From Candidatus Poseidoniaceae archaeon (GTDB taxonomy: Archaea; Thermoplasmatota; Poseidoniia; Poseidoniales; Poseidoniaceae), in the NCBI GenBank assembly GCA_965659685.1, contig CBFHXB010000013.1, positions 215 through 64,214 of the forward strand: 64,000 nt of DNA, in the 5' to 3' direction. Below, piece after piece: positions 1 through 64,000 of this stretch; the stretch's first letter is position 1, and every line of letters begins with the position of its first letter. The translations under genes were made by a program, and so were the position numbers. The notes beneath the pieces were generated by a model. The model saw only the letters and a list, made by a program, of their open reading frames with translations. It made no database searches and was not told the DNA's origin.

Positions 1-79
1 ACCACCTGAGGCCTGTGTTCCAATTCCAATAACCCTTCTTCTTCCGTTTCTTGCCGGCTGATTCTGCTGTCTCAGTCAT
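1..79 (-). CDS. possible 5' end of a gene running off the window edge (MTETAESAGKKRKKKGYW...)
   Basis: ATG at 79 with an open frame to position 1, preceded by AT-rich sequence. Too short to identify. Confidence 0.3.
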   Translation of the reverse strand, partial: MTETAESAGKKRKKKGYWNWNTGLRW

Positions 80-219
80 TCTTTGGCCGCTTACGCATCA
101 TCTAATCAATCTATCAGTATAGACGAGGGAAACTTCCCAAGGCGGACGTTGCGGATGCGTCTCAACCCATACGGGTGCGGAGTCCAACCTCCACGATGGC
201 CAGCGGAACAATTTCTTGC

Positions 220-570
220 TCAGTTGTCTTGACCGACGAGCGTGTAATCCTCGCTCAGCGGGGTCGCACCGGTTTCCATGCGGACGATCTTGCCGTCTTT
301 GAAGCGGGCGAAGGAGAGGACCGCTTCGGAAGCGGAGCCGTTGGCGAAGTGGGCGACGCTGTGCATCACGCCGACCTCGTCGTTCTCGTAGAGGACGCGC
401 TCGTGCTCGCCGCGCACCATGTCGTTGCCGACGAAGCCGACCAGGTCGGACTTGCCCATGGTCACGCCACCGACGTGCGGGTCGAAGACGAAGTCGTCGT
501 GAATCAATTCAGCAATCGCTTCTGCGTTTCCGCTGCTCCAGGCGTCGATGTAGGCTTGCAAGAGTCCCAT
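220..570 (-). CDS. NTF2/SnoaL-like fold protein
   Basis: About 116 aa from MGLLQAYIDAWSSGNAEAIAELIHDDFVF to RFKDGKIVRM, a typical SnoaL-like pattern. Start moved to ATG 570. Confidence 0.7.
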   Translation of the reverse strand: MGLLQAYIDAWSSGNAEAIAELIHDDFVFDPHVGGVTMGKSDLVGFVGNDMVRGEHERVLYENDEVGVMHSVAHFANGSASEAVLSFARFKDGKIVRMETGATPLSEDYTLVGQDN

Positions 571-613
571 GGCAGTCCGTGGAACCGGCGGGATATCAAC
601 CGTGCTATGGTGG

Positions 614-1813
614 TCAGTCGTCCCTGTACGCGTCCTTCGCGGCACCCACGTCCGCCTTGCGCAGTTCGGCCAACTGACGCAAGGCTTCCATGGCGACCTG
701 CGGATCGTCGCTGTTCTCGGCGATGCGCGTGAGCGTCTCGATCATCTTGTCCGAGCCGGCCGAGACCGCATCCAAGCGGGCCTGCTCACGCTCGGCCTCC
801 ATCGCCATGCGTTCGCGCTTGCGCGCTTGGACCTCGTCGAAGAGGCGGGTGGCTTCGGCCACCTTGGCGTCCCGCTTGGCCTGCTCGGGAGCGGCCTGCT
901 CGGCCTGACGTTGGGCTTCCAAGCGGGCCATCTCAACCTGGTGTTGTGCTTCGGCGATCTCTTGGGTGCGCCTTGCGTCGTGCTGCACGCCTTCGGTCGC
1001 AGCGAGTTCTTCCCAGCGTGCGCGCTCCAGCGCGCCCTGAGCGGCGATGCTTGCGCTTGCCTCGGCGTTGGCCATCCTGGCCTGTTGCTCGGCGGCACGG
1101 ACACGGGCGTTGAGGGCCGCTTCCATCTCCGCAGCCGCCGTGGCGTCGAGGATGGCGTTGCGTTCCACAAGATGCTCCAAATCGCGGCGCATCCGCAGCA
1201 CTTCTTGGCTGGCGCTTTCGTTCCACGACATGAAGGAGGATTGTTGCGTCAAACCGTACGACGAAAGGGTCGCACGCATGCGTTGCTCAAGGGTATGCAG
1301 CAAGTCCTCGAGACCGTCACCTCGGCGCAGTTCATCGGCGCCATGGCCGGACATCACGCCACGCAAGTGGGCGATGACTTCGGGGTGGAGCACCCGAGCA
1401 AGCTCGGCGACGGTGATCTCGTGCGCCCCCTTGGCGGGCACCTGCAACAAGCGCGACACGGACTCGCGGGTGAAGGCCACGCGCATGGAGCACAGACCGC
1501 TCAGGACCTGACCGTCTCCGGTGGTGACCTCGACGGGAAAGAGAAGGTCATGGGGCCCAAGGAAGACGAAGAGGAAGGACCGGTTTGGTTGTTCCCGGCC
1601 AAACATTCTGGAGAGCAGCCCAACGTTCGGGTTGACCTCCATGTGCTGCTGGGTGGCCACGCCGGCCACGCGTCCGTCTTCGACGACCACGCAGGCTTCG
1701 TTTGGCTTCAGGGTCACCTCAAGCCCGGCCGGGACGTGATGTCCCATGACGTAGCGTGCAATCACCGTGGGGTTGGTTCGCCATCGAAATCGTGTGTCGC
1801 TCATCGTTCTCAC
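614..1813 (-). CDS. SPFH/band-7-like (YdjI-type) protein with C-terminal Ala/Glu/Arg coiled coil
   Basis: LKPNEACVVVEDGRV beta motif, SPFH-like core and long flotillin-like helical tail. GTGA overlap with the upstream gene; alternative start at 1804. Confidence 0.65.
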   Translation of the reverse strand: MRTMSDTRFRWRTNPTVIARYVMGHHVPAGLEVTLKPNEACVVVEDGRVAGVATQQHMEVNPNVGLLSRMFGREQPNRSFLFVFLGPHDLLFPVEVTTGDGQVLSGLCSMRVAFTRESVSRLLQVPAKGAHEITVAELARVLHPEVIAHLRGVMSGHGADELRRGDGLEDLLHTLEQRMRATLSSYGLTQQSSFMSWNESASQEVLRMRRDLEHLVERNAILDATAAAEMEAALNARVRAAEQQARMANAEASASIAAQGALERARWEELAATEGVQHDARRTQEIAEAQHQVEMARLEAQRQAEQAAPEQAKRDAKVAEATRLFDEVQARKRERMAMEAEREQARLDAVSAGSDKMIETLTRIAENSDDPQVAMEALRQLAELRKADVGAAKDAYRDD

Positions 1814-2340
1814 CGTTTCATCAGTCCGTCAATGAACATGCCTCGCTCGCGCAGGTGGTTGCGCGCTCTGCCGATCTTGTCGTGCACGCCGGCACAGGCG
1901 CGCTTGAGGGCTTTGGCCTCGACCTCAGGAGCGCACTGCGCCTCCAGCAAATCGTTGGCCGCTTGGGTGGCCGTGACGAGCATCTTCAGGCTGCGCAGGT
2001 CGTGGTTCACGAGCTTCTTTCGCGCGCCGCGTGGCAGGCGGCCGATGTTGCCGTGGCTGCTGCTCGGCCCGCCTGAAATCGCGAACTGGACGTCCTCGCT
2101 GATGGCGATGAGCGTCGCTTTGCTCCGCTTGGCTTCCGAGGCCGCCTCACGGTGGCCCTCTTCTCTGGCGCGGTCCTCAAACCGCGTCAGGTGATCCTGA
2201 AGCATGACCGTCCTGCGGCGAACTTCCTCGCGGACCGCGAGGTCGGTCTCAAGGAAGCGCGCACGCTCGTACCCTTCGTAGGCCTCAAGCAAGACGCGCA
2301 CGCCGTTGAGCGCGCTCGACAGACTCACCAGCGGTTCCAC
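1810..2340 (-). CDS. conserved all-helical protein, partner of the SPFH gene
   Basis: GYERARFLETDLAVREEV...HDLRSL helical pattern; its stop overlaps the SPFH start. Start uncertain (2328/2340/2427). Confidence 0.6.
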   Translation of the reverse strand: MEPLVSLSSALNGVRVLLEAYEGYERARFLETDLAVREEVRRRTVMLQDHLTRFEDRAREEGHREAASEAKRSKATLIAISEDVQFAISGGPSSSHGNIGRLPRGARKKLVNHDLRSLKMLVTATQAANDLLEAQCAPEVEAKALKRACAGVHDKIGRARNHLRERGMFIDGLMKR

Positions 2341-2457
2341 ACATGAGCATTGATTCAGGAGATAGAAAACACCTCCCCTTCCACGGACGGAAACGAGGCG
2401 GTCACCTCGTTCAACGGTCGTGAACATTCATGGGTTGCTGGAGTTCAAGGGGAAACG

Positions 2458-3003
2458 ATGGACACGGCCACGCACGCCATCCTCGGCCTGATCATCGGCG
2501 AGTGTGCGCCAAAGGACGTCAAGCACCGTCGCAAGATCGGCCTTGGCTTCGGGATGCTCCCCGACCTGACGAACATCATCTTCGTCCACCCGTATCTTGG
2601 GTGGGTCGCTGAACGGACGATTCCTTTCGCCGTGCCGCGTGACTTCCTGACGCACCCGGAGGTGCTCAACCATTGGACCTACCACAGTTGGTTGCTGACC
2701 CACAGCCTGCTGTTCTGGGCTTTGGTGTTCTTGCCCATGTGGCGACGCAGCAAGGGGCACAAAGTGGCGGCCTTGGCCTATGCCGCTCACCTCGTCGCTG
2801 ACCTTCCGTCGCACAGCGGCATTTACGGCCTTGAACCGCTCTATCCAATTCGCTTCGTCTTTTCAGGTTGGTTTGACGCCTGGTTGTGGCCTCCGACGCC
2901 CATCATCGCGAGCATCGTCGTGGCTCTTCTGTCGTACGCGGCCACTCGTCGATTGCGCGAGCGCATCCTGTGGCCGTCTGAACGAAAGCCGGTTGGTGCG
3001 TGA
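2458..3003 (+). CDS. membrane-bound metal-dependent hydrolase (YdjM-like)
   Basis: MDTATHA, LPDL, THSLL, HLVAD and PLYP motifs with hydrophobic segments. Confidence 0.8.
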   Translation: MDTATHAILGLIIGECAPKDVKHRRKIGLGFGMLPDLTNIIFVHPYLGWVAERTIPFAVPRDFLTHPEVLNHWTYHSWLLTHSLLFWALVFLPMWRRSKGHKVAALAYAAHLVADLPSHSGIYGLEPLYPIRFVFSGWFDAWLWPPTPIIASIVVALLSYAATRRLRERILWPSERKPVGA

Positions 3004-3008
3004 AAAGG

Positions 3009-3647
3009 TCACTGTTTTTCGGACCACGTCTTGGTCCTTGCAAACATGAGGAGGGACACGATGGCTGCCACTTCGGCGGCCTTGGTCGTGAGGCCGATGG
3101 TGTCCTGAAAGAAGGATCCGCCATGGCTTGAGGCAAAGTACGCCAGGAACATGCCGGTCAGAAGCAATGCCAGCCCGACCCGGGCCAAGGTGGCTTTGGA
3201 TTCCTCAATGTTCATGACCACAGGAGCCGCAAGCAAGCCAACCACACCAAGTCCACCCAACAGGAGGAGCGTATCTTGGAGCCCCAAAAGGACATGAACC
3301 ACCCCAGAGTACAATGCGAAGCCAATCACGTGCGGTGGATAGAGCATGATGGACTCGGACCACTTGAGCCAGACGAAAAGGAAGGTCAGCGAAGATACAG
3401 CATAGGCGATGGCCATCACGGTGGTGTGGTCGAGGGGTTCGGCTGAATTCGCATGGTCGTCGTCCATGCCACCCTGATCGTCGTTCTCTTCGTCTTCATC
3501 GGGTTTTTCCACACCATGTGCGGAGGCGAACGGCAGAAGCATCAGGGCAAAGCAGACCAGCAGCACCCATCGTCGTCCTGAGGAGGAACGAGGTGCGCGA
3601 CGAGAACGGTGTGGTGGGGTCGGGGCCTCTTGACGTGGCTGCCTCAT
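3009..3647 (-). CDS. hypothetical multi-pass membrane protein with signal peptide and acidic/His linker
   Basis: Signal-like LLVCFALMLLPFASA-HG, acidic stretch and about 5 TM segments. Start estimated. Confidence 0.6.
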   Translation of the reverse strand: MRQPRQEAPTPPHRSRRAPRSSSGRRWVLLVCFALMLLPFASAHGVEKPDEDEENDDQGGMDDDHANSAEPLDHTTVMAIAYAVSSLTFLFVWLKWSESIMLYPPHVIGFALYSGVVHVLLGLQDTLLLLGGLGVVGLLAAPVVMNIEESKATLARVGLALLLTGMFLAYFASSHGGSFFQDTIGLTTKAAEVAAIVSLLMFARTKTWSEKQ

Positions 3648-3732
3648 TGTCCAACCATTGTCGGAATTTGAACATAAAGATGGCTTTTGAACCACATCAG
3701 GAAAGATGGAGAAGCCAAAGCATGGGGAACGC

Positions 3733-4674
3733 TCATCCGACATGAGCGAACTCCGAAAGGAAGTTCCACATCAGCCGATACGTCTCGGTTCCGTTGACCT
3801 GGTCGGGCCAGCCATGGCCCTGGAATTCGATGCCGTAGTGCTCGATGCGAACGTCCGCTTCACACCCGTGGTGGATGATGTGCTCCAAGGTCAACGTCGA
3901 TTCCCCCGCATCGTCTGTGCACGCCGCACGCACGCTCCAAGCGTCGATCATGCCGGGGATGTTGCTCATTGTCCCCACGCCCTCATGCTCGCCGTCTTTC
4001 CAATCCCAATCGTCGTCGTAGTCGATGATCATGTCCAGTTTACCGTGCACGTGCATGACCGCCATGTTCCCCACAAGATCGCACGTTTCCGGTGCTACAG
4101 GCATCGTTCCAGCGAACGAAGCGACTGCGGCAAAGCGGTGGTTCAGTTGACACGCCACCTCATAGGTGAACATGGATCCGAGGGAATATCCGATGGCGTA
4201 GAGCCGTGTGTCATCGATGCAGTACTGCTCATCAAGGGCGTCCACGATGGCCTCTGCGAAGTTGTTGTCCTCACGCGAGGTGGCTGCGGTGTTGAGGAAC
4301 CATTCTCCCTCTGCCGCGGTTCGGTCGTCTTCGGCAATGGCGTAGGCCATGATGAAGCGCTCTTCTTGGGCGAGGGCATCAAACTCATTTTGCTGCGGGA
4401 AGTCTTCCTCAGCTCCACCACCGCCGTGGAAGGCAATGATGATCGGCAACGCGACACCCGCGTCTGCTGCGGGCACCGTCAATCGGTACTGGCGCTCCAC
4501 ACCGTCAACGAGCACGACCGTCATGTTCTGCGTGGTGGCCTCTGCCGGTGCCGTGCACGCACCATACACCTCCTCGACCGCATCCCCGCTGGACTGAACA
4601 CCTCCGCCGTCGCTGCCGAGGCAACCGCTGAGCGGCAGCATCAGCATCAGCAGCACGACACAGACGACGCGCAT
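3733..4674 (-). CDS. secreted lipoprotein esterase, PHB depolymerase/LpqC-like alpha/beta hydrolase
   Basis: LSGCLG lipobox, FHGGGG oxyanion loop, GYSLG nucleophile, HGKLD and GHGWP. Confidence 0.8.
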   Translation of the reverse strand: MRVVCVVLLMLMLPLSGCLGSDGGGVQSSGDAVEEVYGACTAPAEATTQNMTVVLVDGVERQYRLTVPAADAGVALPIIIAFHGGGGAEEDFPQQNEFDALAQEERFIMAYAIAEDDRTAAEGEWFLNTAATSREDNNFAEAIVDALDEQYCIDDTRLYAIGYSLGSMFTYEVACQLNHRFAAVASFAGTMPVAPETCDLVGNMAVMHVHGKLDMIIDYDDDWDWKDGEHEGVGTMSNIPGMIDAWSVRAACTDDAGESTLTLEHIIHHGCEADVRIEHYGIEFQGHGWPDQVNGTETYRLMWNFLSEFAHVG

Positions 4675-4747
4675 GGTGTGCAGACGAGACCTGTGGAGCA
4701 TGTCATTCGATGAGAACAAGCATGAATCAACGTTTCTCTGGACCCAG

Positions 4748-5848
4748 TCACCTGTGCGCGTTGAGGTGAACCACGCCCACTTCCAGCCGCTCATGCGTCG
4801 GGTGAACTTCTACCGCCATGACGGGTACGTCCATCTCGTCCGCGATGGCTTCCGCCGCGGACAAGGGGAATTCGAGGCGCTGGTGCGTCGCGTCCCAGCG
4901 CGCCCAGCGCTCGGCGAGGCCCAAGGCCTCGCGCAGGTCGGCCAGATCGGATTCGGCGTGTTCGGACGGACAGGGGATCGCGCCAAAGAGCAGGGTGTCG
5001 TCCTCAGACAGCACCTCGTAGGGCCGCATGGTGACGGTCGCGCGTCGCTTGAAGCGGTGCCGCAATTGGCCGGCGTCCTTGTAGTGGGCGGTGCAGAACT
5101 TCAGGTGGTAATGCGCCTCGAGGTCCGCTGCCAGGTCCTTCATGGCCTGACCGAGTTCCGCGCTGCCTTCCGCGGCCGCAGACATGCCGCCCGCGAGGTT
5201 GAACCCGCGCACGTCCATGTTGGTCTGGTTGCCCGTGGTGATCTCCAATTCGTTGAGGTTCAGGAAGGCCACAGGCAGGTCGCACAGGTCACGCACGACC
5301 TGCTCCAAGGCCTCGGCCTTGTCCGGCTCACAGGGCAACTCCACACCCGTCGTGATGCCGGCATCGGCTGCGACGGTGATGCTGTTCACGTAATTCGTCG
5401 TGCGCAAATCGAGCAGGTGGAAACGCAACTCGTCCAGCCCGGCCTCGGCCAAGCGACCGGCCACCTCGGCGTCGATGGGAATCGAGGTGTAGAGGTGAAT
5501 GTGGTGATTGGGTCCGAACGCTCCTTTCAATTCGCGAATGGCCTCCAAGGAGCGTTCGAGGTCGAGCATCGGGTCACCGCCCGTGATGCCCGTTCCGGTC
5601 GCGTCCATCGCGCGGCCCTCTTCGATGACCTCTTCCCAGGTGGAGCACCGGCGCTCGTTGGCGAACATGTCGGGCGTCTCGCGGCGGTTTTCCGACAGCG
5701 GGCAGTACGAGCAGCCCCAGTGGCATTTGCCGGTCACAAAGAGCACGAGTTTGCTGCCCGCTTGGCACTGCACGCAGCCCTCGGCTTCGCCCTCCTCGGG
5801 CGGGAGGATTTCCGTGGCCATCGGCAGGTGCACGACCATGCGACTCAC
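4748..5848 (-). CDS. archaeal radical SAM protein (PFL-activating-enzyme related)
   Basis: CHWGCSYC CxxxCxxC motif, GITGGDP and an N-terminal CVQC. GTGA overlap with the pdxT stop. Confidence 0.85.
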   Translation of the reverse strand: MSRMVVHLPMATEILPPEEGEAEGCVQCQAGSKLVLFVTGKCHWGCSYCPLSENRRETPDMFANERRCSTWEEVIEEGRAMDATGTGITGGDPMLDLERSLEAIRELKGAFGPNHHIHLYTSIPIDAEVAGRLAEAGLDELRFHLLDLRTTNYVNSITVAADAGITTGVELPCEPDKAEALEQVVRDLCDLPVAFLNLNELEITTGNQTNMDVRGFNLAGGMSAAAEGSAELGQAMKDLAADLEAHYHLKFCTAHYKDAGQLRHRFKRRATVTMRPYEVLSEDDTLLFGAIPCPSEHAESDLADLREALGLAERWARWDATHQRLEFPLSAAEAIADEMDVPVMAVEVHPTHERLEVGVVHLNAHR

Positions 5849-6531
5849 CGTCCACCCTTCGCGCTTGCGGCCTGAGCGAGCAACCAACGGTGGAAGCGCC
5901 GGTCCTGCGTGAGTTCCGGATGGCAGGTCAACGCCAAGCGGGCGCCGTCGAGCAGGCCCACGGGCTCGCCGTCCAACCGAGCCACGACTTCGCCCCGACG
6001 CGGTTCTGCGGTGAAGCGTGGCGCACGGATGAACACCCCATGCATCGCGTTGCCTGAGGATTCCACCCCTCCGACGGGCAGCGCCGTGTGGCCTTCCAAC
6101 GTGGAGCGGACCTCGTGCATGGCGTTGCGCGGAGCCGGGCACGCGAGGCTGACCTCAAGATCGGCTTCGAAGGAGCGTCGCTGACGCCCCCATCCATTGC
6201 GCTCGACCTCGACGTGCAGGTAAGGCTCACGCTCACCTCCGGGCATCGCCATCAGGATGGCGCCTGCGCACGTGCCCAACACCGGTCGCGTCGGGTTGGC
6301 ATCCATCCATGCAAAAATGGCGTCCAACAATCCGCCCGACGCGGTGGCCAGACGCATGGTCGTTGATTCGCCACCGGGGAGGACCAAAGCATCGAGGTCG
6401 ACGCTGAGGTCGTCCGCACTGCGCAGCGGGTGAACGGTGACCGCTTGGTCGAGTTGCTGGGCAGCGACCTCGAGGGCCTCGCCGTGTTCGTGACGGGCCC
6501 CTTGGACCATCGCCAAACCGATGTGCAGCAC
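5845..6531 (-). CDS. pdxT: pyridoxal 5'-phosphate synthase glutaminase subunit
   Basis: LPGGESTT, GTCAG, RNGWGRQ, FIRAP and HPEL. Start estimated at GTG 6531. Confidence 0.9.
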   Translation of the reverse strand: MLHIGLAMVQGARHEHGEALEVAAQQLDQAVTVHPLRSADDLSVDLDALVLPGGESTTMRLATASGGLLDAIFAWMDANPTRPVLGTCAGAILMAMPGGEREPYLHVEVERNGWGRQRRSFEADLEVSLACPAPRNAMHEVRSTLEGHTALPVGGVESSGNAMHGVFIRAPRFTAEPRRGEVVARLDGEPVGLLDGARLALTCHPELTQDRRFHRWLLAQAASAKGGR

Positions 6532-6624
6532 GCTTTCGCCGAGCCGGGCTGCCCTCAAGAACACGACCGTTGGTTCAGCACCTCCTGTGATGTGTTCAAG
6601 AACCCCATTCAGCATCCTTGAACC

Positions 6625-7809
6625 ATGGCGCACGAAGGCGATTGCTTCCTGGTCCCCGGCCCTGTTCGCATGCATCAATCCTGCTTGGAAGCGATGGCCA
6701 CCCCGGTCATGACCGCACGAGGCTCAGAGTTCCGTGACGTCATGGCACGCCTCAACTCCGGACTCCGCGTGGCTTTCAACCTCAGCCCCTCCGAACCCGT
6801 CCGAGGCACAACGTCGTGGACCGGAGAAGACGGCTACAAGGTCGTGGTCGTGTCTGGATCTGGCACAGCGGCAATGGAGATGGTGATGGCCAACCGCTTC
6901 CGTCCCGGCGACCGTGTCTTGGTCCCCACGAACGGAAAATTCGGTGAGCGCGTGGCCCACATGGCCGATCGATACTGTACCCTGAAGCACATCCAGTACG
7001 AATGGGGGCGCTCCTTTGACCTCTATGAGATCGAAGAAGAACTCGCCAAGGGTTGCTACGAAGGCCTCGCCATTTGCCACAACGAAACCAGCACGGCGAT
7101 CACGCAGGACGCTGCCGCGCTTGCGGAAATGTGCCAGCGTTACGACGTCGCTTTCATCCTCGACGGCATCACCTCGGTCGGTGGCCTTCCGGTTCACCCG
7201 GAAGCATGGGGAGCGGAGGCCGTGGTCATGGGCGCGCAAAAGTGCACCGCTGGACCTTCCGGCATCGCCGCCATTGCGGTCTCAGAACGCTTCGTGGAGC
7301 GCACCAAAACCATCCGTGGTCAAGGCGACAGCAACCCGGTCTACTACCTCGATCTCATTCCTGCGTTCAAGAAAGGCGACGACGATCAGACGCCATGGAC
7401 GCCGGCCATCAACCTCGCCATGGGTTGGGGCGCCGCCCTCGACGTGTTGCGTGAAGAAGGGCTGGAGGCGCGGTGGGAACGCTGCAGAACCATGGCCGAC
7501 GGCGTCCGCCGCTTGTTCACCGACGCTGGATTCCAGCTCCTTGCCGATGCTGGACAGCGCAGCGACACCGTGACCGCCGTCCTCTATCCCGAGGGCATTG
7601 ACGATGCATGGCGCACCCGACTGAAGGAGGTCCACCACACCCAAGTCATCGGAGGCCAAGACGACCTGAAAGGGAAGATGTTCCGCGTCGGATCGATGGG
7701 AGAAACACCCATCGACGAAATGGTGGAAGGCTGCCGCAGGATGTTCGCTTGCTTTGCTGAAATGGGCGTGGACCTCCCTGACCTTGACGTCGCGAGTTAC
7801 TTCGCCTGA
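6625..7809 (+). CDS. class V PLP aminotransferase (serine-pyruvate/alanine-glyoxylate type)
   Basis: PGPV, SGTAAME, HNETST, GAQKC PLP lysine, QTPWTP and FRVGSMG. Confidence 0.9.
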   Translation: MAHEGDCFLVPGPVRMHQSCLEAMATPVMTARGSEFRDVMARLNSGLRVAFNLSPSEPVRGTTSWTGEDGYKVVVVSGSGTAAMEMVMANRFRPGDRVLVPTNGKFGERVAHMADRYCTLKHIQYEWGRSFDLYEIEEELAKGCYEGLAICHNETSTAITQDAAALAEMCQRYDVAFILDGITSVGGLPVHPEAWGAEAVVMGAQKCTAGPSGIAAIAVSERFVERTKTIRGQGDSNPVYYLDLIPAFKKGDDDQTPWTPAINLAMGWGAALDVLREEGLEARWERCRTMADGVRRLFTDAGFQLLADAGQRSDTVTAVLYPEGIDDAWRTRLKEVHHTQVIGGQDDLKGKMFRVGSMGETPIDEMVEGCRRMFACFAEMGVDLPDLDVASYFA

Positions 7810-7857
7810 GCCCAAAACAGGCGCATGGGCTAAACCTCAGAAGGGGCTGCTTTCGCC

Positions 7858-8709
7858 ATGGAGGGCATCCTGCTCGCTCTTTTGTTTGGGGCGGGAGCCT
7901 TCGTGCTCCTTCTTGTTCTTCGCTTGGTCATCGCCGTTCGGAGGTTCAAACTCGAACAGCCTGAAAACGAACGAAACTGGGTGAACGACAACGCAAAACT
8001 GACCCGCGCCCACGTCGACGGCAACACGGTTCGCTTGGAGAACGTTCGAGATTTTTCATGGCGAACCACACAAGATTACGACGAGCGCTGGGTCGAGCGA
8101 ACGGTTCGCTTGGATTTGGTCAGCCGGGTGTGGCTCATCCTCGAATACTTCGAACCCGACAAACCGCAAATCGCTCACACCTTCCTTTCCTTTGAATTCG
8201 AGGACGGTCAACGCCTTGCGTGTTCCATCGAGGTGCGACGCGAGCAAGGCGAGCGCTTTCACCCCTTGAAGGGACTCACGCGCCAGTTCGAGTTGATGTA
8301 CGTCTGGGCCACGGAAGCGGACGCCATCGGCGTGCGCGCCCGATGCCGAAAGCGCTCGGTCACCCACCTGCTCGAGGGGCGTTTTCTCAAGGAGGAAAGC
8401 AAACCTGCCTTGTTGGAATCCTACCTCAAGCGCACGAACGCGCTGGCCGATCGTCCCGAATGGTACAACACCATCACCAACACTTGCACGACCAATTTGG
8501 TGCAACACGTGAACGACATTTACCCCGGCCGGGTCCCCATGGGTTTGGCCTGGTTGCTCCCCGGCCTGTCGCCCGAAATGATGGAACGCGAGCGCCTGAT
8601 CCACATCGACGAAGACCTGGCCACCACGATGGAACGAAGCCGAATCGATGAGCGTGCCCTCGATTGGGACGGCACCGGTGACTTTGGGGATTGGGTCAGA
8701 AGCGCGTGA
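7858..8709 (+). CDS. DUF4105/Lnb-N domain membrane-anchored protein
   Basis: N-terminal TM, NVRDFSW, AHTFLSF, SIEVRRE and YNTITNTCTTN (His/Cys dyad). Confidence 0.8.
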   Translation: MEGILLALLFGAGAFVLLLVLRLVIAVRRFKLEQPENERNWVNDNAKLTRAHVDGNTVRLENVRDFSWRTTQDYDERWVERTVRLDLVSRVWLILEYFEPDKPQIAHTFLSFEFEDGQRLACSIEVRREQGERFHPLKGLTRQFELMYVWATEADAIGVRARCRKRSVTHLLEGRFLKEESKPALLESYLKRTNALADRPEWYNTITNTCTTNLVQHVNDIYPGRVPMGLAWLLPGLSPEMMERERLIHIDEDLATTMERSRIDERALDWDGTGDFGDWVRSA

Positions 8710-8751
8710 CGCCACACGCACGCTCATAGGTCGTGCGTCGAACCCGACGCC

Positions 8752-10050
8752 ATGGAGGACGACGGCAGCCGTCAAATCGGCTACATCGAACTCCTTCGGA
8801 CGTATCCGACCTTTGCGAAGTACTTCTTCGCCAACATCCTGTCCACCACGGGAACATGGTTCACCACGATTGCGCTGTTCGTCCTCGCCGCTGAAGTCTC
8901 GGGTTTGCCCGAGTTGGCGGTCGGTTTGGTGCTGGTCCTGCGGATGTTCGCGCTCGCGCTTCCACAACCCTTCACTGGCATGCTCGCGGACCGGTACAGC
9001 CGCAAGGGCCTGATGATTTTCTCCAACATCGGCTCCGCCATCTGCGCCCTTGCTTTGCTGTTGGTCAACGGACCAGAAGACGTGGTGCTCTACTACGCCA
9101 TGACGGTCATGCTGATGGTGCTGCACGCGGTGTATGTCCCCGCCGAGAACGCGGCCATTCCCAACCTCGTCGGCAAGGGCGAAGCGCTGATGACAGCGAA
9201 CGCGATGAATTCAGCCACGTGGTCCATCGCCCTCGCCGTGGGTGCTTCTGTTGGCGGCTTCGTGGTTGCAGCCTACGGCACGGACACGGCCTTCATCGTC
9301 GACGCAGTGTCCTTTTCCCTCTCTGCGGTGTTCATCAGTCTGCTCACCATTCCCCAAGAGACCAAGAAAGCGGAAGGCTCGATCTTCCGCGAAGGGCTTG
9401 CGCAAATTGTGGACGGCTTCCGCCGCATCCTCAGCACGCCACCCGTGTATCGGATCCTGACCGCCAAGGCCCTGTGGTCCATCGGTGGCGGTGGTCTCGT
9501 GTTCTGCCTCATCATGGTCGGTGAAGAAATCGGCATGGGCGAAGTGGCCGCCGGCATTGGCGTGTTGTTCGCCGCTCGGGGCATCGGTTCTGGCGTCGGC
9601 CCTATCGTCGCCCGAGCGACCTTGCGAGACCGCAAGCGCTGGCCGTTTTACCTTGGTTTCCTGGTTTCGCTGTGCGGCCTCTTCTATGTCCTTGTGGGCT
9701 TGCTGACTTGGACGCCGTGGATCGCCGTGCTCGTCTTGTGCGCCCACGCCTCAAGTGGCGCGAACTGGGTGCTCTCGACCGTGATGCTGCAAGAGCGCAC
9801 CGAAGACGATTGGCGTGGGCGGGTCTTCGCCACGGACTTCCTGCTGATGACCACCACCAACGGCACCTCGTCGCTCGTGGCGGCGCTGCTGATCACCTAC
9901 GGCGACGTGCCCTTGCGGCAACTGATCCTGACCTTCGCGTTGGTGCAAGTGGTCTCGGGCGTCCTCTGGGTGCTGATCACCCGCAAGGGCGAGCAAGCAT
10001 ATTACGTCGCTTCTAATGCCGAACCTTCCCCCCTACATTCGCCATCATAA
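8752..10050 (+). CDS. MFS transporter
   Basis: 12 hydrophobic segments, GMLADRYSRK motif A and RGRVFA. Confidence 0.9.
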   Translation: MEDDGSRQIGYIELLRTYPTFAKYFFANILSTTGTWFTTIALFVLAAEVSGLPELAVGLVLVLRMFALALPQPFTGMLADRYSRKGLMIFSNIGSAICALALLLVNGPEDVVLYYAMTVMLMVLHAVYVPAENAAIPNLVGKGEALMTANAMNSATWSIALAVGASVGGFVVAAYGTDTAFIVDAVSFSLSAVFISLLTIPQETKKAEGSIFREGLAQIVDGFRRILSTPPVYRILTAKALWSIGGGGLVFCLIMVGEEIGMGEVAAGIGVLFAARGIGSGVGPIVARATLRDRKRWPFYLGFLVSLCGLFYVLVGLLTWTPWIAVLVLCAHASSGANWVLSTVMLQERTEDDWRGRVFATDFLLMTTTNGTSSLVAALLITYGDVPLRQLILTFALVQVVSGVLWVLITRKGEQAYYVASNAEPSPLHSPS

Positions 10051-10060
10051 TCTAAAGACA

Positions 10061-10127
10061 TCTCATGAGAGTATGTCCATTTGGACAAGGTCAACGCTGT
10101 CGTAAGCCCCGCTACCCAATAACGGGG
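10061..10127. promoter_or_regulatory. AT-rich upstream region with dyad elements (candidate operators)
   Basis: TCTCATGAGA (10061-10070) and TGTCCA-TT-TGGACA (10074-10087) palindromes, plus CCCCG-N11-CGGGG, upstream of the ATG at 10138. Confidence 0.35.
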
Positions 10128-10137
10128 GTATGACAAG

Positions 10138-11685
10138 ATGAACAGAGAACATAACGATGAACAAGAAGCAGTAAGCCCTGTGATCGCGACCATTCTGATG
10201 GTTGCCATCACCGTGGTGCTGGCAGGTGTGCTTTACGTGTGGGCAAGCTCCCTCGCGGAAGGCAACACGGGCGACTCCCTCGCCTTCTACCAGTTTGACG
10301 CCGAAGGGGGCGTTGGCGAAGTCGGCACTGGAACCGCCGACAACCTCGCGCGCGTCACCATGACACAGGGTGCGGAAATCAACTGGGCCACCTTGAGCCT
10401 GAAGATCAGCATCGACAACGGTGCCCCAATCACCTGCGACAACCCGGACAACGAGGGTGGCAATTGTGCCCTCATCGAATTCGGCGACACCACGGACAGC
10501 GTGTGGTCCATCGGCGACGGTGTGACCATCGTCGAATCAGGACAAAACCTCTGTGACGGCATCTGCGTGGTCGAGATCACCATCACGGACATCCGCGAAG
10601 GGCGGGTCATCGATGAATCGTCCACTGTGGTCCAGTCGAATGGCGGTTCATCCTCCAGCGGTGGAAGCACCGGAATCGCATGTGGACCTGCACAATCGAT
10701 CTCGATTGCAGGTTCCTCCACGGTTCTGCCCCTTGCTGAAGCATGGGCAGAGGAATTCACCGAGGCGTGCTCCGATGTGTCCATCACCGTTGAAGGTGGA
10801 GGTTCCTCCGCCGGCGCAGGTCGTGTTTGTGCCAACTCAGCCAAGGGTACGCCGGTCAACATCGGTGACATGTCCCGAAACTGGAAGGCCACGGAAACCC
10901 AGGACGGCATCGACTCCAACGGACAGCTTGAGTGCGGCGTTGGCGACACGTCCATCACCGTGACGCAACTTGTTGTGGCCGTTGACGGCCTGTCTGTGGT
11001 CGCCAAGAAGGGCGGCAACGCAGACACCTGCATCAACAACCTTGGCGGTCTCACCACCGCTCAACTCCGCTGGGTCTTCAGCGCTGAATCGGACAGCGAT
11101 CTCAACTCGGCCGGCCTCGACATGTCCAGCGTCGTTCCCAACAACGACAACGACAACACCAAGGAATGGAGCGACCTTTCCTCGGATTGTGCAAGCGTGG
11201 AAATCCCCATCAAGTATCCTGACGCAGACTCAGGGACCTACGATTACTTCTACGACGTGATCCTTGATTACGCAACGGAAGGATTCCGCTCTGGCACCCA
11301 AAGCGCTGACGACAACGTCCTGGTCAACGCCCTTGTGGCCGATGGCAACGCCATCGGCTACTTTGGCTACGCCTACTACGTCGAGAACCAAGCCACCCTC
11401 TCCGCCTTCGGAGTCGCCAACGATGCCGTGAAGGGCATGGGCGACACCTCCGAGTCCGCGGTCAAGCCCACGGAGAGCACCGTTCGAGACGGCAGTTACC
11501 AGCCCCTCTCCCGCAACCTCTACATGAACGTCAACAACGCTGATTGGGACAAGGTCGACGCCTTCCTCGACTGGGCCTTCAGCAACGACGGCCAAGATGA
11601 AGTCGGTGGCGTGGGCTACGTCAGTCTGAACAGCCAGCAAATGGCGACCATGAAGTCGCGCCTTGCTGCTCAGGGTCAATACTGA
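10138..11685 (+). CDS. archaeal type IV pilin (DUF1628-type N-terminus) fused to PstS-like phosphate-binding protein
   Basis: EA|VSPVIATILMVAITVVLAGVLYVW pilin N-terminus, a Ser/Gly linker, then AGSSTVLP, GGGSSAG, DMSR, VDGL, DSGTYDYF, IGYFGYAYY and YQPLSRNLY. Confidence 0.9.
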   Translation: MNREHNDEQEAVSPVIATILMVAITVVLAGVLYVWASSLAEGNTGDSLAFYQFDAEGGVGEVGTGTADNLARVTMTQGAEINWATLSLKISIDNGAPITCDNPDNEGGNCALIEFGDTTDSVWSIGDGVTIVESGQNLCDGICVVEITITDIREGRVIDESSTVVQSNGGSSSSGGSTGIACGPAQSISIAGSSTVLPLAEAWAEEFTEACSDVSITVEGGGSSAGAGRVCANSAKGTPVNIGDMSRNWKATETQDGIDSNGQLECGVGDTSITVTQLVVAVDGLSVVAKKGGNADTCINNLGGLTTAQLRWVFSAESDSDLNSAGLDMSSVVPNNDNDNTKEWSDLSSDCASVEIPIKYPDADSGTYDYFYDVILDYATEGFRSGTQSADDNVLVNALVADGNAIGYFGYAYYVENQATLSAFGVANDAVKGMGDTSESAVKPTESTVRDGSYQPLSRNLYMNVNNADWDKVDAFLDWAFSNDGQDEVGGVGYVSLNSQQMATMKSRLAAQGQY

Positions 11686-11749
11686 GGCGCGAGCCTCGGC
11701 AGGTGACACACAGGCCAGAACGACGGCCTGAACCGCGCAAGCGGCTCCC

Positions 11750-11792
11750 GCACCCCGGTCGCGCCAACGGCCCGGCCGGGGTGCCCCCTTTT
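11750..11792 (+). terminator. GC hairpin followed by a short pyrimidine tract
   Basis: GCACCCCGGTCG (11750-11761) pairs with CGGCCGGGGTGC (11773-11784), followed by CCCCTTTT. Lies between convergent genes. Confidence 0.35.
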
Positions 11793-11852
11793 CCATCGCA
11801 TCGAAGTCGACCGTTGAAGAACACGGGATTCGATCGATTCCGTCAGGTCAGG

Positions 11853-11924
11853 TGCGCACACCGAGACTCGAACTCGGGTAACGAGGTTGGGAACCTCGTA
11901 TCATAACCACTAGATCATGTGCGC
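11853..11924 (-). tRNA. tRNA-Gly(CCC)
   Basis: Reverse complement GCGCACA...CGAGG-TTCCCAA-CCTCG...GTTCGAG...TGTGCGCA forms a cloverleaf. Confidence 0.95.
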
Positions 11925-11970
11925 CGTGGTTGGGCCAATGAGGCGACCTTCAAGACCGCTTCGGCAGGCC

Positions 11971-13371
11971 TCATTGACGGCGCTGCTTGGAATTGTTTGA
12001 ACGGCCCTTGCGACCGCCTCCGCCGCGTTGGCCTGCGTTGCGCTGGCCGCCGCCGCCGCCCCGGTTTCCGCCACCGCCGCCGCGGTATCCACCGCCGCCA
12101 CCACGGTTGCCACCACCGCCGCCGCGGTATCCACCGCCGCCGCCACGGTATCCGCCGCCACCACGCTTTCCGCCGCCCTTGTAGCCGCCTTTCTGGTGGC
12201 CACGGGTCGGCTTTTGACCTGGCTTGGGAACGGCTTCTGGGAAGTAGAAGTCGTGGTTTTCCACCGAAGGGATGTCCTCACCGAGCAGGCGTTGAATCCC
12301 CACGAGGTAGCCGGATTCTGAATCGTCGCAGAAAGAATAGGCGACGCCTTCCCGGCCCGCTCGGGCCGTGCGGCCGATCCGATGGATGTAGACCTCGGAC
12401 TCGTTGGGCAAATCGTAGTTGAACACGTGCGTGATGTCCTCGACGTCGATGCCACGGCTGGCGATGTCGGTGGCGACAAGCACGTCAACGTCCCCTCGTT
12501 TGAAGGCCCTCAACGCGTTGGTTCGGGCCGTTTGGGACTTGTTGCCGTGGATGGCATCGGCGGGGATGTCGGCCGACTCGAGTTGTCCGACGAGCCGGTT
12601 TGCGCCGTGCTTGGTCCGGGTGAACACGATGGCGCGTCGAATGTCTTCTTCGATGATGAGCTGAATCAACATCCGGCGCTTGTCGGCTTTCTTGAGGAAG
12701 AACACCTGTTGGCGGATGCGATCTGTGGTCACCTCTTCCGGACTGACGTCAACGGTCACCGGATCGTCGAGCATGTTCTCGACCAGTTCGTTCACGGCCT
12801 CGGGCATCGTGGCACTGAACAGGAGGTTCTGGCGCTTCTCGGGCATCAAGCGGATGATACGCTTCACGTCATGGACGAAGCCCATGTCGAGCATCCGGTC
12901 GGCCTCATCGAGCACGAAATGCTCGACGTCACGGAAATCGATGTGGCCTTGCTCTTCCAAGTCAAGCAAGCGACCAGGCGTGGCCACGAGGATGTCCACG
13001 CCGCGGCGCAGCGCATCGACCTGCGGCCGTTGCCCGACGCCGCCGAAAATGACGCGGTAGCGAAGACCAAGCGCACCACCGTAGGCCTTGATGCGGTCGC
13101 CGATCTGCGCAGCAAGTTCACGCGTCGGAGAGAGGATGAGGGCTCGAATGGGGCGCCATCCCTTGATGTGCTCCGCCGAAAGATGGTGGAGGATCGGAAG
13201 GGTAAACGCAGCCGTTTTCCCTGTCCCTGTTTGGGCCACTCCGAGCACATCTCGGCCCTCAAGGAGGGCGGGAATGGTCTGGGCTTGAACGGGCGTGGGC
13301 ACCGTGTAGCCTTCGGCCTCTACGGCGTCGAGCAATTCGTCACACAGGCCAAGGTCCTCGAAGGTCGTCAT
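11971..13371 (-). CDS. DEAD-box RNA helicase (RhlE-like) with Gly/Arg-rich tail
   Basis: Q motif, AQTGTGKT, PTRELA, DEAD, SAT and HRIGRTAR. Confidence 0.95.
   Translation of the reverse strand: MTTFEDLGLCDELLDAVEAEGYTVPTPVQAQTIPALLEGRDVLGVAQTGTGKTAAFTLPILHHLSAEHIKGWRPIRALILSPTRELAAQIGDRIKAYGGALGLRYRVIFGGVGQRPQVDALRRGVDILVATPGRLLDLEEQGHIDFRDVEHFVLDEADRMLDMGFVHDVKRIIRLMPEKRQNLLFSATMPEAVNELVENMLDDPVTVDVSPEEVTTDRIRQQVFFLKKADKRRMLIQLIIEEDIRRAIVFTRTKHGANRLVGQLESADIPADAIHGNKSQTARTNALRAFKRGDVDVLVATDIASRGIDVEDITHVFNYDLPNESEVYIHRIGRTARAGREGVAYSFCDDSESGYLVGIQRLLGEDIPSVENHDFYFPEAVPKPGQKPTRGHQKGGYKGGGKRGGGGYRGGGGGYRGGGGGNRGGGGGYRGGGGGNRGGGGGQRNAGQRGGGGRKGRSNNSKQRRQ
12040..12190 (-). repeat. 21-bp imperfect tandem repeats encoding (GGGGG[YN]R)n
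   Basis: Repeated ccaccgccgccgcggtat-like units at the helicase C-terminus (RGG-type low complexity). Confidence 0.8.
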
Positions 13372-13512
13372 GGGTTCACCACGTGTGGGAAGAACCTCCG
13401 GGGTGACCCGACCGCACGTCCTACAAGTGCGGCCCGAGGCTCACCACGTATGAAGCAGGGGGGTCTGAACGGCACACAGACCCGCCCCTTCGGGCTCCGG
13501 ACCGGGAGCCGT

Positions 13513-13824
13513 TCACTTCACGACACGCCGGGAGAGCAGGAAACCTGCCGCCAGTGCTGCCCCAAAGGCACCAAGTTCGATCAGGCTCTCGACCATAGCC
13601 GTGGCTTGGTTCACGGCAAATTCCTCCGAACCGAGCACCCCGTAGGTCAACCGATGCCAATCGACGATGACGATGTTGCGCGTTTCAAGCCATTTGAGGA
13701 ACACGAAAAAGGCCACGAGGAAGGAAGTTACGGCCTTGCTGGCCATTTTGACGGCCACCCCGAACACGAAACCAAGGACCAAGCCTTGAACGAGGCTTTC
13801 GCCGAGGAGCGGGACGAGGTCCAT
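13513..13824 (-). CDS. FUN14 family membrane protein
   Basis: GLVLGFVFGVAVK...LKWLETRNIVIVDW...GFLL. Start at ATG 13824. Confidence 0.8.
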   Translation of the reverse strand: MDLVPLLGESLVQGLVLGFVFGVAVKMASKAVTSFLVAFFVFLKWLETRNIVIVDWHRLTYGVLGSEEFAVNQATAMVESLIELGAFGAALAAGFLLSRRVVK

Positions 13825-14004
13825 GCGTGGTGTTGATGCACGGCGGACTTTGTAAGTTGCAAAACCGACTCCAGGCTTTGCCTTCCTTCCATGGATGATG
13901 TTGCCGCCCCAGCCGTGCCTGAGCGCTGGACGCCTCGGCACAGAACCGGGCAAAGGAAGCGCGAAGGCAGGCAGGGGCGTGCGAACTGTGGGTATCTGAT
14001 CAAA

Positions 14005-14076
14005 CGCCCCTGCCGAGATTCGAACTCGGGTTCCTCGCTCCGGAGGCGAGGGTGATATCCACTACACTACAAGGGC
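14005..14076 (-). tRNA. tRNA-Arg(CCG)
   Basis: Reverse complement GCCCTTG...CTCGC-CTCCGGA-GCGAG...GTTCGAAT...CAGGGGCG. Confidence 0.95.
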
Positions 14077-14125
14077 AAGCCCGGGGCGCGGGCGAGCGCA
14101 TATGAACGTGCTCCCACAAGCGACG

Positions 14126-14650
14126 TCAGGCATCAGGAGCAGGCTTGGCGACGTGCACGCCCGTGCCGTAGGCGAAGATTTCCATCGCTCCAGATTTGGA
14201 GTCGCCGCCCTTGTTGACGACAATCATCGAGGTGTCCAATCGCACGTTGATGACATGGTCAACCCCTTCGGCTTGAGCGATTTCTCGGAGGCGCTGAAGC
14301 GCTTCGCGGCGCCCGAATTCCAGCACCCGATCGAAGACGTGAATGCGTCCCCCGATGATTTTCTTCAGGCTTGCAAGAAGAAATTGCCACCACGACGGAC
14401 CGATGCTCACGTTGGCGGTCAACAAACGCCCATGGGTGATGTCGGCGCTCGGGTAGAGGTGTACCGTGGAGGTCAACGGATCACGGCCACCAAAGGCGGT
14501 GATGCTCGCTTTCTCACGCGCCGCGGTGTCGTTCAACTTCCGATTTTGGTAGCTGTTTCCAACGATCCATGAGAAGAGGAGCGGACCTCCACCGAAAATC
14601 AGCGGTGGAAGAAAGGTCCACAACACGGCCGCGACGGCTTCGTCCACCAT
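14126..14650 (-). CDS. YbjQ/UPF0145 family protein with N-terminal TM
   Basis: LKKIIGGRI, RREALQRL, VINVRLDT and EIFAYGTGV. Confidence 0.85.
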   Translation of the reverse strand: MVDEAVAAVLWTFLPPLIFGGGPLLFSWIVGNSYQNRKLNDTAAREKASITAFGGRDPLTSTVHLYPSADITHGRLLTANVSIGPSWWQFLLASLKKIIGGRIHVFDRVLEFGRREALQRLREIAQAEGVDHVINVRLDTSMIVVNKGGDSKSGAMEIFAYGTGVHVAKPAPDA

Positions 14651-14659
14651 GCGATGACC

Positions 14660-14971
14660 TCACTGGACTTGGACGGCGGTGCCGTAGGCAAAGAGTTCAG
14701 CCGCGCCACCGGCGACGGCCGAGGTTGCAAAACGGACGTTGACGATGGCGTTCGCCCCGAGGCCAGAAGCTGCTTGCATCATCCGCAGCATGGCTTCGTT
14801 GCGCGCTTCACCAAGCAACTCTGTGTAGCCCTTGAGTTCCCCACCGACGATGTTCTTCAGACCGGCCATGATGTCCCGGCCCACGTGCTTCGCACGCACC
14901 GTTGAGCCGGTGACCAGGCCCAAGGTCGCGGTGATGGTTCGACCAGGGATGGTCTCGGTGTTGGAAATCAT
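14660..14971 (-). CDS. YbjQ/UPF0145 family protein
   Basis: TETIPGR..LGLVTG, GLKNIVGGELKGYTELL and ELFAYGTAV. Alternative start at 14998. Confidence 0.92.
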   Translation of the reverse strand: MISNTETIPGRTITATLGLVTGSTVRAKHVGRDIMAGLKNIVGGELKGYTELLGEARNEAMLRMMQAASGLGANAIVNVRFATSAVAGGAAELFAYGTAVQVQ

Positions 14972-15039
14972 CAGTTGCGGAACGCCGCCGGGTTGCATGC
15001 CTCGACGTGGACGCGGTGCCCAATAGGCTTGTTGCCGTG

Positions 15040-15115
15040 TGGAGCCAGCGGAGGGATTCGAACCCCCGACCGCCGGATTACAAATCCGGCGCACTACCAC
15101 CTATGCTACGCTGGC
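15040..15115 (-). tRNA. tRNA-Thr(TGT), genomic CCA
   Basis: Reverse complement GCCAGCG...CCGGA-TTTGTAA-TCCGG...GTTCGAAT...CGCTGGCT-CCA. Confidence 0.95.
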
Positions 15116-15194
15116 GTAAGCCAGCCTCGTGGCCGGCCTCACTTCAACATCTTCCCAAGGGAAGCCGTCAAGTGGTGGAGTCCAACCTCGGGCC

Positions 15195-16469
15195 ATGGAC
15201 GACGCGAACGGCCTGCTTAGCCCGTCCGCCTCCACCAAACGGGGCCGCGACCCCATCTTCGCCATGCTGTCGAAGTGCCAAGCCGCAGCGGCCGCCGGAG
15301 CCGACGTGGTCAACGGGACCATCGGGGCCCTGCTCGAGGACGACGGGTCCTTGGCGATCAACGCCACCTACGTGGACGCCATCAAGGCCTCACAAGCGGT
15401 CGACGTGGCGGCCTATTCCCCGCTCGCCGGCCTGCCAGACTTCAACGACCTGTTGGTGGAGCTTGCGCTCGGACCAGAGCGACCCACCTTGCTCGACCAC
15501 CTCAGCGCCCGCGCCATGGCCACGCCCGGCGGTGGGGGTGCCCTGAAACTCACTGCGGCGAACCTTGTCGAGTCGGGTGGCGTGGTGCTGATGCGCGACC
15601 GCCATTGGGGACCGTACCTCGGTTTCCTCGGTGAAGCCGGCCTTGGACGACGGACGTGGCCCCTGCTTGGCCCGAACGGTGCCGACGTGGACGTGAAGGG
15701 CTTCGAAGCCGCCTTGCAAACGACCGTGTCCGAGCAATCCCAGGTGTTGGTGTGGCTGAACGATCCAGCCCACAACCCCACCGGACTCTCCCTGCAGGCC
15801 GAATCCCGCGCCGACCTGCTCGAAGCGATGGTGGATTCCGCGCTTGAGCATCCAAAGGTCGGTCACAGCCTGATGATCGACGCGGCCTACACCCTCTACG
15901 CCGACGAACCGCACGGCTGGGCGACGACCCTCGCAGAGGCGATGGATGCGGGCATGATGTGGCCGGAGAACTTGATGCTCCTGTGGGCCGTGTCCTTGTC
16001 GAAATCGCACACCGCCTATGGCGCACGTTGCGGCGGTTTGGTGGCCCTCCACCCGGACATCGAAGCCCTCGACCGCGTGTATGAGGCCTTTGCCGTGACC
16101 GGACGCGGCACCTGGTCAGGGCCTCCGCGGGCTCCACAAAGCGCCGCTGTTGGCGTCCACGAAGACGCGGAACTCGCCTCCGCATGGAGCGACCGCCTCG
16201 ATGTGTTGACCGACTTGCTGGCTCGACGGCGCACAGCGCTTCTCGAAGCATGTGCTTCACGAGGTGTTTCGCTCAACCCGACCCATGACGGCTTCTTTGC
16301 CTGGCTGGAGCATGAGCACCCAAGCGACGTGGTGGACCGGTGCGCGTCCCGGCACGTCTACCTCGTCGCCCTCAACGGTGGTGTGCGCATCGGCTTGTGC
16401 GCCATGCCTGAGGCCAGCATGGAGCGTGTGGCGGACGTCATGGCCGAGGCCCTCGAGGTGGTCGGATGA
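15195..16469 (+). CDS. class I/II PLP aminotransferase
   Basis: NGTIG, TPGGGGAL, NDPAHNPTG, DAAY and SLSKSHTAYGARCG. Confidence 0.9.
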   Translation: MDDANGLLSPSASTKRGRDPIFAMLSKCQAAAAAGADVVNGTIGALLEDDGSLAINATYVDAIKASQAVDVAAYSPLAGLPDFNDLLVELALGPERPTLLDHLSARAMATPGGGGALKLTAANLVESGGVVLMRDRHWGPYLGFLGEAGLGRRTWPLLGPNGADVDVKGFEAALQTTVSEQSQVLVWLNDPAHNPTGLSLQAESRADLLEAMVDSALEHPKVGHSLMIDAAYTLYADEPHGWATTLAEAMDAGMMWPENLMLLWAVSLSKSHTAYGARCGGLVALHPDIEALDRVYEAFAVTGRGTWSGPPRAPQSAAVGVHEDAELASAWSDRLDVLTDLLARRRTALLEACASRGVSLNPTHDGFFAWLEHEHPSDVVDRCASRHVYLVALNGGVRIGLCAMPEASMERVADVMAEALEVVG

Positions 16470-16864
16470 CGAGCCTTCGTCGCCGTGTTGTCGTCCTCGG
16501 ATGCGTCTTTGTCGTGCTTGGCGGCGCCCTCAGCGCAGGCGGATTGTGGGCCTTCGGCGGCACCATCGGCATCTGGGGCATCATCGCCTTCGTGGCGGGG
16601 ATGTTCATGCAAGAACCCGACCGCTACGATGCGGAAGAGGTCGCGGCATGGCGTCCATCCGCCGCTCCGATGGCCAACGCAGGTCGAACGATGTACCGTG
16701 TGGACACCACCATCGACGAGCCCGTGCACACCACGGTCCTCTGCGGCTCCTGCGCACATTTGGCCGAAATGGAGGGTCCGCGACCCGCGACCTTCACCTG
16801 CCCCAGCTGCGGCCTGTTGCTTTGGGAAGACGAGGAAGAGGAAGCCTCACCTCGGATGGATTGA
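16466..16864 (+). CDS. small membrane protein with C-terminal Zn ribbon
   Basis: Two TMs plus CGSC...CPSCG; ATGA overlap with the upstream gene. Confidence 0.75.
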   Translation: MTSLRRRVVVLGCVFVVLGGALSAGGLWAFGGTIGIWGIIAFVAGMFMQEPDRYDAEEVAAWRPSAAPMANAGRTMYRVDTTIDEPVHTTVLCGSCAHLAEMEGPRPATFTCPSCGLLLWEDEEEEASPRMD

Positions 16865-16889
16865 AGGCGGCATCGCGGCTCCCAAGCAC

Positions 16890-18377
16890 GTGGCCACCTC
16901 TGCCCTGACCAATCCCGAGCGTCGGCTTGCCGTCGCGATGAGGTCGGCAGCGGACGCGACGTGGGACGTGGCGTCGATCCTCGAGGCCTGTGCCTGGTCG
17001 GACCAAGCGGTCGCCAGCGGGGCCGCGGTGGGTCTGGTTGACCACGGCCTCATCGAGCAACACGACGCCACCACGTCCACCGTTCACCTCGGCGAACACG
17101 GCAGTTCAGCCTTGGAGCATGGCCTGTTGGAAGCCCGGTTGCTCGCATGGCTGAGCGGGTCCGAGCGGCCCGACATGGCCAGCCTCAACCAGAGTTTTGA
17201 GCGCCATGAATCCGGGCCGGGCATCGGCCTGCTCAAGGCGTTGGGCGTCACGATCGAGCAAGGCGTGTTGCAATGCGACGACCTCGCCACCGCCCAGCAA
17301 AGGGTTGCGGACCGCACGGCCTTCCTCGCCTCCCTGCCCACCGATGAGGCCCAGGCGGACGCCGCCATGGTGGAGCATTTCCGTCGCCGCCGTGGCCTCA
17401 TCGAGGTCGAGTCCACCGTGCACCGCACGTGGACAACGCTCCCTGCCTTGCACGAACTCGACGACGAGGCGCTTGTGGAGAAGACGACCGTCGGAGAAAT
17501 CACGCCTGAATTGCTGCAGCAGCGTGAGGCGTGGGAAGCGGCGGAATTCCGACGCTTCGACGTGACCCTGCCGTCCGCCACGCCGCGCATGGGACGGACG
17601 CATCCGATGCAGGCGCTCATCGAGCGGATCCGTACAATTTTCCTTGAGATGGGCTTCAGTGAGCTGGTGGACGATTACGTCCAAACCGCAGGCTGGAACA
17701 TGGACGCGCTGTTCATCCCGCAAGACCACCCCGCCCGTGAGATGCAGGACACCTTCTACCTCGACAACCCCGCTTCCTTGCCCATCGAACAGGAACACCT
17801 CGACCAGTGGCGGGCCATCCACGAACACGGCGGCGACACCGGCAGCCGCGGATGGGGCGGTTCCTTCTCCGACGACATCGCACGTCGTGGTCTGTTGCGC
17901 ACCCACACCACCGTCAACACGATTCAGCATCTTGCGCGGAACCCGACCACGCCCTGCCGCGTGTTCTCCGTCGACCGCGTGTTCCGAAAGGAAGCCATCG
18001 ACCGCACGCATTTGCCCGAATTCCACCAGATTGAGGGCATCATCATGGAGGAAGGCGCCGACCTGCCGATGCTCGTCACCACGCTACGGACCTTCTACGC
18101 CAAGATGGGCTACCCCGAAGTCCGGGTACGGCCCGCGTACTTCCCCTACACCGAGCCGAGCCTCGAAGTCGAGGTTCGATGGCGCGGCAAGTGGCTCGAA
18201 TTGGGAGGCGCCGGCATCTTCCGACCCGAGGTCACCGAACCGCTGGGCTGCATGGCACCGGTCTGCGCGTGGGGCATGGGCCTTGAGCGCTTGGCGATGC
18301 TCGTGCTCGGGCTCGACGACATTCGTCAGCTCTACATTTCGGACCTTGCGTGGTTGCGTGACCAACCCATGCTCTGA
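16890..18377 (+). CDS. pheS: phenylalanine--tRNA ligase alpha subunit (archaeal long form)
   Basis: HPAREMQDTF, LRTHTT, FHQIEG, YFPYTEPS and WGMGLERLAM. Start estimated at GTG 16890. Confidence 0.95.
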   Translation: MATSALTNPERRLAVAMRSAADATWDVASILEACAWSDQAVASGAAVGLVDHGLIEQHDATTSTVHLGEHGSSALEHGLLEARLLAWLSGSERPDMASLNQSFERHESGPGIGLLKALGVTIEQGVLQCDDLATAQQRVADRTAFLASLPTDEAQADAAMVEHFRRRRGLIEVESTVHRTWTTLPALHELDDEALVEKTTVGEITPELLQQREAWEAAEFRRFDVTLPSATPRMGRTHPMQALIERIRTIFLEMGFSELVDDYVQTAGWNMDALFIPQDHPAREMQDTFYLDNPASLPIEQEHLDQWRAIHEHGGDTGSRGWGGSFSDDIARRGLLRTHTTVNTIQHLARNPTTPCRVFSVDRVFRKEAIDRTHLPEFHQIEGIIMEEGADLPMLVTTLRTFYAKMGYPEVRVRPAYFPYTEPSLEVEVRWRGKWLELGGAGIFRPEVTEPLGCMAPVCAWGMGLERLAMLVLGLDDIRQLYISDLAWLRDQPML

Positions 18378-18386
18378 GGTGCTCGC

Positions 18387-18830
18387 GTGACGCTTCGTCC
18401 GTTCCATCTTGCCTTTCCCGTGGACGACCTCGAGGCGGCACGGGCCTTCTACACCGACGTGCTGGGCTGTGACGTCGGACGCAGCAAAGCCGAATCGTGC
18501 GTGTTCAACCTCCACGGCCACCAGATCGTCGCGCATCGTGTGGCCGAGATGCCGGCGCTGTCGACCAACCCGGTCGACGGCAAGGCCGTCCCGGCCATGC
18601 ACTTCGGCCTGGTGCTGGAATGGGACGAATGGCACGCCATGCGTGGCCGGTTGGAAGCGGCCGGTCAGACCTTCGTGGTGGGCCCCTATCTCCGGTACGC
18701 CGACCAACCCGGGGCGCAAGCCACGATGTTCATTCAGGACCCGGCGGGCAACCATTTGGAATTCAAGGCCTTCAAGGACGACGCGATGATCTTCGACGCT
18801 TCGTGGGGCCAACGCTCGCCCGAAGCGTGA
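18387..18830 (+). CDS. VOC/glyoxalase family protein
   Basis: PFHLAFPV, GHQIVAH, HFGLVL and DPAGNHLEFK. Confidence 0.9.
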   Translation: MTLRPFHLAFPVDDLEAARAFYTDVLGCDVGRSKAESCVFNLHGHQIVAHRVAEMPALSTNPVDGKAVPAMHFGLVLEWDEWHAMRGRLEAAGQTFVVGPYLRYADQPGAQATMFIQDPAGNHLEFKAFKDDAMIFDASWGQRSPEA

Positions 18831-18855
18831 AAGCGAGCATCGAGGTGGACAAAAC

Positions 18856-19731
18856 GTGGCGGAAGCACAGCGCTTGGACGGACGGGCCTGTGCCGCCGAA
18901 CTCGACAGCAGGACCGCTGCTCGGGCTGCGGCCCTCACCGAACAAGGCGTGCAGCCTCACTTGGCCGTGGTCATCGTCGGCGACGACCCTGCTTCGCACG
19001 TCTACGTGCGCTCCAAGGTCAAGGCGTGCGAACGCCTTGGGCTGATCTCCACGCACGTTGAGCGTCCTGCCACCACCACGCAGGACGATCTTGAGGCCAT
19101 CGTGGACGGTCTCAACGCCGACCCCAGCGTGCATGGCATCCTCGTCCAATCCCCGCTGCCTGCGCACCTCGACGAAGGCGCCATCACGGACCGCATCGAT
19201 CCGGCCAAGGACGTCGACGGTTTTCATCCGGTCAACCTTGGACGGCTTGTCCAAGGACGCACCGATGGCCTGCTTCCCTGCACACCGTCGGGCGTGATGG
19301 AAATGTTGCGTTGGGCGAAGGTTCCCCTCCAAGGCAAGCGAGCCGTGGTGCTCGGCCGAAGCCGCATCGTCGGCATGCCCATGGCGTTGCTCTTGGCGGC
19401 GCGTGGCGCGGACGCCACCGTCACCGTCGTGCATTCGCGTACCGAAGACGTGGCGGACCGATGCCGCGAGGCCGACGTCATCGTGGCCGCCGTGGGACGT
19501 CCAGACATGGTGCAAGCCGACTGGGTCAAACCCGGCGCCACGGTGGTGGACGTCGGCATCAACCGCGTGGACGACGACAGCCGAGAACGCGGATGGCGCC
19601 TCGCCGGTGACGTTCATCCCGAAGTGGCGAGCGTCGCAGGTTGGCTCTCACCGGTGCCCGGCGGGGTTGGACCGATGACCATCGCGATGTTGATGGCCAA
19701 CACGGTTCGCGCCGCTGAAGGCCTCGAATGA
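18856..19731 (+). CDS. folD: bifunctional methylenetetrahydrofolate dehydrogenase/cyclohydrolase
   Basis: YVRSK, KDVDGFHP, PCTP, DVGINR and PVPGGVGPMT. Confidence 0.97.
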   Translation: MAEAQRLDGRACAAELDSRTAARAAALTEQGVQPHLAVVIVGDDPASHVYVRSKVKACERLGLISTHVERPATTTQDDLEAIVDGLNADPSVHGILVQSPLPAHLDEGAITDRIDPAKDVDGFHPVNLGRLVQGRTDGLLPCTPSGVMEMLRWAKVPLQGKRAVVLGRSRIVGMPMALLLAARGADATVTVVHSRTEDVADRCREADVIVAAVGRPDMVQADWVKPGATVVDVGINRVDDDSRERGWRLAGDVHPEVASVAGWLSPVPGGVGPMTIAMLMANTVRAAEGLE

Positions 19732-19774
19732 GTCGCCAACGGGTTCTTGACCCAAGAGGACGGACGATGGGTCG

Positions 19775-20653
19775 ATGGAAGCACGACGCCCCCGGCTTGC
19801 CCGCGTGTCGGGTGTGGCGGCGATGCTCCTTGGCGCCCTGATGATCGTCAACGCCTTCGCCGGGCGTTGGCCCGGCCATCCGGGGATGAAATTCCGCGTT
19901 CAGCCGTACGTGCTTGCTCGCCTCGACCGCTTTGACGGAACGTGGTGGGCACCCACCGGGTGGTACCACCAGGAATTCGTGGTGGGTGCGGTCATCGTCG
20001 CCTTGTTCGTCATCCAACGTCGGGCCTCCAAACCTCGCGAGGTCCCGACGATTCAACAGCGAAGCATCTCCGACCAGTTGGAGGACTTCGAAGCCGGTGG
20101 TATCACCGTCCGGTCTGCCCCACCACTCGGAGGTGCTTCGGCGACCACACAAGCCATCGTCCAGAGCATCCTTGGCAACGAACCTGAGGCCCAACGTGAC
20201 GTGTCCGCCGCGATCGCGCATCTCGACACCGACGAGACCGGGCAAGAAGCGGCGCGCGTCGTCGCGGCGGCCAAGAACCCACAACCCGCCATCGTGCGCG
20301 AGGCGCGGCCGCTCGTCGCCGTGCCCACGATGGACATCGAATTGCCGTCCCTCGACGTCGAACCCACGCCCACTGGACGTGACGAGAGCATCGAGGCGGC
20401 GACCCCCGAACCTGAGGCGCAGGCAGAGGAGACGGTCCAACCGGTGGCGTCCGTGCCCCTCCCCGTCCTTCCGAAGCCCACACCGGCCCCCGCGCCGGCC
20501 CCCGTCGAGCAACCAACGCCCGACGACCTCGGTCTCGACGGCTTGCTCGACGGCTTGGACCGTTTGTTCGACGAACCGGCTGAGGACGCTCAGGAAGACC
20601 CCGAAGACCACGGGATGAGCAACCTGCTCGACAGCCTGGACGACCTGTTCTGA
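19775..20653 (+). CDS. hypothetical membrane protein with long Pro/acidic disordered tail
   Basis: Two TMs, then low-complexity P/E/D sequence ending LLDSLDDLF; fills the gap in the + strand operon. Confidence 0.65.
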   Translation: MEARRPRLARVSGVAAMLLGALMIVNAFAGRWPGHPGMKFRVQPYVLARLDRFDGTWWAPTGWYHQEFVVGAVIVALFVIQRRASKPREVPTIQQRSISDQLEDFEAGGITVRSAPPLGGASATTQAIVQSILGNEPEAQRDVSAAIAHLDTDETGQEAARVVAAAKNPQPAIVREARPLVAVPTMDIELPSLDVEPTPTGRDESIEAATPEPEAQAEETVQPVASVPLPVLPKPTPAPAPAPVEQPTPDDLGLDGLLDGLDRLFDEPAEDAQEDPEDHGMSNLLDSLDDLF

Positions 20654-20662
20654 GGTGACCTC

Positions 20663-21550
20663 ATGTGGTGCTCTGACGTTGACCTGCATTCGCATTCCAC
20701 CCACAGCGACGGGACGCTGGAGGTGGCTGCATTGGCCGCCAGCATGGCGCGTGAAGGCGTGCAGGTGTGGAGCCTGACCGACCACGACACGACGTCGGGC
20801 TGGGAGGAGGCCGCGACCGAAGCAGCACGGCACGGGATGGCCTTCTTGCCCGGTGTCGAATTGACCTGCGTTCCCGCCTTGTCCCCCGACGGCGATGCTG
20901 CACGGGAAGGGTCCTGGCATCTGCTGGCGTACGTTCCAGGGGACGTGCAGCGCGCGGAAGTGCGCGAGTTTCGGGCGTGGATCGCCGGCCTGACCGAAGC
21001 GAGGGGACCGCGCATGACGATGATGATCGAGCGGCTCGGCACCTTCGGCATTCACGTGGACGAATCGAAGGTCCTCGCACGGGCCAACGGGGCCGTGGGT
21101 CGCCCCCACCTTGCCGCCGAATTGCTTGAGATGGGCGTGGTGGACACCTTCCAGCAAGCCTTCGACGAGTGGATCGGGGACGGCGCACCCGCAAACGTGG
21201 AACGCCCTCGACCGACCCTCGAAGAGGCGAGCCGCCGCGTCCACGCCGCGGGTGGATTCTGTTCCCTCGCCCACCCGGTGTACTACGGCGTGAGCACCGA
21301 CGCCGTGCTCGATCTCCTGTGCAGCATCGGCATCGAGGCCGTGGAAGCCTTCCACGGCGGGCACACCGACGCTTACCGTGACGAAGTGTGGCAAGCGGCG
21401 GTGAAACGCGGCCTTGCCGTGACCGCGGGATCAGACCACCACGGACCTGAGCATCACCCCCGGCCCGGCCATCGACCGGTTCCTTTGGCCGACGTGCACG
21501 GGGCCATCAAGCGCTTGCGCGAGGCACACCAAGCAGCCGGTCGACCATGA
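20663..21550 (+). CDS. PHP domain phosphoesterase (TrpH/YciV-like)
   Basis: DLHSHSTHSDG, LTDHD, GVE, GRPH, LAHP and GSDHHG. Confidence 0.92.
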   Translation: MWCSDVDLHSHSTHSDGTLEVAALAASMAREGVQVWSLTDHDTTSGWEEAATEAARHGMAFLPGVELTCVPALSPDGDAAREGSWHLLAYVPGDVQRAEVREFRAWIAGLTEARGPRMTMMIERLGTFGIHVDESKVLARANGAVGRPHLAAELLEMGVVDTFQQAFDEWIGDGAPANVERPRPTLEEASRRVHAAGGFCSLAHPVYYGVSTDAVLDLLCSIGIEAVEAFHGGHTDAYRDEVWQAAVKRGLAVTAGSDHHGPEHHPRPGHRPVPLADVHGAIKRLREAHQAAGRP

Positions 21551-22313
21551 GGCCAACCTCGAAGAGGAGCACCACCGGCAGCGCCACCAAAAACAGCGAC
21601 AAGGGATCGGGTGGCGACACAAAGGCCCCCATGATCACGCATCCAAACCAGACGTGACGCCGATGCGCCACCAAGGTGGCCCGTTCGACCAAACCCCCAC
21701 GCAACACGGCCAACGTGATGAGCGGGGCTTGGAACCCGACGGCCGACGCCAGATGGAGGCGGACGAGGAAACCCACGTAGGCCATCAAACGCCAATCCGT
21801 GCTCAGGCCCACGGTTTGTGCATCCCGGGTGAGGTAATCCAGCAACAAGGGCACCAATCCCGTCGAGGCATACAGCAAACCTGCAACGGCCAAAGCGGCG
21901 GCGCTCAGCACGAGGACAAGCACCGCCCCGAGGTTCACCTTGCCGCGGGCCGCGGCCACGGCGTCCTGCATCGCCGGGGTGCTCGCCCTGGCCGCGGCTC
22001 GAAAGAGGTCGAAGGCCAGCAGGGCAAAGACAAGGGCAAGGGCCACGTCCGCGGCCAAGCGCACCTGAAGGAGCAGGAATTCAACCGGCGTGGTGACGAT
22101 GATGCGAACCCCTTCGGGAAGACGCTCGTCCGCGATGAGCCACTGCACCACATCGGAGGTGAAGGGAAAGGCCCCAACGAAACCGAGGGCACCAAGCGCC
22201 AGAAGGACGGGGAGCCGCCCTCGAAGGTGATCCCGCGCTTGACCGAGGGTTTGCCCCACCGGACTCTGGCCCCAATCGTCGAGCACTTGGACAAGGTCCG
22301 AAACGCCCGACAT
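21507..22313 (-). CDS. tatC: twin-arginine translocase subunit TatC
   Basis: HLRGRL, TPVEFL, GFQAP, RRH and SPPDPLSLFLVALPVVLLFE. Confidence 0.85.
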   Translation of the reverse strand: MSGVSDLVQVLDDWGQSPVGQTLGQARDHLRGRLPVLLALGALGFVGAFPFTSDVVQWLIADERLPEGVRIIVTTPVEFLLLQVRLAADVALALVFALLAFDLFRAAARASTPAMQDAVAAARGKVNLGAVLVLVLSAAALAVAGLLYASTGLVPLLLDYLTRDAQTVGLSTDWRLMAYVGFLVRLHLASAVGFQAPLITLAVLRGGLVERATLVAHRRHVWFGCVIMGAFVSPPDPLSLFLVALPVVLLFEVGLMVDRLLGVPRASA

Positions 22314-22355
22314 GGACGGAGGGTGTGGCCCTCCATCAAGAAGCGCGCGGCTTGC

Positions 22356-23792
22356 TCACGCCTCTTCCCAACGGTGCGAAGGAATGGACTCCAACCAATG
22401 CAGGCCAGAGGACCGGGCACGCGCGATACGATGCACGACAAAGCCGGTCATCCACAGCGAAGGAAGGGAGAGAAGGATGGCTTCCCACAGGGGGATGTAG
22501 CCGAAATCGTTGACGACGCGAAGTTCCACGACCTCGCTCACGGCATCCTCGTCAACGTGGAAGACCAAGATCCACCACACCTTCGGTTGGTCGACGGTCA
22601 GGTTGATCGTCGCACCTGGCTCAAGGGTGATGACCTCTCCCGAACCCGCGTCCGCGAGGGTGTCCCAATTGAGGTAGCCCCGCTCCATGGCCGGTTCAGA
22701 AGCCTCGGCGATGCGCAAAGCCATGTGCACGGGGGTTTCGTCATCGAGGTTGGTCACCGTCACCACGACCTCTTCTCCATAGCCAAAGCGCTGGATGATC
22801 TCATGGGTGGAATCTCCGGGTCCAAGACGGTAGGACACGCGCTCGTCGACGGTGTCGGCTTGGTGCATGATGACCCCAGTGAAGGCGGCGGCCATGAGCA
22901 AGACCACGGCGCCCTCGACCACCACGTGCCGGATGACTTTCTGCCGGTCCACACCCTTGAACCAGCCGCCGTGGTCGTTGCGCAAGCGTGGTTGAAGGTA
23001 GTGGATGAACAGCGCGCCCATGCCGCCGATGATCATCCCGAGGGGAATGTCGACGATCCAGTGAATGCCAAGGTACAGGATGGTGAAGGCAAAGACGATC
23101 GTGTTGTAGACGACGAAGCGGTGGTATCCACGGTGGACCCAATCCTTCATCCGAATGCCTTGGTCACGGACGTGAAGGATGTTCAGCAGGATGATGCCGA
23201 AGGGGATGGCGATGTGCAGCGAGGGAACGGCGTTGTCCAGCGGGTCGTTGTTGATGTAGAACGTGGAGTACAATCCGTCGTGGTACAGCAACGGCTCCAT
23301 GCCGGGAATCCAGGAGGAGGTGACTTCGACGTTGAAGAACAGGTAGTATGGAACCGCCAAGGCGTAAATCAGCAGGTAATTCATCGTGACTTTGTCCGTG
23401 AGGTCACGCTCGCCGACGTAGCCGTAGAAGACGGTCGTCACGTAAATCAGGAAGAGGTAGATGAAGAGGTAATGGAAATTCAGCACCGCCGTCAAGGTCG
23501 GGGATGCGAAGGCGTCTTGGATCCACAGAACCGTGTTTCCTTCGATGCCGTGCACGAAACCCGTCCAATGGCCGGTCACGACCTTGATCGGTTCGTTCAG
23601 GTCGTCGGTGAAGCCTTTCCACTTGATGATGACCAAATAGCCGAGGGCGTGGAGGTAGTACCGTTGCTCATGGATGAGCCGCCCAATTCGGTTGAGCTTG
23701 GTGCGTGTCTCCGGCGCATGAAGCGTGAAGACCCAACAGATGACTGGCGTGAGCAGCAGGACCAGACCCATCATGATGGTCCACGGGCTCAT
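22356..23792 (-). CDS. PAP2/AUR1 (inositol phosphorylceramide synthase-like) membrane phosphotransferase with extra C-terminal domain
   Basis: NAVPSLHIA and LYLGIHWIVD catalytic motifs; multiple TMs. Confidence 0.85.
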   Translation of the reverse strand: MSPWTIMMGLVLLLTPVICWVFTLHAPETRTKLNRIGRLIHEQRYYLHALGYLVIIKWKGFTDDLNEPIKVVTGHWTGFVHGIEGNTVLWIQDAFASPTLTAVLNFHYLFIYLFLIYVTTVFYGYVGERDLTDKVTMNYLLIYALAVPYYLFFNVEVTSSWIPGMEPLLYHDGLYSTFYINNDPLDNAVPSLHIAIPFGIILLNILHVRDQGIRMKDWVHRGYHRFVVYNTIVFAFTILYLGIHWIVDIPLGMIIGGMGALFIHYLQPRLRNDHGGWFKGVDRQKVIRHVVVEGAVVLLMAAAFTGVIMHQADTVDERVSYRLGPGDSTHEIIQRFGYGEEVVVTVTNLDDETPVHMALRIAEASEPAMERGYLNWDTLADAGSGEVITLEPGATINLTVDQPKVWWILVFHVDEDAVSEVVELRVVNDFGYIPLWEAILLSLPSLWMTGFVVHRIARARSSGLHWLESIPSHRWEEA

Positions 23793-23906
23793 GCCGTCGC
23801 CTCCTGAGGTTCAGCCTTGAGCATTCCCACGATTTGCCATGCCGTCACATCAAACTCCATGCCCTCTATTGCTTGCCTTCATCAAGGAGATAGCCCTTGA
23901 GGCTTC

Positions 23907-25070
23907 ATGGGCGGGCCCGAGCCGGAGAACTCCCTCGCCGGCCTCCGCGAGTCCATGCTGAAGGCGGACGGAATCGAATTTGATCTGCGCATGACGCTTG
24001 ATGGCCACATCGTCTTGCATCACGACCGCACACCAATGATTCCTACGCATGAAAAAGAGGGGCGTCCCACGCACGTCGAATCATGGACCTTGGACGAACT
24101 TCGAGCGTTTGGCGTTGAAACCTTCGAGGAGATGCTCGCCGATCCGATCATCTCAACGGCTTGGCGGGAGCAGGCAAAGGTCGGCGTGATCGAAATCAAG
24201 CGCCCCCACCCACGCTTTCACGGCCGAGCACGCTGGTGGGATGACCGACGGGACATCGCCCACATGGGCGAACTTTCTCAAAAAATCGAAGCCATGCTGG
24301 ATGAAGCGGACATACCTGCACAAAACACGGTTTTGTATGCCTTCCACCCTCGAATGGCCAACATCGTGGATTGGTCGGAATGGAAGCGGCCATGGTCGCG
24401 GCTGACACCAAACCTTCCACCGTTTGGCAATTCTGCCCTCCAACGTTCGATCGCTTCGGCTTCTTTCTTGGCCTCTTCGTTTTCACGTCTTGTGAGGACG
24501 CACAAGGGTGCAGGCTCACCCATGATGCCTTGCGCATTGGATTACCTGCACGGGCTACGCCGTCACATTCCCATCGGCCGGCACGTGGGCCTGACAGGCA
24601 AGGGAAGGAAGCACCTCAATGCCGTCCGCAAGGGTTACCCCGTGTACGTATGGCCTGCCCCCTACGCCTTGGAGACGGCCTTGATCGACACTGGGCTCAC
24701 CTCGGTGTCCGACAGCGTTGGCGACCCGACACCACGGCACGTTGACGGTCGGCTGCGCTGGAAGCGCATGGCGACCGCTCCGCTGGACGGACCCATGCCA
24801 CACGTGGCTTCGGATGACGAGGCAGAGGGCCTGCTGACGGAACTCGACGCAAGCGTTGCGCCTTGGCATGAACTCGACACCACGGAACACCGGCGCCACC
24901 TCGAGGCGTGGCGGAAACGTTGGGGATGGAGCCGCAGCGTGGACGAGCTCCTCGACGACGTTCACGAGGGTGGAACCACGATGCCGTGGGAAGCGGTCAG
25001 GATGGTCGGTCACCGAGGGACAGGAAAGACGCCTCGCCCGGTCTTGCACCGCGTGACGCCTCAGACGTGA
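23907..25070 (+). CDS. glycerophosphodiester phosphodiesterase, apparently circularly permuted
   Basis: N-terminal PENS, DGIEFDLRMTLDGHIVLHHD and IEIK. The HRG motif occurs only at the C-terminus (MVGHRG). Confidence 0.85.
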   Translation: MGGPEPENSLAGLRESMLKADGIEFDLRMTLDGHIVLHHDRTPMIPTHEKEGRPTHVESWTLDELRAFGVETFEEMLADPIISTAWREQAKVGVIEIKRPHPRFHGRARWWDDRRDIAHMGELSQKIEAMLDEADIPAQNTVLYAFHPRMANIVDWSEWKRPWSRLTPNLPPFGNSALQRSIASASFLASSFSRLVRTHKGAGSPMMPCALDYLHGLRRHIPIGRHVGLTGKGRKHLNAVRKGYPVYVWPAPYALETALIDTGLTSVSDSVGDPTPRHVDGRLRWKRMATAPLDGPMPHVASDDEAEGLLTELDASVAPWHELDTTEHRRHLEAWRKRWGWSRSVDELLDDVHEGGTTMPWEAVRMVGHRGTGKTPRPVLHRVTPQT

Positions 25071-26227
25071 CGGAGCGTTTGCTCTTCCGCGATGTACTTC
25101 GGGCGGTAGATCGGCACGCCCTTTCCATCGCGCATCACGGTGCGCTCATCGACGATTTGCGCACCGATGCCTGCAACGCGAGCCCAACCAAAGAAGGTCG
25201 TGTAGTATTCCGGCTTGCGCAATCCCACGTGGTGAAGCAGGGTGCCGCTGGCGATGTCCACGTTCGCGTTGGGATTGGAGATCTTGGGATTCTCAGCCAG
25301 CACGCGCGGTGCGACCTCGCGCAAGGTCCGGATGATGGCGAAGTTCTCGTCGTCGGGACACAGCCGCTCGCCCAAGGCGAACTGGTAGGTGGCGCGCGGG
25401 TCTTCGGCCCGAAGGACGGCGTGACCGAAGCCAAACACTGGTCGCTTGGCGGCCAATTCTCCGCGGATGAAGGCCTCGACCTCGTCTGGGTCGGACGTCC
25501 CGATGCCCAGAACGAATTCCAAACACGATTGGTTTGCACGTCCGTGAAGCGGTCCAGAGAGGCTGTTCATCGCGCTGGCCATCGAGGCGTAGAGCGTGGC
25601 CCTGCCGCTTGCCGTGGCTTTGCCGGTGAAGGTGGACAAGTTGCCGCCACCGTGGTCCAAATGAAGGACGAGGTAGGCGTTGAGGACCTCACGCATCACG
25701 GCGTAGTCCACGCCTTCGGGTTGCAACGTGGCGATGAAGCGGTCGACCAACCCCAGCGAGGTGTCGTCGGCGGGAATCCCTTCAGCGCGTCCTTCGCGGT
25801 ACCGGAAGAGCAGCCCCATCAGACGGGGCATGCGTGCAACGAGGTTCAACGCGTCCTCGTTCCAATCCCCGTTGGTCTCGGCCATCCCGAGGGTGTGCAG
25901 ACCGACGCTCAGCCAATCCATGGGATGTCCTTCGCGTGGCAAGGTGGCGTACACCGGTTCCAGGGCGCCTGGTGGCAGGGTGCCCCGTGCAGAGAGGTCC
26001 GCACGAAAGGCCTTGGATTGCTCGGGGTTGGGAAGTTCCTTGTTGAACAGGAGGTAGATGACGTCCTCCACGTCCATGGCGGCCAATTCAGCGATGGGGT
26101 AGCCGCAGTAATGCACCCCTTCGGTCGGGGTCACGAACGAGGTCCGACAGGTGCCCACGGGAATGCCGCGAAGACCGGTGTTGAGATGGCCGGCGGTGAC
26201 GGACAGCAGTGGTTCGTCGTCGCTCAT
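25061..26227 (-). CDS. gltA: citrate synthase
   Basis: TGLRG, DHGGGNLST, GPLHGRAN, GFGHAVLR..DPR and NVD. Confidence 0.93.
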   Translation of the reverse strand: MSDDEPLLSVTAGHLNTGLRGIPVGTCRTSFVTPTEGVHYCGYPIAELAAMDVEDVIYLLFNKELPNPEQSKAFRADLSARGTLPPGALEPVYATLPREGHPMDWLSVGLHTLGMAETNGDWNEDALNLVARMPRLMGLLFRYREGRAEGIPADDTSLGLVDRFIATLQPEGVDYAVMREVLNAYLVLHLDHGGGNLSTFTGKATASGRATLYASMASAMNSLSGPLHGRANQSCLEFVLGIGTSDPDEVEAFIRGELAAKRPVFGFGHAVLRAEDPRATYQFALGERLCPDDENFAIIRTLREVAPRVLAENPKISNPNANVDIASGTLLHHVGLRKPEYYTTFFGWARVAGIGAQIVDERTVMRDGKGVPIYRPKYIAEEQTLRHV

Positions 26228-26281
26228 CGCTGCACCGGTGGCCCGTCATCGGCTCTGCGTATAAATCCGGCTCTGACCATG

Positions 26282-26752
26282 TTAGGTCTCTTGGGACGGC
26301 AGGGGAAGCCGAACCCCTCGTCCTGATTCGAGATCGCGGGCCACGTGCAGGCGGATGACGTCGCCCTCGACACGCAGGGCGTCGGGGGCATCGATGCCCG
26401 GGCACGTTTGTCGAATCTTGCGCCATGCCCGCATGGATTTCAGGTTCTCCGACCACCAAGGAAAGGCCTCGCATTGTTGCGGTCGGTCCGCATAGACCGA
26501 GCAACGCTTGTCGCCGTCGAGGTAGATGCAAATGCCGTCTGAAGGACGGCTTCGAAGCACCAACCTGCCGTTCAACGACGTGGTGCAGTCGCGACGAATC
26601 CACGCCATTTCCTCCATTCCTGCACGCGCCGCGAGGCGCTGGATGTCGGTCCGAGAGAGAAACACCACACCGCCCGGTTGGTCGCAGCACGCCCCGCAAT
26701 CGGGTTGGCAGGCGAAGTTGACGCCGCCGTCCCACCAGGGCGTGCGGCTCAC
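26282..26752 (-). CDS. YkgJ family (CxxCxxCC) cysteine-cluster protein
   Basis: FACQPDCGACC, CIYL, CSVYADRPQQCEAFPWW and CPG. Confidence 0.92.
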   Translation of the reverse strand: MSRTPWWDGGVNFACQPDCGACCDQPGGVVFLSRTDIQRLAARAGMEEMAWIRRDCTTSLNGRLVLRSRPSDGICIYLDGDKRCSVYADRPQQCEAFPWWSENLKSMRAWRKIRQTCPGIDAPDALRVEGDVIRLHVARDLESGRGVRLPLPSQET

Positions 26753-28410
26753 GCCTGGCCCTCCGGAATCCTGACCGGACGCAGGCGGGCCAAACGGGCA
26801 GGGCCGCTCGCCCCTTTGGCGAGTTGATCGAGTTCCTGATCGATGGATTGGAGTTCATCGGTGATGGCCAGAAGTTCCTCCACGTCGGCCTCACGGGCTT
26901 CGGAGGCCAGCGCTTCCATGCGCAATTTCAGGGCCTCAAGACGAAGGTTCTGGTCTTCCGCGGCGTGGCGTCGGCGGACGATGGCGGCTTCCGCATCGAG
27001 GTCGATGTCGGCCATGACCTCCGCCGCACGGACCGCGTCAGGCATCTCGAGCCGTTCCACGTCGCGAACGAGGTATTGGTCGCGTTCGTTGGGGCGAAGG
27101 AGTTGATCCACGCGTGGGTCACGCGCCACCTCGAGGACGGCTTGAGCCACCCCTTCAGGGCGCGGCGCACCTTCCAACAAGGCGACGGCATCCGGCACCT
27201 CTGGCGTCCAGTCGTCGGAGATCTCGGGCACCGGCACGGTCAATTCCACGCCGCCGATGGCACCGCCGGCATCCACGGCATCGAGGGCGCGCTGGATGAC
27301 CGCCGTGGCGGTTTCCACATGGTCGGTGACCGGTGAAGCCTCGGCCGACGACGTCTCCGCGGGCGCGTGAAGATGGGAACGCAACCCGTTCTCAAGGCCA
27401 CGCCACGTCGGATGCTCAGCAGCAATGGACTGGAGGACGTCGTTCTCAACCACCAAGGCATCACGGACGGCCATCGCTCGAAGGGCGGCCAAGCGGTCGA
27501 TTGGACCGGGAGAGGCCAACGTGGCCATCACGCCTTCCTGCATGACGCGCGACAGCGGACTTGAGGGCCATGTGGCCGGTGGCTGGGTGGTGCAGACCAC
27601 CACCTGGACACCGAGGTTCATCGCCAGGTCAACGACGTGATGGAGACGGCGGCATCGTTCAGGGTCCCCAATTGCTTCGTCCACGTCGTCGATGAGCACG
27701 CCGCTCGAGCGGGAAAGGCGGGCGTCAAGGTCGCTGAATTGAGCGTCGAGGACGTCCAAGGGCATGGAAGCCGGATGACGCAGCAAAGCAACGCCCCCTT
27801 CCTGACGGCGAAGCAGGGCTTGCCCGATGGCGTGAAGCAAATGGCTCCTTCCTGAGCCTGGAGGCCCCTGGATCACCAGCGGGTTGACCTCACCGGCGTT
27901 GGACACGACGTGGTCCGCCCAACTGCTGGCGCCACGGTTGCTCTCAAGCACCACCCAATGCCGGAAGGTCTGTTGTTCGGACCATCGCAGGCCCCACGCC
28001 CATGCTTCAGGAAGGTGCGTGGCGGGAGGCGCCCGTGAAGCGTGCGCACCAAGCATGCTTTGCCACAATGGCTCACCAAGTTCGCCTTCACCAAGCCGAG
28101 CCGATGGTTCGGCGGGCGGCGTCGCTGAAGCAGGATCGAAGGTCGACGTGTGGCCTTCCACACGCCGCGCCAAACGGCGGGCCAATTCGTCTTCCAACCC
28201 GCCTTTTGCGGGGGTTGGCGCGGGTGGAGGTGCGGCGGCTGGGGACCACGCCACGACAGGGCGGAGGCGGGCCATCGGTGGCCGATCGCTTCGTGTGGCC
28301 AACTGCTCAATCGCACCCTGGGTCGTTGAGGGAGCGGTATCCACGGCTTGCTCTTGGCCAAGTCCGTGTCGGGCGCGCCGCACGGCCGCGCGGAGGGGAG
28401 AATCACGCAT
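26749..28410 (-). CDS. DnaA/Hda-type AAA+ domain protein with C-terminal coiled coil
   Basis: TFRHWVVLESN, NPLVIQGPPGSGRSHLLHAIG, LIDDVD, LSRV..G and WRGLENGL. Start at ATG 28410 overlaps the upstream stop. Confidence 0.8.
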   Translation of the reverse strand: MRDSPLRAAVRRARHGLGQEQAVDTAPSTTQGAIEQLATRSDRPPMARLRPVVAWSPAAAPPPAPTPAKGGLEDELARRLARRVEGHTSTFDPASATPPAEPSARLGEGELGEPLWQSMLGAHASRAPPATHLPEAWAWGLRWSEQQTFRHWVVLESNRGASSWADHVVSNAGEVNPLVIQGPPGSGRSHLLHAIGQALLRRQEGGVALLRHPASMPLDVLDAQFSDLDARLSRSSGVLIDDVDEAIGDPERCRRLHHVVDLAMNLGVQVVVCTTQPPATWPSSPLSRVMQEGVMATLASPGPIDRLAALRAMAVRDALVVENDVLQSIAAEHPTWRGLENGLRSHLHAPAETSSAEASPVTDHVETATAVIQRALDAVDAGGAIGGVELTVPVPEISDDWTPEVPDAVALLEGAPRPEGVAQAVLEVARDPRVDQLLRPNERDQYLVRDVERLEMPDAVRAAEVMADIDLDAEAAIVRRRHAAEDQNLRLEALKLRMEALASEAREADVEELLAITDELQSIDQELDQLAKGASGPARLARLRPVRIPEGQA

Positions 28411-30139
28411 CGCCGTCACCTCCGAGCCGGCGCGTCTTGCGGGAAGAACGCCTGCGACGACGCGGCGTTTCAACGGTCGCCGCGCCGGTGGGGGCATCAG
28501 GTTGAGGGGTGAAGAGGCGGGCGTGAGCGCCGTCCACGTCAAACGCTTGCTGAGGACGAACCGCTGCCTTTTGGAGGCCCTTCACCTTGGGCACCTCGAC
28601 CGTGCTGGGCTCGGGCGCAAAGCGCCGGGCCAACCGGAGCGAGTCCCATGCTTGACGGCGCTTCATGGCGTCAGACGAGGGGACCTCAGGCCACGATTCC
28701 GGGCGAGCCAACGGAGGCCGGTTGGCCTTCTCCGTCATGGCGGGAAGGTTGCGTACCTTGGCCAGGCCAAGCGGTTTGGGTGAGCGCGCGACAGGCAAAG
28801 ACGCGGCCGACTCGGGAGCGTTTCGCACCAGGTCCGCGGTGGCGTCACCGCCGCGTCCCTCTGCGGGCCATACCGCGTCTCGTGATTCGCCCATCGGAGG
28901 CTGGAATTTTGGTACCCGAGTCGCGCGGTGCGGTGCAGGCTTGCGGGCTCGAACACGTTGGGCGCGTCGGGGTTTTCGGGGGATGACCGGCGAGGGTTCC
29001 ACGACCGATTCAACCTCGGGTTCAAGCTCGGCCTCAGGCTCGTCGTCCACCTCGGGTTCTGGCTCAACCACTTGAACATCGACCGTTTCGATGTCCTCCA
29101 CGTGATCGTCCACGTCGTCGTCGATGCCCGGGGCAAACCGCTCGCGCGTCTGCGCCACGGCGTCGGCGTCGAAGCCGCTTAGCGCGCGCAGGCTTCGTTC
29201 GTCGCTCGCCAAGGCCGCGACATCCTCGACGTCCATGGGTGCACCGTAATGGGTAAAGCGGGTCAATTCAGCCGTGGTCAGCACCTCTTCAGCAATGTGA
29301 ATCAGGTGAACGGCGCCATGTTCCCGACCATGATCCAGCAGGTCCGCAAAGGACGAGGCCGCGACTTCAGGCCCCATCACGACCGACAGGAGGTGCACGT
29401 CCACGCTGACGATGAGCATGGGCCTGTCGTCAAGCGCCGCTTCAGGGAGGTTCAGCGCCCCTTCGTGAATCCACAGGTGGTGGACACCTTCTGGGACGTC
29501 CTCGCCCCGTCGAACGATCATGACGCTGCATCCGCCTGCAGCCGCCCATGCACGGGACATGGCGGCAAGGGCCTCGGGCGTTGATGCGTGCACCAAGCGC
29601 ACGCTGCCCGGTGAGAGGTCCACGTGGTCCACCCGAATTCGTGCACGGGTTCGGTCCACGGAGGCACGGATCTCCTCTGGGGCGCGAACGGTGGGAGCCA
29701 TCGTTGGAAGCCGCGGGGCCCGGGCGCGACGAGGGGCCGGGATGCGCCCTTCCCACCAGCGGACGTCGTCGTGTTCGACGTGGTTCGAAAATCGGCTCCC
29801 TTCATGGACGGCCAAGGCTTCTTGCACCAACGAACCGGGAAGATGGTGCACCTCGACTTCCGTGGTGCCCGAGCGAAGCATCTCTCGGAACGGGGCCAAG
29901 GCCACCTCGCCCACGACGGTTCCATCGTCGTCCTGAATCAAGGCCCCGATGGGTGCGCCTGCGGCGAGGGCCAACACGCCCGTTGCGCCGTCGTCAGCCC
30001 GGGCCACAAAGCCGCCGCTGAGACCGAGGGTGGCGGCATCGGCGAGCATCACTTCGAGCACTTCAGCGCCTCCGCGCCGAACCTCGAGCACCTCACCGCG
30101 CGGCCAATCCACCATCTTGCTCCTCAGTTCACCGACCAT
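28403..30139 (-). CDS. hypothetical protein, DUF2226-like N-terminus, DUF835-like middle domain and disordered tail
   Basis: WPRGEVLE...LSGGF...GAPIGAL...EVEVHHL, then SPGSVRLV...IVRR...LWI...FADLLD, then an acidic and then basic Pro-rich tail. Domain names are tentative; alternative start at 30115. Confidence 0.6.
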   Translation of the reverse strand: MVGELRSKMVDWPRGEVLEVRRGGAEVLEVMLADAATLGLSGGFVARADDGATGVLALAAGAPIGALIQDDDGTVVGEVALAPFREMLRSGTTEVEVHHLPGSLVQEALAVHEGSRFSNHVEHDDVRWWEGRIPAPRRARAPRLPTMAPTVRAPEEIRASVDRTRARIRVDHVDLSPGSVRLVHASTPEALAAMSRAWAAAGGCSVMIVRRGEDVPEGVHHLWIHEGALNLPEAALDDRPMLIVSVDVHLLSVVMGPEVAASSFADLLDHGREHGAVHLIHIAEEVLTTAELTRFTHYGAPMDVEDVAALASDERSLRALSGFDADAVAQTRERFAPGIDDDVDDHVEDIETVDVQVVEPEPEVDDEPEAELEPEVESVVEPSPVIPRKPRRAQRVRARKPAPHRATRVPKFQPPMGESRDAVWPAEGRGGDATADLVRNAPESAASLPVARSPKPLGLAKVRNLPAMTEKANRPPLARPESWPEVPSSDAMKRRQAWDSLRLARRFAPEPSTVEVPKVKGLQKAAVRPQQAFDVDGAHARLFTPQPDAPTGAATVETPRRRRRSSRKTRRLGGDGDA

Positions 30140-30213
30140 GACGGCGTTTGAAGGTCACGTCGTTCGCGAGGCCTTGCACGGGAGTTTATTCCCCGACCCA
30201 CCAAGGCCACCGC

Positions 30214-30615
30214 ATGGGCGACGTGCCTTCCCCGTTGACGGGCGAAGAGGCCGAGCACTTCGTTGACGGCCAACGGGAGTTTGACGGAGGCCGTTGGTGG
30301 GAAGCCCACGAGTGCTGGGAAGAAGCGTGGGTGGCCATGAAGGCAAGAGAAGCACCACCACGTGAGGTCCTGTTGCTTCAGGGCCTGATCCAGTGCGCCG
30401 CCTTGCTCTACAACCACCGACGTGGCACGACCCGGGGGGTTCGAAACCAGTGGGCAAAGCTCCAACCAAAACTGGCGGGGTTTGACCAGGCATGGGGCGT
30501 GGACGTTCGGGCCTTGTTGGCCCTTGTCGAGCCTTTCGCCCTCGATGCGGAGACCTGCGCCATGCCTCAAGAAGGGCTGCGCCTTCCCATGCTCAGGGGG
30601 CACAGCGATGAGTGA
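30214..30615 (+). CDS. DUF309 domain protein
   Basis: FDGGRWWEAHECWEEAW...LQGLIQCAALLYN..RG. Confidence 0.88.
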   Translation: MGDVPSPLTGEEAEHFVDGQREFDGGRWWEAHECWEEAWVAMKAREAPPREVLLLQGLIQCAALLYNHRRGTTRGVRNQWAKLQPKLAGFDQAWGVDVRALLALVEPFALDAETCAMPQEGLRLPMLRGHSDE

Positions 30616-31240
30616 ACTCCCAACGGGTTTCCTTCCGCTCGGCACCACCGAAGTGGGTGATGAGGTTGCACAAATGGCGACGTGGACCTTCCGCGCGGCC
30701 ACAAGCCTAGGAGCACTGGGCGTGGTGCTCAGCCTGGGGTTCAACCTGGTGCTGATTCCGAGCGTCGGAGCCTTGCTTGTGGGAGGCCTTGCATGGCGTC
30801 GCGCTCGCGTTCTCCGTGACCTCCCGTTTGCCGTCAACGCAAACCATCCGTGGATCCTCGACCAAGCGATGGGAAAGGCCGAGGTGGCCGTTCGAGCGGC
30901 GGATGATCGCTGGGTCGTCTTGGGCGACCTCCGATTGAAACTCCACACCGACCCCTTGCTGGGCGACCCCCTGCTGGTCGAAGCCAACGAACCGTGGGAC
31001 ACCGTGGTCAGGTGGCCACAGGCATCTCCGGCCCGCTTGCAACGGTGGTTGGTGGTCGGCAACACAGCCCTCGCCCTTCGTGATGCGGTGAACGGCCATG
31101 ACGAAGAGGCCGAAGAACAACGGCGACGTGCTGCGAACGACACCGATTTGCTGGACCGCCAATGGCCGGAAGAAGAGGACACGATGGAAGAGGGATTGGC
31201 CCTCACCCGTTGGCTTGAATCCGCTCGCCCGAAGAAGTGA
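30608..31240 (+). CDS. hypothetical membrane protein
   Basis: ATG overlaps the DUF309 end; two TMs followed by a soluble region. Confidence 0.65.
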   Translation: MSELPTGFLPLGTTEVGDEVAQMATWTFRAATSLGALGVVLSLGFNLVLIPSVGALLVGGLAWRRARVLRDLPFAVNANHPWILDQAMGKAEVAVRAADDRWVVLGDLRLKLHTDPLLGDPLLVEANEPWDTVVRWPQASPARLQRWLVVGNTALALRDAVNGHDEEAEEQRRRAANDTDLLDRQWPEEEDTMEEGLALTRWLESARPKK

Positions 31241-31307
31241 TGAGATGGCCATGTGGCCTTCTTTTCGGTCCTTCATGTTCATAATCTCATCAGAAAACCA
31301 GCGTCCC

Positions 31308-31922
31308 ATGTCAGGGGCCGAATGGCGGGCAGGTTTGGACCACCTCGGCCCAAAACAAGCCGAGTTGTTGCTCGGCACGTCCCTCTCACGGCGTTTCGCC
31401 AGCTTGCCCATGTGGCTCAACCACCCGGCCAACGTCGCCGGATTCTACGGCATCCTCGTGGCCCTCGCGCTGCTCCTGCCGTACCGTGTGTCCTACGGTG
31501 ATGCAATCTGGTGGCCCACGTGGATCTTCCATGCCTCCCTGCTCATCGCGTCGTGCATGCTGCTGGGTTTTGCATCGCTCATCATCGCCCGTTTCTCAAA
31601 GCGCGCACCCGTGGCACCGCCTCGAACGGTGTTGTACGCCATGCCCTTCGTGGGCCTTGCCGTGCTAGGAGGGAACATCACGGGACTGTTCTCCTTGCCA
31701 CCTGCCCCGGTGTGGTTCCTCCTCCTGCTCCCGGGGCCGCTCTACGTTCACCTGAGTTGGGCCCCACGGTGGCGCATGCTGTGCCGGCTCGAAGACGGGA
31801 AAGACCCCTTCGAAGACATCGACATCGAACCCGTTGAGACGGAAACGGACATGGAGGCCATCGTCGAGGACGACGGCGACCTCAAGGACGTGCTGGACAC
31901 CATCCTCTCCGAAGAGGAATGA
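31308..31922 (+). CDS. hypothetical 4-TM membrane protein with acidic tail
   Basis: Hydrophobic segments and GC3-biased codons. Start estimated. Confidence 0.65.
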   Translation: MSGAEWRAGLDHLGPKQAELLLGTSLSRRFASLPMWLNHPANVAGFYGILVALALLLPYRVSYGDAIWWPTWIFHASLLIASCMLLGFASLIIARFSKRAPVAPPRTVLYAMPFVGLAVLGGNITGLFSLPPAPVWFLLLLPGPLYVHLSWAPRWRMLCRLEDGKDPFEDIDIEPVETETDMEAIVEDDGDLKDVLDTILSEEE

Positions 31923-31925
31923 GCC

Positions 31926-33107
31926 TCAGATCAAGCCCAAATCGGCGCCGACGCGCTCGAAGATACGGAGCACCTCGTCCAAATCGTCTCGCGTCAAACC
32001 TGCGGACATCTGCGTGCGGACGCGGGCTTTGTCCCGTGCCACCATGGGGAAGACGATGGCTCCGGCCATGACCCCTTCCGCAGCGAGGGCGTTGGAGAGG
32101 GCTTTGGCGGTCTTGGATGGACCGCACATCACGGGGATGATGGGCGTTTCAGACACCCCGGTGTCAAAGCCAAGGCTCTGCAATTCGTTGCGGAAATATG
32201 CGGTGTTGTCCCACAGGCGTTGATGATGTTCAGGTTCCTCTTGGAGGACCTGAATGGCGGCCCGCTGAGCGGCGGCAACCCCTGGGGGCTGAGAGCCGGA
32301 GAGCAGCCATGAACGGGAGTGGTTGAGGGCGTGTTGGCGGCTCAATTCCGAACCCGCCATGATGCCTCCTTGCACGCCAAGGGCCTTGGAGAACGAACCG
32401 ATTTCGAATTCGACCTTGCCGTGGACGTTGAAGTGGTCCACAATGCCGCGGCCTCCTTCGCCAAGGACCCCTTCACCGTGGCAATCGTCCACCATGATCA
32501 TGGCGTCGTATTCCTCGGCCAACGCCACGATGTCGCCAAGCGGTGCGATGTCGCCGTCCATCGAAAAGACACCGTCCGTGATGATGAGTTTGCGCTCTGC
32601 GTTCTTGTTGGCGATGAGCACTTCCTCAAGCGCGCCCATGTCGTTGTGCGCGTAGACGGCGCGGCTTGCCTTGGTCAAACGGACGCCGTCGATGATCGAC
32701 CCGTGGTTCAGTTCGTCGCTGATGATGAGGTCCTCTGACCCGCGGACGAGGCTTGGAATCAGGCCGACGTTGGCGGTGTATCCCGCCGAATAGATCAGCG
32801 CGGCCTCGGCTCGCTTGAAGGAAGCCACTTCCTTCTCCGCCTCCAAGTGAAGGTCCATGGTGCCGGCGATGGCGCGAACGGAGCCGCTTCCTGCGCCGTA
32901 GGTCTTGGTGGCTTCAACGGCCGCGTCCACCACCTTGGGGTGCGTGGTGAGGTTGAGGTAGTTGTTCGCTGACAGCATGATGGTCGGGCGACCGTTCATC
33001 TGGCATCGAGGCACGCTTGGGCCCTCGAGGGTGGGAGGCTCCCACAACAGCGAACGCTCCTCGAGCTCATCGTACCTGGCCTGCATCCACGAAAGGTCAC
33101 CCGGCAT
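31926..33107 (-). CDS. kbl: glycine C-acetyltransferase / AOS-family class II aminotransferase
   Basis: ANNYLNL, GSGSVRAIAGT, DELNHGSIIDG, DGVFSMDGD, DDCHG and GSFSKALG. Confidence 0.85.
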   Translation of the reverse strand: MPGDLSWMQARYDELEERSLLWEPPTLEGPSVPRCQMNGRPTIMLSANNYLNLTTHPKVVDAAVEATKTYGAGSGSVRAIAGTMDLHLEAEKEVASFKRAEAALIYSAGYTANVGLIPSLVRGSEDLIISDELNHGSIIDGVRLTKASRAVYAHNDMGALEEVLIANKNAERKLIITDGVFSMDGDIAPLGDIVALAEEYDAMIMVDDCHGEGVLGEGGRGIVDHFNVHGKVEFEIGSFSKALGVQGGIMAGSELSRQHALNHSRSWLLSGSQPPGVAAAQRAAIQVLQEEPEHHQRLWDNTAYFRNELQSLGFDTGVSETPIIPVMCGPSKTAKALSNALAAEGVMAGAIVFPMVARDKARVRTQMSAGLTRDDLDEVLRIFERVGADLGLI

Positions 33108-33209
33108 CTCAATCCCGGTTGGGCCTGTTCGCTCGGGTTCTTGAGCATCCCGCAGGCCCCACGCTGGCTCGGGGCACGGCTTGAAGAGGGGGAGGCACGC
33201 CGCCGGGGC

Positions 33210-33683
33210 GTGGACCTCTCCGGTGAAGTGGGCAGCGGCCTCGGTCGTGCGCAGGTGTTCATGGCCCAGCCGCACTATCAGGACCAATTCAGGGCCTTGC
33301 TGGGTGCAACGGCATGGCCAGGAACCCTCAACGTCACGGTCGAAGGCAACGACCTTGTGGAATACATCGCCTTGAGGCAAGCGGCTGGACTCGACACCCT
33401 TGACGTCGACGATGCGGTACGTGAAGCCGCCAAGGGCGTCGACACCTCGAAGTTCCCCCTTCACCGCATCCGCGGTTTCCTTCGGGACGGGGTGTCCTTC
33501 GGCGGTGCGAGCGCCTTCCTTGCCACGATGTCCTCAGATGGTGAATCCGTGGCGTGTGCGGTGTTGATCCCCGACTTGACGCGCCACATCGACGTCGTCG
33601 AATTGATCTCCACCGAATTCCTTCGTGAGCGCCTTGGGTTGGAGGACGGAGACCGCGTGACGCTGACCTTGTCCTCGTCATGA
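33210..33683 (+). CDS. ribK: CTP-dependent riboflavin kinase (DUF120), no N-terminal HTH
   Basis: GEVGSGLGRA, YQDQF..LG..WPGTLN, SFGG, P..TRH..VVEL and LRERLGLEDGDRV. Confidence 0.9.
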   Translation: MDLSGEVGSGLGRAQVFMAQPHYQDQFRALLGATAWPGTLNVTVEGNDLVEYIALRQAAGLDTLDVDDAVREAAKGVDTSKFPLHRIRGFLRDGVSFGGASAFLATMSSDGESVACAVLIPDLTRHIDVVELISTEFLRERLGLEDGDRVTLTLSSS

Positions 33684-34577
33684 CCAGTGCAACCGGCCGA
33701 GCGCCGACCATTCGTGGTGGAGCAGGGCCTCGATTTCCGAGGAGGCGGCCGCGCTCCATCGCCGACGCATCGTCCGTTCTGCACCTTCAGCGCGCGTCGG
33801 CGGCGCCTGCCAGGTCATGGTTCGCTCTGGCGAGGGCGTGACGGGAAGATCCTCCCATACCACGTCCCAAAGGACGAGCCATTCTGCAGGTGCCACACCA
33901 AAGTCAACGGCCACCTCTGGCCGATGAAGGGCTTCGTGGACCTCGTCGTACGTCAGCCGGCCAAGTTCGAGGCTGTGCACCGCCATGGCGATGCGTCGGA
34001 CCTGATTCCAAAGGAAGGAATGCCCGACGATTTCGAAGCCCACCGTTCGACCTCCAACCGTCCAAGGCGTCGCCGAGAGGACGGTCCGCATCGGGTTCTT
34101 GCCTTCCTCCATTCGAGCAAAATTCCGAACGTCGTGGGTGCCGACAAAGAGGTCCAAGTGGCGCTGGAAGCGTTCCGGGTCCTCCGCCCACCATCCTTCC
34201 ATCCCTTCCAGTCTGTACCGGTAGACGCGGTGGTCGGCCAACCTCGGATTCCAACCCGGAGAAACCTCGGTGGCATCGAGCACCGCCAGATGGTCGGGGA
34301 GACGATCGGCCATGGCCCGAACCAACTTCCGGTCACCGATTTTCTCGTAGAGGCTGCGCTCGAGGGTCAACAGGCCGCCGTTTCGTCGGACGTTGACCCC
34401 GGCATCCGTTCGGCTTCCGAGGATCATCGTGTGCGCGTCGTCCTTCCACCATCCCAAGGACCGCAGCACCCGCTGGAGTTCACCTTGAACGGTGATCACG
34501 TCAGGCTGGATTTGACTGCCATGAAAGGCGTCGCCAAGGTAGCCGACGCGGAGGGCAAGATGGACGAGTTCGCCCAT
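33678..34577 (-). CDS. truA: tRNA pseudouridine(38-40) synthase
   Basis: GYLGDAFHGSQIQP, SRTDAGV, RVYRY, GTHDVRNF and FLWNQVRRI. Confidence 0.92.
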   Translation of the reverse strand: MGELVHLALRVGYLGDAFHGSQIQPDVITVQGELQRVLRSLGWWKDDAHTMILGSRTDAGVNVRRNGGLLTLERSLYEKIGDRKLVRAMADRLPDHLAVLDATEVSPGWNPRLADHRVYRYRLEGMEGWWAEDPERFQRHLDLFVGTHDVRNFARMEEGKNPMRTVLSATPWTVGGRTVGFEIVGHSFLWNQVRRIAMAVHSLELGRLTYDEVHEALHRPEVAVDFGVAPAEWLVLWDVVWEDLPVTPSPERTMTWQAPPTRAEGAERTMRRRWSAAASSEIEALLHHEWSALGRLHWS

Positions 34578-34589
34578 CGTCAAACACCC

Positions 34590-35105
34590 TCAGGCGTCTT
34601 CGAGGAAGGCCTTGACGTCCTCAGCAGAGAAGCCCAGGCCGCCAATGGACCAGAGCAGGGCCTGCTTGAGCCAAGGCTGGCTGATGTCGGAGGTTCGCTC
34701 TGGGTCAACCACTTCGATGCGGTCGACCAAGTTGCGGGCTGCATTGTACAGGCGGTCGTCGTAAGGGATGTCGGCCATTTCGAGCCGCGTGGCGTAGCGC
34801 TGGAATTCTTTGACCGCCTGAGGAATGCGGTTGCATTCAAGCGCAAAGTCGGCGAAATCGGCGATGTATTCGTCGTTCTCTTCGTCGATCTGCATGGCTT
34901 TCTTGTAGGCCATCATGATCTTCCCACCGGGAATGACGTCTTCCTGAGCGTCCATGTTCAGCATGTTTGCGAACTCGGCGTAGGTGTGGTGAAGCGCTGC
35001 TTCATTGCGGTGTTCGCCGCGCAGGGCGTCGAGCAGATCCACGGCGCCCTGAAGGTCACCTTCTGCAAACTTGTCTAGGGCGGGTCGAAGCAGTTCATCG
35101 GACAT
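34590..35105 (-). CDS. TPR-like helical hypothetical protein
   Basis: AYKKAMQIDEEN..YIADFADFAL TPR-like pattern. Start at ATG 35105. Confidence 0.65.
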   Translation of the reverse strand: MSDELLRPALDKFAEGDLQGAVDLLDALRGEHRNEAALHHTYAEFANMLNMDAQEDVIPGGKIMMAYKKAMQIDEENDEYIADFADFALECNRIPQAVKEFQRYATRLEMADIPYDDRLYNAARNLVDRIEVVDPERTSDISQPWLKQALLWSIGGLGFSAEDVKAFLEDA

Positions 35106-35155
35106 GGAGGGGCCTCCACCCCACGGGGGGCGGGGCCTGCTCTTCAAGCCCTCGC

Positions 35156-36178
35156 TCAGTTCTCGCTCAGGGCTGCCTTGAGTTCTGAGAGTTGGCTGGA
35201 CTGGCTGTGGCGCATGTGGAGCTCGTTCAGCAACTCCTCGGTGTCCTGCCATCCACGCACGTTGAAGAAGCAGATTTTGGGGTCCGGGCTGGCGCTCGTG
35301 ACCGTGCGCTGGTACGTGAGCAGCCCGAGCAGACGTCGAGCGACGCTCTTCCCGGCCTTCTCTGCGTTGGTGTCGTCTTCGTTCGTTTGAACGGCCTCTG
35401 GCACGGCAGCCGCGGCGGCCACACCGCGGGTTTCCTGCGTCAGGCCGATGCCTGAATCGGTGAGCAGGGAAATGGTGGCAAAGCCAAGAACGGTGCCCAG
35501 CATCGAGCGCTCAACACCCACCTCGGAGATCTTCTCAAACAGGATACGGCGGTGACCGCGGACCAGCAAGAAGCGGTGGTCAAAGATGACCGCATCGCTG
35601 GTCACGGCGTAGTGGAAGGAGCGCTGGTAGTACGCCGTCAAGAGGACCAACATCCCAGAAAAGAACGCACCAGCGATCAGGTGATTGTAGTCTGGAAGCA
35701 AGCCTCCGCCGCTGCCAATGCTGGGGTAGGAGTCGCCAAGAAGGGCGGTCAACCAGTTGTCGAGGACCACCAACAACGGTGCGATGCTGGCGAGCAACAG
35801 CCACACGGTCAACCAGCGGTTGGAGGTGGTGAGGTTCAGCATTCGGTTGAACCATGTCAGGCCCAACATGAGGGCCATGAAGGTCACGTCGTTGGCCAAG
35901 ACGTTGAACAGGAGTTGGGAGACACCGCTTGAGTCGTCCGACGTCAGCATGCTCGCCAGGTTGTCGCTGAAGAAGAGCCAATGAAGCGCCATCAAGACCA
36001 TGGCGAGGACGTAGTATCCGGCGAAGGCCATGAAGGAAGGACGCGTATGGCGAAGGATTTCCTCGCCTGGGATGGTCCGGAATTTCTTCTGCAGGCTGGC
36101 GTCGGAGGTCTTCTCCTCTGCGGCCGGTGCGGGCGCTTCAGCAGGTGCTGGGGGCGCGTCGGTCGTTTCCTCGGTCAT
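35156..36178 (-). CDS. membrane protein with bacterial PH (bPH_2) domain
   Basis: PGEEILRHTRPS, TMs, then YAVTSDAVI...FEKISEVGVERSMLGTVLGFATI. Confidence 0.8.
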   Translation of the reverse strand: MTEETTDAPPAPAEAPAPAAEEKTSDASLQKKFRTIPGEEILRHTRPSFMAFAGYYVLAMVLMALHWLFFSDNLASMLTSDDSSGVSQLLFNVLANDVTFMALMLGLTWFNRMLNLTTSNRWLTVWLLLASIAPLLVVLDNWLTALLGDSYPSIGSGGGLLPDYNHLIAGAFFSGMLVLLTAYYQRSFHYAVTSDAVIFDHRFLLVRGHRRILFEKISEVGVERSMLGTVLGFATISLLTDSGIGLTQETRGVAAAAAVPEAVQTNEDDTNAEKAGKSVARRLLGLLTYQRTVTSASPDPKICFFNVRGWQDTEELLNELHMRHSQSSQLSELKAALSEN

Positions 36179-36273
36179 GGTGACACCCAAGCCGTCTTCT
36201 GTCGAGAACGACATGAACGTTTCCACGATACGAGACCGAACATAAGGGGCTGGTGGGCGTGCTGCCCTCCCCG

Positions 36274-37428
36274 TCAATGCAACAAGCCCCATGCGTGCTC
36301 TGCGTTGCCGCGGATCCACGCAAAGTCGGACTCCGTGCGGACACTCTGCTCGTCCTCAAGCCTGAGGCGGCGGACCTGCAACGGATACTCGTTGTAGGTC
36401 AAGTGGCTGCGAAGCCCTGCCCGGGTCGGCTGATCAAAGGTCCAATGGGCCCGGGCGAGCGCGGCCACTTCGAGGTCGATCGACACCCGTCCATTCCACA
36501 TGCGAATCGAAAAGACAGGCAGGCCGTTCTCGTTCCGCTTCCCGACCACCACCCTGCCAAAGCGCTCGGTGTGACCGCGTGTCTCGTCGTGCAACAGCCC
36601 GCCTTCGCTCAAGGCGACGTGCCCAAGGTCACGCGATTTCCAAGGGCGATCGTCGACGGCGCTCAACGTCGGTGAGGCGTGCGGCAGGAACCAATCGAGG
36701 TAGGAGCCGTCGGAGAAATGCAAGACGCCCCAATACCACGGCACCGACGGCGCCTGAACCTTGACCTTCTGGAAATACGCCGTACCCTGGACCGCTGCGC
36801 CATCGATGGTCCCTTCCGCGGTCGTGCCGTGCAGACGGAGGATGTCGTAGCCGAGGCCCGCGGCATAGGTGGCGGTGGCTTGCCGGGCGGTGGAAAGCCG
36901 CTCCGAGGCGGGGCGGAGCCGGAGGTCGAGGGAGGTGAACGGAGCGCCGTCGGGCATGGGGTCGAGGGTCAGCCAAAACTCAGCCCCGTCGCCGTCCATC
37001 CCCATGCTGTAGTCCTCGTCCAACAAAGGCACCACGGCCCCCACTCCACGATCAGGGGTCGCAACGCCGGGCCATGAGGGATGGGCGCCGGGCAAGACCA
37101 CCATGCTGCACCGCTTGGCCAGCACCGCATCGTGCATGGCCTCGCCGTCGAACCACCATGCGCACACCATCCCGTCGAGGGACATGCCACCGTGTTCGTC
37201 CACACCAGGACGACCCTGTGGACGCCATGTGGCACCGTTGACCTCGACCCTCGGCGCGTCTTTGGTCGACCAGAGCGTCATCAGTTGCTTCCCGGTGGGA
37301 CGTCCTTGCTCGTCTTCGAGCATCACCAGCCACCACCACCAATCCCAGGTCAGGCCTCGGATGGGTGGGCGCTGATCAAGGCGCCAAAGCCCGCTCAGGT
37401 CACCGAGAAAATGTGCGGGAGGCGTCAC
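36274..37428 (-). CDS. AttH/CrtC/tocopherol-cyclase-like beta-barrel protein (tentative)
   Basis: WDWWWW motif, GTIDG..VQGTAYFQK, PWYWG and GNAEHAWG. GTGA overlap with the permease stop. Confidence 0.6.
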   Translation of the reverse strand: MTPPAHFLGDLSGLWRLDQRPPIRGLTWDWWWWLVMLEDEQGRPTGKQLMTLWSTKDAPRVEVNGATWRPQGRPGVDEHGGMSLDGMVCAWWFDGEAMHDAVLAKRCSMVVLPGAHPSWPGVATPDRGVGAVVPLLDEDYSMGMDGDGAEFWLTLDPMPDGAPFTSLDLRLRPASERLSTARQATATYAAGLGYDILRLHGTTAEGTIDGAAVQGTAYFQKVKVQAPSVPWYWGVLHFSDGSYLDWFLPHASPTLSAVDDRPWKSRDLGHVALSEGGLLHDETRGHTERFGRVVVGKRNENGLPVFSIRMWNGRVSIDLEVAALARAHWTFDQPTRAGLRSHLTYNEYPLQVRRLRLEDEQSVRTESDFAWIRGNAEHAWGLLH

Positions 37429-38603
37429 GCGATCTCCTTCCCCTTGAACAGCGATTGGCCGATGATCCAAATCACGCCCGCTTGGAAGAGCAGGACCAGA
37501 ATCGCCACGGCGATGTTCCCCGTCGCTGAGATCTCGAAAGGAGCTTGAGAGGTCAAGAAGCCCAAGGATTCACCCGGCGCCACCACCGTGTGCGACCACA
37601 CGGCGTAGTCCGTGGTGTAGGCGATGAACGCCTCCTGATCCGACCACGACAGGGCGGTGGCGGCGTCGATGATGGCCAAACACCAACCGATGACGGAAAC
37701 GCGCAGCAATGGCGAGGACGGCAGCCCCATCGACAGGAAGGCCATCCCGAACTCCCACGCCGCGAATGGAATGGCGAGGACGATGCCGTACTTCCACATC
37801 ACGCCGAGGGTCATGAAGAGCATCCCGTAGACCAACAACGCCAACCAGGTGGCGAGCAAGATGGCCAACCAGATGCCGAGGTCCTCGAAACGGAACACCC
37901 CTTCCCCGGGAGCAGCGAATCCGGTGACCAACGCGGAGAGCACGACAACAGCAGCGCTGGCGGGCCACACGAGCGTCAGGTACCCCAACATCCGGTAGAG
38001 CAGCACCTCACCACGAGCGATGGGTTTCGCGAGAAGGAAGTGCATGGTTTCCGAGGTCATTTCGCCACGAATGAGGCCGGTGGCCAAGAACAAGGGAAGG
38101 AAAATCCCGAGGAGGAACACGATGCCCAATTTGCCGTAGCCCAACAGGAAAGCACGGTGCGTGGCCTCCTCCACGAAGTATTCCTCGTTCGGGTCTTCGT
38201 CCACGTCGTTGTCCCATAAAATCGCGGAACCGCCAAACCAATTCTGACGCAAGATGGCGTCGCAGACCACCCCGTTGTTGTTCGTGTCTTTGGCGCCGTC
38301 TGGACGGTCCGCCTCACGGCAATCGCCGTCGTCGTCGTAACCAAACGTGGTGGACGTTGCGTCCACCGAGGAGGGGAAATCTGGCCCGTCCTCGTCGAAC
38401 AGGCCATCGCCGTCGTTGTCGACCGATTCCACGGTGTCGTTCATCGCGTCAATGTAGAACAGCAGCACGGTGCCGAGGGCCACCACGCACGAGGCGAGGA
38501 CGACCCAAGTGGACAACCGCGTGCGGTATTGACGCAAAGTGAATTCCGCCACGGCGGTGGCCTTTCGGTCAAGGCCGCTCCACGCTTTGGTCGAGGAGGC
38601 CAT
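37425..38603 (-). CDS. ABC-2 type transporter permease with Asp-rich extracellular loop
   Basis: GEMTSETMHFLLAKPIARGEVLLYR; DNDGDG, DDDGD and DTNNNG motifs. Confidence 0.85.
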   Translation of the reverse strand: MASSTKAWSGLDRKATAVAEFTLRQYRTRLSTWVVLASCVVALGTVLLFYIDAMNDTVESVDNDGDGLFDEDGPDFPSSVDATSTTFGYDDDGDCREADRPDGAKDTNNNGVVCDAILRQNWFGGSAILWDNDVDEDPNEEYFVEEATHRAFLLGYGKLGIVFLLGIFLPLFLATGLIRGEMTSETMHFLLAKPIARGEVLLYRMLGYLTLVWPASAAVVVLSALVTGFAAPGEGVFRFEDLGIWLAILLATWLALLVYGMLFMTLGVMWKYGIVLAIPFAAWEFGMAFLSMGLPSSPLLRVSVIGWCLAIIDAATALSWSDQEAFIAYTTDYAVWSHTVVAPGESLGFLTSQAPFEISATGNIAVAILVLLFQAGVIWIIGQSLFKGKEIA

Positions 38604-39595
38604 CAGCGTCCACCTCCGCCGACAAGGTGGCCGATGACCGATTCGAGGTCGTCGTCCGGGTTTTCAATCCGGGTCACCTTGAACCCGCCTTCGATGAGCA
38701 GGCTCGGCAAGTGCTGGTGAACGGCGCCCAAGTCGTGGGTGAGGATGTCCACAACGCCCTCGGAGGGAATCATCACGCCGTGGACGTGCTCCATGTCGAT
38801 GACGGCCTTGGCGAGTCGCTTGCCTTCTGAGCATTGGATGAGGATGCGATGCGGGATGCGATCGAGTTGTTCACGGATGCCGTGGACGTTACCGAGGGCG
38901 AGCACTTGGCCGCGGTGAAGCAGGACGATTTGTTCGGTGATCCGCTCGATCTCGCCAAGGATGTGGCTGCTGACCAACACCGTTCGGCCCATTCGACCAA
39001 GTTCACGAACGACGTTCATGATGGTGGTTCTGGCCAGCGGGTCGCATCCGGTGAGCGGCTCGTCGAGCACGATCAGGTCCGGGTCGTTGACCAAGGCATG
39101 GGCGATTTTGACGCGTTGACGCATGCCCTTGGAATACCGACCAATCGGGGTGTGCATGACCTCCTTCAGGTTCACGAAATCGAGGACGCGCTCCGCCTCG
39201 ACCTTGGCTTCGTCGCGCGTGAATCCGTGCAACCGCGCGAAGGTGGTCACGAAATCAAACGACGTCATCCAATCGTGGAGTTTCTCGGATTCGGGCACAA
39301 AGCCGACCCTGCCGTACGGCGTGGGGTCTTCCCATGGGTCGATGCCGAAGAGACGAACCTGACCCGTGGTGGGCTTGCACCGCCCCATGAGGAGGTTGAA
39401 CAGGGTCGATTTCCCGGCCCCGTTTAGGCCCAAAATGCCCGTGACGCCACCTGAAATCGCGAGGTTAATCTGGCTCAGCGCGTGGATGCGACCGTAGGTT
39501 TTCCCGACTTGGTCGAAGACCACGGCGGGCAATTTCTCCGGGACCGGTTGGACCACGGGTTCCGCGGCCGGGCCAACTTGACCGAGATCGGGCAT
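38603..39595 (-). CDS. ABC transporter ATP-binding protein
   Basis: GLNGAGKST, YSKGMRQR, LDEP and SSH. Confidence 0.95.
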   Translation of the reverse strand: MPDLGQVGPAAEPVVQPVPEKLPAVVFDQVGKTYGRIHALSQINLAISGGVTGILGLNGAGKSTLFNLLMGRCKPTTGQVRLFGIDPWEDPTPYGRVGFVPESEKLHDWMTSFDFVTTFARLHGFTRDEAKVEAERVLDFVNLKEVMHTPIGRYSKGMRQRVKIAHALVNDPDLIVLDEPLTGCDPLARTTIMNVVRELGRMGRTVLVSSHILGEIERITEQIVLLHRGQVLALGNVHGIREQLDRIPHRILIQCSEGKRLAKAVIDMEHVHGVMIPSEGVVDILTHDLGAVHQHLPSLLIEGGFKVTRIENPDDDLESVIGHLVGGGGR

Positions 39596-40611
39596 CACTC
39601 TCGGGTCACCTCCATGCTGGCCACCCGGTTGGCCAAAAGGTAGAGCGAAAGGACGTTCATGACCACGACGGACACGAGGGACCACGTCCACGGTAGCTCG
39701 TAGTTCGACTCCGTGCCGACCAAGGCTTGGCCGACGTTGGCCAACGCATCGTAGGGCGACAGCAGGTAAAGCGCGTCCTGCTCAAAGATGAGCGCCACGA
39801 GGAAGGCCACCGATTTTGAGCCGAGGATGAGGGCCAGCAAACCGATGGCCGGAAAGAAGCCGTTCGTGGAGACGCTGGACATGGCCAACCCGAGGGAGGT
39901 GTAGGTGACGACGAGCAGCATGCCGGCGGCGACGGCTCCGAGCAGCAGCGGGAAGGTGTCGACGATCCATGACCATCCACGGCCCATGGCCAGCACCTCG
40001 ACGGTGTAGTAGACCAGCAAGGTGAACACGCAGAGGATGAAGAGGATGGACGCAGCGGCGAGGTACTTCATCGCAACGTAATCGAAACGGGTGATTGGCC
40101 GGCTGAAGTAGAGCGCCGATGTGCCGTTGAGACGGTCTTCGGAAATCATCGTCCCCACGATCAACGCGGTGACCACGGGGTAGTACAGCACGTTGCGAGG
40201 GAAGAAGCCCAACACGTGCGCATAGAGGCTGTCCCTGCTGACCATGAAGACCTGCCCGAGGCCCTCGCCGAAGAGCGAGCCGAGCAGGACGGGGAAAATG
40301 TCGCCCACCGAACCGATCAGAACGAGCACGAGGTAGACGCGAATGAGGATTGGCCACGGCCGATGCCCGCTGCGCACCAAGCCCAGCATGTGATGCCGGT
40401 AGACCGCCCAATTCCTCGCCCAGCGCGGGTTCAGGGTGCCCGTCCAAGGGAGGTAGGTTTGGGTGAAGACCTGTCCGGTGGATCCAGATTTTGCCACGCT
40501 GGCCTGTCCATGATCTTCCGCCGTGTACGCGGCTTCGATGCGCGAGGCCCCGGTCACAGGCGAGGCCTCGTCGAAACGAACCTCATTGTCCTCGACGGGA
40601 GTTTCGCTCAT
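39595..40611 (-). CDS. ABC-2 type transporter permease
   Basis: ISEDRLNGTSALYFSRPITRFDYVAMK and 6 TMs. Confidence 0.9.
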   Translation of the reverse strand: MSETPVEDNEVRFDEASPVTGASRIEAAYTAEDHGQASVAKSGSTGQVFTQTYLPWTGTLNPRWARNWAVYRHHMLGLVRSGHRPWPILIRVYLVLVLIGSVGDIFPVLLGSLFGEGLGQVFMVSRDSLYAHVLGFFPRNVLYYPVVTALIVGTMISEDRLNGTSALYFSRPITRFDYVAMKYLAAASILFILCVFTLLVYYTVEVLAMGRGWSWIVDTFPLLLGAVAAGMLLVVTYTSLGLAMSSVSTNGFFPAIGLLALILGSKSVAFLVALIFEQDALYLLSPYDALANVGQALVGTESNYELPWTWSLVSVVVMNVLSLYLLANRVASMEVTRE

Positions 40612-41582
40612 CGTGGCGCACCCCCGGCCAGCAGGTCCTCGCTCGATTTCACGTCATGACCGAGCCGCTCCATGATGGCGATGAACAGGTCCTCCAAGGA
40701 GGCCTCGTAGGTGTGCAAACGGCGCACTTGAGCACCGGTCGCGGCGGCGACTTCGAGGACTTCACGCGGCAGGTCGTCGCGGTCGTCGGCGACCCGCATC
40801 ACGCGGCCTTGGCGACGCACGCGCAAGCCTCGGTCGAGCAAGCCACGCTCCATCGCTTCGGCCGCGCCCCAGACGTGCACCTCGTATTCTCGGTCGATGG
40901 CCTTCAGATCCTCGATGCGCCCCTCGGCCACCAAACGCCCCTTGTGGAGAAGGACGATGCGTTCGCATACCTGCTCCACGTCGTCCATCAAGTGCGAGGC
41001 CATGAGGACGCTCCGCTGACCGTTGCGCACCGTGGTGTCCAAGGTTTGGAGCATGAAATCGCGTGCTGCCGCATCAAGTCCGTTGGAGGGTTCGTCGGCG
41101 ATGATCATCTCCGGGTCATGGACGATGGCGCACGCCAATTTTGTGGCTTGCCTCATGCCGGTGGAATACCCGTCGATCTGACGGTAGCGTTGCTCTCCAA
41201 GCCCCACGTACTCGAGGCATTGGTGGGCGCGCTGCATGGCAATCACGGGGTTCATGCCAAGCAATTCGCCTGCATAGCGGACTTGGTGAATCCCGTCCAT
41301 CCTCGGGTCAAGGGCTTCGTATTCGGGCATGTAGCCGATCCGTTGTCGAATGCTCGGGCCTTCGGTTCGGATGTCATGACCGAGCACGCTGCCTTCGCCG
41401 GAGGTCACCTGAATGAGGCCGAGCAAGGTCTTCAGCAAGGTGGATTTTCCTGCTCCGTTTGCCCCGAGGAGGCCGGTCGCGCCCGCCTCGATGCGCAAAT
41501 CGAGCGCGTCCAGCGCGGTGTGTTCTCCGTAGGCTTTCGTCAGCGCCTTCGTGTGCACGATGGGTGCACGCGCTTCGACCAT
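40608..41582 (-). CDS. ABC transporter ATP-binding protein
   Basis: GANGAGKST, YSTGMRQ, ADEP and ASH. Confidence 0.95.
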   Translation of the reverse strand: MVEARAPIVHTKALTKAYGEHTALDALDLRIEAGATGLLGANGAGKSTLLKTLLGLIQVTSGEGSVLGHDIRTEGPSIRQRIGYMPEYEALDPRMDGIHQVRYAGELLGMNPVIAMQRAHQCLEYVGLGEQRYRQIDGYSTGMRQATKLACAIVHDPEMIIADEPSNGLDAAARDFMLQTLDTTVRNGQRSVLMASHLMDDVEQVCERIVLLHKGRLVAEGRIEDLKAIDREYEVHVWGAAEAMERGLLDRGLRVRRQGRVMRVADDRDDLPREVLEVAAATGAQVRRLHTYEASLEDLFIAIMERLGHDVKSSEDLLAGGAPR

Positions 41583-41629
41583 GCAGCAACACGGTGAGGG
41601 AGGCCTTTCAATCCGACCCCGTATCGGGC

Positions 41630-43825
41630 TCAAGACGTGGAAAGCAAGCCGCCACGAACGCGGACGGCGATGCCCTTCTCCATCGCCATGGCTTCCTCGG
41701 GCATGCACTGCGCGACGCCGTGCGCGATGAGGGAGCCATCGGGTGCGAGCACGAGGCACGAGGCCCCTGGCCTGAGGTGGTCCGATGCCTCCAGGATGAA
41801 CCCGTGCATCACGTTTCGACCTGCACCGACGAAGGGCACGGCGTCTTCGACGACGGTGATCGTGGCGGGGGCGTGCTTGGGCACAAGATCGAGGTCATGC
41901 AGCACCTTGGCGCCTTCGTCCGTCAAAGAAAGACCGCCGTCGTTGAGGCGCGGGGAAAGGACGTGCCGTCCCTCGCTGTCCTTCACGTTCCGGATGCGAC
42001 CGGTGCTGCTCATCACAAAGGTGGCTTCGCCCACAAAAGCCGTCGCGACCGAACGTTCGAGGTTCAATTCGAGCATGCTTTTGTCGACCGCTTGGGCACG
42101 GCGGAGGTCCATGTCGACGGTGGAAAGGGACGGATCGTCGGCGTCCTTGCGTGGGTTGAGTCCCGCACCCTCCAACGCCGCGTCAAAGGCTTCGCCAACG
42201 CTGTCCGACCGGAGGTTGACGCTACCGAACGCACGCCCATCAAGGTGCAAACGAGACAATTCACGGCGCACCCAGGCATGGTCCAACGGCCGCTTCCAAA
42301 GCCATTCAGGCCCTTCGACGTGAGCGAAGGGTTGCAGGTCTTCGAAGGACCACGGCACCAGCCCGATCGGCGTGAGGACGAGCACCTCAAGCGACGGATT
42401 CGAGGCTTTGGCTCGAACGACGTGCGTCCCCACACGGTCGCGCCATGGACCGGGGGCACCGTGCACGATCAGCATCGGGCCCTCCTTGGACGCAGGACGC
42501 CAATGCCTGTGCAAACGACGGCGGGACGCCACCACGGCAGGACGCACGAAGGTGTCGTCGCCGGCCCAGCGCAAGGCACCTTGGCCGGGTGTGGCTTGGG
42601 AGTTGACCACCCAATCCCATGCTTTCTCCCACCGACCGCGGGCGGGTGACGTGTCCGCGGCCGCGGCCCGGTCGTTCATGAGCAAATGTTCGGTGGCGGG
42701 AATGGGTGAAGAGCCACGAGCGGGTGACGTCGTCAGCCACAGAAAGGCTTCCCGAAGGGCAGGGTGCGCATGGCTACGGCGTTCGGCACGCTCCCAGATG
42801 CGACCGTCGTGGACGGCTTGTCGGCACGCGGCAAGTTCGGCGAGCGTCACTTCGAGGTTGTACCGCGAGAGCATCTCCATCCGCGCCTCCTTGTCCATCT
42901 TCCGAACCTCCTCAGGCGTCAATTGCGCCACGCACGGCATCAACAACGGCCACTCCCGAAGGTCGCTCAGGTGGACGGTCCCCGTGGGGGTCAACATCCG
43001 TCCATCACGGGCAAACAGCGCGTAGGCGGCGGAATCGAAGAGATCGGCGCCGAGGGCGATGAGCATGGGGAACAGCATCGGATGGCCGCAGCCAAACATG
43101 TGAACGGGGCGCTGTGGGGGCAATTCCGGAATGGAAGCCAACATGATCTTCGCCAAGTCGGTGTAGCGCTGCTGTTCCATCACAGGGACGATGCCCCCGA
43201 TGGGGTGAACGCTGAAGCCGTGGGCCCCCATCGATTGCGCACTTTCACGTCGAAGGTCGGGGTGCAGGCCGCCTTGAATGGGGCCGTTGAGCATCGTCGA
43301 GCCGGCCGAGGCAAGGCTCGCTTCGGCACGGTCTGCGGTCTCTTTGACCGCTTCTTGCACCTGGTCCCGGGTCATGTCGGGGCGGGTGAAGACGTCGAGC
43401 ATGGTGGCGACGTCCACGCCGATGTCACGTTGGAAGGCGACGATCTCCTCGACCCCGACCTCGACGTCACCGTACACGTAGGCTTGGAAGGTGCCGGAAT
43501 CGGTCATGATGGCTCCTGGGTAATCGAGCAAGTCATGCACGCCGTGTTCCAGCGCATGGCTTCGAAGGCGGTCGTGTTTCCAGATGATGTAGCTGTTCGT
43601 GATGAGCATCTCGATGCCGTACCGGTCCCACATTTCCCTGGGTTCGATGGTGCGGAGGTTCGGATTGATGACCGGGAGCAAGGTCGGCGTGGTGACCGTC
43701 CCGTGGGCGGTGGAAAGGGCGCCGACACGCGCTCGGCCGTCACGTGTTTTGACCTCAAATCGGCCGACGTGCGCTTCACGGGCGGGTTCGGGTGAAGCCC
43801 GAGGCTGATCTTGCCATGCCGCCAT
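41630..43825 (-). CDS. tgtA: archaeosine tRNA-guanine(15) transglycosylase with PUA domain
   Basis: TPTLLPVINP, ITNSYI, MTDSGTFQ, HMFGCGHP, DLFDSAAY and a C-terminal PUA (VPFVGAGRNV...GIAVRVR). Confidence 0.95.
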   Translation of the reverse strand: MAAWQDQPRASPEPAREAHVGRFEVKTRDGRARVGALSTAHGTVTTPTLLPVINPNLRTIEPREMWDRYGIEMLITNSYIIWKHDRLRSHALEHGVHDLLDYPGAIMTDSGTFQAYVYGDVEVGVEEIVAFQRDIGVDVATMLDVFTRPDMTRDQVQEAVKETADRAEASLASAGSTMLNGPIQGGLHPDLRRESAQSMGAHGFSVHPIGGIVPVMEQQRYTDLAKIMLASIPELPPQRPVHMFGCGHPMLFPMLIALGADLFDSAAYALFARDGRMLTPTGTVHLSDLREWPLLMPCVAQLTPEEVRKMDKEARMEMLSRYNLEVTLAELAACRQAVHDGRIWERAERRSHAHPALREAFLWLTTSPARGSSPIPATEHLLMNDRAAAADTSPARGRWEKAWDWVVNSQATPGQGALRWAGDDTFVRPAVVASRRRLHRHWRPASKEGPMLIVHGAPGPWRDRVGTHVVRAKASNPSLEVLVLTPIGLVPWSFEDLQPFAHVEGPEWLWKRPLDHAWVRRELSRLHLDGRAFGSVNLRSDSVGEAFDAALEGAGLNPRKDADDPSLSTVDMDLRRAQAVDKSMLELNLERSVATAFVGEATFVMSSTGRIRNVKDSEGRHVLSPRLNDGGLSLTDEGAKVLHDLDLVPKHAPATITVVEDAVPFVGAGRNVMHGFILEASDHLRPGASCLVLAPDGSLIAHGVAQCMPEEAMAMEKGIAVRVRGGLLSTS

Positions 43826-43849
43826 GGTCTGCCCAAAGCGCCTTGGCCT

Positions 43850-44527
43850 TCAATGCGTCCCATCGCTACGAAGACCAAGGCGGGCCGCCAAACGTCGGTG
43901 AGCGGTGCTCTCCACCGCACCCAAGTGGCCGCTGATGGTTGCCCTTGACACGCCGATTTCGTGCGCCACGTCGGCGAGCGTGCACTTCCGTGGACGGTCG
44001 TAATACCCAAGCCGCCAAGCCGTCGAAAAGGCCTTCATTTGATGCTCGGTCAATCCAGCAAAGTCGTCTTGCTGCTGCTCCGTGAGTTGGACGACGGAGA
44101 CCGTCCCGTTCGGATTCCATGATTGAAAACCCTTCACCATGGCACTGCATCCTGCCGGAGTGCCTCGAATGATGACCGTGGCACCCGAGATGCCGATGGA
44201 TGACCCTGGGGCGACCACGGCATTCCAGATGTCGCGACCCATCCGAAGCAGACTGTGTGAATTCTGCACAAGCGCCGTCAATCGAACGCGTCCTCCGACG
44301 ACCTCTTCGCCAATGACTTCGATCAATTTGAACCAAGGGACAAGGTCAACGTCCTCGACGGTCATGTCGTCAGCGAGGGTCAATTGGAGCACATAGACGA
44401 TGGTGTTCTGTTCGTGGTGCCTGCTGACGCTCGCCATCAAGACGGCTTCTTCGCAGATGGCCGTTTGTTGGCTGAACTCGGAGTTCGCGATGGCATGCGC
44501 CGGATAGCGCAACCGAACTTCCTTCAT
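43850..44527 (-). CDS. HTH_10 (bacterio-opsin activator-type) transcription regulator
   Basis: LTEHQ..AFSTAWRLGYYDRPRKCTLADVAHEIGVSRATISGHL. Confidence 0.9.
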   Translation of the reverse strand: MKEVRLRYPAHAIANSEFSQQTAICEEAVLMASVSRHHEQNTIVYVLQLTLADDMTVEDVDLVPWFKLIEVIGEEVVGGRVRLTALVQNSHSLLRMGRDIWNAVVAPGSSIGISGATVIIRGTPAGCSAMVKGFQSWNPNGTVSVVQLTEQQQDDFAGLTEHQMKAFSTAWRLGYYDRPRKCTLADVAHEIGVSRATISGHLGAVESTAHRRLAARLGLRSDGTH

Positions 44528-44572
44528 CAGAACCTTGCCTGAACCCTCACGTTTGGAGTTAACCCAGGAGGG

Positions 44573-45232
44573 TCATTCGCCGATCCAATCGAGCAAACGG
44601 CGGTGTGCGATGCGGTCAACTTCACGCAGGTGACCGCTGATGGTGGCGTTTGACACACCTGCTGCCTTGGCGATGTCGCTGAGTGCACACCCGCGCGGGA
44701 CGTCGAAGTAACCCATGGACCAAGCCATCCTGGCCGCTTCGACTTGTTGGGGCGTCAAGCCCGCATCGGTGTCATGATCTGCATCGCCCGAGCGAACGAC
44801 GGCCACGGTGCATCGGTCGTTCCAGAGCCGAAACGCGGCCACCAAGGCCTGACAACCGTCGCTGGAACCTCGAACGACGATCTCCGCGCCGCGCCGACCG
44901 ATGCGCGTGCCGGGACTGATGATGGCGTCTGGAACCTCCAAGGGGATGGTCACCAAGGGGTGCGTGAATCGAACAATGGCGTACATGGCATCCCCGTCGG
45001 CGGTGGGTTCGGTTCGAACGATTTCTTCGATGGCCAACCATGGAATCTCGTTGATGTGGTCGGTCGTCGATCCATCGGCAAGGCGAAGGCGCACCATGAC
45101 CGTCACGGCATCGTTGGCGTCCGAGCGGCCCAACGTGTTGAGGAGTTCGAATTCTTCGATGCGTTCCAGTTGTTGCTGAAACTCGGTGCCAAGAAGCACA
45201 TCGCTGCCGTAGCGAAGGCGAATTTCTCTCAT
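44573..45232 (-). CDS. HTH_10 (bacterio-opsin activator-type) transcription regulator, paralog
   Basis: LTPQQ..AARMAWSMGYFDVPRGCALSDIAKAAGVSNATISGHL. Confidence 0.9.
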   Translation of the reverse strand: MREIRLRYGSDVLLGTEFQQQLERIEEFELLNTLGRSDANDAVTVMVRLRLADGSTTDHINEIPWLAIEEIVRTEPTADGDAMYAIVRFTHPLVTIPLEVPDAIISPGTRIGRRGAEIVVRGSSDGCQALVAAFRLWNDRCTVAVVRSGDADHDTDAGLTPQQVEAARMAWSMGYFDVPRGCALSDIAKAAGVSNATISGHLREVDRIAHRRLLDWIGE

Positions 45233-45696
45233 GCTTGAGCCTCCACACTCACGAATTCGACCTCGCCATGTGCGAGGATGAAGTCTCGTCCAAGGTCGTC
45301 GAAACTGTCCAAAAGGACCGCATCAAAGCGAATACGAGCGACCTCCGCATCCGCCTCAAGATCGCTCTTGATGCCCTGAAGCGTGCCCGGGGCAGCGCCA
45401 CACGAGACGCATGCCCCGGTCAAATCCAACACAAGGTCGAGGCCTGCCTGGGACGCATCCACCCGGGTGGCCTTGATGCCGCCTCCATGACCGTCGAGCG
45501 CGGCACGGACTGAACCGAGGCGGGACAAGAGTGCAGGAACGAGGTGCTGCGTGCCCACGGCGTCGGCGAGTGGAAGGTTGCGAAGGCGCTCTTCCTCCTC
45601 TTGGTCGAGGGAGGCGTCCAAGCGTTTTGCCGCCTCTTGTTCCATGGACGCTTTGGCTTGAGCGGCGTACATGGCAACAAGGTCCTCGGCGCTCAT
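45229..45696 (-). CDS. NifU/Nfu-type Fe-S carrier
   Basis: VRAALDGHGGGI...LTGACVSCGAAPGTL. Confidence 0.9.
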   Translation of the reverse strand: MSAEDLVAMYAAQAKASMEQEAAKRLDASLDQEEEERLRNLPLADAVGTQHLVPALLSRLGSVRAALDGHGGGIKATRVDASQAGLDLVLDLTGACVSCGAAPGTLQGIKSDLEADAEVARIRFDAVLLDSFDDLGRDFILAHGEVEFVSVEAQA

Positions 45697-45789
45697 AATG
45701 AGCGCAGTCCCGGTTCACCTTTGAAGGCGCGGCCGATGTGGGTCTGATGAAACCATCCGCTTCATAAGACCGGGCAGGAAGCAACCCTC

Positions 45790-46533
45790 ATGGCCGCCGG
45801 ACTGCTCGACGTTCAGGGGCTCCGTGCCACCGTGGAGGACACCGAAATCCTCCGAGGCGTGGACCTGTCCATCCAACCGGGCGAAATTCACGCCATCATG
45901 GGCCTCAACGGCGCTGGAAAGTCCACCCTTGCCTCCGTGATCATGGGCCACCCTGCCTACGACATCACGGCCGGAAGCATGCAGTACGACGGCGAAGACC
46001 TGACCGAACTTGAGGTTCACGAGCGGGCCCGGGCTGGCCTTTTCATGTCCTTCCAATACCCTTCCTCCATCCCAGGCGTTCAAGTGGGTACCTTCCTCCG
46101 GAAGTCCGTCGCTGCCGTGCGAGGAGAGGCCCCCAAGGCCAGGGAATTCCGGAAGGAACTTCAAGCCGCGATGGAGGTCCTGAACATGGACCGCTCCTTC
46201 CTCAGCCGATACGTTAACGACGGCTTCAGCGGCGGCGAAAAGAAGCGCCTCGAAATCCTTCAGATGCTCCTTCTCCAGCCACGGATGGCCTTGCTCGACG
46301 AAACCGATTCTGGTTTGGACATCGACGCCCTCAAGGCGGTGGCTCAAGGGATCAACAGCCTCTCCAAAGAAAGCGGCGTGCTCCTCATCACCCACTACAA
46401 CCGTCTGCTTGAGTTGGTGGTTCCCAACATGGTCCACGTCATGATCGACGGACGCATCGTGCAGAGCGGTGGTCCTGAACTCGCCCAACGCCTCGAGGCA
46501 GACGGTTACGAATGGTTGACGCCAACGGCATGA
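45790..46533 (+). CDS. sufC: Fe-S assembly ATPase SufC
   Basis: GLNGAGKST, FQYP, GFSGGEKKR, LDETDSGLDIDA and ITHY. Confidence 0.97.
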   Translation: MAAGLLDVQGLRATVEDTEILRGVDLSIQPGEIHAIMGLNGAGKSTLASVIMGHPAYDITAGSMQYDGEDLTELEVHERARAGLFMSFQYPSSIPGVQVGTFLRKSVAAVRGEAPKAREFRKELQAAMEVLNMDRSFLSRYVNDGFSGGEKKRLEILQMLLLQPRMALLDETDSGLDIDALKAVAQGINSLSKESGVLLITHYNRLLELVVPNMVHVMIDGRIVQSGGPELAQRLEADGYEWLTPTA

Positions 46534-46542
46534 GGTGATTGG

Positions 46543-47949
46543 ATGAGCAAGGAAGCACGTGACGCAGTCGGCGAATACCGCTACGGGTTCCACGACCCGG
46601 AGGTGGCGACCATCCGTTTCGACAAAGGACTCAGCGAACAGGTCGTGCGCGACATCTCCGCCCTCAAAGACGAGCCAGAATGGATGACGGACCTCCGCGT
46701 GAAGGCCTACCACCACTTCGTGGATCGACCGATGCCCGATTGGGGCAACGAAGCCTTGCTGAACAGCATCGATTTCGACGCCGTGACGTATTTCCTTCGA
46801 TCTTCAGAAGGGACCGAGGGCAATTGGGACGACGTTCCAGAGGACATCAAGCGCACCTTCGACCGACTCGGCATCCCTGATGCCGAACAAAAGTGGCTAG
46901 GTGGCGTGACCGCACAATACGAATCCGAAGCGGTCTACCACAGCATCCGCGAGGACCTCGAAGAACAGGGCGTCCTGTTCCTCGACATGGACTCTGGCCT
47001 TCGAACGCACCCCGAATTGGTGAAGCGCTTCTTCAACACCGTCGTGCCTTACACGGACAACAAATTCAGCGCCCTCAACACCGCGGTCTGGTCCGGTGGC
47101 TCGTTCATTTACGTGCCCAAGGGCGTTCACGTGGAGATGCCGGTCCAGGCTTACTTCCGCATCAACGCCAAGAACATGGGTCAGTTCGAGCGAACGCTCA
47201 TCATCGCGGACGAAGGGTCCTCCATCCACTACGTCGAAGGCTGCACTGCTCCGACCTACTCCACCGACTCCTTGCACTCCGCCGTCGTTGAACTCGTGGC
47301 CATGGAAGGCGCGAAGATCCGCTACTCCACCATCCAAAATTGGTCCTCCAACGTCTACAACCTCGTGACAAAGCGCGGCGTGGCACACGCCAACGCCACC
47401 GTGGAATGGGTGGACGGCAACATCGGCTCGAAATTGACGATGAAGTATCCCGCCGTCCTGCTCAAGGGCGAAGGTGCCCATGCGGAAATCATCTCGGTGG
47501 CCTACGCCGGCGAAGGCCAGCACCAAGATGCTGGCTCGAAGGTCCACCACCTCGCCCCCAACACCACGTCCAACATCTTGTCCAAGTCGATCTCAAAGAA
47601 CGGCGGACGGTCCACCTACCGTGGCATGTTGCAGGTCCGCCCGAAGGCGGAAGGCTGCCGGTCCAAGGTCGTCTGCGATGCCCTGATGCTCGACGCCGAC
47701 AGCCGCAGCGACACGTACCCCACGATGGAAGTCGGCAACGCGTCCGCCGACCTGGAGCACGAAGCCTCCGTCTCGAAAATCGCCGGCGACCAGCTCTTCT
47801 ACCTGATGAGCCGGGGCCACTCCGAAGCCGAAGCCATGGGCCTCATCGTCAACGGTTTCTTCGAGCCGTTCACCCGTGAACTGCCGATGGAATACGCCTC
47901 TGAGTTGAACAAGCTCTTGGAGATCGAGATGGAGGGAGCCATCGGATGA
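46543..47949 (+). CDS. sufB: Fe-S assembly protein SufB
   Basis: [33 protein letters not shown] and FYLMSRG. Confidence 0.97.
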
Positions 47950-49025
47950 CCACCGCGATGGAGGACCCCTCCAGCGCGGTCCATCTCTGGCGCTCCACGC
48001 CGTGGGCATGGATGAAGCCTGACGATGCGGAAAGCACGGCCATTCGCATGGTGCTCCACGACATCGAAGGTGCCGCCACCGCGGTTCTGAGTGAAGGAAG
48101 CCCTGATCTTTTTCCCGTGATCGTTGACGGCCCCGAAACCACCCTGCCCGACGTGGACGACGTCGTCCGCCACACCCTGGCCAACCTCGATGCTCGCCCC
48201 ATGCGGTTGGACATCGACGGCACCCATGAAGGCGTGATCAACCTCGACCTCCGTGCTGCCGGCCACGTGGCCGTGGGTCGGCTCCACATCGCCTGCAAGG
48301 GCCAAGCCGTCGTCCACCTCCACGTGTCTGGAGACGCCGGCTGGTGCGGCCTCCACCTCACCGGTCAGGTGGCGAACGGAAGCATGCTCAGCGTGGCCGT
48401 CACCGACGAATTGCACCTTGAATCATGCGTGGTCCGGTGCGACGATTGGCGGGTCGGACGCGACGCCACCTTCGAGACTGGAACCTTGTCCGTGGGTGGA
48501 TTCCGACGAAAATCTGACCTTCGCCATCACCTCGATGCAACCGGTGGCAACGTCCGAATCGGCTTGGGCGTTCACGGCCAAGGCAGCCGCCATGACGACC
48601 ATCACGTGGAGATTCACCACCATGCCGGACACACGAATTCCTCCCTTGTGGCCAACGTGGCCTGCGGCGGCCGCAGCCGAAGCGTCGGCACCGGGCGCTT
48701 GGTCATCGACGCGGGTGCCGACGGCACCGATGCCGGTCAAGTCTTCCGCAACCTGCTGCTGAGCCAAGGCGCCCGTGCCGACGCCATCCCCGAACTCGAA
48801 GTGCTGGCCGACGACGTGTCGGCCGCACACGGTGCCGCGAGCGCCAGCATTGACGACGACCAACTTCACTACCTGATGAGCCGAGGTCTCGATCACGACG
48901 AAGCCTCGGACATGATCGTCGAGGGCTTCCTCGCCGACGCTTTTCGCCCCCTTTCCGCAGCGGACGCACGGCGAGCGCTCCGGGACCGTCTGACCGTGCA
49001 CCTTGACTGCGCCCGAATCACCTGA
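47946..49025 (+). CDS. sufD: Fe-S assembly protein SufD
   Basis: [21 protein letters not shown] and YLMSRG. Confidence 0.92.
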
Positions 49026-49034
49026 GGTCATCGA

Positions 49035-50237
49035 ATGGTCAACGCCTCAGATTTCCCCATCCTTTCCCGGAAGGTGAACGGCAAGCGCTTGATCTACCTC
49101 GACAACGCGGCTACGACGCAGAAACCTCAGGTCGTCATCGATGCGATGAACCGCTACTACACGAACAGCAACGCCAACGTTCACCGTGCGGTCCACACCC
49201 TTGCCGGTGAAGCCACCGACGGGTACGAAGCTTGCCGGACCAGCCTCAAAGCGTGGTTCAACGCACCGCGCGTGGTGCTGACCAGCGGGACGACGGAGGC
49301 GATCAACCTCGTCGCCCACGGTTGGGGCCGTGCGAACCTGAAGGAAGGCGACGCCATCGTGTTGACTGAAATGGAACACCACAGCGACATCGTCCCTTGG
49401 CAGATGCTCTCAAAGGAGCGCGGTGTCGAACTGCGTTACGTTCCGGTCCTCGAGGACATGACCCTCGACATGGACGCCTACACCGCCTCCCTCCCCGGAG
49501 CGAAACTCGTGTGCGTGGTCCACACGTCCAACGTGCTGGGCGTGCGCAACCCGGTGGAACGCATCATCGAACAGGCCCATGCCTCGGGCGCACGCGTGTT
49601 GCTCGACGCCGCTCAGGGCGCACCGCACACGCGCATCGACGTGACCGAGTTGGACGTTGACTTCCTGGCCGTGTCCGCCCACAAGATGCTCGGTCCGACC
49701 GGCATCGGTTGCCTGACGGTGAAAGAGGACGCCTTCGCCGAAATGGCCCCATTCATGGGCGGCGGAGACATGATCGACCAAGTGACCGTTGAGGGTTCCA
49801 CCTACCAAGAGAACGAGCACAAGTTCGAAGCCGGAACCCCGCGCATCGCCGAAGCCATCGGCTGGAAGGCGGCGATGGATTACCTCGAACAGGTGGACTT
49901 GGACGCGGAACATCATCGCTTGCTCGGCATTGCACGGTGGACCGCCGATGCCCTCCGCAACCTCGGTTGCACGGTGTACGGCCGCCATGACGACATGGAT
50001 TCAGCCGTCGTCTCCTTCCTCCACCCTGCGCTGCACGCGGAGGACATGGCGCACCTGCTTGACGCCCAAGGCTTCGCGGTCCGAACGGGCCATCACTGCG
50101 CGCAGCCCTTGCTCCATCGCTTGGGCATCTCAAGCACGGTCAGGGCCTCGTTCTACCTCTACAACACGATGGAAGAAGCAGAAGGCCTCGTCGAGGCCCT
50201 CAGCCACGTGTTGGAACGTTTCGGAGGGTCGGCATGA
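49035..50237 (+). CDS. sufS: cysteine desulfurase SufS
   Basis: YLDNAATTQKP, EHHS, SAHKMLGPTG, EAGTP and RTGHHCAQP. Confidence 0.97.
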   Translation: MVNASDFPILSRKVNGKRLIYLDNAATTQKPQVVIDAMNRYYTNSNANVHRAVHTLAGEATDGYEACRTSLKAWFNAPRVVLTSGTTEAINLVAHGWGRANLKEGDAIVLTEMEHHSDIVPWQMLSKERGVELRYVPVLEDMTLDMDAYTASLPGAKLVCVVHTSNVLGVRNPVERIIEQAHASGARVLLDAAQGAPHTRIDVTELDVDFLAVSAHKMLGPTGIGCLTVKEDAFAEMAPFMGGGDMIDQVTVEGSTYQENEHKFEAGTPRIAEAIGWKAAMDYLEQVDLDAEHHRLLGIARWTADALRNLGCTVYGRHDDMDSAVVSFLHPALHAEDMAHLLDAQGFAVRTGHHCAQPLLHRLGISSTVRASFYLYNTMEEAEGLVEALSHVLERFGGSA

Positions 50238-50650
50238 TCGCAGCCCCGTTGGCCGAAGTGATCCAAGAGCTCGCCGACATCGAGGACCGGATGGAGCGCT
50301 TCGAGTTCATCTTCGCCTTGGCCGAAGACATTCTTGCCTTGCCGATTGAGGCGTGGACCGATGAAAACCGCGTCAAAGGCTGCCAGTCGCAAGCCCACCT
50401 CGAGGTGGGGCTCGAAGACGGGCATGTTCACCTCCGGGGTGGCGCCGACGCGAGGTTGGTGCAGGGCCTGATGGGACTGTTGGCGCTGGGCATGCACGGT
50501 CAACCGCTCGAGGTCGCTCGAGCCATGACAGTGGACCACATCAAAGAAGCCGGCGTGTTGAATTCCCTCACCCCGAGTCGTTCAAACGGCGTGCGCACGA
50601 TGTTCGACATGATCATGCAGGAATTGGAGGCGATGAGCCATGGTGAATGA
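50234..50650 (+). CDS. sufE: sulfur acceptor SufE
   Basis: NRVKGCQS, DARLVQGL and LTPSRSNG. Confidence 0.93.
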   Translation: MIAAPLAEVIQELADIEDRMERFEFIFALAEDILALPIEAWTDENRVKGCQSQAHLEVGLEDGHVHLRGGADARLVQGLMGLLALGMHGQPLEVARAMTVDHIKEAGVLNSLTPSRSNGVRTMFDMIMQELEAMSHGE

Positions 50651-50954
50651 AGACGATGTGTTGAATGCCTTGCAAAGCGTGGAAGACCCTGAATTGGAAA
50701 TCTCCATCGTTGAACTTGGCTTGGTGTACGCCGTTCGCCTCGAAGCCAAGGACGAGGGCCCGCACGCTGAAATCGACATGACCCTGACCAGTCCGGGGTG
50801 CCCGGCCGCGCCAGAAATCATGGCCGCAACGCACCGTGCCGCCCTCAGCAGCGGCCTCAACTCGGTTCACGTGAACCTCGTGTGGACCCCTCGATGGGAC
50901 CCGAGCGTCCACGCCAGCGAAGACGCTCGCATGGACATGGGCATCTGGGACTAA
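50640..50954 (+). CDS. sufT: DUF59/SufT Fe-S maturation protein
   Basis: DPELEISIVELGLVY, TLTSPGCP and VWTPRW. Confidence 0.92.
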   Translation: MVNEDDVLNALQSVEDPELEISIVELGLVYAVRLEAKDEGPHAEIDMTLTSPGCPAAPEIMAATHRAALSSGLNSVHVNLVWTPRWDPSVHASEDARMDMGIWD

Positions 50955-50964
50955 CGTCAGAGCC

Positions 50965-51894
50965 TTGAACCGAAGTCCTCCATCGCAAGCCGTGCGACGG
51001 GCGGGCGTGGCCTTGGACCTCCGAACCTTGCTTGCTGGCGAAGGCGTCGGTGACCTGCGAAAAGCGGCCTTCCGTTGGATTGACCTGCTGGCCGACCTCG
51101 GTCTTGGCCTCTGGCACGTCCCCTGCCTTGCCGCACGGGACGACGGCGGACTGCCGCTGACCGGCTTGGCCATCGACCCCGCCTTCCACCACGGTTTGGC
51201 GGCAGACGTGGACATTGACGACGAACACATCACGGCGTGGCTCAAGGAAGAACCGTGGCGCGTTCACCACGCCGTGCATGCCACGCTCGCTGAATCCGAA
51301 GGCGACGATTGGCGCACGTGGCCGGATGCATACCGGCCCGAAGAGGGCAACCTCAGCGTCGAGGTGGATTCCAACCGGGTTCGGCATCATGCCGGCCTCC
51401 AACTCCAACTGGAGATCGGATGGAAGATGGTGCTGCACCACGCCAATTCACGCCAAGTCATCCTCGTGCTCGACGTCCCGACCGCGATGTCCCCACGCGC
51501 CGTGGAAGCATGGACGCAACAAGGGGAGGAGGCATGGCCTCATCGGGTGATGACGACCGTTCGCCGCGCCCACGTCCTCGGTCTTGGCCCCGGCATGAAC
51601 GCTGACCTCGTGGCCGCCCTACCAGACCTGCCGGTGGGCTTCGTCCTCCACGGTGAGGACCCCGGAGGTGCAGAACTGGGGCGCTTGCGTTGGTCCGACC
51701 GGCGCGACGGCGAGGGCGAAGCCAGTTTTGGACGCCTGACCGAGTCCAGCCATGCCGACCTCCTTGCCCTGCTGGAGGGACCGGCCCGTTGGGTGGCGCC
51801 CTCCTTCCAGGACCTGACTTCGGAAAGCGCTCACCCCTTCGACCCCGACGTCCTCATGCCCTACGCCGTCGCTGCACATGAACGAGGTCGCTGA
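50965..51894 (+). CDS. shortened, degenerate 4-alpha-glucanotransferase (GH77/MalQ)-like protein
   Basis: RRAGVAL...GVGDL..AAFRWIDLL..LG..LW, DWRTWP, LVLDVP....AVEAW and FQDL. Catalytic motifs not recognisable. Confidence 0.65.
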   Translation: MNRSPPSQAVRRAGVALDLRTLLAGEGVGDLRKAAFRWIDLLADLGLGLWHVPCLAARDDGGLPLTGLAIDPAFHHGLAADVDIDDEHITAWLKEEPWRVHHAVHATLAESEGDDWRTWPDAYRPEEGNLSVEVDSNRVRHHAGLQLQLEIGWKMVLHHANSRQVILVLDVPTAMSPRAVEAWTQQGEEAWPHRVMTTVRRAHVLGLGPGMNADLVAALPDLPVGFVLHGEDPGGAELGRLRWSDRRDGEGEASFGRLTESSHADLLALLEGPARWVAPSFQDLTSESAHPFDPDVLMPYAVAAHERGR

Positions 51895-51895
51895 C

Positions 51896-52630
51896 ATGAA
51901 GGCCATCGGCGTGGACGTTGGCGGAAGCGGTTGCAGGCTCGCCGTCGTGAACGTCCACACCGGTCGTATCGAAGGTGACGTTGAGCGGTTGTCGCACGAC
52001 GTGGACACGCCGACGGAACCGATCTTGGACGCCTTGAGCACGGCCCTCAACCGCATGCCGGACCTGCCGGTCGGGCTTGGATTTCCTGGCCGGGTGCACG
52101 GTACGACCGTCCGCACCGCGCCCAACCTTCGCTCGACGTGGCCCGGCACCGACCTCGCTGGGCGCCTCGCACGCCCGGACCTTGTGGTGCTCAACGACGC
52201 GGACGCGGCAGCGGTCGCAGAGGTGCGTCTTGGCTCAGCCGCAGGCGAGGCCGGCACGGTCCTCACCGTCACCGTAGGAACGGGGCTTGGAAGCGGGCTT
52301 CACCGAAACGGACGGCTCGTCCCCGGATGTGAATTCGGTTTGCTGCCTCATCCAACACGTGGCGACGTGCTGGAAACCCACGCCAGCGGGCGAGCGCGTG
52401 ACGTGGAAGGACTCGACCTTGCCGCATGGGCGGACCGGTTCAACGAAGCCTTGGGCGTCATGGAGACCGCCGTTGACGCGGACCTCATCGTTGTGGGCGG
52501 AGGCATCACGGAACACTGGGAGGCCTTCGAAACACGGCTGCAGGCGAACGCAGCCGTACGAAAGGCCAGGTTCGGATCCGATGCGGGCGTGATTGGAGCG
52601 GCCTTGATGGCCGGTCACCTCAACGCTTGA
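51896..52630 (+). CDS. ROK family kinase, polyphosphate glucokinase-like
   Basis: GVDVGGSG, GLGFPG, LNDADAAAVAE and TVGTGLGSG..GRLVP..EFG; no Cys-rich Zn motif. Confidence 0.85.
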   Translation: MKAIGVDVGGSGCRLAVVNVHTGRIEGDVERLSHDVDTPTEPILDALSTALNRMPDLPVGLGFPGRVHGTTVRTAPNLRSTWPGTDLAGRLARPDLVVLNDADAAAVAEVRLGSAAGEAGTVLTVTVGTGLGSGLHRNGRLVPGCEFGLLPHPTRGDVLETHASGRARDVEGLDLAAWADRFNEALGVMETAVDADLIVVGGGITEHWEAFETRLQANAAVRKARFGSDAGVIGAALMAGHLNA

Positions 52631-53735
52631 CGACGATGGTGAGCAGGTCACCGTCCTTCAGCTGATGATCAAGACCCACACGCTGCCAATCGAATTTTGC
52701 GCTTGGTCCCTTGACCTTGCCGTAGCGGAATTTGCGCACAAAATCACGGTGCAATTTCATGCAGATGGTCTCCACCGTCGAGGTGTCCTTGACGATGAGC
52801 GGTTCCTCAAGGTCGGCTTCGCCGCCTTGGGGCTTGAGGAACACGCGCATGAAGCCGAGGTTGTCGTAGATGAAATCCTTGAGTTCCTCAAGCCCTTGCT
52901 CCTTGAACGCAGAAATGCGCATGATGGGCCAGTCCTGTGGGAGCATGGACTCGGAGTGTTGCAGTTGATCCTCCGTGGCGATGTCGATCTTGTTGATGGC
53001 CACGACGGCCTTCTCGTACACGCGGTTCATGGCGAGCGCGTCCACGATTTGCTCCGCCGTGGTGTCGTGACGCAAGGTCACGATGGCGCTGGTGTAGCCG
53101 AAGGTGCGGATGATGGCACCCATCTCTTCGGGGGTCAGGTGGGTTTGCTCCACCGTGGTCCTCACGTCGATGCCGCCCTTGTCCGAGCGGACGATGAACA
53201 CCGGAGGTCGCTCTTCGTTCAGCCGGAGTCCGGCGTTGTGCAGCTCACGGTACAGCACGTCGAAGTGGCCGTCTTGGAAGGGATCGACCACGAACAGGAC
53301 CATGTCCGCTGCACGGATGACGCCGAGGATTTCCTTCCCGCGCCCTTTTCCCTCCGCTGCACCTTTGATCAGTCCCGGCAAGTCGAGGATCTGAATTTTG
53401 GCGCCACGGTGTTCCATCACACCAGGAATGCACGTCAGCGTGGTGAAGGCGTAGGAACCTGTTTCGGAATGCGCGTCCGTAACTTTGGAAATCAAGGTGG
53501 ACTTTCCGACCGAAGGAAAACCGACCAGTGCCACCGTGGCGTCACCTGACTTACGAACCTCGAAGCCCTTGCTTGGACCTGAGCTCCTCGCAGAGGCTGC
53601 GGCCTTTTCCTGCTTGAGTTTGAGTTGGGCAATCTTGGCTTTCAACTTCCCAATGTGGGCGTTCGTGGCCTTGTTTTTTTGGGTCTTATGGATCTCATCC
53701 AAGAGCGCTTGAATCTGCTCCTGGATGGTCGCCAT
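52620..53735 (-). CDS. DRG/Rbg OBG-family GTPase with TGS domain
   Basis: GFPSVGKST, YAFTTLT, DLPG, NKID and a TGS-like C-terminus. Confidence 0.95.
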   Translation of the reverse strand: MATIQEQIQALLDEIHKTQKNKATNAHIGKLKAKIAQLKLKQEKAAASARSSGPSKGFEVRKSGDATVALVGFPSVGKSTLISKVTDAHSETGSYAFTTLTCIPGVMEHRGAKIQILDLPGLIKGAAEGKGRGKEILGVIRAADMVLFVVDPFQDGHFDVLYRELHNAGLRLNEERPPVFIVRSDKGGIDVRTTVEQTHLTPEEMGAIIRTFGYTSAIVTLRHDTTAEQIVDALAMNRVYEKAVVAINKIDIATEDQLQHSESMLPQDWPIMRISAFKEQGLEELKDFIYDNLGFMRVFLKPQGGEADLEEPLIVKDTSTVETICMKLHRDFVRKFRYGKVKGPSAKFDWQRVGLDHQLKDGDLLTIVVKR

Positions 53736-53836
53736 GCGTCGTCCCCGTGTGCGTGGTCCGCGAGTCAGGCTTCAACCTCACCCATGGAACAGGCCCGAGA
53801 GCGAGGCTTGAAACAGGCGAGGCACGCGCTCAGCGC

Positions 53837-54538
53837 ATGGGCCTCGAGTTGGTGCTCCTCCTCGTGGACCGACCACAGCTGGCCGACCTGCTCGAACGCA
53901 CGTGGGAAGACGTGGACGCCGCGATGGACGCAGGGTCGCTCCGAGCAACGCGACCCATGCAGGACGCCCGATTGGTGCGCCCCTTCGACATCGACGCAGA
54001 AGCCGAATGGCTCGATTGGTCCGAGGGCCGAAGCGATGCCGCACGGCATCTCCCGATCCGCGAAGCCTTGGCGACCTGCGAAGACGGCGAGGAAGGGTTG
54101 CTTCACCTCATGCGCTGGGCCAGCCCCGGAGCATGGGAGGTCTGGGAAGGTCGTGCTTTCCTCTATTTTGACGTCCTCCTTGGCCGTGAGGTGGCCCACG
54201 TGGACGACCTGTACGCCGAATCCACGTGGACCGAGATCCTCGCCGAAACAGGCAAACACACCGAGACCGAACTGGTCGAGGCCGTGGTGCTCGATTGGAT
54301 GGGCCGACGAGAAGCACTTGGGGAAACCCTCGACGAGCACCGGGATCCTCGCATCTTACCGACCCATGAGGCTCATGTACGAGCGACTGGGAGCCTGTCC
54401 CATGCGATTGGACGCCTTCAAAATGAGGCTGAACTCGTGGGCATCGTTGGCAGGGAACACCTGACGGCCACGGCGTGGGGACACGGTGCCTGGAACCTGA
54501 CGGAGGTCCTTCAGCACGGGCTTCCTGCACCCGAATGA
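53837..54538 (+). CDS. conserved hypothetical protein
   Basis: Start at ATG 53837, strong GC3 coding bias, no recognised motif. Confidence 0.65.
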   Translation: MGLELVLLLVDRPQLADLLERTWEDVDAAMDAGSLRATRPMQDARLVRPFDIDAEAEWLDWSEGRSDAARHLPIREALATCEDGEEGLLHLMRWASPGAWEVWEGRAFLYFDVLLGREVAHVDDLYAESTWTEILAETGKHTETELVEAVVLDWMGRREALGETLDEHRDPRILPTHEAHVRATGSLSHAIGRLQNEAELVGIVGREHLTATAWGHGAWNLTEVLQHGLPAPE

Positions 54539-54575
54539 CGACGGGTTGAAAGACGGGAGCAGGCAGGCCACCACC

Positions 54576-55094
54576 ATGTCGGAAGACTCGCCTGAGGAGG
54601 AGACGGTCGAGGTGACCGTCGAAGAGCCCGAGGTTGAACCCGAGCCCGTTGACCCGCTGACAGAAGCGCTTCAACGCGCCGAAACCGCAGAGAAAGAAAT
54701 CGCCTACAAGGAGGCGGACCTGCAAAATGCCCGCAAGCGCTTCGCTCAAGACCGGGCAGACCTCGTCCGCTACGGTGCCCAGCACCTCGCACGACGCATG
54801 ATCAGCGTGCTGCTTGACGTGGAACGGGGGTTGAGCACCACGGGGGACGACGACGGTCCAGCCGCAGGCGCCCTCCGCCTCCTGCACGATCGTTTGATCG
54901 CCGAACTCAAGGCCGCAGGCGTGGTTCGCATCGAAGCCAAAGGCCATGCCTTCGACCCGTCGAAGATGGAAGCCATCACGACCGTACCGGCGTCCGACGA
55001 GCACCCTGCGGGCCAGGTGATCGAAGAACTCGAGGCGGGATTCATGCTTCACGACCGCGTGTTGCAGGCCAGCCGTGTCGTCGTGGCCGCGTGA
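54576..55094 (+). CDS. grpE: nucleotide exchange factor GrpE
   Basis: ADLQNARKR, LLDVERG, FDPSKMEA and GFMLHDRVLQASRVVV. Confidence 0.93.
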   Translation: MSEDSPEEETVEVTVEEPEVEPEPVDPLTEALQRAETAEKEIAYKEADLQNARKRFAQDRADLVRYGAQHLARRMISVLLDVERGLSTTGDDDGPAAGALRLLHDRLIAELKAAGVVRIEAKGHAFDPSKMEAITTVPASDEHPAGQVIEELEAGFMLHDRVLQASRVVVAA

Positions 55095-55095
55095 C

Positions 55096-55659
55096 TCAAC
55101 CGACCACGGCGCCCTCGCGAAGCAAGGACAGCCGGTAGAGGGCATCGTGCTCAAGCATCCAAGCGATGACCGCCTCCGGGACGGTCGGTGAGAGAACCGT
55201 TCGTACCGCGTCGTCGTCGCCGACCGTGGAAAGCATGCGGGCCGTTTCCCGGACGCGCCATCCTTCTCGGTCACGGCGGGCCTCCAAAGGAGCCCGAACC
55301 ACGCTCCATCCCGATGCTTCGTAAAGCGCCGCGGTGCCTTCGTCCGAGGTGAGAAGGGTTCCCTCACCGTGAATCGAGGTCGCGTGCTCCACCCATGCGG
55401 GAGGGTCGTTGATGTCCGGGACGTGGCAGACCTTCAGACGGTGCTGTTCTTCTTCGCTGCACGCTGAGGCTGCCCATGCCCAGATCATCGCTTCACGTTC
55501 GTCCGCCGACCAGGGGTTTTGCATGGACGGCTCAGAGGCCGAGGAACCAATGGCGATCATCACGTCGTCGAGGCCTGCATGCCCCAACGCCGCTTCAACC
55601 AAGCCTGCATGCCCACGGTGAAAGGGTTGGAAGCGCCCCAGCACCACGGTGCGAGCCAT
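55096..55659 (-). CDS. nicotinamide-nucleotide adenylyltransferase (NadM type)
   Basis: GRFQPFHRGH, IGS, NPWSADER and PDIN...WVEH. Confidence 0.9.
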   Translation of the reverse strand: MARTVVLGRFQPFHRGHAGLVEAALGHAGLDDVMIAIGSSASEPSMQNPWSADEREAMIWAWAASACSEEEQHRLKVCHVPDINDPPAWVEHATSIHGEGTLLTSDEGTAALYEASGWSVVRAPLEARRDREGWRVRETARMLSTVGDDDAVRTVLSPTVPEAVIAWMLEHDALYRLSLLREGAVVG

Positions 55660-55668
55660 GCGAAAACC

Positions 55669-57000
55669 TCAGTCAAGGTCGAGGTTGGACAGCACCGCTT
55701 CGAGGCGAGCGACTTCTTCTTCGATGGAACGACGCTCCTTGCTGCCGATGCGCTCTTCGAGGCGCTCGGTGAGGATGTTGATGTCTTCCCGGATGGCAAG
55801 ACGCTGACGCTCCGTGCGGCGGTCGATGACCTTCATGCGGGCCTGAGCAGCGTGCTGACGCGCACGCTTCTGGGAGAGCTTCTCCTCGCTTGGCGCAGGT
55901 GCCTTGTCCAACTCGACGGCCACAGGGAAGGGGATCACGATGCCCTCTTGTGTGAACTCCGCGTCAATCATGCTGAGCAGGTTGTCGTTGCCAATCCGCT
56001 TGTCTGCGAATGATGCGAGCCACACGTAGAGCCGGTAGACCTTGGCATAGTCGGACATCTCCAAGAATTCGACGTGAGGAGCCGGGTCGGTCAAGACGTA
56101 CTCGGAGTCCCGTGCCACGCGAAGGAGGGTGTGCTTGACGTGGGCGGATTTCTCCGCGTAATCCACGCCCACGTCCACGCTCAACACCACACGACGAGGA
56201 AGGCCATCTCCGCCGCCACGGGCCATGTTGGTGATGGTGGTGTTGACGAGGGTGTTGTTGGGGATGATGACAAGTTCTTCCTCAAGCGTGAGGATCTTGG
56301 TGGACAACATCCCCATGGCCATGACCGTGCCTTCGATGCCGTCGACGATGATGCGGTCACCGTTGTCGAAGGGTCGGTCCAGGGAGAGCATGAAGGAATT
56401 CATGATGTTCCCCAGCGTGTGCTGGACGGCCAGACCAATGATGATTGAAAACACGGCCAAGGACGCCAAGACGCCGGAGAGGTCGATGGACAACTGCTGT
56501 GCTGCGAGGACGATACCAAAGGCCCAAGCGGACCCGCGAGCGAGGAAGACGAGCAGTGGATTGGATCCTTCGACCTTGACTTCCCGCTTCTTCTGCATGT
56601 TGTCCAAGAAGGTGGTGAAGACCACTTTGAGGGTGGCAGAAAGTGCGGAAGCGGAGATGAGGATGAGGGACGCGTACACGTACGGTGGCATCGTGTCTCC
56701 AAGGTCGTCAAAGAGCCATTGCACCATGAGCAAAACAGCCACCAAGACGACGCTAAGCAAGACGCGACTGGACACGATTTCGACAAGGTCGTCGTCCCAG
56801 GAGGGTTGCGTACGCCCGGCTAGTTTTCGCATGATGCCGAGGATGACCTTGTTGGTGAACAACGCCGCGAAAGCGACGAACAGCACCGCGATGGTGGTTT
56901 GCATCCAAAAGTCGAGACCGTCCATGAAGGACAGGTCAATCAGGGTGTCAGGCACCGCAAACACGTCATTCAGGGGGCGACCCATGCCGAGTTTCGGCAC
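55669..57000 (-). CDS. small-conductance mechanosensitive channel (MscS family) with coiled-coil tail
   Basis: IGLAVQHTLGN, DRPFDNGDRI, IIPN and GIVIPFP. Alternative start at 56985. Confidence 0.92.
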   Translation of the reverse strand: MPKLGMGRPLNDVFAVPDTLIDLSFMDGLDFWMQTTIAVLFVAFAALFTNKVILGIMRKLAGRTQPSWDDDLVEIVSSRVLLSVVLVAVLLMVQWLFDDLGDTMPPYVYASLILISASALSATLKVVFTTFLDNMQKKREVKVEGSNPLLVFLARGSAWAFGIVLAAQQLSIDLSGVLASLAVFSIIIGLAVQHTLGNIMNSFMLSLDRPFDNGDRIIVDGIEGTVMAMGMLSTKILTLEEELVIIPNNTLVNTTITNMARGGGDGLPRRVVLSVDVGVDYAEKSAHVKHTLLRVARDSEYVLTDPAPHVEFLEMSDYAKVYRLYVWLASFADKRIGNDNLLSMIDAEFTQEGIVIPFPVAVELDKAPAPSEEKLSQKRARQHAAQARMKVIDRRTERQRLAIREDINILTERLEERIGSKERRSIEEEVARLEAVLSNLDLD

Positions 57001-57041
57001 GCACGCCCTCTAAGGCCTTCCGCCTGTAGCCAACGCTCAAT

Positions 57042-57329
57042 TCACTCTTCTTCGCCCGTGGGCCCGAGCATGGAGCGCCATTCGAACAGGTCCACGCGGT
57101 GATCCACGTCCACGTCGGAAGAGGTGATGATGCGGGAGACCTTGGCCGGGTCGAGGTCCTCGCCCAAGAGGGAGGACAGACCGTTGAGCAGTTCGGGGCC
57201 GTTGAGCTTCCCGTCCTCGTCGGTGTCGATTTGTTCGAAGGCTTCGTCTGCGGTCATTCCCTTTTCCTTGAGCGCGGCAAGCAAACGCCCGAGGGCGCCC
57301 GCCATGTCCCAATCCATGTCGTTGAGCAT
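57042..57329 (-). CDS. two-EF-hand calcium-binding protein
   Basis: FEQIDTDEDGKLNGPEL and DVDVDHRVDLFEW loops. Confidence 0.8.
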   Translation of the reverse strand: MLNDMDWDMAGALGRLLAALKEKGMTADEAFEQIDTDEDGKLNGPELLNGLSSLLGEDLDPAKVSRIITSSDVDVDHRVDLFEWRSMLGPTGEEE

Positions 57330-57446
57330 GGCAGGGGACCTGCGGGTTCACACTTAGGCCTTCCTTCAGACAAGCAAAGCCCAATCCTCCTCCGAGCCAC
57401 ATTGGTCGGGATGGAGGCAAGCCTCCATCGGGCGTGCTGCATGCCT

Positions 57447-57836
57447 TCAGTAGCACAGCACGGTGTCGGCGGCCGTGGCCAGAGCGATGACGCCAGGCGG
57501 CCCGCTCCAGGTCATGGCCTCGTCGGGAACGATGATGCCACCTTGGCCTTCCTCAATCCCGGCCGTGGCCTTGAGGGAATTGAACGAGCAGTGCCACCGA
57601 GCACCGCTGGCGAGGACGTCCACGAATTGCTGGGCCATCGCGGAAGGCGCGCCGACGCGGCCCATCAAGCCCTCAAGGTAACCCGGCACCAACATGCGCG
57701 TGGCGGCAGCGGCGAAGAAGACGTCCACGTCGTGCCCGTCGTTGACGGCCTGAGCAGCGCAGGCCAAGGCCACCACGGTCTTGCTGGGATCGGTCTCTGG
57801 ATCGGAAACGAACTTGACGAACACGCGGCAGGTCAT
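57447..57836 (-). CDS. DsrE/F family protein
   Basis: ALACAAQAVNDGHDVDVFFAAAA...WHCS...ADTVLCY. Confidence 0.8.
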   Translation of the reverse strand: MTCRVFVKFVSDPETDPSKTVVALACAAQAVNDGHDVDVFFAAAATRMLVPGYLEGLMGRVGAPSAMAQQFVDVLASGARWHCSFNSLKATAGIEEGQGGIIVPDEAMTWSGPPGVIALATAADTVLCY

Positions 57837-57952
57837 GGCTCGGAACCCGCCCTCTCGGACTTGAAGTCACCTATGGGACACCAAGCGGCCAGCCTTGCGG
57901 CTGAGGCTCGTGCGCAGGCCCGGTCATGCCAAGACCCGAGGTCAAGGCAGGC

Positions 57953-60900
57953 TCACGCTTTGTCCTCGTGCATCGTCTTGGCTTGCTTGGCCCACTCGTC
58001 ACGCTTCACGCGACCTGGGAAGAACTCGATGGCGACGTTGACCTCTTCTTCGATCTCCGGCGTCATCTTGCTCACCTGTTCAAAGGTGAAGATGCCCAAG
58101 GCGTTCAGCTTCTCTTCGATGAACGGCCCGATGCCCTTGATGGCCTTCAGGTCGTCCTTCTCTGAGGCGGAGGCCACGCCGAGCGTGGCGAAGTCGATCT
58201 TCTCGGCCTTCTGCGCGATGCGCTCCAGTTCCTCGGCCTGCTTCAGCGCCTTCTCGTCCAACTTGGCGTCCTCGCCGAGCAGAATCTTCGCTTGAGCCAC
58301 CCACTGGTCGCGCTTGACGCGGCCGGGGAAGAACTCGATGGCCTCGTTGACTTCGTCCTCCAATTTCGCGGTCATGTTCGCGATTTGACGGTAGGTCGTG
58401 ATGCCCAGCGCGTTCAACTTCTCCTCGATGAAGGGCCCAATGCCCTTGATCACTTGGAGGTCGTCTTGCGCCCTCAAGGTCGCGGACGCGGCAAACACGC
58501 GCGTCACACCGGTCACGCCGGTCAGAGCGTTGCCGTCCTTGCCGGTCCAGGAAATCCTGGTCGTTCCCTTTCCGTCCTGAATCGAGGCAGAACCTTGCTC
58601 TTCAAAGTCAGCCGCGTTGGCCACCTCAAGCGTCGTGGCCCCTTTCTTGACCTCTTCCTTGAGTTCGGTGCTGGAGGCTTGTCCGATGACCTTGAAGTCG
58701 ATTTGCTTGGCACGCTCTTTCACGCGCTCAAGTTCCTCTTGCTTCTTGGCTTCCTTGGTCGAGGCGGGCTTCTTGGCATTCGCTTCCTTCTCGGCAGCAG
58801 CAGCGGCTTCTTCCTTGGCCTTCGCTTCGGCGTCCGCCTCGGCCTTCGCCTTCTTCTCGGCGGCCTTGGCTTCCTTCTCGGCAGCGGCAGCAGCGGTTTC
58901 TTCCTCGGCGGCCTTGGCAGCGGCTTCTTCTTCCGCCTTCTTGGCGGCTTCCGCTTCCTCAGCAGCCTTGGCGGCGGCTTCTTCTTCCGCCCGCTGGGCG
59001 GCTTCGGCTTCCTCCGCGGCCTTCAGGGCCTCTTCGTCCGCCTTGATTTCAGCACCGACGATCTCCTGAGCCTGCTTGACCCATTCGTCTCGACGGATGC
59101 GTCCGCTGTAGTGCTCGATGGCTTCGTTGACCTCGTCTTCCGTCTCACGGTCGAAGTTGGCCAGTTGTGCGTAGGTGAAGATGCCCAAGGCGTTGAGTTT
59201 CTCCTCGCTGTACGGGCCGATGCCCTTGATCGCTTGGAGGTCGTCAGCGTCCTTCTTGGTCGCCGTGCCAATGCGGTCGAAGTCGAAGTCCTTCTTCCGG
59301 TCCTTGATGCGCTTCATCGTGTCCTTCTTGACCGATTTTGCCTTCTTGTCGTCTGCAGCAACGGTGACCTCCCAAAGGAAGTACACGCTGGCCCTGCCCA
59401 ACTTGATGCGCGCAGTGTAGGTCCCGCCTTCGTAGGTTGGGAATTCGCTGTCGTCGAACTTGAAGTTGAGGACCATCTCACCGTCTTTGCCCACCGCCAA
59501 ACGACGCGTACCATCCGTGCTGAAGACGGATTCATACATCGTGAAACGACCGTAGTTGCTCTCGTCGTTGTGGTCAACCATCTCCACCCGGATGTCGCTC
59601 ATGCCGGTGATGGTGATCGTCTCAGACGTTGAGACGCTCGAACCGGCCTCAACCGGTCCAGCAGCGGCAAGGACAAACGGATTGTCCTGCGTACCTGCAC
59701 CGCTCACAAAGTCCGGCTCTGCCGTGGTGTTCTCGGGCTCGGGTCCAACCAGCAAATTGCGGTTGCGACCGACCAACAAGAGAAGCAGAAGCAAGAGCAT
59801 GAGCGGGAACAAGCACACCCAAAGGGAGTTCCGGTTGTCGTCGTCAAAGGTGGCGCTGATGCAGGATTGCGTCCAACTCTCTTCACCAGATCCAGCATCC
59901 AACGGGTTGGAACCACACGATGCTTCCTGAGCGTCCGAGTAGCCGTCGTTGTCGTCGTCATCGTCAGCGGTCAGGTTCCCAACATAGCCTTCTGGCAATT
60001 CGTCGGGCAGGCCGTCGTCGTCCAGGTCGCCAAGCACGGTCACCGAGAGCACGAAGGACGCGCTGTGGGCCGAGTTGTTCGCCCACACGGTCACGTTCAG
60101 TGGCCCGGCGGCTTCCGTCGGGGTACCACGGATGCTTCCGTCGAGGTAGGCGTCGCGCGCAGGGCTCCATCCGAAGGTCAGCCCTTCAGGCAGGTCGCCT
60201 TCAATTTCCCAAGACGTGACGTCGCCGCTGCCGTTGATGACCGGCAGGAAGGGATCCATCGTCTTGTTCTCAAAGAGGTCCAGATGCTGCGTCGGGTACT
60301 CCAACGTGAACGGCAGGTCGAGGGACGGATCGAGCGCATCGCAGATGCCGTCGTTGTCGGTGTCGGCGGGCACGCTCATGTTGTCCAGCGGATTCGACGT
60401 GCCACACGCCGCTTCATCGCCATCGGACCAGCCGTCGTCGTCGTCGTCGAGGTCCTCCACCAGCGGTGGAACGCTCGTGGAATTGACGCCGTCCACCAAG
60501 GTGTCGGGCATGCCGTCACCGTCGGTGTCCATCGCGCCGGCAGGGTCGAGCGGGAAGGCGTCAGGACCGGCGATGCAACCGCCGTTGGCGGGTGCTTGTG
60601 GTCCGTCGCAGATGCCGTCACCGTCGCTGTCGGGGTTGCTTGGGCTGGTGCCGTCCGGCAAACCGGCTTCGTCGTCGTTGAGGATGCCGTCGCCGTCCAT
60701 GTCGTCGTCCATCAGGTCGCAGATGCCGTCGCCGTCCATGTCGTCAGGCAGGCTCGTCGCGTTGAGCGGATCGCTCTGGCAGTCCACTTCCATCGTGTCG
60801 AGGTAACCGTCGTTGTCGTCGTCGTCGTCCGCCGTCAGTCCGCCGGGACCGTCAGGGTCCTCGTCGGGGAAGGCGTCGCCGTCCGTGTTCACGGGCAGCG

Positions 60901-63900
60901 CAGGATCGAGCGGAGCGCTGTCAGGTCCGGCGAAGCACGCACCGTCGCCGGTGCCGTTGCCGTCGCAGAAGCCGTCGCCGTCCGTGTCCGGATTGTACGG
61001 GTCAGAGCCGATGAGCGTCTCGTTCTCGTCGGACAGGCCGTCGTTGTCGTCGTCCTCGTCCTCGACGAGGGTGTAGGGCGGCAAGCCGGTCGTCGGGTAG
61101 TCGTCCGGAAGTTGATCGGGCATGCCGTCGCCGTCGAAGTCTTCCAGAATCTCGAGCCAGAAGGTGGCTTCAATCGAGAAGGCCGGGTCGGTCGTGTTCG
61201 CCCAAATCGTGTAGGTCGTGTTGTCCATGGCTTGCATCGGCGTACCGCTGATCACACCCGTGCTGGTGTTCAGAATCAGGCCTGCAGGCAGGGCGGGTGA
61301 GACCTCCCATGTGGCGCCGGGCACGGCGTTGGGCGGCTGAATCGGCGCCGTCTGGGTGTTGTTGACCAAGACGGTTGGACCGAGTGGGCCCGTACCAACA
61401 GGGTTGGAGTCAGGACCGGCAACGCACACGCCAGCCACCGCGTTGGGGCCGTCGCACACACCGTCACCGTCGGTGTCGGGGTTGAGGGAATCCGTGCCGA
61501 GGTCACCGGTGCCGTTGTAGACGCCCGTGCCGGTCTCGGACAGGTCGGACGCGCCGTCACCGTCGTCGTCCAGGTCTTCCACCAGTTCGCCACTGGCCGG
61601 ATAGTCCTCAGGCAGCTCGTTGGGCAAACCGTCGCCGTCCGTGTCTTCGAGCACTTCGAGGTTGAAGGAGAAGAACAGACCACCGGAGGTGGCGTTGCCG
61701 TAGACCGTGTATTCCGTCAATGGAACGACCTCGGTCGGCGTGCCGCTGATGATGCCGGTCGCAGGGTCGATCGAAAGACCCGCAGGCAGGGCCGGGTGGA
61801 CCTCGTACGTGCCATCAGGGATGGTGTACTTCGGCGTCAAGGAGACCATGACCGAGTTGTTGACCGCATAGAGGTCGCCTTCGGCGGTGAGGCCAAGCGG
61901 CGTGTCGTCAGGACCGGCCACACAGATGGGCGGTACCGCGTTGGGGCCGTCGCAAATGCCGTCGTTGTCGGTGTCCGGATCAAGCGGGTCGGTTCCCGTA
62001 TCGGTCGCGTCCACGTACAGACCGGTGTCCGTCTCGTTGACGTCGTCCAAGCCGTCGCCGTCGTCGTCCTCGTCCTCCATGAGCGGTGGAACGCTCGTGG
62101 ACGAGCCGTTGATGGTGTCCGGCATGCCGTCGCCGTCGGTGTCCGTGTCGGCCGACGGGTCAAGCGGGAAGGCGTCAGGTCCAGCCGTGCACACGCCGCC
62201 AACCGCGTTGGGGCCGTCGCACATGCCGTCACCGTCGGTGTCCGGGTTCGTCGGGTTCGTGCCGTCGTTCACCTCATCGGCGTCCAACGTACCGTCCGCG
62301 TCGTCGTCGAGGTCCTCGACCAGTCCGGGTGAATCGGGGTTGTTCGGGTCGTAATCGCTCGGCAAGGTGTCGGGCATGCCGTCACCGTCGCTGTCTTCGA
62401 GGATTTCAACCGTAAAGTCCCAGGACACCGACGAGCCGTCCGTGTGGTTCAGCCAGACCGTGAAGGTCGTGTTGGCAAGCGCCTCGGTTGGCGTGCCGCT
62501 GATCTCACCGGTGTTGACGTCGAGCGTCAGCGAAGCAGGCAGGTCAGGCGCGATGGCGTAGGTGCCGCCATCAAGCGTGTGGTACGGCGCCAGCGTGGCG
62601 ATGGCGGTGTTGTTCACGGCCACCAGCGTGGGCGGTGGAACCATGCCGAGCGGGTCGATGTCCGGCCCAGCGATGCACACGCCGGGCACGCGCGACGGTC
62701 CGTCGCACACGCCGTCATCGTCGCTGTCAGGGTCGCGTGGGTCGGTGCCGGTGTTGTTCTCGTCAACGTAGGCACCGGTGCCTGTTTCCGCCGTGTCGTT
62801 GTAGCCGTCGCCGTCATCGTCCAGGTCCTCTTCGAGGCCGGGCGTGCGGATCGGGTCGTTGACCGCGTCGTAATCGCTTGGCAAGGCGTCGGGGGAGCCG
62901 TCGCCGTCCAAGTCCTCCAGGACTTCGAGGAAGAAGGTCCACGTCACGCTCACGCCACTGCTGTCGTTGGCCCACATCGTGTAGGTCGTGTTGGCCATCA
63001 CCATGTCCGGCGTGCCCCAGATGGAGCCGTTGCTGGCGTCGAACTGCATCGAGGTCGGCAGCGCAGGAACGATGGCGTAGGTTGCACCGGTGAGGGTCAC
63101 AAAGGGTGCAACCTCCGAAACCGCCGAGTTGTTGACCAAGGTGATCGGCGTGGAAATGGCGGTCACGCCGTTGCTCGTGTCAGGACCGGCAACGCACACG
63201 CCAGCGACCGCATTCGGCCCGTCGCACACGCCGTCACCGTCGGTGTCGGGGTTGAGCGGGTCGGTGCCCGTGTCGCTCGCATCAACGTAGGTCCCGGTGT
63301 CGGTTTCCACGCTGTCGGAAAGGCCGTCGCCGTCGTCGTCGCTGTCGGCCACAAGACCGGAGGTCGGTCCTTCCGCCGCGTCATAATCGCTCGGCAGGTC
63401 GTTGGCAAGACCGTCCCCGTCGAAGTCCGCAAGGCTTTGCAGGTTGAAGGTGAATGTCTCAGTTGCACCTGTGCCTGTTGAGCCACCGCTGCCTGAGCCG
63501 CTGCCTGAGCCGCCTCCAAGTGAGGTAATCTCGGATGGTTGGTGCGCCCAAAGTTCGTGGCCGCTGCTTCCATCAATCGCACTGAAGTAGAGCGTATCAC
63601 CGACGAGTATCACCATGTATTGTCCAGGGTAACTGCTTCCTCCGCTGTTGATATCAGCCACCTGCCACGTTGAGGCGTTTGAGGTATCATGAGCCCACAA
63701 TTCTGTGCCGCTGCTTCCATCACTCGCATCGAAGTAGAGCGTATCACCGACGAGTATCGCGCCCATGTAATATCCGGGGCTGTTGCCGCTTGTTCCGCTG
63801 TTGATATCAGCCACCTGCCACGTTGAGGCGTTTGAGGTATCATGAGCCCACAGTTCTATGCCGCTGTTTCCATCATTCGCATCGAAGTAGAGCGTATCAC

Positions 63901-64000
63901 CGACGAGTATCGCCATGTAATATCCGGGGTTACTTTGGCCATTCCCGCTGTCGATATCAGTCACCTGCCACGTTGAGGCGTTTGAGGTATCATGAGCCCA
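57953..64000 (-). CDS. giant cell-surface protein (5' end outside window): ELWxxDGT-type repeats, 5 putative-Ig domains, Ca-binding DxDxDG repeats, TM, A/E/K coiled coil, 3 HhH-type repeats
   Basis: Frame is open to the window edge, >2000 aa. Motifs: GxELWAHD, PALPAGL...GTP, DTDGDG, TM at ~59768-59830 and DDLxxIKGIGP x3. Confidence 0.9.
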   Translation of the reverse strand, partial: WAHDTSNASTWQVTDIDSGNGQSNPGYYMAILVGDTLYFDANDGNSGIELWAHDTSNASTWQVADINSGTSGNSPGYYMGAILVGDTLYFDASDGSSGTELWAHDTSNASTWQVADINSGGSSYPGQYMVILVGDTLYFSAIDGSSGHELWAHQPSEITSLGGGSGSGSGSGGSTGTGATETFTFNLQSLADFDGDGLANDLPSDYDAAEGPTSGLVADSDDDGDGLSDSVETDTGTYVDASDTGTDPLNPDTDGDGVCDGPNAVAGVCVAGPDTSNGVTAISTPITLVNNSAVSEVAPFVTLTGATYAIVPALPTSMQFDASNGSIWGTPDMVMANTTYTMWANDSSGVSVTWTFFLEVLEDLDGDGSPDALPSDYDAVNDPIRTPGLEEDLDDDGDGYNDTAETGTGAYVDENNTGTDPRDPDSDDDGVCDGPSRVPGVCIAGPDIDPLGMVPPPTLVAVNNTAIATLAPYHTLDGGTYAIAPDLPASLTLDVNTGEISGTPTEALANTTFTVWLNHTDGSSVSWDFTVEILEDSDGDGMPDTLPSDYDPNNPDSPGLVEDLDDDADGTLDADEVNDGTNPTNPDTDGDGMCDGPNAVGGVCTAGPDAFPLDPSADTDTDGDGMPDTINGSSTSVPPLMEDEDDDGDGLDDVNETDTGLYVDATDTGTDPLDPDTDNDGICDGPNAVPPICVAGPDDTPLGLTAEGDLYAVNNSVMVSLTPKYTIPDGTYEVHPALPAGLSIDPATGIISGTPTEVVPLTEYTVYGNATSGGLFFSFNLEVLEDTDGDGLPNELPEDYPASGELVEDLDDDGDGASDLSETGTGVYNGTGDLGTDSLNPDTDGDGVCDGPNAVAGVCVAGPDSNPVGTGPLGPTVLVNNTQTAPIQPPNAVPGATWEVSPALPAGLILNTSTGVISGTPMQAMDNTTYTIWANTTDPAFSIEATFWLEILEDFDGDGMPDQLPDDYPTTGLPPYTLVEDEDDDNDGLSDENETLIGSDPYNPDTDGDGFCDGNGTGDGACFAGPDSAPLDPALPVNTDGDAFPDEDPDGPGGLTADDDDDNDGYLDTMEVDCQSDPLNATSLPDDMDGDGICDLMDDDMDGDGILNDDEAGLPDGTSPSNPDSDGDGICDGPQAPANGGCIAGPDAFPLDPAGAMDTDGDGMPDTLVDGVNSTSVPPLVEDLDDDDDGWSDGDEAACGTSNPLDNMSVPADTDNDGICDALDPSLDLPFTLEYPTQHLDLFENKTMDPFLPVINGSGDVTSWEIEGDLPEGLTFGWSPARDAYLDGSIRGTPTEAAGPLNVTVWANNSAHSASFVLSVTVLGDLDDDGLPDELPEGYVGNLTADDDDDNDGYSDAQEASCGSNPLDAGSGEESWTQSCISATFDDDNRNSLWVCLFPLMLLLLLLLLVGRNRNLLVGPEPENTTAEPDFVSGAGTQDNPFVLAAAGPVEAGSSVSTSETITITGMSDIRVEMVDHNDESNYGRFTMYESVFSTDGTRRLAVGKDGEMVLNFKFDDSEFPTYEGGTYTARIKLGRASVYFLWEVTVAADDKKAKSVKKDTMKRIKDRKKDFDFDRIGTATKKDADDLQAIKGIGPYSEEKLNALGIFTYAQLANFDRETEDEVNEAIEHYSGRIRRDEWVKQAQEIVGAEIKADEEALKAAEEAEAAQRAEEEAAAKAAEEAEAAKKAEEEAAAKAAEEETAAAAAEKEAKAAEKKAKAEADAEAKAKEEAAAAAEKEANAKKPASTKEAKKQEELERVKERAKQIDFKVIGQASSTELKEEVKKGATTLEVANAADFEEQGSASIQDGKGTTRISWTGKDGNALTGVTGVTRVFAASATLRAQDDLQVIKGIGPFIEEKLNALGITTYRQIANMTAKLEDEVNEAIEFFPGRVKRDQWVAQAKILLGEDAKLDEKALKQAEELERIAQKAEKIDFATLGVASASEKDDLKAIKGIGPFIEEKLNALGIFTFEQVSKMTPEIEEEVNVAIEFFPGRVKRDEWAKQAKTMHEDKA
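63551..64000 (-). repeat. three near-identical tandem in-frame repeats of 147, 153 and 150 bp
   Basis: TGGGCTCATGATACCTCAAACGCCTCAACGTGGCAGGTG (minus strand) recurs exactly at 64000, 63850 and 63697. Confidence 0.92.

Follow-up and report, generated by a model that had tools for sequence, protein, structure and literature searches.

The 64,000-nucleotide stretch of Candidatus Poseidoniaceae DNA analyzed here (the window) carries three overlapping genes, A, B and C, the second of which encodes an AAA+ protein of the bacterial DnaA domain III type. DnaA is the textbook bacterial replication initiator, in which domain III is the AAA+ module that assembles head-to-tail on ATP, and archaea are held to lack it. 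Since other Thermoplasmatota carry an N-domain, an intact DnaA domain III and a DUF835 domain in one chain, A and B are a split, degenerate form of that single module. We favor, with modest confidence, the explanation that B has been repurposed as an attenuated AAA+ partner for an iKaiC scaffold, and would serve as a switch in assembly or signaling rather than in the start of replication.

Gene layout of the cassette

All three overlapping open reading frames named in the preliminary description were recovered on the minus strand: A at 28403..30139 (578 aa), B at 26749..28410 and C at 26282..26752 (156 aa). Orthologs of A begin with MVDWPRGEV, and the true start of gene A is therefore likely the ATG at 30115. 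The full frame of gene B opens at 28542, but 15 of 20 close homologs are 551-556 aa long, which places the predicted start at the ATG at 28410 (MRDSPL...) and gives a product of 553 aa. The stop of A and the start of B overlap by 8 nt (28403..28410, ATGCGTGA), and the stop of B overlaps the GTG start of C by 4 nt (26749..26752, GTGA). The cassette ends at a 54-nt spacer between C and citrate synthase (26228..26281), within which a TTTATA-like box may be a promoter.

Protein B contains the AAA+ core of DnaA without its DNA-binding domain

Every DnaA domain III motif listed in the preliminary description is present in B (QTFRHWVVLESN, NPLVIQG, GSGRSHLLHAIG, LIDD, LSR and WRGLENGL). Pfam assigns a Bac_DnaA match of 39.7 bits (E 7.4e-10, cut-off 23), and the NCBIfam models rank DnaA (61.7 bits) ahead of Hda (57.4) and IstB (21.6); the match to DnaA is far above chance. 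Sequence matches of B in the PDB are to DnaA only, and for the B model every Foldseek rank from 1 to 10 goes to a DnaA or DnaA domain III entry, with 8bv3 best (E 5.4e-14) and Hda next after these. The best structural matches are thus to DnaA and not to other AAA+ clades. Because motifs, Pfam, NCBIfam, PDB and fold searches agree, B is assigned to the DnaA domain III type. B shares with the bacterial domain (PDB 8bv3, 8btg, 1l8q, 2hcb, 2z4r) the AAA+ base and lid fold, as well as the signatures TFxxF/W..N..A, NPL, G.G[KR][ST]HL[LM].A, hhhDD and [NW]R.L.G. B was rejected as an equivalog of either named family: its 61.7 bits compare with a cut-off of 343.9 for DnaA (TIGR00362), and its 57.4 bits with 194.8 for Hda (TIGR03420). 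Hda resembles B in consisting of DnaA domain III only and is second-best by sequence and by fold (3bos, 5x06), but has about 230 aa as compared to 553. Another non-initiator DnaA domain III without domain IV is found in a Gemmatimonadota tandem "DnaA/Hda family protein" (about 650 aa, two Bac_DnaA domains); unlike B, it is bacterial, has the domain duplicated and carries no DUF835, and its higher total score against the B profile arises because two stretches are matched.

The base and lid occupy residues about 135-350 of B (27361..28008, minus strand), modeled with block pLDDT values of 81-96, mostly 88-96, and recognized by Foldseek. An acidic linker follows (residues 351-455, 27046..27360), mostly of low confidence and including a conserved DDW/DDY motif, and then a C-terminal helical, coiled-coil hairpin (residues 456-534, 26809..27045) with block pLDDT of about 66-94, mostly 87-94. 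Bacterial DnaA differs from B in having domains I, II and IV. No match at E≤0.1 to DnaA_N (PF11638, domain I) or to Bac_DnaA_C (PF08299, the domain IV helix-turn-helix that binds DnaA boxes) was obtained for B, and a profile search of the whole genome, which is 87% complete, did not find Bac_DnaA_C at E≤0.01. Where DnaA has its DnaA-box-binding domain, B has the acidic linker and modeled hairpin (42 D/E and 17 K/R in residues 351-534), which bears out the earlier claim that domain IV is replaced.

The ATPase motifs of B are degenerate

Walker A in the window's B reads GSGRS (27844..27858, minus strand), confirming the reported substitution of arginine for the P-loop lysine of DnaA. Across 23 members of the B family, 13 have lysine at this position, 8 arginine, 1 threonine and 1 cysteine, so that the lysine is gone in about 10 of them. 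The sensor I SDR of DnaA and its box VII (RLRSRFExGL, with the arginine finger) are not kept in the family, and in the window's B only the Walker B DD and the sensor II WR remain of the catalytic set. The motif loss that would underlie the attenuation suggested earlier extends over Walker A, sensor I and box VII, all motifs that are intact in the other Thermoplasmatota forms. Because GK[ST] is kept in 13/23 and the Walker B DD in 21-22/23 B proteins, some members may still bind or hydrolyze ATP.

Protein B and replication

The preliminary description noted that archaea initiate replication with Orc1/Cdc6, and two Orc1/Cdc6 genes are indeed present in the window's genome, both on other contigs, alongside a DnaA-type AAA+ protein that has no DNA-binding domain; bacterial DnaA hosts differ in this respect. 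Lacking domains I and IV, B is not expected to read DnaA boxes or to be a replication initiator. A less direct role, in which B modulates Orc1/Cdc6-dependent initiation or the fork as an Hda-like or ssDNA-binding factor and the basic tail of A rests on DNA, would fit the closeness of B to DnaA and Hda, its nearest families in both sequence and fold, the 33 K/R against 19 D/E among the last 178 residues of A, and the position of the fused Thermoplasmatota gene (see below) within two genes of gyrB in 4/6 loci. In bacteria dnaA and gyrB are neighbors, which these loci resemble. We nevertheless regard such a role as improbable, given the missing domains, the loss of box VII and sensor I, and the shortfall against the Hda cut-off. 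Hda itself carries an N-terminal motif that binds the sliding clamp, and the archaeal clamp is PCNA. In a complete relative, the cassette maps to 1.52 Mb and Orc1/Cdc6 genes to 1.83 and 0.70 Mb, so that some 308 kb separate the cassette from the closer gene. The 52 genomes of seven genera without A and B, moreover, belong to free-living archaea.

Protein A is a diverged N-domain and iKaiC-type protein

The N-terminal alpha/beta domain of A (residues about 10-115, 29795..30112, minus strand; model pLDDT about 85-91) may be of a DUF2226/PATAN-like type, and it shares homology with the N-domain found in the fused proteins of Thermoplasmatota (domain E 5e-11 to 4e-8 in 5/6). The proposal that it is DUF2226-like stands weakly, with one of 11 N-domains above the PF09987 cut-off (23.6 vs 22), one more at E 0.05 and Atlas leads scoring only 0.80-0.81; the window's own N-domain does not match PF09987. 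Residues about 155-335 (29135..29677) form a RecA/KaiC-fold domain without a P-loop, a degenerate DUF835/iKaiC domain according to its orthologs and fold. Pfam and NCBIfam return no match for the window's A, and DUF835 (PF05763) was not found in the window's genome. The family assignment made in the preliminary description holds through orthology, as 14/16 A orthologs match PF05763 (best E 1.2e-18), the two exceptions being the window's A and its same-genus relative, and through fold, as residues 164-313 align with Elp456 (VIA-align Z 10.2), FlaH (9.9) and KaiC (9.3), and also with PH0284, in a range of 9-10. GxxGxGK[ST] is absent after strand 1 of this domain. The remainder of A (residues 337-578, 28406..29131) is a predicted disordered tail with an acidic stretch, then a basic one, and one predicted helix at residues 490-507.

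In the available text of PMC5847659, DUF835 is described as "iKaiC", an output domain of archaeal response regulators. The A domain resembles the domains described there in its RecA/KaiC fold without a P-loop and in an archaeal signaling context, but there is no REC or PAS domain here and the window's A is too diverged for the Pfam model.

A and B correspond to a single chain in other Thermoplasmatota

The A-family HMM matches the N-domain and DUF835 part of six Thermoplasmatota proteins, and the B-family HMM matches the middle part of the same six, for which Pfam reports Bac_DnaA at 157-203 bits and DUF835 at 63-89 bits. NCBI and JGI label relatives "chromosomal replication initiator protein DnaA". 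Two further loci (L049 and L051) have Bac_DnaA and DUF835 on neighboring genes, and in an ESM Atlas cluster with 115 archaeal members, Bac_DnaA is present in 100% and DUF835 in 99%. The fused [N-domain]-DnaA domain III-DUF835 proteins (611-867 aa) thus have the domains of A and B and likewise no domain IV, but in a single chain with intact ATPase motifs; here all three domains are present on two overlapping genes with degenerate motifs. The domain order also differs, with the N-domain and DUF835 in A and the AAA+ domain and coiled coil in B, and gene C is extra. This split/fusion relation is new here, and it places the cassette in a much wider Thermoplasmatota family, as a fast-evolving offshoot in which the module is split. 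In a tree, a single very long branch (0.63 + 1.81 changes per column) separates the 23 Poseidoniales B domains from all other sequences; the argument for descent from the Thermoplasmatota forms is accordingly the sharing of partner domains, not the phylogeny. The intact relatives score 319-377 bits against DnaA and 108-115 against Hda, which points to DnaA, not Hda, as the source. Around the intact relatives lie a KaiC gene and a 7TM-DUF835 gene (L051), a Ras-like GTPase (L053), a PAS-kinase-REC protein (L050) and, within a pilin/T2SSF locus, a FlaI-type ATPase fusion (L046), a signaling context that we count in favor of a switch.

The cassette is conserved, lost as a block and under purifying selection

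A lies directly upstream of B in 20/20 Poseidoniales loci (15 by BLAST, the remaining five genomes by profile search), in agreement with the expectation that gene order is conserved. The gene neighborhood is syntenic across the whole region in Poseidoniales, and A-B adjacency alone is therefore weak evidence. Among the 151 genomes of Poseidoniales, 96 yielded B and 99 yielded A. The two genes occur in the same 15 of 22 genera, and the 52 genomes of the seven remaining genera yielded neither. In all four syntenic loci that lack A and B, C is missing as well, and citrate synthase abuts genes from beyond A, either DUF309 (the ortholog of the ORF at 31098-31922) or an aminotransferase gene. C was not found elsewhere in 5/5 genomes lacking A and B when searched with a single protein query. 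Because related genomes are not independent, the co-absence in seven genera may reflect one or few genome-reduction events. We read A, B and C as a Poseidoniales-specific, chromosomal and vertically inherited cassette.

C scores 42.7 bits against PF03692 (CxxCxxCC; cut-off 23), as expected for the YkgJ-type Cys-cluster protein it had been called, and an alignment of 21 sequences (20 orthologs and the window's own C) shows its cysteines conserved in at least 90%. Unlike YkgJ proteins at large, C is linked to a DnaA-like/iKaiC pair, a linkage seen only in Poseidoniales; no C-like gene was found beside 16 non-Poseidoniales loci. It lies on the strand opposite to B in 7/20 loci and is therefore not an obligate operon member.

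The genes A and B are among the faster-evolving in their neighborhood, with identities of 65-67% as compared to 90-96% for C, citrate synthase, the aminotransferase and a membrane protein. This rate, together with the strong divergence of the window's copies, the most diverged ones (A without a Pfam DUF835 signal, B at 39.7 bits against 157-242 in other Thermoplasmatota), could be taken to mean that A and B have no function and are the decaying remains of a bacterial gene acquired horizontally. We consider this very unlikely: dN/dS between the window and a same-genus genome (NG86; rough values, as dS of 0.8-1.75 is near saturation) comes to 0.145, 0.154 and 0.059 for A, B and C, respectively, which speaks for purifying selection and, at about 0.15, against decay of A and B. 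In addition, the B frames show no internal stop among the matches listed for 96 genomes, the start/stop overlaps are kept and motifs such as NPL are invariant (23/23).

A fixed syntenic position among housekeeping genes (20/20 loci), and a Pfam survey of the window that yields no mobile-element genes, also make a STAND/AAA+-type anti-virus defense system highly implausible. Such a system is hinted at by a weak Pfam nSTAND_NTPase5 match (19.2 bits, under the cut-off of 34) and a PADLOC mad8 match of 20.4 bits that spans 34 residues around the P-loop; no PADLOC family matches beyond that P-loop-sized stretch.

A model for the function of A and B

The preliminary description proposed a repurposed, possibly attenuated, oligomerizing switch for signaling or for scaffolding in the cell cycle or division. 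The DnaA-type module without a DNA-binding domain and the degenerate motifs are in place; binding of A to B, oligomerization, nucleotide state and output we infer. In the explanation we favor, B would derive from a bacterial DnaA domain III with A as its partner, the two being co-translated proteins from one split module. Having lost sensor I and the box VII arginine finger, and in part of the family the P-loop lysine, B may be a pseudo-ATPase, an assembly unit that either binds nucleotide or is purely structural. Dimerized through the coiled-coil hairpin, it would recruit A, the scaffold with the iKaiC domain and N-domain, to form a complex working as a signaling or assembly switch, with C as a metal-binding accessory that possibly provides redox or metal input.

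An unlikely but more substantial alternative is that A and B regulate a type-IV-pilus-like or secretion machine, with the iKaiC domain FlaH-like and B docking to a PilB/FlaI-family ATPase. A DnaA domain III/FlaI-type fusion does lie within a pilin/T2SSF locus of another Thermoplasmatota genome (L046), two long metagenome proteins combine MshEN with two Bac_DnaA domains, and the RecA-like domain of A aligns well with FlaH (Z 9.9), although FlaH, KaiC, RecA and Elp456 score alike against A. A second FlaI-family paralog (about 397 bits) is seen only in genera with A and B, but this co-distribution may stem from one reduction event. True FlaI is found in two genera without A and B (g17 and g22) and was not found in three genera with them (g10, g11 and g19), a mismatch which means that the archaellum is not the machine in question. 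The genome has four T2SSE genes, none of them on the window's contig.

We put forward one broader scheme as speculative: Thermoplasmatota would have captured the core of bacterial DnaA, which self-assembles in an ATP-dependent way, as a general signaling or assembly switch, wired to an inactivated KaiC and, in some lineages, to type-IV-pilus-type ATPases. The split pseudo-ATPase A and B of Poseidoniales, with C, would then control a cell-surface or secretion machine that has an ATPase paralog with the same phyletic pattern.

Significance

The ATPase core of DnaA is widespread in one archaeal phylum, in non-replicative architectures, and a degenerate split version is under purifying selection in Poseidoniales, one of the most abundant archaeal groups in the ocean. 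Pipeline annotation of such archaeal genes as replication initiators is misleading and could distort inferences on replication. The natural series from intact ATPase to pseudo-ATPase offers a probe of the DnaA fold apart from origin opening, and with B the DUF835/iKaiC signaling domain, itself poorly understood, gains a first partner open to testing.

Cassette organization and genomic context

The window lies on contig C13 of an archaeal genome of 1.89 Mb that is 87% complete, and its three overlapping genes A, B and C together occupy positions 26282-30139 of the minus strand. Gene A (28403-30139, minus strand) encodes 578 amino acids, with the true start probably at 30115 because its orthologs start with MVDWPRGEV. 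Gene B (26749-28410, minus strand) encodes 553 amino acids in an ORF that is open as far as 28542; a length of 551-556 amino acids and an MRDSPL start are shared by 15 of its 20 close homologs, and a homolog 69% identical to B carries the NCBI name 'Candidatus Poseidoniales archaeon'. Gene C (26282-26752, minus strand) encodes 156 amino acids. The stop of A overlaps the start of B by 8 nt (ATGCGTGA), and the stop of B overlaps the GTG start of C by 4 nt. The downstream citrate synthase gene has its own 54-nt spacer containing a TTTATA-like box, while a DUF309 gene lies upstream of the cassette in divergent orientation. The remaining window genes are of the housekeeping type (PheRS, FolD, the SUF system, archaeosine TGT and ABC transporters), and no mobile-element families were seen in a Pfam survey of the window.

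Several other features were recorded. An ORF of at least 2003 amino acids with He_PIG (putative Ig) domains (109.6 bits) occupies the final 6 kb of the window (57953-63964, minus strand) and probably encodes a giant surface protein. Two tandem paralogs of ~220 amino acids at 43850-45232 (minus strand) each contain a C-terminal HTH_10 DNA-binding domain, and a tandem pair of YbjQ_1 (putative heavy-metal-binding) genes is located at 14126-15100 (minus strand). Several long ORFs (244-611 amino acids, GC3 0.64-0.79) at 569-6142, 19559-21394 and 33687-37470 match no Pfam family at E<=1e-10.

Protein B has a DnaA domain III fold

Every DnaA-type motif listed in the preliminary description was found in B, which matches Pfam Bac_DnaA with 39.7 bits (E 7.4e-10, cut-off 23). 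The NCBIfam models for DnaA (61.7 bits), Hda (57.4) and IstB (21.6) were each matched far under their own cut-offs, and the only PDB sequence matches were three entries, all DnaA. In an AlphaFold model built from a 23-row alignment (mean pLDDT 69.5), the AAA+ base and lid are confident at residues ~140-350 (block pLDDT 81-96, mostly 88-96) and residues 456-534 are modelled as a helical hairpin, with the remainder of B at low confidence. The possibility that other AAA+ clades would provide the best structural matches was not borne out, as Foldseek ranks 1-10 in the PDB were DnaA domain III or DnaA (8bv3 matching with E 5.4e-14), followed by Hda and then general AAA+ proteins. B had also been described as lacking a DNA-binding domain, and indeed neither DnaA_N nor Bac_DnaA_C is matched at E<=0.1 in Pfam. 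Its residues 351-534 are acidic, with 42 D/E versus 17 K/R.

Proteins A and C

Protein A has no Pfam or NCBIfam match, and the DUF835 Pfam model found no match in the window's 87%-complete genome. DUF835 is matched by 14 of 16 A orthologs from other genera (best E 1.2e-18); the two A proteins without a DUF835 match are the window's own and that of a same-genus relative. The model of A (mean pLDDT 59.3) contains a confident N-domain (residues 10-115) and a second domain (155-335), while the second half of the chain is disordered apart from a single helix. The second domain is modelled with a RecA/KaiC fold (Z scores of 10.2 to Elp456, 10.0 to PH0250, 9.9 to FlaH and 9.3 to KaiC; top Foldseek match RecA, E 9e-4), in which the P-loop after strand 1 is absent. 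PMC5847659 lists DUF835 under the name 'iKaiC' among the output domains of response regulators in archaea. Of the two regions initially proposed for A, the DUF835-like one is upheld by its orthologs and fold, while the link of the N-domain to DUF2226 is weak, with the Atlas leads (DUF2226 0.80-0.81, PatA_N 0.80) all under the level that counts. Protein C matches CxxCxxCC with 42.7 bits, in agreement with its assignment as a YkgJ-type Cys-cluster protein, and its cysteines are conserved at 90% or more across an alignment of 21 sequences, comprising the window's C and 20 orthologs.

The cassette is conserved, and lost, as a unit in Poseidoniales

Gene order proved to be conserved across 20 Poseidoniales loci from 15 genera: an aminotransferase gene, an ORF, (DUF309), A, B, C and citrate synthase. 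A was found by BLAST in 15 of these loci, and a profile search placed it just upstream of B in the remaining five genomes, so that A precedes B in all 20. C shares the strand of B in 13 loci and is inverted relative to B in the other 7. Across the order, B was found in 96 of 151 genomes (single-protein query) and A in 99 of 151 (profile search, in which some matches are a shorter DUF835 paralog), both confined to the same 15 of 22 genera; neither was found in 52 genomes of the other 7 genera, whose individually listed members are 1.2-1.6 Mb in size and in several cases >90% complete. In all four syntenic loci from genomes without A and B, citrate synthase adjoins the genes usually found beyond A, and C was not found elsewhere in five of five such genomes with a single-protein query. 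A, B and C therefore go together. Related genomes being non-independent, their absence may reflect one loss or a few.

Decay of the genes was considered as an alternative to their retention. Compared to a same-genus genome, the dN/dS values (NG86) of A and B were 0.145 and 0.154, and those of C and citrate synthase 0.059 and 0.051, at dS values of 0.8-1.75 that are near saturation; these ratios do not point to decay. Most genomes with A also encode a second DUF835-type paralog of ~300 amino acids elsewhere (e.g., 1265720-1266082 on contig C1 of genome G003), no copy of which was detected in the window's genome (87% complete).

Of 23 aligned Poseidoniales B proteins, 13 have K at the site of the P-loop lysine and 8 have R, with T and C occurring once each; at the first P-loop glycine, 17 have G, 4 have E and 2 have Q. 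NPL is retained in all 23, the Walker B DD in 21-22 and the sensor II Arg in 17. DDIQF, the SDR of sensor I and the arginine-finger motif of box VII (RLRSRFExGL), all present in intact relatives, have been lost from the family.

A and B correspond to a single chain in other Thermoplasmatota

In a search of 401 Thermoplasmatota genomes, the B profile had matches in each of the 57 further genomes from the window's family and in 10 of the 37 from its sister family. The AAA+ part alone was matched in many other families (e.g., 23 of 24 genomes in family f19), in frames of ~430 and ~1250 amino acids. Sixteen such loci from outside Poseidoniales were fetched for comparison, and their proteins have strong Bac_DnaA domains (157-242 bits), while Bac_DnaA_C was matched at E<=0.001 in none of 17 proteins scanned. 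On the DnaA model the intact modules reach 319-377 bits, as compared to 108-115 on Hda, and they are 56-60% identical to domain III of full-length bacterial DnaA, many named Clostridia or Bacilli.

Six of these proteins (611-867 amino acids) have the architecture [A-type N-domain]-DnaA III-DUF835. Other arrangements are HEAT-DnaA III-DUF835-zinc ribbon, long coiled coil-DnaA III-zinc ribbon, short coiled coil-DnaA III, DnaA III fused with a FlaI-type ATPase within a pilin/T2SSF locus and, in two loci, DnaA III and DUF835 on adjacent genes, one of the two also having an intervening KaiC gene and a DUF835 protein that bears a 7TM sensor. The A-family HMM matches the N-domain of the six fused proteins (domain E 5e-11 to 4e-8 in five, 0.004 in the sixth) as well as their DUF835 part (3.5e-17 to 1.2e-25), while the B-family HMM matches the middle of the same six chains. 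Since the two HMMs match different parts of the same chains, A and B together are the split form of a module that is a single chain elsewhere. An HMM of the N-domains from the six fused proteins recovers 14 of 16 Poseidoniales A proteins, but neither the window's A nor that of locus L020. In an Atlas cluster of 115 archaeal proteins, Bac_DnaA is present in 100% and DUF835 in 99%. The 16 loci yielded no C-like gene. A zinc-ribbon neighbour of four fused genes was matched in none of the 20 Poseidoniales loci, and elsewhere in the window's genome it has only zinc-ribbon-sized matches.

Individual loci show further associations. In L046, NCBI gives the name DnaA to an 813-amino-acid fusion (5856-8297, plus strand) of intact DnaA domain III (234 bits) with a FlaI/T2SSE-type ATPase (403 bits on the NCBIfam archaellum motor model); its flanking genes encode an archaeal pilin, DUF7289 and two T2SSF proteins. 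Two metagenomic proteins, P0225 and P0226 (1876 and 1990 amino acids), are giant chains in which two Bac_DnaA domains come after an MshEN domain, a further join of DnaA domain III with part of a type-IV-pilus ATPase. Thermoplasmatota locus L051 (2373-6954, minus strand) encodes a DnaA domain III protein (534 amino acids), KaiC (233 amino acids, 128 bits) and HisKA_7TM-DUF835 (394 amino acids). In L047 (836-3325, minus strand), a gyrB broken by an intein (Intein_splicing, 63 bits) lies two genes from the fused DnaA-III/DUF835 gene, with ThiC between; gyrB is also at most two genes from the fused gene in loci L044, L045 and L054.

Phylogeny and possible function

In a tree of 75 domain III sequences, the 23 Poseidoniales B proteins group together with support of 100, set apart by a very long branch (0.63 + 1.81 changes per column). 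Bacteria are narrowly sampled, by the best matches to a single archaeal query, most of which bear Firmicutes-type names, and by two B homologs, and the tree has no outgroup (no Hda or DnaC); because of this sampling and the long branch, it leaves the donor and attachment point of B unplaced. Candidate intermediates scoring 130-231 bits in a profile search of 1.84 billion proteins were rejected as closer kin of B, being tandem two-domain bacterial proteins. Proteins P0185-P0211 (e.g., P0192 and P0198) are bacterial, ~650 amino acids long and have two tandem Bac_DnaA domains without domain IV; names, where given, are 'DnaA/Hda family protein' or 'AAA family ATPase', from Gemmatimonadota.

B is not the initiator of replication. 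The window's genome has two Orc1/Cdc6 genes above the family cut-off, on contigs C7 and C1, and a complete 2.06-Mb relative has its cassette at 1.52 Mb, with Orc1/Cdc6 genes at 1.83 and 0.70 Mb. We infer a function for A and B only from domain logic and the signalling-type neighbours of intact relatives. A link to the archaellum was discarded, as FlaI is present without A and B in two genera (g17, g22) and A and B without FlaI in three (g10, g11, g19). A second FlaI-family paralog, unlike true FlaI, has the same phyletic pattern as A and B, which provides a lead. Assignment as a defence system is very unlikely, the sole PADLOC match being a 34-residue P-loop stretch. A complex prediction for A(1-345) and B(130-553) with self-made alignments scored 0.00, which speaks neither for nor against binding. 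Metatranscriptome contigs from two libraries of two studies, mostly of 95-99% likeness, cover parts of B (27007-28056) and of A (29015-29846), while none in the two libraries spans a gene junction or covers C; they are a weak hint that A and B are expressed, and DNA carry-over may contribute.

Overall, the observation in the preliminary description is confirmed, while its interpretation as a repurposed signalling or scaffolding switch is supported in part. No published description of a DnaA domain III/DUF835 module in archaea was found in searches of open-access papers, and as far as these show, the archaeal DnaA-fold module is undescribed. The window carries the most degenerate, split variant of this module, which represents a conserved archaeal use of the DnaA ATPase fold.
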